Source of the DNA: Macrostomum lignano
Lineage: Eukaryota
NCBI GenBank assembly: GCA_002269645.1
Contig: NIVC01002499.1
Span: 1-64,000 of the forward strand
Length of the DNA: 64,000 nucleotides
Direction of reading: 5' to 3'
The notes under the pieces were generated by a model that worked only from the letters and a program-made list of their open reading frames with translations, was not told the origin of the DNA and did not search any database. Within the stretch, counting starts at the first letter, position 1, and every line of letters begins with the position of its first letter. Below, in pieces: positions 1 through 64,000 of this stretch. The position numbers and the translations under genes are program-made.

Positions 1-275
1 TCGAAGTACTTCTTGAGGTCCTGGTCGCAGAACTCGAACACCATGGTGAGCTTGTGGTCAGAGTGCAGCACGTCCTGCAGGCGGACAACGTTCTTGTGCT
101 TCAGCTCCTTGAGCAGGCAGAGCTCGCGCAGCGCCGAGCTCGGGACGCCCTCGTCGTCCTCGTCCAGGCGGACCCGCTTGAGGGCAACGATCTCGCCCGT
201 CTCCTTATTCTTTGCCTTGAACACCGTGCCGTAGGTGCCTTCGCCGATCTTCTCCAGCTTCTCGAACTTCTGCAT
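1..275 (-). CDS. CDK5: Cyclin-dependent kinase 5, N-terminal part (continues beyond the window start)
   Basis: Manual reverse translation from ATG at 275: [91 protein letters not shown]. It has the GEGTYG loop and the CDK5-diagnostic PSSALRE helix. Absent from the ORF track because no stop lies in the window. Confidence 0.95.
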
Positions 276-311
276 CTTGTCGCCGAAGAGGGGCGGGACT
301 GGCTGGCTGGG

Positions 312-321
312 GTCACGTGAC
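312..321. promoter_or_regulatory. Perfect palindromic E-box/CLEAR-type motif GTCACGTGAC upstream of CDK5
   Basis: gtcacgtgac lies about 37 bp upstream of the CDK5 ATG and matches the MiT/TFE-USF consensus. Function is not demonstrated. Confidence 0.35.
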
Positions 322-619
322 TCTGCTTGCGCGCTCTGGAGTCGGGCTGTTGCTGAAAGAGGCCCGGCGGCGTTGAGCACGACTTCTCAGAGAGCTTGCG
401 ATATGAGCAAAATTTAAGCAGAAATAAAGTTCGCGAGGTTTCCCATGATCGATGAAAGTTGCCGCTTTGACTTTTAAAGGCTACTGCATGATCTTTTTCA
501 TAATAGTGCGTTCTTATTTACATTCTAGCCTATGACCATTCACTTCGTAGCGTATGACCACTAAAATTTTTATTGAATAAGTATTCCGTTCTACTGTATG
601 ACCAATATATATTTCTAGT

Positions 620-940
620 CCATGACCATTCCCATTCCAATCTATCACTATTCCACTCTAATCTATGACCACTCTCATTCTAATCTGACCACTTCCATTC
701 TAATCTATGGCCACCCTCATTCCAATCTATGACCACTCTCATTCTAATTTATGACCACTTCCATTCTAATCTATGGCCACTCCCATTATAATCTATGGTC
801 ACTCCCATTATAATCTATGGTCACTCCCATTATAATCAATGGTCACTCCCATTATAATCTATGGTCACTCCCATTATAATCTATGGTCACTCCCATTATA
901 ATCTATGGTCACTCCCATTCTAATCTATGACCCCTCCACT
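620..940. repeat. 22-bp minisatellite (TAATCTATGG/ACCACTCCCATTA-like)
   Basis: Tandem units such as ataatctatggtcactcccatt are visible, decaying leftward. Confidence 0.85.
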
Positions 941-1544
941 GTAGTACATGACCACTTTTATTATAATCTATTGACAAGTTCCACCCCAGGCTGGTCATTC
1001 CTATTATAGCATATGCTAATTCCAAGAGTTCGCCCTATAAATAAACTGGACTAAAAAGATAACGAAATTACGTAAGAATAAATATTCGATGACACATTGC
1101 AAGGCCACAGCAAGCCTTTTGACGCCAGTGGAAAATCGGGCGATAATTAAAAGGCAAATTAAAGTTGAGAGCGCAGCAGTGACCAGCGCCCCCTAAGCAC
1201 AGAAGAGCACAGCTAAGGAAATGTCGTTCGATCGAATTAAATGGAATTTCAGCGCCTGGCGCGATGGCAGAGGGGCACCGGGGGGGGACGCTGATACGGC
1301 AGCACGGCACAGAGCAGAGGTTAACTGAGTGAGCGCTCACTAAATGCACTTAGCAGCTCTATATCAGGCCTGCGCAAAACAGCCGCAGTGATTAACAGAG
1401 CTGTCTACAGTGCAGCAAATACTTTGATGCTGAACACATGTAAATTCACACCACAGTCTATGACTATCTCTATGAATCCAATAAGGATATGTCTGTTTCT
1501 ATATATTTATCTATGACCGCTTTATAAGCCCAAGTCTATGACCA

Positions 1545-1775
1545 TGCCTGCACTGGTGTATGACCATCCCTGCACTTGGGTATGACCATGCCTGCATTGG
1601 GTATGACCATCCCTGCACTGGTGTGTGACCATCCCTGCACTGGTGTATGACCATCCTTGCACTGGAGTATGACCATCTCTGCACTGGAGTATGACAATCC
1701 CTGCACTGGAGTATGACCATCCCTGCACTGGAGTATGACCATCCCTGCACTGGAGTATGACCATCCCTGCACCGG
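1545..1775. repeat. 22-bp minisatellite TGCACTGGAGTATGACCATCCC
   Basis: About 10 tandem copies; they generate spurious repetitive ORFs. Confidence 0.9.
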
Positions 1776-2467
1776 TTTATGACTACACTGAATCGCCGAG
1801 AAAGAATCGCAAGCCGCAGACAGGCGGGTCGGTGAGCTAATTGCTGTATATTTGGCTCCGTAGACAGGTGGAGGGCAGGGGCGGGGGCAGGGACAGGTGG
1901 GCAAAGCGCAGAATAAAGCAAGATGAGGCAACATGGGAGTCTGGCACAGACAATAAAAATAGCATAATCCATAATTAAGTCAGAGATGTACAAGTTGACT
2001 GATTATAAAAGGCAATGATTCAAAGGTAAAAAGCGGAAAAGCAGAGCACAGGATTTGGCATTTGAATCGGTGATTTCTAGAGAGAGAGAGAGAGAGGAAG
2101 ACGCGCTGGTTCCGCCTGGAGACCAGAATTAGCAGCGCAAAATCGCTTTAGCTCGTACCAATATGCGCAGAATTCGCACTGGAAATATGGTTTATACATC
2201 TAGCACGTACCGCAGAAAATTAAATACTTAAAAATTTACTTGAAAGGCATCACAATGAGCTTTAGATGAGAACAGCCTTGCAATTTAAAACCAGCTTCAT
2301 ATAAAAGTGCATTATAATTAGAATACGCAATATAAGCCCGCATGTCAAAGCCAACGTGGGATTTGCAAGTGTGTACAGTTAGAGTGAATTTCATGTAACA
2401 ACAAATAATTGCATTAATCATGTACTATTGAGCCTGCAACACCCCAGCAGCCCTTACCAGTTCCTGC

Positions 2468-3000
2468 GACTGTCACAGCTGACTGGTCACTGCCACTGTC
2501 ACAGCTGACTGGTCACTGCCACTGTCACATCTGACTGGTCACTGCCCACTGTCACAGCTGACTGGTCACTGCCCACTGTCACAACTGACTGGTCACTGCC
2601 ACTGTCACAGCTGACTGGTCACTGCCCACTGTCACAGCTGACTGGTAACTGCCCACTGTCACAGCTGACTGGTAACTGCCCACTGTCACAGCTGACTGGT
2701 CACTGCCCACTGTCACAGCTGACTGGTAACTGCCCACTGTCACAGCTGACTGGTCACTGCCACTGTCACATCTGACTGGTCACTGCCACTGTCACCGCTG
2801 ACTGGTCACATGTGCCCTAGCACCTACACACTCGTTCTTTCCGTACTGGTATCTCACAGCATACTGGTCACAGCTCATATCGTTGTCACTGACTGCCCAC
2901 TGCTCATAACTGACTGCTCACAGTCCCCAGTCTACTGCTCATAACTGACTGCTCACAGTCCCCAGCCTACTGCTCATAACTGACTGCTCACAGCCCCCAG
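2468..3000. repeat. 26-27-bp minisatellite ACTGTCACAGCTGACTGGTCACTGCC(C) plus related units just 3' of EEPD1
   Basis: About 13 copies at 2468-2810, then degenerate ctgctcataactgactgctcacag units at 2885-3000. Confidence 0.85.
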
Positions 3001-3005
3001 CCTGG

Positions 3006-4943
3006 CTACTCAGCATCAGAGTAGAACTCGGCGTACACCGGGCAGTGGTCGCTGACGGGGCCGCCGAAGCTCCAGTTGGCGGGGATGAGCGGGTGAAAAA
3101 GGCCGTTGCGGACCACGGCAGCCTGGCCGGTGAAGAGCCGCTTGCACAGCGGACTGGCCCACAGGTTGTCATAGGAGCGGCTGCCGGCCGGGCACTCGCG
3201 GCTGATGTTGGTTGGCTCGTCAGCGGCCAGCAGACCGGAGTAACCCATCAGGCGGAGCGGCTCGAAAGCGGCGTGGTCGGGCGCCAGGTTGAAGTCGCCG
3301 AGAAGCAGGCAGCGGGCGTCGGAGCCGGCGACGGAGGCGAGGGCGTCGGCGAGGTCGGGCAGGAAGTCGGCCTCGGACTCGGTGCGAGCGGTGCCGGCGG
3401 AGTCGCCGCCAAGCGTCGTCGCCTTCAAATGCAGGCTGGCAGCCAGGAGGCGGCAGCCGCCGATGGACAGCTGCGCAACAAACGGACTGCGCGTGAATGC
3501 GCGACCGCCAGCGCCGGGCTTCTCCAGCGGGGCGGCCTGGCGGAACCGCAGCTGCGGGCCGGCGCGCCAGAGAAATCCGCCGAATTCGGCAGCCTGGAAG
3601 GCCCGGCCGACGGGCGCCTCGGAGACGCAGGCGGTCCAGTGGCCGCGGTCGCCGCCGCGCCAGCGCAACACAGCGGGGAGGCTGGGCTGGTTGAGCTCGT
3701 CGCAGATGCGCTGCAGAGCGGCCGGCTCCGTGAGCTCCTGTACAGCCAGCACTGAGATGGCGTTCTCCAGCAGGGTGCAGCAGATCACCTGGCGGGAAGG
3801 TCAGGACAGTATAAGACTTTTGTAAAATTTTCTTTTATTTGGACAAATTGGCAGCCCCACAAACCTCCATAACGCCCGGGTTGGAGGCCTTCTCCAGATT
3901 GAGCCGGTTGAGATTCCAGGCGGCGATCCGCACGGTAGGCCGCCCGGCCAGCAGGCCGTCGAAGGCGGCGCAGGTCGGCGGCCGCGCGTACGGCCGATCG
4001 AAGATGCGGCACTCGGCCAGCAGGCAGAGCTGCGACTCGCTGAACCGCCCGATGCCGCCAGCGGGCAGGTCGCTGGCCGGCTCCTCCTCGGGGCGTCCAG
4101 GCAGAGGCGGCCACGAAGGCCGGCCAGGAGGCCCCAGCCAACGCCGTGGAGGGCGGCGACCTCGTCAAGGGAGCGAAAGCCGCCGCGCCGCTGCCGCTCG
4201 CCGATGATGGACTCGGCGGTGGACTGGGAGACTCCCGGCAGGCGCATCAGCTGGAACAGGTTCGCCGAGTTCAGCGCAAGCGGCTTTGCGCCGCCGTTTG
4301 CTGAGGTTGGCGACGCAGCGGACTGAGGAGAGGGCGAGCCGGCGCGGACGCAGACCTCCGGGCGCAGCAGTCGCAGCTTGTCGCCGCCGATGCCGGGCAC
4401 CAGCGCCAGGTCCTCGACGCGGCGAAAGGCGCCAATTTGGCGTCGATAGGCCACGATGTTGCCGGCGGTGGTCCGGTTGACCCCGGGCAGGGTCATAAAC
4501 TGCTCCTCGCTGGCCGAGTTCAGCTCAAGCAGCTCGAACTTCGGCAGCCGCTGCCGCTGAGGATCGTCAGGGTCGTCCGGGCTGGAGATCTGCGAGAAGG
4601 CGGCGCTGAGGTTGCGCCGGTGCGACTTGCCGGACTTGCCGCCGAAGGATTCCCGCAGAGACCAGCGACTTGGCCGGGCGGGCAGCGACTCTGTCGGTTG
4701 CGACGGCGGCGGCTGCTGAAGGTCGCCGAAGACGGCAGATGCGTCGGACTCGGCAGCGGCTGGAGCAGCTTCGCCCGCGTCAACACGAAGTGGAGTGCCG
4801 GGGGTCTTGGCCGCGGCTCCATTTTTGCACTGCAGGGAGGACGGCGGCAGCGGTCGGGGCGGCCGGCGCCAATGCAGGTGATTCTCCGGCGTGTCGGACG
4901 GGTGCCGGCAGCGGCCGATGCACAGGCTGTTCACGCCGCCCAT
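3006..4943 (-). CDS. EEPD1: Endonuclease/exonuclease/phosphatase family domain-containing protein 1 (2 HhH motifs + EEP domain); apparent 1-nt frameshift near 4090
   Basis: Exon 1 4943-3865, intron 3864-3789 (GT..AG), exon 2 3788-3006. N-terminus MGGVNSLC. Two ComEA-like HhH blocks (LNSASEEQFMTLPGV..AGNIVAYRRQIGAFRRVEDL; LNSANLFQLMRLPGVSQSTAESII). EEP motifs RIAAWNL..NPGVME|VICCTLLEN..AVQEL, HLKA, GDFNL, YDNLW, SDHCPV. The EEP frame differs from the HhH frame. Confidence 0.85.
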
Positions 4944-6191
4944 GGCTGCGGGCTACCGCTGGCTGGGATTCGAGTGGCTGGCCCGGGAGCAGCCCTGCAA
5001 CAGAGGCACCAGCAGAGTGGCGGCGGCTACTGGCACTGGCTGGAATCGAAGCAGCGCATACAGGCGTTAGAATCATGAAATACGTTCAATATAGCGCAGG
5101 AAAGGGGCGGGGGTTGGCGGGCGAAGCAGATAGGCGGTGGGCAGACAGGCAATAAGACGGGCGGCTCGCCACTTCGCCTGGCTGGAGGGACACGGGGAGG
5201 AGGAATGCCCGGGTGGGAGGGGGTTGCTCGCAGTTTTGTTGCAGATATCGCAGCCTGTCAGCTATTGGAATACCCGATCTGCACTGGCTGGGCCGGACAG
5301 TCGCCATTCTTCCTCAAGCGCCGTCTTCCCCATACTTTTATTACACTGGCGCCGTCTGTCTGCAAGCGTGCAGTCTGAGTGCCAGCTCTGCTCAGCATTT
5401 CCCCATTAGGTGAAAGCAAAACACCGAGCTGGAGAAGACAAGGGGAAGGCTGGGGGGGGGGCTATCAGGCAAAATATTAGCCTATGCCGCCCGAACTAAA
5501 CAAAAACAGTCCCTATTGACATCACATTGCACTGGCATTAAGGCGGCACACTATTTTATTTACCACGCGCTTATTAGCGAACTGGCGTCACAGAGCAGCG
5601 CAGCCTGGCACAGGGAGGCCGCTGCTATCTGGGACGGAGGGACTGCCGCACTCTGGGGTGCGCGCGCAGCTTGGGGCGAACTTTGACCGCGGAGGGGGGG
5701 GGGCAGGGGCAGTTATCAGCACGGCCGCAGGCGCGCCTTGCAGTCGTGTAAGCCAGCGATATCAGAGCCAGCGCATCAGCCAGCGGTCAACTGAACTAAC
5801 TTGAGAGCCTACAGTTGCACCGGAGAAACTCGAAAAAGGACTGCCAAAACATTTGGAAACACTTGGAACGCTATTCAAAACCCAATAAGTTGTCTATAGG
5901 AATGAAATAGGACATTATAAATAATACTAGCTCATATTAAAGTCACAGAAAAAAATTGCTGGCCTATCATTTATAAATTAACTGTTCTGAATATACTACT
6001 CTTTCTTTAGAGCATAAGTAGCACATCAGAGATTTTCAAATCATGCAATGAAGCTCATTTTAATATTCCCCAGAAAAAATGCATAATCTGATTTGATAAA
6101 TAATTTCTGCATCTTAAATTAAACTAACTTATAACTTATCTGGCTTATAAGATTAACAAAAACATGTATTATCTGTCCACATAGAAAAAAC

Positions 6192-6625
6192 ATGAGTATG
6201 AGTTGGGCACAGATAAGGAGGGGTAGAGTATGAGTTGGGCATAGACAAGGAAGGGTAGAGTATAAGTTGGGCACAGATAAGGAAGGGAAGAGTATGAGTT
6301 GGGAACAGATAAGGAGGGGTAGAGTATGAGTTGGGCACAGATAAGGAGGGGTAGAGTATGAGTTGGGCATAGACAAGGAAGGGTAGAGTATAAGTTGGGC
6401 ACAGATAAGGAAGGGAAGAGTATGAGTTGGGAACAGATAAGGAGGGGTAGAGTATGAGTTGGGAACAGATAAGGAAGGGAAGAGTATGAGTTGGGAACAG
6501 ATAAGGAGGGGTAGAGTATGAGTTGGGCACAGATAAGGAAGGGAAGAGTATGAGTTAGGAACAGATAAGGAGGGGTAGAGTATGAGTTGGCATGGATAAG
6601 GAAGGGAAGAGTATGAGTTTGGCAT
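6192..6625. repeat. 32-bp minisatellite GAGTATGAGTTGGG(C/A)ACAGATAAGGA(G/A)GGG(T/A)A
   Basis: About 13 copies; a four-unit (128-bp) block is itself duplicated. Confidence 0.9.
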
Positions 6626-7889
6626 AGAAAAGGATAGGTAGAATATATTATTATTGAAAGAGATAAGCTAAAAAGCCAATAAGAATTAAGCAAGAAGGAG
6701 AAAGAGATATAAGAAGAACCAGATTAATCTATATTTAGAGAAAAGTAAATAAAAATATGATAGCAGATGAAGAGATTAATCAAATGACAAAGTCCGAACA
6801 CTATATGATGAATTTCTTAAAGGACTTTGGCTTATACAATATTCTAAATAGAAGTCTATATAGCTATTTGACTGTCTATTTCCTTGCTATTTTGATTTCT
6901 AGGTCTAACTTAAAACTTTATTGGCTATTAACTAAGTCATCTATACTATTTCTTGATTGAATATACATAATAATAATATATGTATTATATTCCTATTATG
7001 TTTATACAAAAACACAAAACTATTATACAATATTTTGTTTGCCATTGAATACCCAAAAAATTTGCCCCTCCTGGAAATCTCTAAAGAGCTTTCATGTACC
7101 TAATACAAATTTGCAATATACTCATATTATTACCTTAAATGATATTATCTTATTATAAAAATAAGCTTTATAATAAATAATATATAATGGCTATAAAAGT
7201 GCTTAACGCTCTATATATAAAATTGCATAAACCAATTCTAAACAAGCAACTTGCCAATCATGGTGCCAGTGCCTTTCTTAGAGTAATCTAGGTGTACACT
7301 TGTGCATATATATATGCAAATCTCTCTATCTTCATTGCAATTCTATGAGTGCTCTGCTGGAGTGTGCAGTCTACTGTTAATTTTTATATATTTTCTGACT
7401 TTCATCAACCTATTTTTGTCTAAATTGCTAAATATAAATAAATAAACATATAAATCATAACTAAATTTTAAGAGCCTGACAATGCCTCACACAAGGCAAA
7501 ACATGTTGCATAACAAAAAATAATAATGCTCATGTTTTTAATTTTTTACTTATTTTGTTAAGAATATTTTCTACATTTCCAAAAATTATCAATATAATAT
7601 ATATAAAAAATCAAACTGCTATATTGTTTTGTTTTTATGCAGATTATTTTGAATTTATAGGTTATACTGGAATATTTAAACACATAAATATAGAGAATCC
7701 TATTCATGAAATACCCAATGAGAAAAGCATAGAAAAACATTCAATAAATTTGAAAAATACAAATATGAAAGATTGCAGTTCTATAATAATAACCAAACAA
7801 AATTGAATAAAACAACATTTTACCATTATAGCAAACCTCTTAAATTTTAGAATGCTGGTAGAGTTGCTCGCTTGGCGAGAAGAATAAAT

Positions 7890-10573
7890 AGAAAGCTTAA
7901 TATCAACATTTGAATATGATTGCAATTTCTAACAACTTCAACGCGTTTCGCACGCCATGGTGCATTGTCAGGATTTTATTAGAACGATTTGAGAAATTGA
8001 GAGTGAAAGCGATTGATTAAATATTGGTTTTTGCAACGTACACTGGTAAGTAGGGTAAGATTGAAAACAATTGATTACAACTTGGCTTTAACAACATACA
8101 TAGGTATAGTAGGTAGGAGAGAGAATTATAGATTGAGATTGAAAGTTAAACCAAATGTACACAATTCTTGTCCAGTGGTCAAAAGGCAGAATCAGGGGCG
8201 GTAGCTAGCTTAGGTAATTGAACGTCAAGCTAAGTGTACACAGCGTGCACGACTGTGTCACTCACTGTTCAGAAAACGCGGAGAACGTGACCTGCACCAC
8301 TATGTTGTAATTGTGTGTTGAGATTCGAGGTCTGAGCTTTTATGTGCAGGGCCTCGAGAATTCTAAGTTTGGCGTCAGTATGGCTTTGGTCAATGATTTT
8401 AAAGTGTTCTTCTGGTTTGCAGTCATTGCAGTTAGTGCATTCAAGGAGGTGAGTTTGTATAGCAGATGGTTTGAGCCAGTGTTCCCTGATCCTCGTGTGT
8501 AGGTGTCTTTTGGTTTTCCCCACGTAGGAGACACTCTGGTCCACAGAGCAGTTAAATTGGTAGACAACACCTGCACGCAGAGTACAAGGAACACGCGACT
8601 TTAATCTGCTAACAAAGTTCCCAATCTTGTTCGTGTGGAAGATGACCCGGATGTTACGATTGAAAGAGGCAAAGAATAACCTACGCATTCTGTTCTTAAA
8701 GGCTAGAGATGGAGGTCTGAGGAAGGGGAGACGCAGAATGGGTTCAAATTCTTCAGTGGTAACAGATTGCTCAGGTTTTTGTTTGGTGATTTTGTCCGAG
8801 ATGAACTTGTTGATGATTTTTTTTTAGTTCGTACTGCCGAATATGAAGTTGCCAAGTACCTGGATTCTCTTATCAAGCCCTGCATTCCTTCCAATTTCAT
8901 GTCCAAATCCAACAAAGACTTCCTCAATGACCTTCAAAAGTTCAACCCTATGCTCAACAGATTCGACTCCGACAGATGTAGTTTTGATGTTGTTTCTCTC
9001 TTCACCAACATCCCCCTTGATCTGGCCATTGACTATGCCACTGAGTTGGTGTACAACACGAACCCTCCCACCATGGCCAAGTTGTCCTTTAGAAAACTCC
9101 TGGGCTTTGCTACCTCTGGAATCTTTATGTTTGACAATAAATACTATAGGCAAGTTGATGGCTGTGCCATGGGAAGCCCCTTGGCCCCCACTCTGGCGAA
9201 CGTCTGCTTGGCCCATTGGGAAACCGAAAACTGGATGTCTCTCAACTGTGCCCCCAAATTCTACAGGCGCTACGTCGACGATACATTTGCCATCTTTGAT
9301 CAGGAGCAAAAAATTAAACAGTTCCTCCATGCTCTCAACTCCACTCATAAGAACATAAAATTCACGGTTGAACATGCTGTTGACCAAAGACTCCTCTTCC
9401 TGGACATTGACATTGACTAAAGTAAGGAAACCCTCTCCACAAAAGTCTTCCATAAGAAAAGCTTTACCAATCTCATTCTCAACTTCCAAGCCACTTGCCC
9501 CAGACAATGGAAAACTGGGCTCATGAGGTGTTTGCTCCATAGAGCTTTCACTACCTGAAACACCTGGATCAACTTTGACCGGGAGGTGCAGTTCCTCACC
9601 AGACTGTTCCAACAAAATGACTACCCCGTTTGTCTGGTCCAAAAAATCATCAACAAGTTCATCTTGGACAAAATCACCAAACAAAAACCTGAGCAATCTG
9701 TTACCACTGAAGAATTTGAACCCATTCCGCGTCTCCCCTTCCTCAGACCTCCATCTCTAGCTTTTAAGAACAGAATGCGTAGGTTATTCTTTGCCTCTTT
9801 CAATCGTAACATCCGGGTCATCTTCCATACGAACAAGATTGGGAACTTTGTTAGCAGATTAAAGTCGCATGTTCTTTGTACTCTGCGTGCAGGTGTTGTC
9901 TACCAATTTAACTGCTCTGTGGACCAGAGCGTCTCCTACATGGGGAAAACCAAAAGACACCTACACACGAGGATCAGGGAACACTGGCTCAAACCATCTG
10001 CTATACAAACTCACCTCCTTGAATGCACTAACTGCAATGACTGCAAACCAGAAGAACACTTTAAAATCATTGACCAAAGCCATACTGACGCCAAACTTAG
10101 AATTCTCGAGGCCCTGCACATAAAAGCTCAGACCTCGAATCTCAACACACAATTACAACATAGTGGTGCAGGTCACGTTCTCCGCGTTTTCTGAACAGTG
10201 AGTGACACAGTCGTGCACGCTGTGTACACTTAGCTTGACGTTCAATTACCTAAGCTAGCTACCGCCCCTGATTCTGCCTTTTGACCACTGGACAAGAATT
10301 GTGTACATTTGGTTTAACTTTCAATCTCAATCTATAATTCTCTCTCCTACCTACTATACCTATGTATGTTGTTAAAGCCAAGTTGTAATCAATTGTTTTC
10401 AATCTTACCCTACTTACCTGTGTACGTTGCAAAAACCAATATTTAATCAATCGCTTTCACTCTCAATTTCTCAAATCGTTCTAATAAAATCCTGACGATG
10501 CACCATGGCATGCAAAACGCGTTGAAGTTGTTAGAAATTGCAATCATATTCAAATGTTGATATTAAGCTTTCT
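7890..10573 (+). mobile_element. Penelope-like retroelement (RT + GIY-YIG), 5'-truncated, with its 3' 933 bp duplicated in inverted orientation
   Basis: RT motifs SFDVVSLFTNIP, GCAMGSPLAPTLANV, RRYVDDTF, LFLD. GIY-YIG: GVVYQFNC..SY(V/M)GKTKRHLHTRIREH..ILEALHI..NLN. One frame from about 8826 to 10194 with in-frame stops at 9418 and 9556. 7890-8822 is the reverse complement of 9641-10573. Confidence 0.92.
10481..10534 (+). ncRNA. Degenerate minimal type I hammerhead ribozyme in the PLE 3' region (mirror copy 7929-7982, minus strand)
   Basis: ctaataaaatc-CTGACGA-t-gcac-catggc-(g/a)tgc-(G/A)AAAC-GC-GTT-gaagttgttag. Stem I pairs 10481-91 with 10524-34 around a 2x2 internal loop; stem III is the palindrome ACGCGT. 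Confidence 0.75.
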
Positions 10574-11542
10574 TAAATTTTAGTTTTTATATCACTTAAG
10601 ATTGGCAAGATAATTTTATATAAAACCACAATGGCTGTAACCAAAAGGGTCTTTTTATTATAACCAAAACAACAATCACCAAAACATCTTATCAGAAAAA
10701 TGATTATAATCTAGAGAAATATATTAAAAAGGCAAGTCCTAAAAAAGTTAAAAAATGAAGGCTTAAAAATGTTTGCTTTAAATAATCCTATTAAAATCCA
10801 TAGTTTGGAAGGCAACATTTATGTCAAGATTTCCTGGCATACAACTTACAAGGGTATTTGCCATTTTTAGCATACATTAGCATAAATCCCAGCACACATA
10901 ACATAGGGGGAAATTTTTGGCTTGCATCTATGGTATGTTTGCATATATGTTAGGATCAATTGAAGTAACTTTGTCTTTATGTAAAATACTCTGTAGGCCT
11001 ATGCAATACCATCAATATAGAACATGCCATAGTCCAGAAGGTGGCCTTTATGCCAAAAAATTCTAGTATATTTTTGCTTTCGCTAACAATCTTGGATAAC
11101 ATTTGGCATATAGAATTTTTAGGTTCAACATGAAGTATATACAGTTGGGGCCTTGCCATGTCAAGGCTAATGTAATTGTGTAGTTAATAGGCCTATCAAC
11201 CAGTTAAAGCTCTTTTAAAAATGATTCGAAACTAAAAAAATATTTATAAAATTTAATAAATACATTAGCATAAATTTTAAAAAAGATGAATTTTGATTCT
11301 GGCATATACCTGCCATGATCTAAACTATGGAGAACATGGAGTAATGAAAAAAATTAAACTTTATACTCAGAAGCTTATTTTTTTCCTTATTTTTAGCAAA
11401 GAAAAATTATTTAAAATACCTCTTTTTATAATTGTCTTTTTTCAATACACTTGCAAAAGCACTATATTTTTAAGTTTGTTACTCTATACAAATACAAGGA
11501 CCATTGGACCATAGCATTGATATCCACTTATATACTTTGTAT

Positions 11543-12271
11543 GAATCCAGTCCATTTCAGTGACAAACCATTTTGGCAAAACCTATTTCGGCGACAGGTC
11601 AATTTGGCAACAACCATTTTGGCGACAATTCTTAAATAGGATTTTGAATGTACTATGTATTTTTATCTCAAAGCAACAAAAAATTTCAGAACTTACACAA
11701 ATTTACAACCTTTGTTTAAATGTTGTTAAAACAAGTTATACATTAAATTTTACAAGCTTTGTTAAAATTATGTTAAAACAATTTTTAAATGTAAAAATTA
11801 ATCAATGCGTTGACAGTATTAAACCTGGACACTGATGGACGCTTGGACACCAAAAGTATGGTAAAACAAATGAATTACAATAAGAAATTAATGTTCTTAA
11901 GAAAACATGAGAAAAAAAGCTTTAAAGAGGACTTTAAACATTAGTCCATTTGAATTACAATTCTTGTACGATGTTTACTCTTCCACGGGGGCATTCATGC
12001 CATTGCATGCAAGCAGCAATGCCTCAAGAGTTATGGTGCCAGCTTTGTACTCCACCCAGAGGTGGAAGAAAGGCTTCCTGCCTTGCACGTACTGCTGGCC
12101 TCGTTTCCCGAATGGGGGGGGGTCATGTCAGCTGGGGGGTTCACTGTTCACTGTACCATGGATACTTGTAATTTTTCTATCATATTTGTGGCCAAAATGG
12201 TTGTTACCGAATTGACCTGTCGCCAAAATGGGTGTTGCCAAAATGGTTTGTCGCTGAAATGGACAGGTACC
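11543..12271. mobile_element. Non-autonomous DNA transposon (MITE) with modular ~80-bp TIRs and 8-bp TSD; Merlin- or MULE-like
   Basis: CTTTGTAT at 11535-11542 and 12272-12279. Ends GAATCCAGTCCATTTC.. / ..GAAATGGACAGGTACC. TIRs are built from ~15-bp ccatttt/cggcgaca modules. No transposase. Confidence 0.75.
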
Positions 12272-14156
12272 CTTTGTATAAGCCTATATTATATACTTTG
12301 AAAAAAGAATTTATTAGATTATTAGGTTTATAGAACAAGAAAAAAGGCTCAAAAGTTGTTATGGCAATTAAAATCTAGAATACAAATTTAAAATAGTATA
12401 GTACCTATAAACCTAATAATGAAGTAAAAAATATTAAGTTTTATAAATAAATTTTAGTGAATAACACATTTTAAAATGAATCATTTTCGATGAACGAGCC
12501 ATGGGCCAGTTGCCTAGTTGCAATATGAACTTCTATTGCTTAACTTAGCTTCTTTTTCAAGGCTGAACCAGTTTTATGACAATTTAACCATACATCACTC
12601 TGAGCAGCCAGCTGTAAGCTTTCCTCGCAGTGGCTGTCTCTCTTCATTTTTAAAGAACCCACTGATCAGCAAAACAGAGTGACTTCTGTCAATCAATCAA
12701 AACCCGATCATTCCTAGGATCCATTTGGGATTTGTTGTAGGGGGTGGGTTATGACTCGACGTGTATGAATTTCGAATTTTTCTTATTGAAAAGCTAGGGA
12801 TACGCGACCGTCGGTAGTCGGAGTAAATACAGTTTAAATCGACCGCGATAATAGAACTGCTTCTTAGATTTGTTCTTATTATATATTACAAAGTTCTTAC
12901 AAAGAAAAAAGAAAGGAGATAGATAAATAAGTAAAGATAGTTTATTTAGTAAAGACAACTTTAAGTCCCAAAGGCCAAGCTAGAATTTGTTTTAAAATAT
13001 AGATGCTGATAACGAAGTAAAAAGTGTGGTAAACACTTCCATTTCGGCGACATTAGCGAAATTTTCCATTTTAAACGAATCTTAATGATTCTCTCTCTCG
13101 CTCTCTATGTCTCTATCGTTTAAAAGTACATTACATATTGCACGAAAAGTTAATGCCCACGTGACGTACGCTTTGTAAACAAATTTGTAATGATTCTCTC
13201 CCTCGTTTTTTCTTTCCTTGGGTTTTCTTAACATTAAAAAGCTTTTGATACTCTTTTTCTACAATTATTGTGGACTGATGATGGCTATCTTACTCGGTAT
13301 GTCGCCGAAATATATCGGATTCCTGACAACCTATTTTGGTTAATGCGTCGAATATTTTCAATTTAGACATATTTAGACGTTTAGAGCTATTTACTTTTAA
13401 TGCCATCGATTATTGCCGTATTGAGAATTTATAATAGACATCGAACAAGAACTACGCTTAATAAACCAATTTAAACGGAAGCTACCAGAGGCTTAAAAAA
13501 CTGGTATTAACATTTTTGCTGCATGAACTTTTTCGCTGCTCCTCAATTGAAGTTAGAGTCGAGCAGGAAAGAGTTGTGTAGTTACAGGCCGAACACCTAA
13601 AATACTTATGGTTGCTGCAGTATTTATGTAAGCTTCAACTACTTTTGTGGCCTCCATATCGAAAATGCAAATTAACGATCAGACTTTGCTTCACAGCAGA
13701 AATAAAACAAATAAAATTGAGTAACAACAAAGAAGAAATATTCACAGTTCATCAGTGGATTTCACAGAAACATTCAGATGATAGTAACTGTATTGTAAAT
13801 AAAAGCAAATTACAGCACAATGGTTGCATAATAAGACAATTCAAAAACACGTTAGACAGAATTGCGCGCTTACTTGGTGCGAACTAAGCCGAAAAAGTCA
13901 CAATGTTATTCACAAAGTGGAAAATTAAGGACATAAGTAAGTTCAGAATGGGATGCAGTTTTTGAACTATAAACGGTTACGATCCATTTTATAGAGAAAT
14001 ATGAAGCTGCAGAAAGCAATCGAAGAGACACTAAAATGTAAACAGTATTTAAGTTAGAAGAGCATAGAAGAAAAGTACTTCAGTTTATAAACTAATAGAT
14101 AATACCTTGTCAGCTGATTCTGTTTGGGACAACATGAGCACAGACTCAAAAGAAGT

Positions 14157-17100
14157 TTATCGCTGTCGTCTGACGCCCCCGCCTCCTTGCGCGAAGTAGC
14201 CCGGCGGGTAGGGCATCGTGCCCGACTGCTCCGCCCCGCCTGGGATGCCGCGGCCGCCACCCTGCGGCAGGGCGAATAGCTGGGCGGTCGCCGCAGCACC
14301 CGCCTGACGCCCGGCCGCCGTAGTCACAAAGTTGGTGGTCGCCCCGGCAGTTGCGGGTGCCGAGGGCGGCAAGACGCGAAGCACGCGGAAGGCCTCGGCG
14401 AGGTCGGCCGACGTCGGGTTCAAGGGGTCGCAGCCGGGGTAGAGCGGCTCCATCAGGCGGACGTCGCACGATGGCACGAAGATCAGACCTCGCGACTCGA
14501 TCTCTCTCTGCATCTCCGCCTCGCTGCGCGGCTCCTGCGGCTCCGTCGTTGGCGTCGGCGTTGGCGTTGGCGTCGGCTCAGTTCTCACCGAAGTCACCTG
14601 CGGTTGCAGCTCGGGCGGCTGCGGCTCCTCAGACGCCGGGGCAGGCGGCTCTTGGTGAGACCCGCCGCCCTCCGGCAGCGGCGGCGATGCCTGTCGAGCG
14701 GGTGCCGCGGCAGTTGCGGCAGCGGATGCGGGCGCGATAGAAGCAGCCGCCTCGGAAGTGGCGGCTGCTGAAACGGAAGCGGCCTGCGGCACCGGCTGCG
14801 GGAAGCAAAGGCAAAAAGTGATTAGCTGTCAGGATAGGCCGGCAAGCAGCACAGCCAGAGCAATCACTCACCTCAATGCGCATCAGCTTGGCGGTCCGGC
14901 CGCTAAGCCGGGGCATCGGCATCAGGTCGGGCGGCACGCCGGCATGGTCGATGCGCCGATGCGCCTTGGCCAGGTCAAGCGAGGACATGCGCATGTGCGA
15001 GCACAGCGGGCAGGCCAGGGTGAGCTGGTCGGCCCCTGCCGCCGAGTGACAGCGCAGCAGATGGCCGACCGCCTCTTCCAGCTGGCAGACTTTGCTGAAA
15101 TTGCAGCCGGGGGCGTCGCAGACAGCTTGGCCGCAGTCGACGGCTGCGGCAGCCACGCTCGCATCGGTGGAGTGCGCCTCCTTTAGGTGGGCCTCGGCCT
15201 GCTCGCGCAGAACAAACCAGGTGCGGGGGCAGACCGGGCAGCCGAATGGCGGCTTTGCCTGCGGGTGCTCGGCGGCCCAGTGCTGCGCCACGGTCATCGC
15301 CGACTCCACAGACACGCCGCACAGCTTGCAGCTGAACGAGCCGACCGCTTCAGCCGGGCTGTTCGGCCGGTTCGGCAGGCGGATCGGCACCGCCAGCTGG
15401 CCGCCCTCCTGCTCCAGCGCGAGCGGTACCGAGCCGTCTTTCACCTGCGGGCAACGTTGCGGAACTACTGCAATCCAGACTCTCCAATTCAACTAGCAAT
15501 TCCTATCCACGCCCTCTAATCAAGGCTCCGATCCAGGCCACTAGCAATTCCTATCCACGCCCTCTAATCAAGGCTCCGATCCAGGCCACTAGCAATTCCT
15601 ATCCACGCCCTCTAATCAAGGCTTCGATCCAGGCCACTAGCAATTCCTATCCACGCCCTCTAATCAAGGCTCCGATCCAGGCCACTAGCAATTCCTATCC
15701 ACGCCCTCTAATCAAGGCTCCGATCCAGGCCACTAGCAATTCCTATCCACGCCCTCTAATCAAGGCTCCGATCCAGGCCACTAGCAATTCCTATCCACGC
15801 CCTCTAATCAAGGCTTCGATCCAGGCCACTAGCAATTCCTATCCACGCCCTCTAATCAAGGCTCCGATCCAGGCCACTAGCAATTCCTATCCACGCCCTC
15901 TAATCAAGGCTCCGATCCAGGCCACTAGCAATTCCTATCCACGCCCTCTAATCAAGGCTCCGATCCAGGCCACTAGCAATTCCTATCCACGCCCTCTAAT
16001 CAAGGCTCCGATCCAGGCCACTAGCAATTCCTATCCACGCCCTCCGATCCAGGCCACTAGCAATTCCTATCAACGCCCTCCGATCTAGGCCACTAGCAAT
16101 TCCTATCAACGCCCTCCGATCCAGGCCACTAGCAATTCCTATCAATGCCCTCCGATCCAGGGCACTAGCAATTCCTATCAACGATCCCTCTAATCAAGGC
16201 TCCGATCCAGGCCACTAGCAATTCCAATCAATGCCCTCTAATCAAGGCTCTGATCCAGGCCACCAGCCACTGCAACCCCAAACTCACCAGCGGTAGCAGA
16301 GTGGGGTGCTCGCTATGCAGGTGAGCTTGCAGCGATGAGCAGCCGGCGCAGATGAGGAACTCGCAGACAGGACAGCGGACGTGGGCGAATCGCTGCTGGT
16401 GCAGGGCCTCGCTGTGCAGCAGCACAACCAGCACGGAGTCGCCGGTGAACTGCCAGCAGATGCCGCAGACGAAGCGTTTCCGGTTCGCATCGGCCAAGTG
16501 GGCGGCGGAGGCGGCCTCGAGCTCCCTCTGGGAGTGCACACCGTAGGAGAAGTCCAGGTGTCGGCGATACTCACTGTCTGTGAAGCGGCGGCCGCATCCA
16601 GCGATGGGGCAGCGGTAGGCCAGCGCCTCTGGGTGGCTGTCCTTCACGTGGTACTCCACGTTGAACACCGAGTAGGTCTTGCGCCGGCACTTGGCGCAAT
16701 GGTAGCGCAACTCCTGGCTGTCAGTTCGGACTGGCGCAGAGGGCCGGGCAGCGATTTCCCGCAGGCGGCCGGCGCTGCCGCTGCTGCTGGGTGTGGACGA
16801 CAGGCCGCTGGCGGCAGCGGGGTCCTGCCGAAGGAGAGGGGTGGGGCGGAAAGCTAACGGAATGACCGGCCTTCCTAATCACAGTAAGTCTTTATGAGGA
16901 AACCGGAGCTGCACTCTCACCTGCTGCGTCTTGTACCGGTTGTGCAGGGTCTGGCCCAGGTTGGGCGGTCGGCACACGTCCACCACGCTGCCGTCGGAGG
17001 CGAACACCGTGGTGACGCTGACGGGCCGGAAGAAGTTGGACTCCTCAACCAGGAATACCGGGACCACATGCTTGCCCGGGTGGCTGCGCTGGATGTGGGT

Positions 17101-20100
17101 GGTGGTGAGCACCTCGGAGGAGAAGCGGTGGCAGCACTTGGGGCAGGCGAACAGGGGCACCAGGCGGTGCTTCTTCAGCAGGTGGTTGGACAGGGCGAAC
17201 AGCTTGGAGAAGGAGTCGATGTCGGGAAACGAGGTGTCGCAGAGGCGGCACTGCCAGTTGCAGCGGGAGGGGCGGAACAGATCGGTGGAGGCCTGCCTCT
17301 GCATGGCGCCATTGGGCAGGTGCAGATGCTGGGTGGGCACGAGCTGCAGGGAGTGGTGCTTGGCCTGCATGAAGGCGGCCACCTCCTTGTCCGAGTAGCA
17401 GGCGGACGCGTCGCTGACATTCTTGGCCAGGTGGAGCAGCTGCTCGCAGTAGCCGCAGTTGCGGCCGGGGTCGCGCGGGTCGCCGGGCTCCGTGTTCTCC
17501 ACGCGGGCGCACACCGGGCAGACGCGGTGAAAGTTCACTAGGTGCGAGTGAATGGCCTCCTGTGGGGCGGCAGGGTCGGGCAGCTTGAAAGTGGGAATAT
17601 CAGTACTGCGGCTGCCCTTTTAAATCGAACCACCTATTCCCCCACCCTGCTGCCCCTGCCATTGCCACCCGGCTGCCCCAGCCATTGCCACCCGGCTGCC
17701 CCAGCCATTGCCACCCGGCTGCCCCAGCCATTGCCACCCGGCTGCCCCAGCCATTGTCACCCGGCTGCCCCAGCCATTTCCACCCTGCTGCCCCTGCCAT
17801 TGCCACCCTGCTGCCCCTGCCATTGCCACCCTGCTGCCCCTGCCATTGCCACGGCTGCCCCAGCCATTGCCACCCTGCTGCCCCTGCCATTGCCACCCGG
17901 CTGCCCCTGCCATTGCCACCCGGCTGCCCCTGCCATTGTCACCCTGCTGCCCCTGCCATTGTCACCCTGCTGCCCCAGCCATTGTCACCCTGCTGCCCCT
18001 GCTCCTCGGCTTTTTCCCAGCCTCATAAAGAATGCCTGTCGGCTCTCTGACTCTGGCAGGCAGGCAAGACACACAAGAACTCACCTGGGTGATGGTGGTG
18101 CTGAAACCGACCCCGCACACGGTGCACTTGGTTTCCTCGGTCGGCGCGGGCACGAGGCGGCGCAGCTTTGGGCAGGCGTGGGCGTTGAACTCGCACACGC
18201 TGGAGTTGACGAAGTCGCAGTAGGGGCAAATGTAGTTGCCCGTAGAGTGCAGGATCACGTGACTAGGGGTCTCAATGTAGGCGTGGTCCTCCGGGGCGGC
18301 GCCTGGGTGCTCGGCCTGGTAGTGCCGGTTGATGATGTGCCAGTCGCGCTCAACCAGCTGGCTGCAGGCGGCGCACTTCACCAGCAGCTGGAAGCGGTGA
18401 GTCTGCAGGTGGGCCTCAATTAGGCTCAGGTAGGGCGACCGCACCTTGCAGACCCGACAGATGAACTCGCTGTCCTTGGATCTGCGTGGTTCAATCCGGG
18501 TTGTTCAGTTGTATTTGGCAGAATCTGTGGACTGCTGGCCAGGTGCGTATTGAATTCCGAAATAGTCTTTGACCCTTTCCCAGACAGAACACCTCAACTT
18601 GACCCACCCCCAGAGAGATCACCTCTGCTTGACCCATCCAGAGACAGAGCACCTCTGCTTGACCCATCCCCAGAGAGAGCACCTCTGCTTGACCCATCCC
18701 CAGAGAGAGCACCTCTGCTTGACCCATCCCCAGAGAGAGCACCTCTGCTTGACCCATCCCCAGAGAGAGCACCTCTGCTTGACCCATCCCCAGAGAGAGC
18801 ACCTCTGCTTGACCCATCCCCAGAGAGAGCACCTCTGCTTGACCCATCCCCAGAGAGAGCACCTCTGCTTGACCCATCCCCAGAGAGAGCACCTCTGCTT
18901 GACCCATCCCCAGAGAGAGCACCTCTGCTTGACCCATCCCCAGAGAGAGCACCTCTGCTTGACCCATCCCCAGAGAGAGCACCTCTGCTTGACCCATCCA
19001 GAGAGAGCACCTCTGCTTGAGCCATCCAGAGACAGAGCACCTCTGCTTGACCCATCCAGAGACAGAGCATCTGTGCTTGACCCATCCAGAGACAGAGCAT
19101 CTGTGCTTGACCCATCCAGAGACAGAGCACCTCTGCTTGACCCATCCCCAGACAGAATACCTCTGCTTGACCCATTCCGACAGAAAACCTCTGCTTGACC
19201 CATTGCCCGTCCTGACCCACTGGCCCGCCCGAGCCCGAACCTGGCAATCTCCACGGCAGAGAGGGTCTCGTGCCGCCTCGGCTGCAGCTGCTGGCGCCTC
19301 GGTGCGGTCCCATGCGACGTCTGCAAGTGGCCCAGGAAAGTCTTGACGTTATCAACGCTGAAGTTGCACAGCATGCACTGTTTGATGGCGAACACGGGAC
19401 CGCAGTCTTTCAGGTGATGCCGGATTCCGAGGCCGCGCTCAGCCTCAAAGCCGCAGTGGGGACAGAGGAAGCAGCACTGCTCAGGCCGCCAGAAAGACTG
19501 CGGCACGAGGCAGTACTGGCCGGCTGCCCGCAGCCTCGCGGGCTGGTCGGGGTGGAACAGGTACAGGTGGTTCAGCATGCCCAGAAAGCGGTCGCAGGTG
19601 AAGTCGCACAAGACGCACATGCAGTGCCTGGCAAGTGACGGGGCGTGACGGTACCTAATGTAAACAGACCGTTGCTAGGCTAATGTATCGCATGTCAATA
19701 GTGTGAAGTCAAGCGGCTCACCTGATTGCCCGGTGCTCCCGAAACAAGTGCTGCTCCCAGTCGCAGAAGTACTCGAACACGTTGTTTGGCTGCGGGCAGA
19801 GGCCGCAGGCGAAGAAATTGCTCGGCAGGTGGCCAGTGGGGGCGTACTTAGGGCTATGGTACAGCTTCTCCATCTCCGTGAGGAGGCTGGACTCCACGCT
19901 TAGGGCGATACTGGCGTCAGCGATGCCCAGCGAGTCCAGCCAGGATCTGTGGGGGCGAAGGTGCGCTTAGAGACGGCTGCGGCCTGATAATGGGGGGGGG
20001 AGACAGGGCTGCGGCCTGATATTGGGGGGACAGGGCTGCGGCCTGATATTGGGGGGATAGGGCTGCGGCCTGATATTGGGGTGGGGGGACTGGGCTGCGG

Positions 20101-22399
20101 CCTGTTATTGGGGGGGGGGCTGGGCTGCGGCCTGATTTTGGGGGGGGGGGGCTGCGGCCTGATATTGGGGGGGGACTGGGCTGCGGCCTGATATTGGGGA
20201 CGACGACTGGGCTGCGGCCTGATATTGGGGGTGGGGGGGGACTGGGCTGCGGCCTGATATCGGGGGACGACGACTGGGCTGCGACCTGATATTGGGGGGG
20301 GGGACTGGGCTGCGACCTGATATTGGGGGGGGGATTGGGCTGCGGCCTGATATTGGGGGGGGGGAAGACTGGGCTGCGGCCTGATATTGGGGGGGGGAGG
20401 CAGGGCTGCGACCTGATATTGGGGGAACTGGGCTGTGGTCTGATATGGGGGGGACTGGGCTGCGGCTTGATATTGTGGAAATTGGGCTGTGGTCTGATAT
20501 TGGGGGGACTGGGCTGTGGTCTTATATTGGGGGGGGGGGGGGGCTGCCACATTGAGGATGGGCTGCGTCCACGGTGAGCTATAATGAGATATGTGTGAGA
20601 CGCCCATGAATAGGGTCTGTCAGCTGGTTACACTGAGAGCTCACTGGTACTGGTAAGTCCTGAGCAGCAGGTCAATAACGTCTTCGTCAGTCATGGCGGG
20701 CGGCTGCCTGCTGTGCAGCTGCATGACCAGGCCGTGCTGGGCGCAGTAGTTGAAGGCCTCCAGCATGGAGGCGGAGCGCAGGCAGGGGAACACGGATCCT
20801 TGCAGGTCGGCCACTGACACCTGCCCGCCTGGCGGCTTCGGCTGAAGGGCCGGCAGCTTTGAAGACGAGCGGTTACGCTTCCTAGAACGGCGAGTCAAGG
20901 AGAATCAGGTGCTTCGTGCTTGTCATCGCACAGGTAGCAAGGACTTAGCTGCTGCCGCAGAGCAATGAATAGACAAGCAATCATTAAGTCTCTCTATCTT
21001 GGGGTTAACTGGTCCTCACGGGCGTGTACTGCACTAGAAGACAAAGCCCAGGCCCATCGGAAAAGTGCATGCAGGAACCGGCAGGCGGGGCTCAATCCCA
21101 GATTCGAACTCTAAGGGGAGCATTTCACAAGCTCGCAACTTCACAAGCTCACCATTAATCTCTTCACCATTTCTGGAAGTGTGGACTGGAAAGTTTGCTG
21201 TTTCTATTATTTGCTTTTTTAACTGCCCTCTCTAGGTGCGAGTTACGATTGCTTTGGTTTTCGAGCTGCTGAATGTGACCGACAAGACGTTTCTATGAAT
21301 ACGATGCGGAGTTTTGAGCTGGTGAAAGCGACCCACTCTAAGAGAGCCGGAATCAACAGGTGGGGCTCACTTATCACTGGAGTCGATAGCCTCGCCGCCC
21401 TCGCCAAGGCCGGACCTGTGCAGCTCGAAGTCGCTGTCTTTGTTGTCATCGTTGTCCTCCTCCGAGCTGTCCACGTAGCTGAAGTAGGTCGGCCGCGCCC
21501 GACGTCGGGCAGAACGGCGGACGGAGCGGCCGCTGCTGGGCCCGGCGCCGCTGCCTTCGCAGCTGGCCGCGTCCTCCTGATCCGGCAGGTCGTCGCGGGC
21601 CAACCGCTCGTCCAGGTAGCGCTGGAATGCGGCGGCTTTGACGCGCAGCTGCAGGCCGCGGTCGGGCTCCACTTCCAGCAGGGCGGTGACCCGCCGGAGG
21701 CGAACCCGGGCCAACGGGGCCAGCCGCACTGCCCGGGCTTTTGCGGCCGCCAACTGCGCGGCGCGGCCGCCGCCAGCCTTATTGCTGTTTTTCGGCTTCG
21801 TGGAGGGAGCAGCCGCAGCTGCAACCGCTGTCGCTGCCGCGCCGCTGGTTGTCGCTTTCGCGGGCGGCGCAGCAGAGGGCTGCTCGCTGTCGGAGGCGGA
21901 GGAGGAGGACTCGATCCGGCGCTTCCGGCTGCTGGTGGAGCGGACCCGCTGGTTGGCCGCCGAGTCGGAGCTGCCGCTGCCGTCGGAATCCTGGCATGCC
22001 GGCATTCCGACAACGGCCGGGTTGCTGCCAAGCTTGATCCGAATCTTCGTCGGAACGCCGCCCTCCTCTGCGGGCGGGCCAGCGCGCTAATAAATCAGCA
22101 CCTATCGACTGCTCATAATGTGACCAATTGACCGTCAGGAAAAAACAAAAAAGCAGCAAACTGAATTCAAACATGGCAGCTCAACCATTCAGGTAAAATT
22201 AGCTACAGAACAGAGAACAGTGGAATCTTAACTGAGAGACAGGAAACTCACTGCGACCAGCTGGGAGCAGCACTGAGCCGTCTGCGCTATCAGGCAACCC
22301 GAGCTGCTGCTGTGTGCCCGCAGCTTGACTAAGCCTTCTCTTCATCTTAATCCGACGAGCAGCTGCTGATTGATAGCTTAAGTTACTCTTTTTACGCAT
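14157..22399 (-). CDS. Large multi-C2H2 zinc-finger protein (~1492 aa, ~18 fingers, no TGEKP linkers), 10 exons
   Basis: Exons 22399-22252, 22067-21371, 20881-20645, 19946-19722, 19627-19241, 18481-18085, 17559-16921, 16824-16288, 15444-14872, 14795-14157. All GT-AG, phases compatible, total 4479 nt. Repeated CxxC..HxxxxH units. The first exon and start codon are the least certain. Confidence 0.8.
15493..16265. repeat. 48-bp intronic minisatellite CTAGCAATTCCTATCCACGCCCTCTAATCAAGGCTCCGATCCAGGCCA
   Basis: About 16 copies fill a zinc-finger gene intron; a few units lack 11 bp. Confidence 0.95.
17640..18000. repeat. 22-bp intronic minisatellite CCATTGCCACCC(G/T)GCTGCCCC(A/T)G
   Basis: Tandem array; source of the PPGCPSHCHPAAPAIAT-type spurious ORFs. 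Confidence 0.9.
18590..19200. repeat. 30-bp intronic minisatellite GACCCATCCCCAGAGAGAGCACCTCTGCTT
   Basis: About 20 copies; open in several frames only because the period is a multiple of 3. Confidence 0.95.
19975..20545. repeat. G-tract-rich intronic minisatellite GGGACTGGGCTGCGGCCTGATATTG(G)n
   Basis: About 18 units with variable poly-G length. Confidence 0.85.
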
Positions 22400-22494
22400 A
22401 GCAACCAGCCACCGGCAAGTAATGCTTAATTGATCAAAATCCTGGCCCCGGGCCTAGAATTACAGAAGAACGGAAGCAATATCGATATTACAAT

Positions 22495-22885
22495 GATACA
22501 GCCTCCTTCATCAAACCAATCAAATTATGAAGGGATCCAGCCTCCATCATCAAACCAATCAAATTATGAAGGGATCCAGCCTCCTTCACCAAATCAATCA
22601 AATTATGAAGGGATCCAGCCTCCTTCATCAGACCAATCAAATTATGAAGGGATCCAGCCTCCTTCACCAAACCAATCAGATCATGGAGGGATCCAGCATC
22701 CTTCATCAAACCAATCAAATTATAGGGTTAGCCAGCCTCCTTCATCAAATTCTTCACTTCAGTAAAATTATAGAGGGATCCAGCATCTTTCATTAAACCT
22801 ATCAAATTATGGAGTAAACCAGCATCCTTTATCAAACCAATTAAATTAAGGAGAGAGCCAGCATCCTTCATCAAACCAATCAAAT
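22495..22885. repeat. 39-bp minisatellite CAGCCTCCTTCATCAAACCAATCAAATTATGAAGGGATC upstream of the zinc-finger gene
   Basis: About 10 copies decaying rightward. Confidence 0.85.
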
Positions 22886-23304
22886 TTTGGGAGCGACGAT
22901 CTGGTGAAGTTGCCTTAGGCCAGGGAACACGAAATCAATGCTGATTTGATTAGACCATCTGCATCACCAAGTCAAAAGACAGTTGAGCCAATTATATAAG
23001 TAATACATGTACCACAGCATTGCAAGGGTTAGCACAGCAAGAATATTGCACCATGTTGCTCAATAGTGACAATCACCAAGCTCATCAACCTTGTAGTTAG
23101 AACCTAATATTATAGAAAGTTAGACAGTTCAGGACAGTATAAAAGCAATTGCTATTCTTACAGTAATGCAAAAACCTTTTGAATACTATTTAAAAGTAGA
23201 AAATCCACAATTCTCTAACTTATATTGAGGCTAATCAATGCTACTGGAATACAAATTTGGTTAGGAGGCATTGCACAGCCAGATGAAATATGAAAGCCAC
23301 TTTG

Positions 23305-23538
23305 AATTCAATCATTACCAATTAAAGAGGTCCGTAGCAATCTTTGAAAACCAAGAAGGGCAGAACTGGAGTGGAAGGAATAATTCAATCATTACCAGTT
23401 AAAGAGGTCCGTAGCAATCTTTGAAAACCAAGAAGGGCAGAACTGGAGTGGAAGGAATAATTCAATCATTACCAGTTAAAGAGGTCCGTAGCAATCTTTG
23501 AAAACCAAGAAGGGCAGAACTGTAGTGGAAAGAATAAC
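23305..23538. repeat. 77-bp tandem triplication
   Basis: aattcaatcattacca.ttaaagaggtccgtagc.. starts at 23305, 23382 and 23459. Confidence 0.9.
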
Positions 23539-25601
23539 ACATGGCATTCCAAAACTAGGCAATAAAATAATCATTGGTCAAATCGATTTTTTTTCTACAC
23601 AAAGGTGAAAACAAAATGGGAGTTCAACACTACCTGCTTTAAGTAAGGAACATGCTGTATACATCAAAATTTAAAACAATATGAACAAGCCTTACCTTTC
23701 TCTGTCATGCTATTAGGCAACAAGTACACTTGTACTGAGTAGAAGTCTAGGATTTTGTAGACTATTGATTTTTTATATTCATGAAATTAATATGAATCAA
23801 ATTAGTAATTTACAAGATTTATAAATATATAGAGATATAAACTAGGCTTATATAAGCATCATGCTAGGTTAGATAGTCTCATACATAATATTATACCTAG
23901 ATTGACCAATTGACAATGTATGTACTAAAGTGAATTTTGAAAGTGCCAATGCAAATAGAAAATTTGGTAGTAGAACAACTAGTATATGATTGCCACATAA
24001 TGAGAATCCTTATATCCTTGGGCCATTATGCTTTTAACCCAGATTCTATTTGCCAAAGTTTTCTTAAGCACAGATTTATTATACTAAATAAAAAAATTGT
24101 AATTGCCTTCTTTTGTATTGTTGAACAATGTTATATTCAATAAATTGTTATATTATATTACATTGGCTAGGCCTATACAAGAACCTTAGCTTTTTAGATA
24201 GCAACATATTCTTGTTTGGTAACAAAGAATTTATAACTTAAAACAAAAAATCTTCCTTTATTGTATATAAATAATAATAAATCTTTATTATATATATTAT
24301 ATACCCTATATAATAAATCTAAATATACTAAATCTCTAAGGTTTGTTTGTATGCTTGCATGCTTGTCCATAATCTAAATATAATAAATCTTAATATATTA
24401 ATTATATTACTGTATATATGATCTCTAAAAATGTATGTTATCAATTTGTAAAATTTAATGCTTATATTTAATCTTTAGCACCAAATGTTCATAGGATATT
24501 ACATGATTTACTTAATTACTAAAACTTAATTACTAACTTTCTTAGATATATATATTATGTATTCTATATATATAAATGTGGTAATTTTTTTTCATTAAGC
24601 TAATTAATTAACTTATTGAATTTCACAATTTTTTTTTAAAAAGTTGCTTCTATTGTCTCTAGCCTTGCATTATGTCAATAAATTGTGGTTTAGATATTTG
24701 TCATCTACTATTCTATTAACTTAATAATATAGTCAATTGTATGAGTCTATAAGCTGTAACATGTCATAGGCCTATACTAAAATCTATAATCACATGGGAT
24801 ATATTCATACATATAGCAAAGCTAGCAATTATAAGCCTATAAGTACAATATAGATATATTATAAAAGCTATAAATATTGCAAAGATAAAGGCATAGATAC
24901 TGCTTTTTACTTTTAGTTCAGTAGCGTAAAAAAATACATTAAGCTATTTCATAAAAATAAAGATAGCTAAAATGACTGATAAGTTTAGAAGCCCAAACTT
25001 GTAGGCATTTATAACTTGCTAATTCATTAGCCTAATATACATTAGCCAGTTTTCTAAGATATACATAGTAACTTTAGGCTAAAATTTAGATTCTAAAAGA
25101 CAATAAAAATTGAGGTGAATAAAGGGATATTATGGAAATGTGTGATTGGAAGGTTAAAACTAAGGCCATACTCTCAAATCTATTACACAGTATACTAAAA
25201 AATGACCCCCTAAGCCATAAATTCAAATTTATGCCAGAAAAAAAAACTAATTTACTTGTGATCTATATGCTGGACATTATTAAAAAGCATTGCAACAATA
25301 AAAGGACCTATTTTGTGTTGCAACAATAAATGACCTTTTTTGTGTTACATCAAAATAAGACACTTTATTGCATTATGATATTTGGTCTTACAACAACAGC
25401 TATAACATATGCCAGCTCTGTAGCACAATTTTCTAGCAGATTGTTCTGTATACTAGATACTCTATACTTACCATTTTTGGGTCCATTGTATGCTAGAATT
25501 TTCTAGTGTATATGTAAGATTCCGGAGTAGAAAGCTAAAGTAAGGGTTAAAAAGCCAATAAAATTAGCCTTGACTTAGCTTACATAAAAATATACTAAAT
25601 A

Positions 25602-26320
25602 TAGGGGTCACAAAATCCTGGATTCTGTCAATCCTAGGATCCTAGGATTAGGAAACGTCAAATCCCAGGATCCCAGGATTAATATTTTTCCAGTACCATC
25701 CTTGTCGTAACATTGTTATAATGTTATAACAACACTGCGAATTACTTTTTTATCACATGACTAACATGAGAACATTTGCAAGTTGCAAGTAATAAATCTA
25801 TATACATGTATTACATACTATGTAGTAGCACTAGCAGTATGCACATTGCAAAACAAATGCATATGACTTGTCACTTGTGGACATGGTCATGGAGTTGTTG
25901 GCCCGTGGCATGAGGCACACTCACAAAGTCACAAGGAGTCACAACGACTCACAGTCACAATACAAGTCACAACCTACTACCACCTGGGCATTCACGTTGT
26001 CACTTGTCAGTCTGGAGTCTGGACTCATATGTCCTATAAGTTCAAACTTTAAAATCAAATCTCAACGTTAAATGATTTAAACAAGACTCAACTCAAACAA
26101 CATTAAAGACCTTACAAAGTGGGCAACGGAGAATGGACATGTATGCGTGTATATTCCATATTTGAACTAACTGCCATTTTATGATAAAATAGCAATTATA
26201 TTAGACATTATAAAAACATAGCATTAACATTCCCAGATTGAATCCTGACCCTATGAATCTTGAGATCCCAGGATCCCAGAAAAAGTGCTAAATCCCAGGA
26301 TCCCAGGATTGTGACCCCTA
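25602..26320. mobile_element. hAT-like MITE
   Basis: Perfect 12-bp TIR TAGGGGTCACAA. Flanks ACTAAATA / ACTAAATG (7/8 TSD match). Subterminal ATCC(C/T)AGGATCC(C/T)AGGAT repeats at both ends. Confidence 0.75.
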
Positions 26321-26556
26321 ACTAAATGGCTTATCTAGTTATTCTTCTAGTTTGTTCTTCTACTTTCTACTTATTCTTTATTTGTGAGTAAAGATTACTA
26401 ATAGCAATTTGTATATTGCATGATCGTAGGGCCTAGGCCTAGCTTTTATTAACTAGGTCCAATGTGAGTTTATTAAGAATATATCATTTTTTAAGAAAAG
26501 CTAAATAAAATATAGACTAAAATAGGTTAATGACAACTAGGCCTATAGGGAGGAAA

Positions 26557-26939
26557 GGCATCACAAAGCTAAAAAATCATAGCTCCAAAAAGCACTTTCT
26601 ATTATAAACCTAAAATATTACAAACCCAAAATATCATAACTCCAAAATTGTTTGCAATGCACATTATAAACCAGAAAATTACAAACCCAAATAATTTGGG
26701 CCAATTATCCTAAAATATTATAAATCTAAAAGTTCTAGCAATGTCCAACACTATTTTAGTTTTTGGAATTATGATATTTTGGGTTTATGATAGGCATTGC
26801 TATTCTTTTTATTTTGGGTTTGTGATATTTTGGGTTTATGATACTTGATAGTTAGTGCCTTGGGAGTTTTGATTTTTTGGGTTTATGATACTTGATAGTA
26901 AGTGCCTTGGGAGTTTTGATTTTTTGGGTTTTTGATGGC
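26557..26939. mobile_element. Degenerate foldback-type MITE built from ATAAACCCAAAATATC / GATATTTTGGGTTTAT modules
   Basis: The left half carries aaacccaaaa modules and the right half their complement; the ends match imperfectly and no clear TSD is seen. Confidence 0.45.
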
Positions 26940-27015
26940 AACCTGGCCTATATACTGTATGTTGATACTATAGTACTGCTCATATAGACATAGTATATGC
27001 AACTTTGGTTCACGT

Positions 27016-27572
27016 NNNNNNNNNNNNNNNNNNNNNNNNNNNNNNNNNNNNNNNNNNNNNNNNNNNNNNNNNNNNNNNNNNNNNNNNNNNNNNNNNNNNN
27101 NNNNNNNNNNNNNNNNNNNNNNNNNNNNNNNNNNNNNNNNNNNNNNNNNNNNNNNNNNNNNNNNNNNNNNNNNNNNNNNNNNNNNNNNNNNNNNNNNNNN
27201 NNNNNNNNNNNNNNNNNNNNNNNNNNNNNNNNNNNNNNNNNNNNNNNNNNNNNNNNNNNNNNNNNNNNNNNNNNNNNNNNNNNNNNNNNNNNNNNNNNNN
27301 NNNNNNNNNNNNNNNNNNNNNNNNNNNNNNNNNNNNNNNNNNNNNNNNNNNNNNNNNNNNNNNNNNNNNNNNNNNNNNNNNNNNNNNNNNNNNNNNNNNN
27401 NNNNNNNNNNNNNNNNNNNNNNNNNNNNNNNNNNNNNNNNNNNNNNNNNNNNNNNNNNNNNNNNNNNNNNNNNNNNNNNNNNNNNNNNNNNNNNNNNNNN
27501 NNNNNNNNNNNNNNNNNNNNNNNNNNNNNNNNNNNNNNNNNNNNNNNNNNNNNNNNNNNNNNNNNNNNNNNN
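27016..27572. other. Assembly gap (557 N)
   Basis: Run of n. Confidence 1.
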
Positions 27573-28420
27573 AAAGAACGATTAAGTCTCAGAGCTTTCT
27601 TGAGTTAAGAACTTTGTTTTACGCCCCGTGGGCAAATGACTCAAGATATGCTATGGCTGGATTAGTCAACGATTACTCAAGTTCGTGTTTATTTATAATT
27701 AGTTGTTAAGCAAGCTAGGAAAATAGAAGGATATTATAATCACTACGCGAGCTTAATTCGGCGAAACCGCGGTGCTAAGCTACTGGATAAATAGGCTGGG
27801 TCAGAGGCTTAAACACACCAGCACAGAACAAAATAAAACGAAGACACTTAAATTAAAGTAGCAAGTAGATGAACAGCGCGAAAAATGGTGGTAAGGGCCG
27901 GGAGAAAAGAAAATTAAAAAATTCACGCAAAAATTAAGTTTTAAATAGGGCACAACCGGGATTTACTCCGACTGTCGGGTCCTCAAGTCCGGGGGGAGGG
28001 TAGTCGTAATCGTAGCTAAGCGGTCGTTAGCGGCACGGTCGTTCAAATGGTAGACACAGGAGATTCGTCACCGTAGATTAATATGCGTCAATTTGTCGAG
28101 CTAGTTACTTTCAGTAGGGTAGAGCTGCCACCACCGTAATTTACGTATTAAAGAACGATTAAGTCTCAGAGCTCAGAAAATAGAAGGATATTATAATCAC
28201 TACGCGAGCTTAATTCGGCGAAACCGCGGTGCTAAGCTACTGGATAAATAGGCTGGGTCAGAGGCTTAAACACACCAGCACAGAACAAAATAAAACGAAG
28301 ACACCTAAATCAAAGTAGCAAAGTAGATGAGCAGCGCGAAAAATGGTGGTAAGGGCCGGGGGAAAAGAAAATTAAAAAATTCACGCAAAAATTAAGTTTT
28401 AAATAGGGCACAACCGGGAT
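27573..28420. repeat. Partial tandem duplication next to the gap
   Basis: 27573-27596 = 28150-28173, and 27719-27962 matches 28176-28420 with about 5 differences. Confidence 0.8.
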
Positions 28421-29599
28421 AACATCGCTTGGAACAATAAACGAAAAAAAAGTGCCCGAAAAGGGATAACAGCAGATGGACGCCCAAAAAGCAAAGGGGA
28501 GAAGAGGAAAAACAGACTAGGCAACGCAGGGAAAACAAACAATCCAGTGAGGGGAGAGCGACAAAAACGAAACGGGACGGGGGAAACTGACGAAACACGT
28601 CCCAGGGAGGGAAAAATAGTTCCGGGATTGGAAAATAGTTAACCGCGCACGTAAACATGCAATTTGAGATATTAAAAATAATTAAATTTTCGCCAGTTAT
28701 TAATAAACCGAAGTAATCATGCAGGAGCAGCCACCTGCCACATTCACTCCGAGTGAAAAAGTTCTGACCGATTCAAACAACTTTTACGTGACTGACGAGT
28801 AATCTTATACAGCTGCTAAGCTCCTTAGGCTTAGGGACAGAGTAGCCGTGGTTTTAGCTAAGTGTTCTGAGTCAATTCTGCTTCTTTGAATAGCTTACAG
28901 ATCTAATCTAAACTTGCAGACTGCATGGAAGTCGGGAGAGTTGGAATTCCTAAACCTTGAAAAAACTTCGAAAACTACTCATTAAGCTTTCTTGCTTTGA
29001 GTACTACTAAGTACTACTAATAAGTAGCAGTTCACTGCCACTACCGCGACTGCGCGGAAAAGAAATATTTATTCTGCAGTTTTATTGTTTTGTTGTTACA
29101 AGACTATAATTTCTCAGGCAAAATCCGATCCTTGAATCTAATGGTATTGCAATAAAAAAATTAAAAAAATCACAAGTCACAAAAAGTTAAAAAAAATTTT
29201 TGAAAATGCGCTGCATGCTTCTGCTATTGAATTAATCATTTAAAACAGAGATCGTTCCTACTTTATTAATTGCTTCAAGTTGGTGAAATCGCTAATCAAA
29301 TTAAACTGTTACCAAATAACTAAAAGGAGATGGCTAGTAGGAGGGGGACTGAAGGACTTCAGATATGGGTCTTCTTGCATGTGAACAAGATCAGTCAAAA
29401 TTTGGGTCAGGATTGGGAAGTCCCAAGCTTGGGAGCGGCAGAGCGGGTACTATTAGTACAGATGAACAGAAAATTTAGGCGGGGAACGTGAAAAAAGAAA
29501 AAACGGTGGAAAGAAGCGAGCAAACGCTGGGCAGCAACGACGCGCGGAGCAAAGGAGATGGCGGGGGGGGGCACAGGCAGGAGATCGAGGAACAAGGCA

Positions 29600-31150
29600 A
29601 GTGAAAACTTAAATTGACTTCAGCTGTTGGATGCTGGATATGCAGAATCGAACCCCATGTATGCAAGCTATAGCTGAAGGCGGTGGTGTCTCGACCGAGC
29701 AGTGTGCATGGTTCCCCTGCCTTTGGTGATGTAGGATTTACCACCTTTTGTCTGCTACTTGCGGTGCTCACGAGGTCGCCGACACTTTAATAAGACTTGG
29801 AAAGGCGTCGTTAGGCCCGAAGCTGAAATTTGAATTAATGGTGCTACGCATCCCAACATTCTTAGTCGCCCGAAGTTCTTCTCGCACCGGGGCTCCGCCG
29901 TCCACCTGTATGATGAAGTCCTATAGCCCTTGATCCTCTGGAGAGTTAAAGGATCATTGCGTCGTGGCGTAGTATATTCTTGCGACTGGATAGTGAAGGT
30001 CTCTTCAACTAGTGGATCGTAGTTGATGAAGATCGCCTTAACTTATTTGTCAACTTGTCAGTGTAATTGATGCTGGTAAAACGATACACTTTGATCGTGC
30101 CATCCAGTTTGAAAATATTATCCACCATATCAACGCGTCCCAACAAGCAAAAGCTAAAGGGCACAACCCCAGCCTCAGCCAATGAGAAGTTGCCATGTAC
30201 CATCCAAATTATTCCTCGATGCGAAAGACTTATGCAATATAAACCACTGTTAAGACAAAGCAAGAAGCCTCGCCTTTTTCTTTCGCTTTCGCCCTTTTCC
30301 TATTTGGCAATTACTTATTAATCCTCGCCAAACTTTGACTCGATTCGATCGAATAACAGAAGCTTAACGACAAAACTAAGCTACTCGATGTTTCTTACTT
30401 GAAAGTTGAAACATCTCCCGATATAGCTCTTATTTTATCTTTTGTAAGTTAATATCACTGAGAATACAATTCGGTCTGTAAGTAAAGACATGTATCTCGT
30501 GTTTGATACTCCGGAAAATTTCGTTGAATTCGCCGCTTAAGTTATTTGGTTTACATATACATTGAGAAATGAATTTGTTATTCACAGAGCCATAGCAGTG
30601 AGGACACTCCAGAAGATCCAGGACACCCCAAACGTAATAAAATAGCTGATCACTGGAGCTTGTCTGAGGACTGCAGGCTTTGGCGAGGTGATTTGGCTTG
30701 CCGTGTGCATCGCAGATTTTGCTACGTTGCATGAGCTGTCTCCGCGCTCACCACATCAAGAGCAGGCGCGGTGGGTCCGCTGTTTGTTGCCCCCCCCCCC
30801 GTGACCCGCTGACTATTCGGTCGCATTCCGCTGTCTCTGAACTGTTCTCGATCCCGCTCTGCACGCGTGCACTGCTGCGGTGCTACCGGAGTTTCGATGG
30901 CTGTCTCTTCTGCTGCTTCAAACGCGTCCACTTGTTTCAACGCATCGCTGAGAGAGATGTTTGGACTCCTGCAGCAATCTTCACTGAAGTTCAGCAGATC
31001 AGTATGAATTGTCACTATCTGATCCACTGATTAGCAAGTCTCTGGAATGTTGCGCATTCGCATGTCTCAGCCGCTGAATTGAGTCGGGAGTACCAGGGAG
31101 TCACCGGCTCTCCGGTTTGCCAAACAGACGAAACCATGTTCTGTGTGCTG
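29600..31150 (-). mobile_element. Decayed Ty3/Gypsy-like LTR retrotransposon remnant (gag with zinc knuckle; possible integrase C-terminal fragment)
   Basis: SAAETCECATF..WIR/DQIV, ISLSDALKQVDAFEAA and ICDAHGKPNHLAKAC (degenerate CCHC) across frameshifts. VGDLV..SPKAGEPCT..SYSL near 29780-29650 resembles a GPY/F module. No RT and no LTR pair found. Confidence 0.5.
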
Positions 31151-31914
31151 ACCGTGTGACCTTGAGAGCGTATTTCTTGTTTCTCTTGTCTATGTGCGCG
31201 TACATTGTAATTCGCATTTTTTGTATAAATTCGAAACAATTGTGTTTTGAGTGAACTTTACATTTTAAAAGAGAGAATGCTTAGGTCTCAAAGTCTCGAA
31301 TGCAAAAAGCTGAATTCGAAGCTCAGAACCGTTGCATTCCGCGCTTCCATGCTTATAAATTTCCAGCCGCAAAAGTTGAACTAAATTGAGCTATATAAAA
31401 TAGATTCATTGGACCAATCAAAGGAGCCGAGCCGTGCCATTTTAATGATTTTTATAGGCACAAGAAATATGCGATTGTACGTAAAACAAGAATTTAACAT
31501 AGAATCATTTTTTTAACAAAAAGCTTTATGAATTATGAATATCAATAGAGCTATAGAGCTAAGAAAGGCAAAACATATCAAAAGATGAACATTGGGTCTG
31601 CCTCCCATCGAAAGAAATAATTAACAGTTTTAATATGAAAGAAGTGAAAGAGTTTCTATTTCCGTCAGTGTATTTTTCGGCGAAAACCGGCCTCATTTTC
31701 TAAGAAACATAGCTTCCTTTCCTGCTAGTTGAATATAGTCCTTGGGCATAGCCTTAATCTACGGATAGTCTATGGTCAAGTCCGATCATTTCCTGTTCTA
31801 CGCGCTCGTCTCTATTGATCAACAATAATAGTATGCTCTGCTTAAAAAAAGCTTAAAAACTAACAAATAAACGCTGCTGGTTGATAGTGCAACATAATTA
31901 ACACAGCCGACGAA

Positions 31915-32592
31915 ATGCAACAGCCCTGGAGCTACAATCTGGGAATGAGCTTTCAATGCGGCAACGAAGCTTGCAACGCAAGTGGCTGTGACGGGGATAA
32001 CTATGACGACGGCTGCGGATCGGCGGCAATGCAGCCATACTCTGTAAATCCCGAGCTCATGTTCCCGCAGCAGCTTTACAGCTCTGACTGTCAGCAGCAG
32101 GATCTGATGGAGCAGTTTCAGCAGCAGCAGCAGCAACAGGAGCAGCCACTGATGAATTTGTTGGCACCAAACGACTTTCTTATGATGCAGTTGTTCCAGC
32201 CGCAGCCGGAACAGCCGGAACAGCCGGACGATAACGAGATTTTTGGTGGTGGCGGCGGAATGTGCAGCGCACTGGGCTGCTGCGGAATGGCGCAGTCTGG
32301 CGAAACGGATGGCATGCAGGCCGGCGGCTGGCCGTTGCAGATATCGATGGCATCAAGCGACATGCAGTTCGGCTTGCAGCCCATCTGCTCGAACGGCGAA
32401 TGCGAGGGCGGCGGCTCCGAGATGTGCTGCAGCTTTCAGAGCGACAGTAACGGAGACAGCGGTGGCGGTGGCGGCGGCTCCGAGATGTGCTGCGGCTTTG
32501 GAAGCGACAGCAGCGTTGGCGGCCTCTCCATGGCGAATTTCAGCGGCTGGAACCCGTGGCAGCGTGCCGTGGGGATGCTGCCCGACATCTGA
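31915..32592 (+). CDS. Orphan 225-aa low-complexity Cys/Gly/Gln/Met/Ser-rich protein
   Basis: GC-rich ORF island in AT-rich DNA, poly-Q, internal repeat GGGSEMCC(S/G)F. No recognisable domain or signal peptide. Confidence 0.55.
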   Translation: MQQPWSYNLGMSFQCGNEACNASGCDGDNYDDGCGSAAMQPYSVNPELMFPQQLYSSDCQQQDLMEQFQQQQQQQEQPLMNLLAPNDFLMMQLFQPQPEQPEQPDDNEIFGGGGGMCSALGCCGMAQSGETDGMQAGGWPLQISMASSDMQFGLQPICSNGECEGGGSEMCCSFQSDSNGDSGGGGGGSEMCCGFGSDSSVGGLSMANFSGWNPWQRAVGMLPDI

Positions 32593-33109
32593 TCTTCTAA
32601 TCAGAATGATCTGGGAGTGTGGGAGATGCCGGTGCAATTGTTCGAGAAATTAATAATATTATGATTATTATGCATCACTGTGGGCGAGTGGCGCCATAAG
32701 CTACTAGCAGCCCAGGTCCAGAGAGTAGAACAATGCCACGATGGCGAACTGCAACTGCACAAACGTAGCACATTCCGAAAGCAGCTGACCCCACAGAGGT
32801 AGCACGCGTATTTTATTTAAATACAGAGAATAACCGCAATGTTTTTTTCGCCCATGGCTGCATGATGTACAATAGAATTCTGCATTATATTCAATTAAAG
32901 TTTTGAGTAATTTGTGTCGCTCTGTACATGCAAGTCTTATGTGAGTCGAAAATTTAAAATTAAAAAAACTAAATGTGTCACTTTCAACGGGCTCGAAATG
33001 TAATAGCAAAGTCGATCTTCACATAATCGAAAAGTCACATTTGCCAGCTTAGAAGTATCTGATTTCAATAATATATGTAAACATTCGACCTTATGAACTT
33101 GAGCACTTG

Positions 33110-34778
33110 TGTGCCGCCCGCGCCCGCTGCGGCGTTCTGGCGGCGCTGTCTGGCAGCAACTGGGGCGCCAAGCAGAGTGACGTGCGCCAGCTCTACACGG
33201 CCTACGTGCGGCCGGTGCTGGAGTACGCTGCCGCCTAGGCCTGCAGCGCTTCAGACGCTGGCCGCCGTCTTGCGCCAGCCGCGGGCGCTTTAAAGGCGGC
33301 GGCGGGGGCCGACGCTGGCCGCGCAGGCGCGCAGCGGGTTGTTGGGCGGCAGCCTGAGGGCGCGCTCGTGGAGGAGGCCGGCGTGCATCTCCGCACGGAC
33401 TGCCATCGGCGGAACCTCGCCTGCCGGCGCTTGAATGCCGACGGCCTGCAAGACGGCTATCGACCACCTGGACCGGACCCAGCGCCGCGGAAAACCAGGT
33501 CGGAGGTGCTGGAGCGCGAGGCTGGGCTGCCGCCGATGGCAGTCCGTGCGGAGATGCACGCCGGCCTCCTCCACGAGCGCGCCCTCAGGCTGCCGCCCAA
33601 CAACCCGCTGCGCGCCTGCGCGGCCAGCGTCGGCCTGCGCCGCCGCCTCCAAAGCATCCGCGGCTGGCGCGAGACGGCGGCCAGCGTCTGCAGCGCTGCG
33701 GGCCTAGGCGGCTACCTGCGAGAGATCGTCCACGCTGTCCCGACGACACCTCCCTGGGCTGACCTGGACTCCGTCACCTTCGGGCTGCAGCTGGCCTCCA
33801 CGACCTCGCGGGGGAACCTGCCGGAGGCCCGGAGAGCTGCGGCGGAGCAGACGCTCGCCGCCCTGCCGCCCGCCCGCACCGTGGTCTGGACCGACGGAGC
33901 GGTGAAGGACGGCGTCCTGGACGGCGGCATCGGCGTCCTGGTCGAGCCCAACACCACGCTGTGCGTCGCTGCTGGCCATGTGACGTCTAGTTTCCACGCC
34001 GAGCTAGTAGCCATCGCTGAGGCCCTCCGGTGGGTGCTCGCGGCCCCGGACCCTGCAGAGCTGTCGCCGGTCAGCATCTGCTCGGACTCCCTGAGCGCGC
34101 TTACCGCGCTCGCGTCCGGCCCCGGGTCGGCGAGGAACCTCGGTACACCTGCAGTGGGTGTCTGGCCACGCGGGAATCCCCGGCAACGAGGCCGTGGACG
34201 AGGTCACCAAGCGAGGCTCCACGCTGGCGCAAGGCGCCGCGCTCGTCCCGTTTGCTGCTGCGCAGGCTGCCGTCCGCCACCACTGCCTCACCCGCTGGCA
34301 CCAGACCTACCACGCGGAGGACACCGAGGCGGCGAGCACAAGCTCGCTGGCCTGGCACCTCACCTGCACGGCGGGCCGCCTTCGCCGACGAGAGACCTCA
34401 CGCGGCGGCAGGAGCGGCTGATTTGCTAGCTGCGCGCCGACCGCTGCCCGGCCCTGCGGGGCTTCCAGGCCGCCATCGGCGTTGAAGTGGCCCCTACCTG
34501 CCGCTTTTGTGGCGATGGAGAGGAGACGGCGGCCCATCTGCTGATCTCCTGCCCAAGGACAACTTAAGTAGCTTCAGTAACGTAACTTCAGTTGTCCTTG
34601 CTCCTGCCCCGCCCAGACATCACACACCGCTGCCGCCTCTAGGGGCCAATCCCGGAGCCCGCGGCAGTCTTCGAGAACTGCACCGCGGTGTTGAACTTCC
34701 TCGGGAAGGCGGGCGCCATCTGACGCCCGCGGTGCCATGGGCCCTGGCCCGAGCGCGCCCGAATGGAAGAAGAAGAAG
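33110..34778 (+). mobile_element. 5'-truncated, decayed non-LTR retrotransposon of an RNase H-bearing clade (I/Ingi/Tad1-like)
   Basis: LYTAYVRPVLEYAAA (RT thumb). RNase H: WTDGAV, SSFHAELVAI, ICSDSLSAL, WVSGHAGIPGNEAVD. CCHC: CRFCG..ETAAHLLISCP. Ends AVLNFLGKAGAI* then a (GAA)n tail. Frameshifted. Confidence 0.85.
34554..34600. mobile_element. 47-bp P-superfamily-type excision footprint / minimal element inside the LINE
   Basis: 8-bp TSD CTCCTGCC (34546-53, 34601-08). 16-bp inverted ends CAAGGACAACT(T/G)AAGT with a 15-bp filler. Confidence 0.8.
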
Positions 34779-34929
34779 CTTGTGAACCAGACCTACAATT
34801 GCGATGCTGATTTTTTCGCAAAGCTATTTTAGTGGGGCGTCCCCTGAAGAGGAGGGGAGGCATTTTTTGCCTGAAAAAAATTGTACAAATGTTGCAGCTT
34901 CTTTTTACCACCAGCTTGAAAATTAAAGC

Positions 34930-37900
34930 CGAAAAGACGGTCTCTTACTGCGAAGACTCAATTTATTGCGTGCCATCTTGAGCCATTTCATTTGGACACC
35001 TGTGCAAATAGTGCTGACACCTCCTGGCATCGCGGCCAGATCACCAGGCCGCGGATGACCTCGGTTGGCTCGGACGGCCGCGCGTCGGCTGCGGCAGCAA
35101 AGCTCAGCACAGCAGGGACTCGCAGAGGACAGCGCAGCGCGCAACGCCACACTGAGCGGCAGCGCGAGCGCAACCGGCGAGGGCGACTCCGTGGCGCGGC
35201 CAGGCGCCTGTTGTCCCCAGTCGCTGTTATTTCAACTATGGATCCTCCGGGTGGCGCCGGGGACCATGAGGCCAACCTCCATCTGGTCCCAGCTGTACCA
35301 GGTGGCCGTCTCAGACTCGGCACGATGAACTGCCGAACTCTGAAGGCCCCCTGGCGTCGCACCATCCTTGTCCAGCTGGCCCACGGCCTACAGCTGGACC
35401 TCGTCTTGCTGCAGGATGTTTCTATCGTGGCTGAGCCGGGGCTCCACTCTGAGGACCTCGGAGCCGGCTGGAGCCTCCTGTACACGTCGGCAGACAACCG
35501 CGGCCGGGGCGGTGTCGGCTTGCTGATCGGACCACGCCTCCAGCAGAGCGTGCACTGCATCTCGCTGTTCCAGCGACTGATGCGGGTCGACCTGCGACTG
35601 CGCGCCTGCTGCATCCGGCTGTTCTGCGCGTATGCACCCACCGCTGCTCACCCCGAGGAGGCTCGTGCCTTCTTCGAGTTCCTGGCTGGGCAGCTCGAAG
35701 AGGTGCCAAACCGCGACACGCTGGCAGTGCTCGGAGACCTGAACGCAGTCCCGCGCAGGTCCGAGCGCTCGCCCTTTGTCGCGGGACGCGAGAACGCCAA
35801 CAGCGATGCGCTGGAGGACCTGCTTGACCGACTGGATCTGGTGTCCGCGAACACCCAGTCCCGCAAGCTTCCTGCCCGCCTGGTCACCTTTGCGGGCTGC
35901 AAGAGAAGGCGGCGGAACGCACGCGGGCGGAATGCCACGAGGAGACTGGCGGAACTCGATCATGCGCGGGTTCGCACTCGCGAGCGCTGCCGCCGCGTCA
36001 CCAACTGCGACACCATGGCTCCGCTGGCTCTCCGGTCAGACCACCGACTCCTGATCTGCAACTTGCGGCTCCGCGACCAGCTCTACCGACCGCCAAAGGA
36101 GCGGCCACGGTGCTACTATCGCGCACTGTTGGACACCCGCGTGAAGCGTCAATTCGCGGGTGTCTTCGTCGGCGCGCTTGGAGACCAGCGCGAGGCGAAG
36201 TATTCCGACATCAGCACCGCCGTTAGAGCCGCTGCAGAGCAGACGGTCCCGCTGATGCGGCCAGCGCAGAAATCGCTGCCTGTCTGGCAGAGCGACCCCA
36301 TCATCAGGCAGGCGCGGCTCAACATCGAGGCCCACAGGCGACGCTGAAGACGCATTTGAGCGCCTTTTTGACGAGCGGCAGCAGGTCGCTTTCGACGACG
36401 CCATTAGGTCCATCACTGCAGCCGGCCCCGATGTGAAGAGCCACGCAGTGTGGACGGCCGTCCGGATTCTGACGGGGCGCAAAAAGCGCGTGGCGCTGAA
36501 CCTAGCCGGCGACACCCCGGAGGAGCGCAGGAATGAATTGCGCGACTTCTTCGCCGGCATCGTGAACGCTCCCGCGTCGCCGCTGCCCGCCAGCTTTGCG
36601 CTCCCACTGGACACGCCGCTCCCAGCTGAGGAGGACTTCTGCACCAGACCAGTCACCACGGAGGACGTTGTGCTGTTCGCTCAGAAAACATCAAGCGGCA
36701 AGGCGCTCAGCTCCGACGAAGTCCCGGCCGAAGCGCTGCGGCTCCGCTGTGTGGCCTCCCAGGTCACAGGCGTCATGAACCGCGTGCTCGCCGGCGCTCC
36801 TGCGCCTACCGAGTGGACCGTCGCGCACATCGTGCCGATCCCAAAGAAGGCAGGGACAACGCGGAAAGAAGACCCCCGCGGGATCTCGCTGATGTCCTGC
36901 ACCGCAAAGCTCTTCAACCGGCTGCTGCTCGATCGTCTGCAGTCGGTGCTGGACCCGTACCTGCGGTACGAGCAGTACGGATTCCGGCCGCAACGCGGTA
37001 CAGTGACACAGATCCTCGCACTCCACCGTGTCATCGAGGAGGCGCGCATCCGCCAGTCTACGCTGATCATTGTCTTCGTTGACTTTCGAAAGGCGTTTGA
37101 CTCGGTGTTGAGAGCCGCGCTTCCCTTTGTCCTCGAGCCTACCGGGTACCCCAGCAGCTAATCGACGCTGTCATGGCGCTGTATTGCGATACTCGAGCTG
37201 CTGTGGTGACGGCGGACGGCCTGTCTGACCTGTTCGATACTTCATCAGGAGTTCTGCAGGGCGACACGCTAGCGCTGTTCCTCTTCGTGCTGCTGCTGAA
37301 CTGGGTGCTTCGGACCGCACTTCCCTCAGATAAAGACGGCTTCCTGCTGCGCAGACGCATCGGTCACCGCCACGGCGAAAAGCGCCTAAGCGTACCTAGC
37401 TACGCCGACGACCTCGCCCTCCTGTCCTCGTCCGTTGAAGGCGCCCAGCGCCAGACAGGCTGGTCGAAGTGGCATCGAGCGTCGGTCTGATCGTCAACAC
37501 GCTGAAGACCGAGCTGCTGACTGTGCCGGCCGACATCCCAGCGGACCTGACGTGCCGCGGCGCAGACGGGCAGACGACCAGGCTCGCACGCTGCCAGCGG
37601 TTCACCTACCTCGGCGGTCTGGTGCCCCACGTGGAAGAGGACCTCTGGCGGACTTGCCTTGCCGGCCTTTCGTTCGATCCGAGCCGTCCTCCAGTCCGAA
37701 GCGCTGCCCGACCGCCAGAGGGCTCGGCTGTGACAGGCGGTGGTCGAAACCGTCCTGCTATCGTGCTATACAACGCCGAGACGTGGACGCTGACGGATAC
37801 GCTAGAGCGGCAGCTGGACTCGGCGCACTCAGGGCTGCTCCGTGCAGCCTTTCGAGCTGACGAGAGCGTCGGGACCGAGGCCCAGTACGATGGGGCCAAA

Positions 37901-38209
37901 CTGCAGCGCCCGTCCATCATCCTGCGCCGGCGGCGACTTCAAATGAAGGGCCACGTGATCCGGACCGAGGGCTACTGCCCCCAACAGCTGTTCAGGACGT
38001 CCTGCTGCTCACGTTGCAGGGTCCGTTCAGGCGGGGTCAGGCCCGAACCCGTCGATACGTGGACTGCCTGCTGTGCGAAGCTGGGGCGCCCGACACTGCC
38101 AACGGAGCGGACTTTGTTCGCTCCCAGGCTCTTCGGCGCGCCATCTGACGCGCCCTGCTGCCCTAACTGTGACTGTGCGCATGCGGGGTCACGTATTTTG
38201 TTGTTGTTG
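34930..38209 (+). mobile_element. Near full-length, inactivated RTE-clade LINE (APE endonuclease + RT)
   Basis: APE: RLGTMNCRTL, GVG, AYAPT, GDLNA, SDH. RT: IVPIPKK..RGISL, QYGFR, FVDFRKAFDSV, GVLQGDTL, YADD, FTYLG. At least 3 frameshifts; (TTG)n 3' tail. The 5' boundary is approximate. Confidence 0.88.
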
Positions 38210-38614
38210 AACATTGTTTTTCAGCTGATCGAAATACTGGTACATCAGGTTGATTTTTCAGTCGAGATCGAAAGGGTTAACTTAACTACTCTACTCTTTA
38301 CACATGATCCTCATTTGTACTCTTCCTCATTTTTCTTAATACTTGCATGCCTTTTTCCTTTATAGTTTCAATCCTCCAGATTAATTCCGACCCATCTCAT
38401 CAGTTTGAAAGTTCAATCCAATTTGAGCACGGAATTGAAGGCAACAACTTGGCTACTCAGAAACATCAGCTCATCAGTTGTGGCTGCTGTACAATGTAGT
38501 AAGAGTAAGCCAACCGATCTTTTAAGCTTAAGTGACTGTTTCTCTGACATTAAATTGACTATAAATTTTTCCATTTGACAACTGAAATACAATTGTAGCT
38601 GCTCATGCAAAAGG

Positions 38615-39664
38615 CAAGGACTTCTAGACTAACAGGACGTAAAACTCAAAGATCGTGCAATTTTTTGGAGGCCACGATTTCCTGGAAAAAATACACTGCG
38701 AAGATAGGAAAAATCAGTTTTTCGTCACAAAATCTGTGATTGTATTTGATCTGGGGCAGTGAAGACTACCATTCTTTTAATTTAACATGCACAATATGTT
38801 ACTCTATTATATTTTCATATAGCTGTGTAGTGAAGTTTTCATTTTCATATTGTTTTCACTTTATTTCATAAGCCCAAAGTTGCAAACTCACAAGTGGCAT
38901 TAGCCAAACTTTTTGTGTTGTTCTTTTTAAAATAAAGTATAAAAACATTGCATGTAGGTACTCTTAGTCTTAAGCTATTATTGTAGGTTTAGTAACTATA
39001 CTAATTCCTAGGCCTACTAGAACTAAACCTATCACTACACTATCTAGCCTAATAAGTAATTAAATTTAGACAATGACTTAGAGATTAGTATATTTAGATT
39101 TTTTTATTATATATAGATTACCAATAAATAGTTTCATATGGTTGGTTACCTAGGCTTGAGAAAGCTGTATTATCAGTTTTTAAGCCAAGCCTATATTTAG
39201 GACTAAGATTTAAGAAGAATAGACTTAATCACAAAAATAGGCCCTAACCATTTTTACTAGGTATCTATAAGAAAAAACATTGATTAGTCCTTTTATAACT
39301 TTTATTTTAAAGGCTAAAAATATTATTATATTACAAATTTGAATAGCTTTTCTTTTCTTGAATTTGATATTTGGCTAATGCCACTTGTGAGTTTGCAACT
39401 TTGGGCTTATGAAATAAAGTGAAAACAATATGAAAATGAAAACTTCACTACACAGCTATATGAAAATATAATAGAGTAACATATTGTGCATGTTAAATTA
39501 AAAGAATGGTAGTCTTCACTGCCCCAGATCAAATACAATCACAGATTTTGTGACGAAAAACTGATTTTTTCCTATCTTCGCAGTGTATTTTTTCCAGGAA
39601 ATCGTGGCCTCCAAAAAATTGCACGATCTTTGAGTTTTACGTCCTGTTAGTCTAGAAGTCCTTG
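38615..39664. mobile_element. Young non-autonomous P-superfamily-like element with ~294-bp near-perfect TIRs
   Basis: TIRs 38615-38908 and 39370-39664 differ by about one base (a 1-nt indel). CAAGG termini fit the CANRG consensus. Perfect 8-bp TSD GCAAAAGG. No ORF. Confidence 0.9.
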
Positions 39665-40574
39665 GCAAAAGGTTAGAAACTTTGTAGAAAACTCAATTGA
39701 GGATTATAATGTGCTTTCGGACTAATAATTACAGTAGTCGAATAGCCGTTGTGGCCCAGACAGGGGGGGGGCATTTTAAAACTGGACGACACATGGACCG
39801 TCGGCAGAGCTGTCTTATTCAATATTCCACGATTCTTCAAAATAAAAACGACTTTAATCTTAAACCTATTTAGCCTACTTAGTTAACGCTTCTTCCTTAG
39901 CATGGGAAATCTGTCAGTGGAGTTTTCTCCTGAAGGAGTGTTTGTTTTAATTGCAAAAAGTTTCAAGGAAAGCTAGTATCCGTTTTAAATGGTCGTATTA
40001 CCGTAATTTTAAAACATGCTACTATGCGCATGTAGAATGTATTGTAGCCAATTAATTGTAGTATGCTCCGCTATATCGTATGGTATGTAAAAAGATGAAT
40101 AAATAAACTGATAGTGATAGTAATTATATAGATAGGTTGAAGAAATAGAAAATTTTATAGTTTTTAAATTAGATTGGTATTGCTAATGCTATACATTGAA
40201 TTTGTTTTATAAAAATCTAGGGGGCCTAAAATATGCAAAAATGGGAAATTATATCTTTAAAATAAAATAATTCCTAAATGAAGGTATGAAATATATTAAG
40301 AGCAATTATTGTTAAAAATTGTTCATTTTTTGTATATTTATAAATTGATTTTAGAGTCCAACTAAGTTCTAAATCTAAGATCTTGATCTTGATTTCAAAA
40401 TTTGAAGACTTGGCCTTTTTTAGGTCATTTAGAGAAATTCTCAAACTTAAAAAAATGTGCTTGGAATTCAAGAACAGTCAAGTTCTTGGTTGAGTTTAAT
40501 GCAGAAAGTATAAAATATTGTGAATCTTTGTCATAATATACCACTCCTTCTGGCTTCTGCCACTTTGCCACACT

Positions 40575-41296
40575 GAATACAATCTACTTTGATAACAGCC
40601 ATTTGGTAACAGCCACTTCAGTAACAAAAAATAACCACTTCGGTAACAGCCATTTCGATAAACAGCCACTTCGGTAACAGCCGTTTCAATAAACAGCCAC
40701 TTCGGTAACAAAGCAGATTTATGACTATCAACACTTTATTTTTATGATAATTAAGTTTAGCAATAACTACTTTAATAATTAACATCTCAAATATCTTTCT
40801 AGTTGAACAAGTATCTATCTGTTAAACTTTCTAGTTGAACTGTATTATAATTTGTTTAAACTTGTGCAATAACTTTGTGAAAAATTTGAAAGCAAAGAAA
40901 ATTGACAAATTGAATTGAGCTTGCATAGGCCTATACACATTGAAATTGAAATTTTAAATAACTAATAAAGAAAAAAGTAGATTCTATAATTCTAAGTCAC
41001 TATTCGCTAGCTAGATCAGAGATTCTAAAATATACGGTATACAATATTTGGTCAATTACAGGATGTCTTGGGTGCATGCCGCATGGTATATGACTCATCC
41101 AGAAATTAAAATACATCAGTTAAAACACTTTTAAACAAGTTAAACACATGCAGGTATGCATGTGTTTTGTCACTCTTTCTTTAAAGTTTGCTTTCATTCT
41201 ATCAGAGCATATCAATTAATACATATTATATATTATTCTCACTTGTTATCAAAGTGGCTACTAATGAAATGGCTATTACCAAAGTAGACTATTACC
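40575..41296. mobile_element. Older MITE with modular ~15-bp TIR repeats (AGCCACTTCGGTAAC)
   Basis: Tandem modules at 40590-40712 and decayed complementary modules at 41250-41296. Flanks GCCACACT / ACCATACC match 5/8. Confidence 0.45.
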
Positions 41297-42059
41297 ACCA
41301 TACCATGTTCCACCTCTTGCTACCTCCCGCCACTTTGTCTTACCACATTGCACCTCTTGCCACTTTGCCATATCATACTGTACCTTTTACTATCTCTTGC
41401 TGCTTCGCCACCTTGTGCTAGACACTATTCGCCAAAATGCCTATACATTGCAATTAGGATTTTATATTAATCAATAGGGATTATATATTAAGGGATTATA
41501 TATTAATCAATATTATAATGAGGTAGGCCTATATCCCCTAGTGCCAAGTTTGTTGCAGCACTGTTGTAGGAACATTGATGACAACAACTAGAAGATGTTG
41601 ATGAAATGTTTCATTTGTTGCGCTCAGGAATATTGCAGGAATGTTGACATGCAACATTGCGAAATCAACCAGATAGTAGCATTTGTGCAACCTTTGTAGC
41701 ATGGGGTATATATACTCTATTTATTTAGTAATGTTCATTGCTATAGCCATTTGGTGCAACCCGGTAATAAAAAAGTAAAAATTTTATAAAAACCATATCA
41801 ATGTGAATATATTCCAATAATAATTATATTTGACTATGCAAAAGACATATAGAAGATATACAAATGACAAATAGGATACTTTAATGCAAAGATGTTTTTG
41901 TGAAATAAATGTCCTAATGTTATTCAATTAAATGTGAAGTAAACTACTTTAATTCAGATTAAATGTAAAAGAAAAGTTCATTATTGATAAAATCATTACT
42001 GTTTTAGAATATTGGCTTGTAGAAACTTTAAATCAAAGAGAATATAGAGAAATAGTACT

Positions 42060-42649
42060 ATCAGTAATGATGGCCATATCTTCATCAGCTGCCAGATCAT
42101 CTAGAAAGAACTGTTCCTGTCAAGCAAAGCAGCCCCCATCTTCCTCATCATTGGCCTCTTTTTCCTTGTTGTCAATCTCTTCTTTGTCAGGCTCATCTTC
42201 CTTGTCCATCTCTTTGTCATTGTCATTGTCAACTTCTCCACAAAAGGCACAATGCTGGGCCACCAAGATCATTTTCTTCTGGCGGCATTCTCAAGTCACC
42301 ACCTGGTGGAGGTGAGCAGAAATGGCCAACTTGATGGCGTCACTTTTAGCATCTTTGTGGCAGCTCCACCCAACATCTGTGAAAATTCAAAGAAAATCTG
42401 CAAAATAGATTAATCTTGAAAGGCTATGAAAACAATAGAAAAAGACAAGCCTACAACCAATTGCCAAAAAGTTGCCTACAACCAATATTGCTTACTTTTG
42501 ATGAATGGTAACAGTCCTGTAGACTCAAAGCTGTGCTTTGATGCTCCACTCTGGATAGCTCCACGCAGACTGAATTTTTGTGCCACAGTATTGTCCATAA
42601 GACAATAAAGAATGTTGGACACGGACTTTTGTACTTGTTTACCACAAAG
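42060..42649 (-). pseudogene. Spliced relic of a DUF4806/BEN-like domain gene with an acidic tail
   Basis: Exon 42649-42496 LCGKQVQKSVSNILYCLMDNTVAQKFSLRGAIQSGASKHSFESTGLLPFIK splices in frame to 42376: NVGWSCHKDAKSDAIKLAISAHLHQVVT*ECRQKK. TGA stops at 42293 and 42122. Family call is from remembered motif pattern. Confidence 0.5.
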
Positions 42650-43062
42650 CTGTCAAAAAAACTGAAACTGAAAGAAGAAAATTAGTAAACATGAATAAAT
42701 TATTGGATATATGACATTCTGTACAGACAATTGCTGTTATAATTTCAATATTTAGGGCCATTTATAATGAAAATTATAATAATTAATAAATTATATAAAA
42801 AGTTTAGCAAAGTTACATTTCTGAATATGTAGTCTGTAATTGAATATGTAAAATCAACTGTATAGCCATTGAATTGCCTCAAGTCAGATTTTTGCATGCA
42901 CTGTCTCTTTAAAATTCCAAATAAATGACAACAGACTAGCTAAGTTAAATATTTCATATTTTCATACTTCATATCACAAGTTAAAGCCAGTATATAATTT
43001 TTGCTTGCAATGAGCTCACAATGGTCAAGTCTAAGGACTTTGGTCTGTATTTCAGCCAACAA

Positions 43063-46000
43063 ATGGCGGACATCAACCATGCCAGAGTGCAGCTAACTCA
43101 TCACGTGAGCAGCCTCTTCTCACAAATGTAAGTTCGCTATCAGTGCTGGCTGCTCTATTTTAGATCAAGTAGTACCTGATGCAACCCCCGTGCTTGCATT
43201 GCAGACTGGGCGCGGACAAGCCCAGCGTGGAACTGGACACCTACATTGACCTGCTGGAGCGCTCCGTCCGCCCCAACACGCAATCGCTGTTGGTGAGTCT
43301 TAGAGAGTTCTGAATTTGATGAGGTCTCGAGTTCGAATCCTGACAACCAGGAAATCTTCCAGGCCGACGCTCACCGGGCCAAGCGGATCATCAGCGACAA
43401 CAACCCGCATGCCGAGGAGTTCAACCGCAAATATGAGGAGCTTAAGATTAAAAAGTAAGCTGGTGCTGCTCTGCTGGTGCCTGCTCGCCCAGATCGTTAG
43501 ACTGGACTACCACCCTCCCAGATCCTCAGCTGCTGGGGCCACCGCCATCCCTCCCAGAGTCCCAGATCCTCAGCTGCTGGGGCCACCGCCATCCCTCCCA
43601 GAGTCCCAGATCCTCAGCTGCTGGGGCCACCGCCATCCCTCCCAGAGTCCCAGATCCTCAGCTGCTGGGGCCACCGCCATCTCTCCCAGAGTCCCAGATC
43701 CTCAGTTGCTGGGGCCACCGCCATCCCTCCCAGAGTCCCAGATCCTCAGTTGCTGGGGCCACCGCCATCCCTCCCAGAGTCCCAGATCCTCAGTTGCTGG
43801 GGCCACCGCCATCCCTCCCAGAGTCCCAGATCCTCAGTTGTTGGGGCCACCGCCATCCCTGCCAGAGTCCCAGATCCTCAGTTGTTGGGGCCACCGCCAT
43901 TCCTGCCAGTGTCCCAGATCCTCAGTTGTTGGGGCCACCGCCATCCCTCCCAGAGTCCCAGATCCTCAGTTGTTGGGGCCACCGCCATCCCTGCCAGAGT
44001 CCCAGATCCTCAGTTGTTGGGGCCACCGCCATCCCTGCCAGAGTCCCAGATTCTCAGTTGTTGGGGCCACCGCCATCCCTACCAGAGTCCCAGATCCTCA
44101 GTTGCTGGGGCCACCGCCATCCCTCCAGAGTCCCAGATCCTCAGTTGCTGGGGCCACCGCCATCCCTCCAGAGTCCCAGATCCTCAGTTGCTGACGATAA
44201 TCTGTACACCCTGTTCGAGTGCATATGTGCGTACGCATCCTTGTGCGTGTTTAGGAATCAGTGAAATGGGCAAGGACTGCTTGCTTCTACGAGTGCCCAA
44301 AGCCTCCCCATACCAGTTACTCCCAGACCCTCAGTCGGGGTCTCCTGCTATCAGAGTCCCAAGATTGTGAAACTAGCCACGGCAGTCCAAGAGTCGGGTT
44401 GAAGCGCGATTGCCCGTACGGTCAGTTGCACCTTGCCGACTCTCTTGTTTCTGCAAGCTGCGCCTCCCGCTCCCCGCCTCCCCAGCGTGAAGGAGCTGGA
44501 CCCGTTCGTAGATTTGCTGTCCCGCATCAAGCGCGACCCGGCCACTCAGCGCACTTTGGAGGCCATCGCCGGTCCCGTTCAGCTGCCGACTTCCGCTGGC
44601 AGCGCCGCCGCGCAGCCAAGGCGCCCCCAGACAGCCGTCGGCGCGCCAGCCGGCTCCACATCCCGGCTGAACGTGGCGGCGCTGTCCTCCCACATGAACG
44701 CCGAAGCGCGTCAGCGGCCGACGGACTCTTCGCTGCCTTCGTCAGTGGCCGGCCCGTTGCGCCAGAAGACGCCGGCCTCGGAGCCCGCCGAAGTGCCGTG
44801 GCAGCCGGACTGGCTCTACGAGCGGCCGTTCTTGTCCAGCGACTTTGTCCTGGACGATCCGCCGCGCCGCCTGACTCCCAGCATCGGGGTCTACCCGGTC
44901 GAGGCGCAGGAGCAGCTGATCATTCAGGACGTGCTCTCCCTGCTTAGCGGAGTTGAGGTAGCTGGGCTGGTCTGAGCCATGGAGTTCCAAGCCTAGGGTC
45001 TGGAGGGGGACTGCTGTCCAAGCAGCCATGGAGTTCTAGGCCTAAGGTCTGGAGGGGAACTGCTGTCCAAGCAGCCATGGAGTTCCAAGCCTAGGGTCTG
45101 GAGGGGAACTGCTGTCCAAGCAGCCATGGAGTTCTAGGCCTAGGGTCTGGAGGGGGACTGCTGTCCAAGCAGCCATGGAGTTCTAGGCCTAGGGTCTGGA
45201 GGGGACTGCTGTCCAAGCAGCCATAAAGTTCTAGGCCTAGGGTCTGGAGGGGAACTGCTGTCCAAGCAGCCATGAAGTTCTAGGCCTAGGGTCTGTCCGG
45301 TCTGGAGTAGAACTGCTGTCCAAGCAATCAGAGTTCAATTAACGAAGGCGTGAAAGTCCTGTGTTTCGCGAGCTGCAAGCTGAACGCCGCCACCCCTCCC
45401 CATCCAGGGCTCCTTCGTTGTGCCTCGTCCGCTCGCCTCTCGGGCCGACAGGCGCGGCTTCGATGTCGACAACAGCCTGGACGCCACCCGGCTGGAGATG
45501 CTCGGCCAGCTGCTGCCCGTCTGCAGCCACCGCTCCGATGTGACCCGCTTCGCCGAGGACAAAGCTGCCTATGAGTACGGCATGGTGAACCAGGCCCTCA
45601 GCGGCTCCATCACTGCCCTGCTCAGGTGAGGCTGGTGCGGGTCCGTGTGCCAATTTGGGCTGGAAATGGAAAATTTTTTATGTCTATCGAGTGGCACATT
45701 TTGGGATTTCCATCTAATAGGAGATTTGTGGATTCCATCTCAGGGGAGATTTGGGGATTCTATTTCGGGGGAGATTTGGGGATTCTATCTCAGGGGAGAT
45801 TTGGGGATTCTATTTCGGGGAGATTTGGGGATTCTATCTCAGGGGAGATTTGGAGATTCCATCTCCTGGGAGATTTAGGGATTCTATCTCAGGGGACGAG
45901 AGGAGATTTGGGAATTAAATCTCATGGAAGATTTAGGGATTCTTTCTTAGGGAGGATTTTGGGATTCTATCTTCGGGGAGATTTGGAGATTCTATCTCAA

Positions 46001-48952
46001 GGGAAGAGGGCAGGTTTGGGAATTCAATCTCATGGGAGATTTTGGTATTCCATCTTTGGTGAGATTTAGGGATTCTATCTCAGGGGACGAGGGGAGATTT
46101 TGGATTTCATCTCTGGGGAGATTTGGATTCTATCTCAGGGGAAATTTTGGGGTTCTATCTCAGCCTCTCAGGGTAGATTTAGGGATTCTATCTCAGGGGA
46201 CGAGGGGAGATTTTGGATTTCATCTCTGGGGAGATTTGGATTCTATCTCGGGGAGATTTGGAAATTCTATCTCAGGGGAAATTTTGGGGTTCTATCTCAG
46301 CCTCTCGGGGGAGATTTGGGGATTCTATCTCAGGGGAGATTTGGGGATTCTATCTCGGGGGAGATTTGGGGATTCTATCTCAGCGGAGATTTGGGGGCTC
46401 CATCTCAGGGGAGATTTGGGAATTGCAATGTAAAAAGAGGAGATTCTTAGGGCTTTAATCTTGAGAGCATTCACAGCCTCAGATTGCTAAACAAAGGGCT
46501 CCACTAACCTGTCCATGCCACCTCCCTGCAGGGATCTCGGCGTCCTTGTCTGCCAGCTGGAGCACCAGCAGCGGATCGGGCAGCTGCGGCTGCACCGGCT
46601 GCACTGCTGCCTGCAGGAGCCGGCCCGCGTACTGGAGACCCTGGCCGAGATCGCACACGACGTCAACCAGGGAGAGTGCCTGGGCGGTTCCGTGCTCTCG
46701 CTGCTGCACGACAAAGCCTGCGCCTCGGCCGGCGACCCGAAGCGGCACCGCCTGCTGCTGCACCTGACAAAGGCGGCCAGTCGGCCCTTCTTCGACATGC
46801 TGCAGACCTGGGTCTACCGGGGCCGCGTGCTCGACCCCTACTCCGAGTTCATGGTCACCGAGAACACCGCCACGTCTAAGGAGGTGCTCACCAGAGAGTA
46901 CATCAAGTGCGTGCTCGACTGGATTGTTTTGACTTGCTGAAGCATTAGGTATCATGTGTCAGCATCTTCAGCCGGGCTGCTGGTAGCTGGTGGCTGCTGA
47001 AGACTCGCTCACGCGGTCATCGAATCACACAGCTTATGCACGAAGCCAGTATTTGATGTACAGATTTGTACAGTACGAAACCTGTGTGATCAAGCGAATC
47101 GCGCTGTTCTATGGCTGTGTGAACGAGCCTTGAGACAGGCAGGCATGCAGACTAAGCACTGTCTATCTTATTGTGACTGTCCATCTCGGACAGACAGACA
47201 GACAGACCTGCAAGCACTAAGACAGAAACACGCAGACACTAAGACAGACAGGCAGACACTAAGGCAGACACTAAGGCAGACACTTAGACAGACCAGGCAC
47301 TAAGACAGACAGCGTCCAAGCAGTAGAAATGACAGTAGAATGCATAACATACTGCCTACACAAGTAGCGAGGGCCAATCATTTACGCTAAAACCGAGTAG
47401 TATTTCGCTACCAGTAGTTCGCGTCCTGAACCCAGGCTGGCAAGCAGACACCCCCCGAACACATTCCACAGCGACTACTGGGAGAATCGCTACCAGCTGT
47501 GCAGCCAGCGGGTGCCCAGCTTCCTGTGGCCGATGGCGGAGAAGGTGCTGAGCACGGGAAAATACCTCAACGTGGTGGCGCAGTGCGGCGAGGCGCTGCT
47601 GGACTATCCGGCCGAGGAGCTGGTCTACGCCTACGAGGGCGGGCGCTACGTTGAGCAGCTGGAGAGCGCCCACGCCAAGGCCGCCGCCCTGCTCATGCGG
47701 CTGCTGCGTGAGAAGGGCCTGCGCGACCTTCTGTGCTCGTTGAAGCGGTTCTTCCTGCTGGACCAGAGCGACTTCCTTGTGCACTTCATGGACCTCGCTG
47801 ACTCCGAGATGCGCCGCGAGGCCGGCCGGGTCTCCCTCAACCGGCTGGAGTCGCTGCTGGAGACAGCGGTGCGGACCAGCGCTGCCGGTCCCGATCCCAA
47901 CCGGGACCGCCTGCGGGTGGCGCTGCTGCCCCACGACCTCATCGGCCAGATGCTGGCGCTGGTCAGCCTGCGAGAGGCCGCCCCCGATGCCACCGCCGCT
48001 GCTCGGCTCACCGCCCTTGAAGCCTTCAGCTTGGACATTGAGGTCGACTTCCCGCTCAGCCTCCTCATTAACAGGCGGGCCATCACGCGCTACCAGATGC
48101 TGTTCCGCCACCTCTTCTACTGCCGGCACGTGGAGCGCCTGCTGGGCTCCGTGTGGCTGCAGCAGCACCGCAACCGGGCCAGCGTCACCTCCGCCTACGC
48201 GCTTCGCCAGCAGATGCTCACCTTTGTGCAGCACCTGGAGTACTACATGACATTTGAGGTCATTGAGCCCGCCTGGCACCGGCTGTGGACGCAGCTGGAT
48301 AAGTGAGTCTGCTTCTCTGCTTTGCGGGGCTGCCGTTAGCGTTTAGGCCATTTTCCCTGCCACAGCAGGCACACGCATACCGCATACGGGGTGTGCAGAG
48401 GCCCTGGCTAGGCATGTACAGGCTGGGCTTAGTGGGTTGGCCTTCACAGTCCGATGAGTTCCTACCAGGCCAATTTCCCTATTCTGTCTGCCTTTCTGTC
48501 TGTCTGCCTGTCTGTCTGGATGTCTGTCTGTATGTCTGTCTGCCTGTCTGTCTGCCTGTCTGTCTGTCTGTCTGTCTGTCTGCCTGTCTGTCTGCCTGTC
48601 TGTCTGTCTGTCTGTCTGTCTGTCTGGATGTCTGTCTGTCTGTATGTCTGTCTGCCTGTCTGTCTGCCTGTCTGTCTGTCTGTCTGTCTGTCTGCCTGTC
48701 TGCCTGTCTGCCTATCTGTCTGTCTGCCTGTCTGTCTGCCTGTCTGTATGTCTGCCTGTCTGCCTGTCTGCCTGTCTGTCTGTCTGTCTGCCTGTCTGTC
48801 TGCCTGTCTGTCTGTCTGCCTGTCTGTCTGCCTGTCTGTATGTCTGCCTGTCTGTCTGTCTGTATGTCTGCCTGCCTGTCTGTCTGTCTGCCTGTCTGTC
48901 TGTCTGTATGTCTGCCTGCCTGTCTGTCTGCCTGTCTGTCTGTCTGTCTGTA

Positions 48953-48987
<35 letters not shown>

Positions 48988-49000
48988 ATGTCTGTCTGCC

Positions 49001-49043
<43 letters not shown>

Positions 49044-49713
49044 ATGTCTGCCTGTCTGTCTGCCTGTCTGTATGTCTGTCTGTATGTCTGTCTGTCTGTC
49101 TGTCTGTTTTTTTCTGTATTGCCAGACCTACACAGCTAGCGATCTTTAGGTTCCAGCAGACTCGTGACTCTTGATTATTGATTATTCAGCGGATGAGCAT
49201 CCATCTTAGGCATGCGCTTTCAGTTTCCCCTGGCTCATGTGTCTTGCTTGGATTGGCCTTCATTCCCATCTTTGTCTTGTCCTGTGCCCAGAAATTCAAA
49301 CTGGTGCCCAAACAGCCAAGATTTCTAGGAAAGCAGACGGTCAGGCTCTGATTGAAGCATTTAAATTTATCAACGCTTGCAGGGTGGGCAACCTGGACGA
49401 GCTGATCGAGCGGCACTCGCACATGCTGACCTCCTGCCTGTCGGACTGCATGCTGCAGCAGCCGGACCTGCTCAAGCTGCTGTACAAACTGCTGGCCGTC
49501 TGCGTCACCTTCTGCAACTGCATCGCCAGGCACGGTGGCTCCGCTGAGTCCGCCGACCTCGCCGCCACCGTGGAGACTTTCTCGGCTAACTTCAGCGGCC
49601 TGCTCAAACAGCTGATTGAGGCCATCGCTGAGCACTGCTCGAATCAGCGTCTCAACCTGATGAACCTCATCTACAGGCTGAACTACAACTACTTCTATGT
49701 GGCTGCCAGTTAG
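43063..49713 (+). CDS. TUBGCP2: Gamma-tubulin complex component 2 (GCP2/Spc97), 8 exons
   Basis: Exons 43063-43127, 43205-43292, 43351(or 43363)-43454, 44486-44957, 45408-45625, 46532-46906, 47472-48302, 49383-49713. Conserved stretches YIDLL, KYEELK, LDPFVDLL, QEQLIIQDVL, PFFDMLQTWVYRG..DPYSEFMV, YWENRY..PSFL..KVLSTGKYLNVV, KRFFLLDQSDFLVHFMD, YQMLFRHLFYCRHVER, RLNYNYFY. Confidence 0.93.
43515..44192. repeat. 44-bp intronic minisatellite CAGATCCTCAG(C/T)TG(C/T)TGGGGCCACCGCCATCCCT(C/G)CCAGAGTCC
   Basis: About 15 copies in GCP2 intron 3. Confidence 0.95.
44975..45325. repeat. 48-49-bp intronic minisatellite
   Basis: ccatggagttctaggcctagggtctggaggggactgctgtccaagcag units in GCP2 intron 4. Confidence 0.9.
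45715..46425. repeat. Degenerate ~25-bp intronic minisatellite GGGGAGATTTGGGGATTCTATCTCA
   Basis: Fills GCP2 intron 5. Confidence 0.85.
48485..49108. repeat. Long (TCTG/CCTG/TATG)n microsatellite
   Basis: About 620 bp in GCP2 intron 7; source of the CLSV-repeat spurious ORFs. Confidence 0.97.
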
Positions 49714-50324
49714 GCTGGCCGGAGTTGAACAGTCAGCACATTGTGTAACTTTGCTCTTTTAAAAAGCAACCCATTGTCGCATGGTGCTCTAGTTTGCTCT
49801 GTTAAGTATTCCTAATTTTATATGCTTGTCTCTTATTGACATTTAGTTTAATTTATTAATGATTGACATTCTTAGTGTGTTGCCAAAATTAATAGTTCCA
49901 TATAATGTAATTTGTTTGCTTTGTGATAATAATGAGTAGTCTAAAATATTCTATCATTTCGCTTACAGCTGAACTATTTTTGTACTCTGTTCTGCCGTAA
50001 CTTTATAAAGTACATTGTGTCCGTAATCAGGGCGCGCGATTCGCTTCTCCTATTTTTGCCGGCCAATTCAGTCAGGAAATATTTGCCTTTCTGCTGCTAC
50101 TTGATTTATTCCAATTGGGCAGGCCAGATTAGCCACTCTGTACGCACACACTGTACTTTGCATCTGGGGAGCTGGCCGGTCCGCACAGCCACCCCATGCG
50201 CCCCGGCAGCGTACATTGGCAGGGCTGATTCAGCAAGGACTGTAATCCGTGGAGGGCGATCTAGCAAGTTAATGGACTGGAAAATATTTACTATCTAATC
50301 AGCCTGCCACTGTCTGGCCCCGTC

Positions 50325-50592
50325 TCAAGGACCACTAGGAGCAGAAGATCAAGGACCACTAGGAATAGAAGATCAAGGACCACTAGGAATAGAATATCAA
50401 GGACCTCTAGGAATAGAATATCAAGGACCTCTAGGAATAGAATATCAAGGACCTCTAGGAATAGAAGATCAAGGACCACTAGGAATAGAATATCAAGGAC
50501 CACTAGGAATAGAATATCAAGGACCACTAGGAACAGAATATCAAGGACCACTAGGAATAGAAGATCAAGGACCACTAGGAATAGAAGATCAA
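50325..50592. repeat. 24-bp minisatellite TCAAGGACC(A/T)CTAGGAATAGAA(G/T)A upstream of the helicase gene
   Basis: About 11 copies. Confidence 0.9.
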
Positions 50593-50828
50593 TGGCTCTT
50601 ACGAGTAAATGCAGAGCCATATGATTTGTTTTTTAAACGTTTGGAAACTGGCTTTGAAAATTGTATATTCTAGCTTTTAAAAAACGTATTTTTGGTGCTC
50701 AGAAAAGCCTGTCCCCAATAATTTTCTTGGAAATGAAGTTCAGCCCTTGCTACTCCTAATCGCACTCGGTCTTCTACTCCAAATGGTCCTTGAGCTGCTA
50801 CCAGGCAAGCTAGTTTTATAAAGCCCAC

Positions 50829-53800
50829 ATGCTGTACCGATTGCAGAATCAGGTCAACAGTAACCGCTGCGACCTGTGCGGCGTGACCTTCACGTCCGCA
50901 GTTCACCGCTCCGACCACCTGAGCGGCCGGCCGCACCAGCGGGCCGTCAGCCGGGCGCTGCATGCCGAGCCCGCTGGCGAGGCCTTCTGCTGCCTCATCT
51001 GCGACGTGGCCTGCAACTCTGAGGCCAGCCTGGCGGCCCACTGCCGCGGCCAGGCGCACCAGCGGCGGCTGAAGATGCCGGAGGCTCTCGAATACGTGAG
51101 AAATTCCGCCGAGCATGTCCGGCAGGAGGACCGCGGCGGCGGCGTTGTCTGGTACTGGTGCGACCTCTGCAACATCCACGCCACGTCCAAAAGCGACTTG
51201 GCCTCGCATTTCCAGGGCCGGGGGCACAAGAATGCCGTCGTCAGGGCTGGCGTCGGCGCTCCCTCACTGGCTTTTGACGCCTCCGAAACCAGTTCGTCGA
51301 TTGTGCTGCCTGGCAACCAGCAGCAGCAAGCCGCGTCTTCCACCCAGCCGCTGGTTCCCAACCTCGAAGCTGCCGCCGCCGCTGCTGCTTCCAATTCGAT
51401 TCCCAACCACTCGGCGCGGATCGCTGTGGCCTCGCTAACTGACGAATTCTCTCTGATGTCGGTTCACTCCGGCGCTCAAGTCAGCCAGTCGCCGCTGCCC
51501 TCACTACAGTATGCCAGCCAGACCGTGCAACCTGCCAACCAGACCGTGCAACCCGCCAGCCAGACCGTGCAACCTGCCAACCAGACCGTGCAACCCGCCA
51601 GCCAGACCGTGCAATCTGCCACCCAACCCGTGCAACCCGCCAGCCAGCCTGTGCCACCTGTCCAACAGCCGCAGCTGCACAGCGAGATCCTTGCCAGTCC
51701 CTGGTTTCACTTTGAATCGGAGGGCCGCTACCGCTGCAATCTCTGCGGCACCTTCGCCACCAGCATGAGCAACCTGGCCGACCACTGGAATGGCCGGCTA
51801 CATAAGAATAAGGCCAGGAGAGCGGCAGCTACAGCCTCACATATGTCTTCATCTGCAGCCTCCCCGTCTTCATCTGCAGCTTCTTCATCTTTATCTGCAG
51901 TGTCGCCGCAATCAGTTCCACCCCAGCAGCGGCCTGCAGACTCGGTTGCGCCGGCTGCCGCAGGTGGAGGCTCACAGAGACAAAGCGCAATTACGAGTGC
52001 ATCAACGCTGGGACTGAATTTCGACTTGAACGGCAAATGCGCCTCGCCAATCAACCTGGCTACCTGGGGCATCGATGTCAGCCGCTTATCTTCATCAGCC
52101 ACCAGCTCTGTCGGCGTTTCATCAACTGTCGCTCGTTCTCACGCCGCAGCCTCTCTTTCCACAGGCTTCAACGCTTCAGCCTCGCCTTCCGCGGGCTTCA
52201 ACGCCGCAGCATCTCCCTCCGCAGTCTCGCCCTCCGCAGGCTTCAACACTGCAGCCTCTCCCTCCGCGGGCTTCAACCCTGCAGCCTCTCCCTCCGCGGG
52301 CTTCAACACTGCAGCCTCTCCCTCCGCGGGCTTCAACGCTGCAGCCTCTCCCTCCGCGGGCTTCAACGCTGCAGCCTCTCCCTCCGCGGGCTTCAACACT
52401 GCAGGCTTCGACGCTGCAGGCTTCAACGCTGCAGCCTCTCCCTCCACTGGCTTCAACACTGCAGGCTTCAACGCTGCAACCTCGCCCTCCGCGGGCTTCA
52501 ACACTGCAGGCTTCAACACTGCAGGCTTCAACGCTGCAGCCTCTCCCTCCGCTGGCTTCAACACTGCAGGCTTCAATGCTGCAGCCTCTCCCTCCGCTGG
52601 CTTCAACGCTGCAGGCTTCAACGCTGCAGCCTCTCCCTCCGCTGGCTTCAACGCTGCAGGCTTCAACGCTGCAGCCTCGCCCTCCGCGGGCTTCAACCCC
52701 ACAGCCTCCGCCGGCTTGCCCGCCGCAGCCTCCGCAGCCTTATCCGGTTCCGCAGTTCCCCATCAAGCGGCGGGCCAGGCCCAGCCGCTAGTTGAGTCCC
52801 AGGCTAACGGCATGCTGCGCTGCACTGTGTGCAATGTGCAGTGCAACACGCCAGACCAGATGCTGAACCACAAGCAAGGCAAAAATCATCTGAAGCGGCT
52901 GCGCGTCTCGGGCATCGCTCAGCCAGCCGCAGCGACCGATCGGGCTGGGCCGGAACCGGACTTGCAGGCTGGTGAGCCCGTGTGACGCGCAAAATATGAT
53001 TATCCTCAAGAGGGACTCAAACGGTTCTCAGGTGAGGCTCAGGAGGGACTCGGATGGGACAGGTGGGACTTAAGTGGAACTTAAGATGGACTTGAGGTGG
53101 GATTCAAGAGAGTTACTGAGTACTGAGGGACTCGGGTGGGACTGAGTACACAGTGTAGGAGGGACTCGGTGGGACTGAGTACACAGTGTAGGAGGGACTC
53201 GGGTGGGACTGAGTACAAGGTGTAGGAGGGACTCGGGTGGGACTGAGTACACAGTGTAGGAGGGACTCGGGTGGGACTGAGTACAAGGTGTAGGAGGGAC
53301 TCGGGTGGGACTGAGTACACAGTGTAGGAGGGACTCGGGTGGGACTGAGTACACGGTGTAGGAGGGACTCGGGTGGGACTGAGTACAAGGTGTAGGAGGG
53401 ACTCGGTTGGGACTAAATACACAGTGTAGGAGGGACTCGGGTGGGACTGAGTACACAGTGTAGGAGGGACTCGGGTGGGACTGAGTAGGGACTCGGATGG
53501 GACTGAGTAGAGACTCGGATGGGACTGAGGGACTCAGGTGGGACTGAGTACACAGTGTAGGAGGGACTCGGGTGGGACTGAGTAGGGCTCGGGCCACCCT
53601 GTTCACCAGTTGCGCCCACACCCCTGTACCACCGCGCAGCTAGCTATCAGCCCGTTGTTCAGCTGCCTGACGGCTACTCGTTGTGCAACCTTTGCGGCAT
53701 CCGTCTCCATGGAAACAATGTGGCGGCTCACGTGGCCGGCCGCGATCATCGGCGCCGTCTGGCGGTCCGCTGTCCGGCGCCGGACCGACAGGCGCCACCG

Positions 53801-56800
53801 TGCGAGTTCGTCGCCAATCCGCGGACCGACTGGCCGATCCAGCTGAGGCCGCGCATTTACCAGCTGGAGGCGTACCGTCTCTGCTGTCGCCATGGCAACG
53901 CGCTGTGCGTGCTGCCCACCGGCACGGGAAAGACCCTGGTGGCCGCCCTGGCCATTTTGGCAGCACTGGAGGCGAATCCGCTCCGTAGCGCCGTGTTCCT
54001 GGTGGACAAGGTGCTGCTGGTGCTGCAGCAGACCGCCTTCCTGCGGGCTCAGCTGACTCAGGTCTGGGAGAACTGGGCGGTTTCCTGCTGACTGAGTGAC
54101 AGGGCTGGGCGGTTTCCTGCTGACTGAGTGACAGGGCTGGGCGGTTTCCTGCTGACTGAGTGACAGGGCTGGGCAGTTTCCCAGTGACTGAGTGACAGGG
54201 CTGGGCGGTTTCCTGCTGACTGAGTGACAGGGCTGGGCAGTTTCCCAGTGACTGAGTGACAGGGCTGGGCAGTTTCCCAGTGACTGAGTGACAGGGCTGG
54301 CCGGTTTCCTGGTGACTGAGTGACAGGGCTGGGCGGTTTCCTGGTGACTGAGTGACAGGGCTGGGCGGTCTCCTGCTGACTGAGTGACAGGGCTGGGCGG
54401 TTTCCTAGTGACAGAGTGACAGGGCTGGGCTATTTCCTAGTGACAGAGTGACAGGGCTGGGCTATTTCCTAGTGACAGAGTGACAGGGCTGGGCTATTTC
54501 CTAGTGACAGAGTGACAGGGCTGGGCCTAGTGACTGAGGGTCCCACTGCTCTCGCAGGTTCGCATGCGCCGTTTCGTCCGGCCGCTGCCTCCGCCATCGT
54601 CGCCAGCCCTGCCAACCCCGACGGTGACGCGGTCGCTGGCCGTGGCGGCGGTCTGCGGCGACCTGCACAGCCTGCCTGACGATCAGCCGCTGGCCGCAGC
54701 CGACCTGGTGGTGACCACCGCCGCTTTCTACGCCAACTGCCTTCGCACCGGGGCGCTGCGCCTGGACCAGGCCTGCCTGCTGGCCATGGACGAGGCGCAC
54801 CACTGCGACGCCCTGCACCCGTACTCGCTGCTGGCCGGCCAAGTGCTCAGCATGCCGGAGCTGGAGTCGCCTCGCTTGCTGGGATTCACCGCCTCGCCAG
54901 CCGGCCAGGTTTGAATTGTTATTGGTTGGGTCTGTGACAATTGATTGTCAGTGACAATTGACTGTCTGTGACAATTGACTGTCTGTGACAATTGACTGTC
55001 AGTGACAATTGACTGTCTGTGACAATTGACTGTCTGTGACAATTGACTGTCAGTGACAATTGACTGTCTGTGACAATTGACTGTCTGTGACAATTGACTG
55101 TCAGTGACAATTGACTGTCTGTGACTATGACTGTCTGTGACAATTGACTGTCAGTGACAATTGACAGTCAGTGACAATTGACTGTCAGTGACAATTGACT
55201 GTCTGTGACAATTGACTGTCTGTGACAATTGACTGTCTGTGACAATTGACTGTCTGTGACAATTGACAGTCAGTGACAATTGACTGTCAGTGACAATTGA
55301 CAGTCAGTGACAATTGACTGTCAGTGACAATTGACTGTCAGTGACAATTGACAGTCAGTGACAATTGACTGTCAGTGACAATTGACTGTCAGTGACAATT
55401 GACTGTTAATCAATGTCTAATTTTACTCGAAACCCTGTCTCCTATTGAGCCAAGCAGTTGTGAGAAATACCCGAACCCAAAAGCTAAGGTTATATTACTA
55501 ATAGTAGCATTCCGCAAGTTCTCACTATTTTCCTGCAGGCATCCAAATTTTTTTATTATCAAAATTCGCCCGCCCTCGCAGGCCTCACTGCCGGCCACTC
55601 AGAAGATGCTGGTCGGCCTCCTGGACAGACTGGGCGGCGCTAGACTGGCCTGGCCGAGCTCGCCGGACGCCCAGGCTCAGCTAGCCGAGTTTTCTGTCCG
55701 AGCGGGCATCTCTGGCCGACTGGTGCCGCCGCTGACGGAGGAGACGGCCGCGGTGGCCGCCCTGATCAACCACTCCGCCCTGGTGCTCACCGCCCTGCGG
55801 AAGGCTGCCGAAGCATCCGGGGCGTCCGACGCCGCCCTACTGGTGAACCAGCTGCTGAGCAATGGAGGGCTCGACTGTCCGAATCTAGCCGGCGTGCTGG
55901 ACGAGGTGGCCGAGCGGACTGCCGGCAGCCAACCGGTGCGCCTCCTGGTTGAGCAGCTGCTGAGACTAAGCGAGGTGAGCGAATAAGTGGGTGAATTGGG
56001 GCAGTGAATAATTGGGTGGGTTAGGGCAGTGAATAAGTGGGTGAATTGGGGCAGTGAATAAGTGGGTGAATTGGGGCAGTGAATAAGTGGGTGAATTGGG
56101 GCAGTGAATAAGTGGGTGAATTGGGGCAGTGAATAATTGGGGGAATTGGGGCAGCGAATAAGTGGGTGAATTGGGGCAGTGAATAAGTGGGGGAATTGGG
56201 GCAGCGAATAAGTGGGTGAGTTGTGGCAGTGAATAAGTGGGTGAATTGGGCAGTGAATAAGTGAGTGAATCGGGCAGTGAATAAGTCGGTGAATACCGCT
56301 ACCCTCGCAGCTGCGCAGCGCCCTAAGCCTGGCCATCTGCGAAGACTCCCGTGTCGCCGAGCTGGACGATGCCGTTCTGTCGTCGCTGTTGTCGCGGGAG
56401 CTGCTGGCCGAGATGCGCCAGAGCGCGGAGGCGCTTGTCGATGCGCTGCAGCTCCTGCGCGAAGGCCAGGCCGCCACTGCCGGCGCTGGCTCGGTGCTGC
56501 GCGCCCTGGCCGACGACCTGCGCGGCACCGGGGGTGCCAGACTGGCGCTGGTGATCGTGCGCGAACGCGCCACTGCGCGCCGCCTCACCGATCTGCTGAC
56601 CTCTCACTCGGCCTTTGCTGACTTCGCCGACCTCCGCCCGGCCTGCCTGATCGGGCACGGCGCCGCTGGAGACGCCGGCATGTCGGTGGCGCAGCAGCGC
56701 CGCCTGCTGTTCTCGGTGGCCAGAGGCGAGGCCAACGCGCTGGTCGCCACGCCCATCGCCTGCGAGGGCCTCGACCTGCCCCGCTGCGACCTGCTGGTGC

Positions 56801-56991
56801 TGGCCGATCCGCCTTCGCGGGTAGCCGCGCTGGTGCAGTCTCGGGGCCGGGTCCGGGTGGACGCCGGCCGCTGCCTTGTGTATTGCCGCTCCGCCGAGGA
56901 GAGACAGCGGCTGCAGGATCTGCTGGCCGGGGAGGCCAACCTGCTGCAGGCTGTTCGGCTGCTGGCCGCCAGGGAGGGAGGCGGCAGCTGA
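50829..56991 (+). CDS. RIG-I/Dicer-family DExD/H helicase with six N-terminal JAZ/matrin-type zinc fingers (~1339 aa, 5 exons)
   Basis: Exons 50829-52971, 53610-54061, 54558-54908, 55582-55974, 56311-56991; phases 1,0,0,0; 4020 nt. Six C-x2-C..H-x2-G-x2-H fingers. Helicase motifs PRIYQLE, LPTGTGKT, VFLVDKVLLVLQQ, DEAHH..HPY, LGFTASP, VIVRER..A, LIGHG..MS..QQ, LVATPIACEGLDLPRC, QSRGRVR. Confidence 0.88.
53045..53585. repeat. 34-bp intronic minisatellite GGGACTGAGTACACAGTGTAGGAGGGACTCGGGT
   Basis: Helicase gene intron 1. Confidence 0.9.
54075..54530. repeat. 32-bp intronic minisatellite CTGACTGAGTGACAGGGCTGGGCGGTTTCCTG
   Basis: Helicase gene intron 2; starts just after the donor site. Confidence 0.92.
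54932..55406. repeat. 17-bp intronic minisatellite GTGACAATTGAC(T/A)GTC(A/T)
   Basis: About 28 copies in helicase gene intron 3. Confidence 0.95.
55975..56295. repeat. 25-bp intronic minisatellite GGGCAGTGAATAAGTGGGTGAATTG
   Basis: Helicase gene intron 4. Confidence 0.92.
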
Positions 56992-57074
56992 ACTGGGGCC
57001 GCCAGCCTCTGCACCCTGACTTGCCACCCCATTGACTAGTGAGCTTCCCATGGAGATCTCAATCTAGGTGTATT

Positions 57075-57680
57075 CAGATGCCAGTCTATGGGCGGGGGGG
57101 GGGAGATTCCGGTGCCAGTCTATGGGGGGGGAGATTCCGGTGCCAGTCTATGAGAGGGAGATTCCGGTTCCAGGCTATGGGGAGATTCCGGTGCTGTCAC
57201 TCTATGGGGGAGATTCCGGTGCCGCCAATCTATGAGATGGGGGCAGATTCCGGTGCCAGGCTATGGGGGAGATTCCGGTGCCAGGCTATGGGGGAGATTC
57301 CGGTGCCAGGCTATGGGGGAGATTCCGGTGCCAGGCTATGGGGGAGATTCCGGTGCCAGGCTATGGGGGAGATTCCGGTGCTGTCACTCTATGGGGGAGA
57401 TTCCGGTGCCAGGCTATGGGGGAGATTCCGGTGCCAGGCTATGGGGGAGATTCCGGTGCCAGGCTATGGGGGAGATTCCGGTGCCAGGCTATGGGGGAGA
57501 TTCCGGTGCCAGGCTATGGGGGAGATTCCGGTGCCAGGCTATGGGGGAGATTCCGGTGCCAGGCTATGGGGGAGATTCCGGTGCCAGGCTATGGGGGAGA
57601 TTCCGGTGCCGCCAATCTATGAGATGGGGGCAGATCCCAGTGCCGCCAGTCTAGGGAGGGGGAGATTCCGGTGCCGCCAG
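57075..57680. repeat. 25-bp minisatellite GGGGGAGATTCCGGTGCCAGGCTAT downstream of the helicase stop
   Basis: More than 20 copies. Confidence 0.93.
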
Positions 57681-60374
57681 TTGATGGTGGAGTATCTCGC
57701 TGCTACACAGGCGCAGCGGAGCCGGGGGGGACAGTGTGGGCAATTGCCTGCCAAATAATTTTGTAGGGGGTGGGGGGCACTGCCGTCCCAATATTTCAAT
57801 GCCATAAAAAATTATATTATATCATTTAGTCCTGATTCTCCAGTTAGGCTTCTTGTGCAATTTTTGTCACGTCAGATATGGAAGAAATCTTTTAAATGTT
57901 TTTAGATTTTCTCAGGCAGATCGTACATTACGGATTTCTTGTTGCAGCCAATACATTTTAATTGCCAATTAATTCACTGCTCACACAGCTCGTTCCCTGA
58001 CTTTGTTTTTTGCAGAGGGAATTTGAAGCACACGGAGACCTTTAGCGCTCCGGGCTGCGGTAAAATGAGTATTGGGGGTTCCCAGGCCCGGCTCTCACAC
58101 TATTGATCAACTCATGTGAGAGCCGTTGATAAATCGCTGGTTGCGGAACAGGCGCTAGACTGCTCTGGTTTGAGCACTCATTCTCCTTGACCGGCGCTCA
58201 GCGCCCTTCCCTTCTTCTCTGCTCCACTGACTGACAGCTGCTCTCTGCACGGCCCGGCCTTCTCAAATACGCATCTGCATCTCCCAGCCCGGGCGTGCAC
58301 TTTTGCAGCGCTGCGGATGCCCGGGAGATCCTTCTTTTCCCCCCCCCCCGGCTGGGAGTCTGCGGGGCTGCTGCTGACCTCCCGGCTTCCCCCGGTCTGT
58401 TTGGCACCCATTTTATCCGCGCTTATCTCATAATCCCTGCTGCTCAATCCCTACTATTTTCCCCTGGCTGGCTCGCTAATCCCCCGCATCCACCCGCTGC
58501 CCCGCAGTCCATCTTCCGCACGCAGGCCCGGCCGCCTAATTTGCCCCTCGCTCGGCCGGGCTCAGAATGCATGGGAGATCTCTTCAACTGTCTCCCCCCC
58601 CCCTGTGTCCCCGCAGCGCCTTGCAGCTCCCCAATTTGGGACGGACCGGGCGCTCTGGCGCGGGCGGGCTCAGGCAGTTCATTAGAAAGCCGCTCCCCCG
58701 GCCTCCCGATTCCAGCCCCTCGGCTCCCCTGTCTGGTTCAGCTATGCCTGCCTCCCGGTCTCACCTATGCGGCCCCGTGCGATCGGCCAGCGGCTTGGCT
58801 GGTGCGGGCCTGCCGGCTTTAATGAAGCCGCGGTAGGCAGCTGGGAGCACTGGGAGCATTTTCCCCAGCCCAGCTATTCTGCTGGGAAGGGGGCTCTTCA
58901 CTCCGGCCGGCGTGTCAATATTCCCCGCCAGCCCCGCGAGTCCGGCGCCAGTGCCAAAAAATCGATCCCCATCCGATCCAGCCTCCTCCGGCAGCTCCTT
59001 CATCATCCTCTCTATGCGCTTCTGCTTCCCACTTTCCCGGCCAGCTGCGAGTTTTGCATGGCCGGGCCAACCAGCCGGCCTGTCCGCCTGTTGCAGAGCC
59101 GCAGTGCTCAAGTCTGCACTTAAGGCGCCCCCCTGCGCGTCTCTACGCGAGTTGTTCGAGGACGGTTGATTTTCGAGTCAGCCGTCGGGTGTCATGCAAA
59201 ATGCAGCAGCGGCGGCTTCAATTTCATTGCCCAGCTGGGGGGGGGGAGTCCCGGGCAGCGGCAAGAAGCGGCTCGAGTTGCATGGGAAAAAAATCCCGCG
59301 GGAGAGCCGGCGGGGGGACGCGCGCAGTTTATTCGAAGAATTCGAGCTGCCTGGCAGCCCCCCCCCCGCCCCGTGCCGCCGCCCCCGGTCCCGCCTGCAG
59401 TCACTTATCAGCCTGCGGTCTCCGGCCTGCGCCTCACAAAGTAAGAATTGGCCCAGCGGGGCGCCCCCCCCCCTGAGCCGCTCTCAAGAGACGCCTGGTG
59501 GATGGGGGGTGAGCATCTGTTGCCAAGAGCTTGGCTGACTGCTGCCTGCCTCAATAATTCAGCAGCTCCATCCCAGCCCGGCCCAGCCTCTTTCCGCCCG
59601 CCCCGCCTGCCCAGGCTTCCGTGGGGTTCGAGGCTGGGCCCTCCGGCTGCTGCTGCTGCTGCTCGGCTCTCGAGCGCCGCCAGGTGCGGCCAGCCATGCA
59701 GTCTATTAATTGATGATGACGGAGGCTGCAGAGCTGAGTGTGGCTTTCACAGTGCCTGTGATGTCTTGTGTTCGAGAACATGAAATAGTTTTGTACGTGG
59801 CAATGTATGAATTGAATTAGTTTTAAAAATTAGTTTATTCATATAGCATCAGGTGCAGTGCGAGCCGCAGCGCATCACATTGCGTTTATAGCGTTATAGC
59901 AGCTAAGCAGGTGGTAAGGAACTCAAATAATAGCATTGTATAAAAATATGCACGACAGCGACAGGACCTGTGGCCGACTTCGGTACAGAGGCGAGGCTTG
60001 CAGAGGAAATTAGATTAAATGACATTTGGGGTGGGCACGGCAAATAAGAGGGGACTCGAATACTTTCAAAAATGTGCTCAAACATTAATTAGTATTCATC
60101 TTTGAGCGCAAAGACAATCTAAAGTGAAGTGCACGTAGCTCTGCGCACACTGAATGTACATCTATAGTGTACATGTGTGCCAATTGTGTACATAGAAAAG
60201 AATAACAAGCTCAGCTGGGGGCGACGGGCGCATCGCACTTTACTGCTACAAATTTAGCACCCTGGCGTTGGCGCTGCGTGTTTTGTTTGGGCTACAAGTC
60301 CAGCTGGCGGCCGGCTCCGAGTGGCAGCAGCGGGCTGATAGGGTGGTAGCGGCACATGAGCCCCGACGAGGAAG

Positions 60375-61543
60375 TCAGACTGGCTGCGGGTGATCGCCGG
60401 AGCGGTGCACGGCCGGGCAGAAGCAGCACAAGACCGTCCAGGGCCGGGGCCGAGAGGACTCGCGCACCAGGTCGTCCAGCATCATGCTGAGCGAGGCCAG
60501 GTACAGCAGGCCGGCCGTGACCCAGCCCAGGCCGTAGCCGTAGCCGTAGCTGGCCGACTGATAGACAAAGCGCTGCACAACGTAGGGATACACGCCGACT
60601 GCTATGGTGGTGGCCACAGCTGCGGACGGGCAAATGGAATGATGTGGCTGTTAAAATGAGGGAGGTATAGAGCAAAGAAAATGAGGCAGCTTGTATTTTA
60701 TTGGTGATTTGCTATCTTTTATAAGTGGTTGTTGTTGGCGGATTAAGGTGGCTGTTTCTGGCGGAGTACGGTGGCTGTTTCTTGCGGAGTGAGGTGACTG
60801 TTGTTGGCCGAGTGAGGTGGCTGTTGTTGGCGGAGTGAGGTGGCTGTTTCTGGCGGAGTGAGGTGGCTGTTTTTGGCGGAGTGAGGTGGCTGTTTCTGGC
60901 GGAGTGAGGTGGCTGTTGTTGGCGGGAGTGTGGTGGCTGTTGTTGGCGGGAGTGTGGTGGCTATTATTGACAGAGCGAGGTTACTTCTGTTGGCGAAAAA
61001 AATGGTGCAAGGACAACAGTGTCTGGAGTAGATAACGTATGCATTGTACTCCAAAGTTACGTTATTCGTCATGCTATGCAACAAATACCCAGTGAATTTT
61101 CAGTCAAACAAACTGCTTCTAGCAGAGTTGGCTTTAAAATTCACTTTGAAGTTGCAGAGTCGGGGTTGGGCAGGGCAGGCCGGTTCCGTCCCGCCCCGGG
61201 CACCCGCAGAAGTTCATTCCCACTTCCCAGCTGGGCATGGAAGCCCCAATTTGGCGTCAAAGCTTTGTGCAGCTCAAGAAATCGATTGCACTGAAGCAGT
61301 TGCATGGAGTCGCTTCCATCCCGGCCGTTTCCTCTCCTCACCAGAGCCTCGCTGCACTTTCCCCCTCCCCCAGCTCGACAAGCGGCGTGGGGCGGCTACT
61401 GAGTCCTTGTGGGAATTTTATCATCTTCATCGGAACTGGGGGCAGTCAGTAGATAAGTGCATTCTCAGGCACGGCGTAATCCTGTTAGTCTCCGCTCGCT
61501 TTTGTCCGCCACTCCGGGCGCGGGTCGCGGATTTCGCCGCCGC

Positions 61544-61591
<48 letters not shown>

Positions 61592-63129
61592 TTATTCCAT
61601 TAAGATTTGAGCAGCCGGGCAGGCCGCGTGTTTCGGTGGATGCAAATTTTTGCATAATTCAATTTTCAAGGCCGCCATTTTACTGCTGCGGCTTGAGGAT
61701 GGAGCTCAGGAGCTCAGGGTGGGCTGAGGCAGCCGGGACTCTTTTAACTCTTGTGCGTGACCGCTGCTTTCTGGTTGGACTTTTTAGGGGTGACAGATTA
61801 GTGTGACAGACCCCAAGTGACAGGTTTAGGCACTGCAGAAGCCGGAGCCTCACCGACACGAAGAAGATCTCGCCGGCAGAATGATAATAGTACATCTTTC
61901 TGGGCAGGTGGCCGGCACAGAGGCCGCAGACGGCCAGCACGGAGCCAATGGCAGCGAACAGCACGGAGAAGAACAGCAGGCCGATGATCGCCTTCTGCCA
62001 GTCTGCGGGGTTCCATTGGGGTGGGCGAAGCGGTGCGATGGGACTTTGAGCAGCCGGAGGGTATTTTTTATCAGAGGCAGGGGCTGTGTGCAGCCTGGCG
62101 CACTCTAAGCGACATTGTCGCACACAAACGGGGAGGGGCATTGCTGCCCATTCGCCGACTCCACTGAGCAGGCACACAAGCGCGCGGATACGTACGCAGT
62201 CATACGCACAGGCACACCCTCACACAGGAGTGTATTTATCATTAGGCATGTACACTTCACTGTGCCTTGAGGGTTGGCCCTAAAGGGCGTTAATTTCACG
62301 AGCAGAGTGAACCTGAGATTTCCATTTAGCTTCGAATTAATAGGACTGCACTTGGAATCGAGCCTGGGCCTGACACATGATCATGCTAGACCACTGGGCT
62401 GGCGAGTATGAGCTGGTGGGTACGAACTGGCGGGTATGAGCTGGCGGGTATGAGCTGGCGGGTACGAACTGGCGGGTATGAGCTTGCGGGTATGAGCTGG
62501 CGGGTATGAGCTGGCGGGTACGAACTGGCGGGTACGAACTGGCGGGTATGAGCTGGCGCGGTATGAGCTGCGGGTACGAACTGGCGGGTGAGTTGGCGGG
62601 TATGAGCTGGCGGGTATGGGCTGGCAGGTATGGGCTGCAGGTATGGGCTGGCGGGTATGGGCTGTTGGGTATGGGCTGGCGGGTATGGGCTGGCGGTATG
62701 GGCTGGTGGGTATGGGCTGTGGGTATGGGCTGGCGGGTATGGGCTGGCGGGTATGGGCTGGCTGGCGCAGCTGTTAGTGGCGGGCCAGCAGCTACCTGGC
62801 ACGAAGTGCTCGCAGCTGATGTGCTGCAGCTCGTGCGGCACGGTTTTGTTAAAGGCCAGCAGAAAGCAGGCGTCCCACAGGCCGGACCAGGCGGAGCCGC
62901 GGCCGCTGCCTTCGCCGCCGCCGCCGCCAGCCGGCCCGGCCGTCCAGTGGGAGGCCGGGTGCAGCATGTTGGCGTACAGGATGAGCGCCAGGACGGAGGC
63001 TCCGGCGCCGCTGCAGCGCCAGCGCAGCCGCCGCTTCTCCTGGAAGCAGAAATCTTCGGTGTAAACGCGCTGCTCGTAGGCGCTGTTGTCCGGCACCTTG
63101 AAGCTCAGGAAATTCTTCAGCGACTTCAT
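60375..63129 (-). CDS. Claudin/PMP22-superfamily four-TM protein, 3 exons
   Basis: Exons 63129-62796, 62002-61854, 60619-60375. W-x-GLW-x2-C..C loop (WSGLWDAC..ISC), PDWQKA + TM2, YYHSAGEIFF + TM3, YGYGYGLGW + TM4. The exon 2/3 phase is off by one base. Confidence 0.75.
60760..60965. repeat. ~23-bp intronic minisatellite GGCGGAGTGAGGTGGCTGTT(T/G)(C/T)T
   Basis: Claudin-like gene intron 2; a (TGGC)n tract also lies at 61545-61590. Confidence 0.85.
62395..62765. repeat. 14-bp intronic minisatellite CTGGCGGGTATG(A/G)G
   Basis: Claudin-like gene intron 1. Confidence 0.88.
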
Positions 63130-64000
63130 CCGGCGGCGGGTGCCGACTGCGCCGGCGGCCGCTCATGGCAGCGGCGGCACCGGAGGCGGCGGCAGAGGCA
63201 GCGAAAGCGTCGGCAACATCGCTGCAGGTTGACTCGCTGGATGGCGGGGGGCCTTCAGTCGCCCGGAAGTCGGTCGGAAGCTCCGGCGCGGGAAATTCGG
63301 GCGAGGGCAGCGGGTCGCGACAGAGAGAAGGGGAATCTGTGGGAAACTGGGCTCCGCCCGTCTTGACTTTTCCCTCACGAGAGCCCCGGGGGGCCTCCAC
63401 TTCGGGTTGGCCGCCCGGCTGCCAGCCACTGGGCGGCCACCCGCTGCCGCCCTCCGCAGAGATGAGGCTTCCAGCTTCCAGCTTACTCTCCGCGACTCCG
63501 CTTTCGCCTCTTCCCGCGGCGGGGGAGGGTGTGGAGGCAACGGCTCCTCCCCGCGGATCCTCGAAGTCCTGCGACACCTCAGACGGAGGAGGCTGGGGGA
63601 GGCCGTGGCATCCACGGCGAGCTCAGATCAGCTCTCGAGGCCGGCAGGGGAGAGGAATGAAGGCGGAGAGAAAGTACAGCCTGCAGGTGAGCCCGCGCCT
63701 TAATCCGCCGCCGCTGCCCCTTCCGATGCCCCAGCCCCATCTCACTCAGGCTGCCCAGCATCCCTGTCCCTCATGCCTCATCACTTCCCACTTCCCACTC
63801 ACAGCAGCGGCATTTGCCTCGGCCAGTTCTGCAAATTCCCTGCCTGGCCGGGTGTCCGGCGAGGGCGAAACAAACGGCGGCTCAACGGGCCACCGGGAGA
63901 CCAGCCGCCTCCAGCGCCTCCTCCATTGCGGCGCGCTGCCTCGCGTGCCGCGGCCCCGCCAGCAGCTGCATCTGCCCGCTGGAATTTTGGCACCGGCTCA

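Follow-up and report, generated by a model that had tools for sequence, protein, structure and literature searches.

Positions 50829-56991 (+) of the window, i.e., the whole analysed stretch of 64,000 nucleotides of the flatworm Macrostomum lignano (assembly GCA_002269645.1), carry an intact gene of a family here called finger-DRA helicases, whose product is probably a dsRNA-dependent ATPase that is guided by its fingers and works through partner proteins in RNA silencing or antiviral surveillance. DRA stands for duplex-RNA-activated ATPases, that is, SF2 helicases of the RLR/Dicer type. Judging by alignments and profile scores, the gene is one member of an old, conserved eumetazoan family. 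The helicase module shared by RIG-I and Dicer is the core engine of animal dsRNA recognition, and its known partners, CARD with a C-terminal domain (CTD) and PAZ with RNase III, define two textbook antiviral routes.

Gene structure and the zinc-finger array

The gene comprises five exons and four introns, all GT..AG, with a reading frame open over 3990 nt (1329 aa followed by TGA), no stops or frameshifts across the exons, a high in-frame GC3 and an in-frame TAG five codons 5' of the ATG. The preliminary description gives the start and stop positions exactly and overstates the protein length (1339 aa) by 10 aa. At 100% identity, the window matches GenBank NIVC01002499.1, where the gene is already listed as a hypothetical protein, PAA57349.1. 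This entry, marked 'partial' (5'-partial), is identical to the gene model from its aa 7 onwards, except for a 30-aa gap within a coding minisatellite, and shares with it all four splice junctions and the stop, so that the fingers and the helicase lie in one annotated CDS. Together with the same layout in at least six phyla, this bears out the earlier assumption of a single gene. Because the entry is 5'-partial and 30 aa short, exact-match searches with the 1329-aa protein and with the exon-1 ORF returned nothing.

All the exons and introns are on the + strand. Exon 1 (50829..52971) contains the ATG, fingers 1-5 and low-complexity linkers, codes for aa 1-715 (to the first base of codon 715), has a translation otherwise identical to PAA57349.1 and ends at the donor CTG/gtgagc. 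Intron 1 (52972..53639) consists mostly of a 34-bp minisatellite and is followed by exon 2 (53640..54061), with finger 6, a linker, the Q motif (RIYQ) and motifs I (PTGTGKT) and Ia (FLVDK). Intron 2 (54062..54557) contains a 32-bp minisatellite in 14 copies, and exon 3 (54558..54908) codes for the remaining part of Hel1 with motifs Ic (TTAA), II (DEAHH), IIa (HPY) and III (TASP). Beyond intron 3 (54909..55581; a 17-bp minisatellite, 28 copies), exon 4 (55582..55974) codes for the end of Hel1 and the start of an all-alpha insertion domain at the Hel2i position, its helices being seen in AF2 models. Intron 4 (55975..56310; a 25-bp minisatellite, 12.6 copies) precedes exon 5 (56311..56991), which comprises the remainder of the insertion, Hel2 with motifs IVa (GHG), V (ATPIACEGLD) and VI (QSRGR), a long C-terminal helix and the TGA. 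The exons are GC-rich and the introns are filled with repeats. A green alga or protist, to which these features and a weak Astrephomene match might point, is rejected as the source in view of the identity with the M. lignano contig. No second copy of the gene was found by tblastn within the window.

The coding minisatellite (52164..52697, +; aa 446-623) lies between fingers 4 and 5 and is composed of 30-bp and 105-bp units according to TRF; it specifies 22 GF(N/D) repeats in an Ala/Ser/Gly-rich, FG-like linker. Three of the 30-bp units (90 nt) are skipped by the GenBank CDS. A fifth intron at this gap was considered and rejected, as none of its 30 equivalent placements has GT-AG, GC-AG or AT-AC ends.

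The six C-x2-C-x11/12-H-x2-G-x2-H fingers announced in the preliminary description are all present: by regular expression, five of the six are C-x2-C-x12-H-x5-H and finger 6 has x11, and each carries H-x2-G-x2-H and a basic tail. Pfam recognises zf-met in five stretches (E=5e-26, 90.5 bits against a gathering cut-off of 21.2) and zf-C2H2_jaz (E=5e-15, 55.6 bits, cut-off 22.6). Finger 1 (aa 14-36, CDLCGVTFTSAVHRSDHLSGRPH; 50868..50936, +) was found by the regular expression and by Pfam zf-met, and finger 2 (aa 55-77, CLICDVACNSEASLAAHCRGQAH; 50991..51059, +) by the regular expression and Pfam; in the PDB, the region of the latter is best matched by ZFa (1zu1, E=0.003), a dsRNA-binding protein of Xenopus. 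Finger 3 (aa 111-133, CDLCNIHATSKSDLASHFQGRGH; 51159..51227, +) lies in the top zf-met stretch (aa 109-133), finger 4 (aa 303-325, CNLCGTFATSMSNLADHWNGRLH; 51735..51803, +) was again detected by both methods, and finger 5 (aa 665-687, CTVCNVQCNTPDQMLNHKQGKNH; 52821..52889, +) lies in the top zf-C2H2_jaz stretch (aa 664-687). Finger 6 (aa 730-751, CNLCGIRLHGNNVAAHVAGRDH; 53684..53749, +), located by alignment 35 aa before the Q motif, is modelled together with the linker at a pLDDT of 76-81, and those family members that retain their N-terminus have a finger aligned at the same position. By their spacing and by scores above both Pfam thresholds, the fingers are of the JAZ type (U1-like). Their family membership and the top match to ZFa suggest a preference for A-form dsRNA.

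Helicase core and C-terminus

The DExH helicase is recognised by Pfam as ResIII/DEAD (aa 783-970) and Helicase_C (aa 1224-1284), all above the Pfam thresholds. Motif V is atypical in M. lignano (ATPIACEGLD vs ATSVAEEG of the family), and the activity of this particular helicase could therefore be altered. In a search of the PDB with the family profile, the ancestral Dicer helicase (AncD1D2, 9mw6) is the best match (2.5e-67), the whole RIG-I and MDA5 helicases are matched in a single stretch (ca. 1e-51 to 1e-46), Hef scores 4e-46, and FANCM (1.6e-31) is the weakest among the related matches. Fold alignments of the AF2 model (pLDDT 73.5) with RIG-I, MDA5, LGP2, the AncD1D2 helicase and DRH-1 extend over 570-590 columns at E values of ca. 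1e-22 to 1e-20, the best matches being RIG-I, MDA5 and LGP2. An ATPase activity stimulated by duplex RNA is predicted.

The insertion between the two RecA domains is all-alpha in the AF2 models, ca. 190 aa long and situated at the Hel2i position, and the whole-helicase fold alignments extend across it. Modelled alone (pLDDT 76), it gives no PDB fold match at E<=0.001; the hhalign probabilities are 23% for MDA5 (with the wrong part of MDA5), 7% for AncD1D2 and 0.1% for Hef, and Pfam RIG-I_C (PF18119) is not found in the protein. Thus, of the complete Hel1-Hel2i-Hel2 core described earlier, the Hel1 and Hel2 motifs and a rightly placed all-alpha insertion stand, but with neither a significant PDB match nor a convincing hhalign result the insertion is a candidate Hel2i.

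Motif VI is followed by one 29-residue helix (model residues 572-600) and then by the end of the protein; a second pincer helix is absent from the AF2 model. The family-HMM match runs to the protein's last residues, hence nothing follows the helicase. Pfam detects no CARD, RIG-I_C-RD, Dicer_dimer, PAZ, Ribonuclease_3, dsrm, ERCC4, HhH or MHF-binding domain in the protein, and no RNase III signature is found by regular expression, in agreement with the earlier statement that CARD, CTD, PAZ and RNase III are missing.

The finger-DRA family and its placement

The family is defined by at least one JAZ-type finger directly before the Q motif, a FLVDKVLLVLQQ-type motif Ia, the motifs DEAHHC..HP(Y/F) and LG(L/F)TASPAG, and a helicase which ends the protein; in the alignments, the flatworm protein has all these features. 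It scores 759 bits against the family HMM, built from six sequences of which it is one, and non-members score at most 303 bits. The homologue profile was built without the M. lignano sequence, whose Ala-rich low-complexity words swamped word-indexed searches. About 60 cluster representatives reach at least 310 bits with the family HMM; of those with both ends complete, nearly all combine N-terminal fingers with a protein-ending helicase, and nearly all members with a complete C-terminus end within ca. 12 residues of the end point of the flatworm protein. A member from Dreissena (P0050) has an additional 477 aa after the helicase, in which there are no Pfam domains and thus no clue to an effector.

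The named members come from molluscs, the brachiopod Lingula, the hemichordates Ptychodera and Glandiceps, the crinoid Anneissia and stony corals, so that fingers joined to a C-terminal helicase do recur elsewhere. None of the named matches is from an ecdysozoan or a vertebrate, and in the matches seen the family appears to be absent from both groups. The number of fingers varies from 1 to 13, and stony coral members carry an extra Z-alpha domain, known from ADAR1 and ZBP1. The M. lignano protein, a long branch, is ca. 30% identical to the other members, which are 38-44% identical among themselves. The members are unnamed or auto-named "Dicer-like" or "RIG-I-like", the latter by NCBI in Mytilus and Glandiceps. 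The suspicion that this architecture is not a described family holds, insofar as no literature description of fingers joined to an RLR/Dicer-type helicase was found; the family does not appear in a review of Z-alpha domains (PMC11293857) or in a paper on abalone immunity (PMC11103948).

In a neighbour-joining (NJ) tree (441 columns, Kimura distances), which covers MDA5, an Asterias RLR, Dicers and archaeal Hef but not RIG-I, LGP2, DRH-1/3, FANCM or Dictyostelium discoideum HelF, the HelF layout being represented by a Polysphondylium protein, the finger family is monophyletic at 89%. Its sister groups are SAR helicases and amoebozoan dsRBD-helicases, then helicase-RdRP fusions, with deep nodes supported at only 54-86%. 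The clade of MDA5 and the Asterias RLR (100%) does not include the finger family, nor does the Dicer clade (92%), and two archaeal Hef proteins separate from all the other sequences at 100% bootstrap. By this tree, the nearest helicase clades are of RNA-silencing-type architectures. The earlier placement of the helicase with RIG-I, MDA5, LGP2, DRH and Dicer is thus right as to the kind of core, but in this tree the family lies outside both the RLR and the Dicer clades; its separation from Hef is upheld by the tree and by the profile scores, and that from FANCM by the profile scores. The idea of a locally 'rewired' RLR is abandoned, the family being old, eumetazoan and, in the tree, outside the RLR clade and close to protist dsRBD-helicases and helicase-RdRP fusions.

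Proposed role and relation to known systems

In the proposed mechanism, the fingers would bind A-form dsRNA along the stem irrespective of its sequence, as in JAZ/ZNF346, ZFa and Wig-1, and so tether the protein to long duplexes and not to duplex ends, which in RLRs are read by the C-terminal domain. The finger ca. 35 residues before the Q motif would pass the duplex to the two RecA domains, which would hydrolyse ATP and translocate on the duplex or clamp it. As it contains neither a nuclease nor a CARD nor a polymerase domain, the protein would have to act through partners, e.g., the Dicer/Argonaute machinery or a signalling adaptor, or else by remodelling or masking dsRNA. RNA silencing, transposon control or antiviral dsRNA surveillance is the likely field, and the effect could have either sign: HelF, architecturally the closest studied protein, suppresses RNAi, and its loss renders Dictyostelium cells hypersensitive to RNAi (PMC2175303).

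A role in nuclear or nucleolar RNA processing or RNP remodelling, with the fingers reading structured cellular RNAs (snRNA, rRNA, pre-miRNA) as a housekeeping rather than a defence function, is rather unlikely, though conceivable because factors of the spliceosome and of ribosome biogenesis, too, contain U1-like fingers; ZMAT2, SF3A2, KIN17 and ZNF593/Bud20 are among the PDB neighbours of the finger array. JAZ, ZFa and Wig-1 reside mainly in the nucleus, a basic tail follows each finger, and the linker has FG-like repeats. The title of Popova et al. 2006 (a reference of PMC2175303) likewise calls HelF nuclear. However, the patchy retention of the family, with no ecdysozoan or vertebrate among the named matches, would be unusual for a housekeeping factor, the variable finger number and the gain of Z-alpha in corals indicate a lineage-specific flexibility more typical of defence genes, and the nearest helicase clades have RNA-silencing architectures. 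A true RLR, i.e., an orthologue or derived paralogue of RIG-I, MDA5 or LGP2 with CARDs and CTD exchanged for fingers and RLR-like signalling to antiviral transcription, is improbable. It would fit the top fold matches, the 'RIG-I-like' auto-names and the coral Z-alpha, a domain of innate immunity, but no CARD, RIG-I_C-RD or signalling domain is found, in the tree the family stands apart from MDA5 and the Asterias RLR, and the ancestral Dicer helicase outscores every RLR in the profile search. Moreover, the canonical RLRs of M. lignano are other proteins, PAA70142.1 and PAA48174.1, which according to the supplement of PMC8476169 were used in published RLR trees.

The absence of ERCC4, HhH and MHF-binding domains, the RNA-duplex type of the fingers, the 100% split from archaeal Hef, and the profile scores, in which Hef and FANCM trail the ancestral Dicer helicase and the RLRs, make a DNA branch-point translocase of the FANCM/Hef/Mph1 type acting in DNA repair very improbable, even though Hef (1wp9) is the second-best PDB match of the single sequence (4e-21) and shares a TASPG-like motif III. 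An artefact, be it a spurious intron linking a finger gene to a neighbouring helicase gene or a pseudogene in decay, is hardly credible. It might be suspected from the repeat-filled intron between exon 1 and the helicase exons and from a 'partial' GenBank entry with a non-canonical 90-nt gap, but finger 6 shares an exon with motifs Q, I and Ia, the frame stays open over all five exons with a high GC3, and the same fusion recurs in at least six phyla, in genomes and transcriptomes independent of one another.

The finger-guided dsRNA-dependent ATPase would combine the same type of engine as in RLRs and Dicers with a different, predicted dsRNA reader, in a family conserved from corals to hemichordates and flatworms, yet unnamed or mislabelled as Dicer or RIG-I in databases. 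Tentatively, finger-DRA helicases could even be a third ancient arm of animal dsRNA surveillance beside Dicers and RLRs, dating back at least to the cnidarian-bilaterian ancestor, in which an extensible finger array (with Z-alpha in corals) replaces the end-recognition domains and the length or conformation of long duplexes is read and coupled to ATP-driven translocation and the recruitment of silencing or immune effectors. If a role in antiviral defence, transposon control or RNAi regulation is true, the family would be a new class of invertebrate nucleic-acid sensors or regulators, present also in farmed molluscs and reef corals. It would then shed light on the origin of RLRs and Dicers by domain shuffling and correct auto-names through which comparative immunology counts too many 'Dicer' and 'RIG-I' proteins. 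As M. lignano is amenable to transgenesis and to RNAi by soaking, the question is directly testable in this species.

Among known systems, RIG-I, MDA5, LGP2 and C. elegans DRH-1/3 have the DExH core, motif set, helical insertion and post-Hel2 helix found in the finger family. RLRs, however, possess CARDs and a zinc-binding C-terminal domain recognising RNA ends, in place of which the finger protein has an N-terminal finger array, and a two-helix pincer where the finger protein has a single C-terminal helix. Dicer helicases (animal Dicer-1/2, plant DCLs) share the motifs, including DE(A/C)HH..HPY and LGLTAS, but Dicer carries DUF283, PAZ, two RNase III domains and a dsRBD, all missing here. FANCM and archaeal Hef belong to the same broad SF2 subgroup and have a TASP-type motif III, but differ in their ERCC4/HhH domains, in profile scores and, for Hef, in tree position. 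In helicase-RdRP fusions (Dictyostelium RrpA-type; Pelomyxa 'RNA-dependent RNA polymerase 1'), a related DRA-type helicase is likewise joined to an RNA-silencing module, but there the helicase is N-terminal, with the RdRP after it and no fingers. HelF, a dsRBD-helicase (PMC4894637), and other amoebozoan dsRBD-helicases resemble the finger family in combining an N-terminal dsRNA-binding module with a DRA-type helicase and no catalytic effector; HelF differs in having dsRBD(s) in place of fingers and ca. 100 residues after the helicase, and in occurring in Amoebozoa, not animals. Finally, JAZ/ZNF346, Xenopus ZFa and Wig-1/ZMAT3 have the same type of fingers and long inter-finger linkers, but consist of fingers only, whereas in the flatworm protein the array is joined to an ATPase.

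Gene structure and genomic surroundings

The zinc-finger helicase gene of Macrostomum lignano lies on the plus strand of the window and, according to splice-site testing on positions 50000-58000, is composed of five exons, at 50829-52971, 53640-54061, 54558-54908, 55582-55974, and 56311-56991. Each of the four introns has GT..AG borders and an acceptor ending in (c)gcag, and an in-frame TAG is located five codons 5' of the ATG. The joined coding sequence of 3990 nt codes for 1329 amino acids followed by TGA. The start and stop at 50829 and 56991 in the preliminary description are exact by this spliced model, while its protein of 1339 residues is 10 too long.

A profile search against 1.84 billion cluster representatives, followed by name look-up, identified the product as GenBank PAA57349.1 ("hypothetical protein BOX15_Mlig026361g1, partial"; M. 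lignano), identical to the window model from amino acid 7 to the last residue, apart from a 30-aa gap in a repeat. The contig encoding it, NIVC01002499.1 (GCA_002269645.1), matches the window at every base (100%) and in its coordinates, and in both a gene for a gamma-tubulin complex component (GCP) is found upstream of the finger-helicase. Since PAA57349.1 and its contig coincide with the model, the existing annotation already joins fingers and helicase in a single CDS that shares the four junctions and the stop. At 52249-52367 the GenBank CDS skips 90 nt (three 30-bp units, 30 aa) of a coding minisatellite. An intron was rejected here: the skip can be placed in 30 equivalent ways, and not one of them gives intron-like, canonical ends; it is probably a difference in repeat number between the annotation transcript and the assembly (allele or paralogue), encoded as a join.

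Each intron of the gene (52972-53639, 54062-54557, 54909-55581, and 55975-56310) is almost wholly a private minisatellite, with units of 34, 32, 17, and 25 bp, respectively, in 10-28 copies with 90-94% matches, and the gene is flanked by a 24-bp array upstream (50325-50592) and a 25-bp array downstream (57095-57681). The GCP gene (ca. 43100-49700, plus strand), with GCP_N_terminal and GCP_C_terminal exons at 46491-46937 and 47401-48303, also carries tandem arrays in its introns, one of them a (TCTG)n-type tract at 48483-49107. Because similar arrays occur throughout the window, the GCP gene included, they would seem to be a general feature of introns and spacers across the M. lignano genome. 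Further upstream lie a LINE-like retroelement (ca. 33200-37200, plus strand), with long ORFs for RNase H (33368-34429) and an endonuclease/exonuclease/phosphatase (34992-36347), and, on the minus strand, adjoining ORFs with helix-hairpin-helix (HHH_3, HHH) and Exo_endo_phos domains (3009-4943) and a protein-kinase exon at the left edge (3-386). The G+C content alternates sharply between blocks of 60-65%, comprising genes and repeat-filled introns, and blocks of 25-35%, at 6-8, 10-14, 22-28, and 38-42 kb.

Fingers and helicase of the encoded protein

The protein comprises six fingers, starting at amino acids 14, 55, 111, 303, 665, and 730. Five of them have the spacing C-x2-C-x12-H-x5-H, the last one x11, and all six contain H-x2-G-x2-H followed by a basic tail. 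The Pfam models zf-met (E=5e-26, five stretches) and zf-C2H2_jaz (E=5e-15) both score well over their curated cut-offs, which, together with the spacing, bears out the earlier reading of six dsRNA-type fingers. In the PDB they come closest to ZFa, a dsRNA-binding protein of Xenopus, with a weak match (E=0.003). Between fingers 4 and 5 (aa 446-623, window 52164-52697) lie 22 GF(N/D) motifs spaced by 5 or 10 residues in an Ala/Ser-rich context, for which the Pfam Decapeptide model remains sub-threshold (39.5 bits vs a cut-off of 45); the stretch is reminiscent of a disordered linker with FG-like repeats.

Over its C-terminal 550 residues the protein matches Pfam ResIII/DEAD and Helicase_C and contains all the helicase motifs: Q, I, Ia, Ic, II (DEAHH), IIa (HPY), III (TASP), IVa, V, and VI (QSRGR), of which motif V (ATPIACEGLD) is somewhat unusual. 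In agreement with the proposed absence of CARDs, a CTD, and RNase III, the Pfam scan of the protein gave no match to CARD, RIG-I_C-RD, Dicer_dimer, PAZ, RNase III, dsrm, or ERCC4. A complete Hel1-Hel2i-Hel2 core had also been proposed, which holds only in part: a predicted all-alpha insertion of ca. 190 residues does lie between the RecA domains, exactly at the Hel2i position, and is a putative Hel2i. The domain modelled alone from 16 family sequences (pLDDT 76) gave no PDB fold match better than E=0.3, profile comparison yielded probabilities of 23% for MDA5, in the wrong part of that protein, 7% for the ancestral Dicer helicase, and 0.1% for Hef, and the Pfam RIG-I insertion-domain model did not match the protein. 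The pincer-like helix described near the end is, in the model, a single 29-residue helix after Hel2, at most half a pincer.

Distribution and relationships of the family

The preliminary description envisaged a rewired dsRNA sensor; the gene is no one-off, and homologues of like layout are found in molluscs (Haliotis, Lottia, Bulinus, Plakobranchus, Babylonia, Mytilus, Pinctada, Mercenaria, Mactra, Argopecten, Potamilus, Dreissena, and Octopus), the brachiopod Lingula, the hemichordates Ptychodera and Glandiceps, the crinoid Anneissia, and the stony corals Orbicella, Montipora, and Oculina. No vertebrate, arthropod, or nematode names occur among the named matches of this non-exhaustive survey. 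The source names are all automatic ("uncharacterized", "dicer-like protein 1", "Dicer homolog 3a-like", "dicer 2-1", "RNA helicase", "RIG-I-like"). With the family HMM, members score at least 310 bits, and non-members, which have other architectures, at most 303. Of the members complete at both ends, nearly all have 1-13 N-terminal fingers and a terminal helicase followed by 0-12 residues. The exceptions are three Dreissena proteins (P0050, P0207, and P0208) extended by 435 to 543 aa, a stretch without a Pfam domain in P0050, the one scanned, as well as one transcript with 183 additional aa and a few members with 19-43 residues past the helicase. Coral members carry a Z-alpha domain, then two fingers. 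Where the N-terminus of a member is present, the alignment shows a finger ca. 35-45 residues before the Q motif, and in the AlphaFold2 model this helicase-proximal finger and its linker are confidently placed (pLDDT 76-81).

The best PDB match of the family profile is AncD1D2, the resurrected ancestral Dicer helicase (2.5e-67), followed by plant DCL1, MDA5, and RIG-I (ca. 1e-51), LGP2 (ca. 1e-48), and Hef (4e-46), with human Dicer (ca. 1e-40), DRH-1 (ca. 1e-35), and FANCM (1.6e-31) ranking lower. The model of finger 6 with the helicase (pLDDT 73.5) aligns over 570-590 columns with RIG-I, MDA5, LGP2, the ancestral Dicer helicase, and DRH-1 (E=1e-22 to 1e-20). For 69 helicase cores, Kimura distances over 441 well-occupied columns were used to build a neighbour-joining tree, which was rooted on two archaeal Hef proteins and bootstrapped 100 times. 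Support at its deep nodes is moderate, and its sampling leaves out RIG-I, LGP2, DRH, FANCM, and the HelF of D. discoideum itself. All members of the finger family fall into one clade (89%), at whose base the flatworm sequence forms a long branch. Closest to it is a small SAR group of Spongospora and a brown alga (86%), then amoebozoan dsRBD-helicases (79%), and then helicase-RdRP fusions.

The same helicase type is combined with one to four dsRBDs in the Amoebozoa Phalansterium, Cavostelium, and Polysphondylium (P0098, P0100, P0101, P0229), with an RNA-dependent RNA polymerase in Pelomyxa and others (P0099, P0114, P0121), and with Z-alpha in the dinoflagellate Polarella (P0236). The existence of these fusions suggests that dsRNA- and Z-RNA-binding modules were repeatedly shuffled onto this helicase engine.

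The profile match is unbroken over the entire helicase of RIG-I and some MDA5 entries, and in the tree the RLRs (MDA5 and a starfish RLR, 100%) form a clade apart from the finger family, as do the Dicers (92%). The ordinary RLRs of M. lignano in a published RLR tree are PAA70142.1 and PAA48174.1, the window gene not being among them (PMC8476169 supplement). That the protein is a true RLR is considered unlikely. Grouping with Hef, the alternative raised at the outset alongside FANCM, is not seen, Hef being split from all other cores at 100% bootstrap in the tree, which does not include FANCM; a FANCM-like DNA translocase is highly improbable, and an artefact would be more surprising still, given that the CDS is in GenBank and the layout occurs in other phyla. 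The main rival is a nuclear RNA-processing role: spliceosomal and ribosome-biogenesis U1-like fingers stand just behind ZFa in the PDB ranking, while the neighbours in the tree are dsRBD-helicases and RdRP fusions. This role is rather doubtful, less so than the other three.

Possible function of the finger-DRA helicases

The gene is already known as a GenBank hypothetical protein, and automatic annotation picks up its similarity to helicases. The advance lies in recognizing a coherent, ancient family of finger-DRA helicases (JAZ-type fingers with a Dicer/RIG-I-type C-terminal helicase) that is separate from both RLRs and Dicers. Searches of the full-text literature outside subscription sources turned up no account of such an architecture. 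RNAi and transgenesis are available in M. lignano, and its finger-DRA helicase is a good, testable lead.

The most likely field of action of the finger-DRA helicases is RNA silencing, transposon control, or antiviral surveillance, considering their company in the tree (dsRBD-helicases of HelF architecture and RdRP fusions), the Z-alpha gained by corals, and the patchy, lineage-variable architecture. HelF of Dictyostelium comprises a dsRBD, DEXDc, and HELICc in 837 aa (PMC4894637), a layout shared by the Polysphondylium protein, and its deletion renders cells hypersensitive to RNAi (PMC2175303). Since HelF restrains RNAi, the finger-DRA helicases might either promote or restrain these pathways.

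In the proposed mechanism, the fingers, carried on long flexible linkers, would bind stems of long dsRNA irrespective of sequence, and the conserved finger next to the helicase would pass the bound duplex on to the RecA domains. These in turn would bind ATP, hydrolyse it, and either travel along the dsRNA or clamp it. As there is no nuclease, polymerase, or signalling domain, the output would be exerted through partners or by remodelling or masking of dsRNA. Fingers with long flexible linkers are likewise characteristic of JAZ and ZFa.
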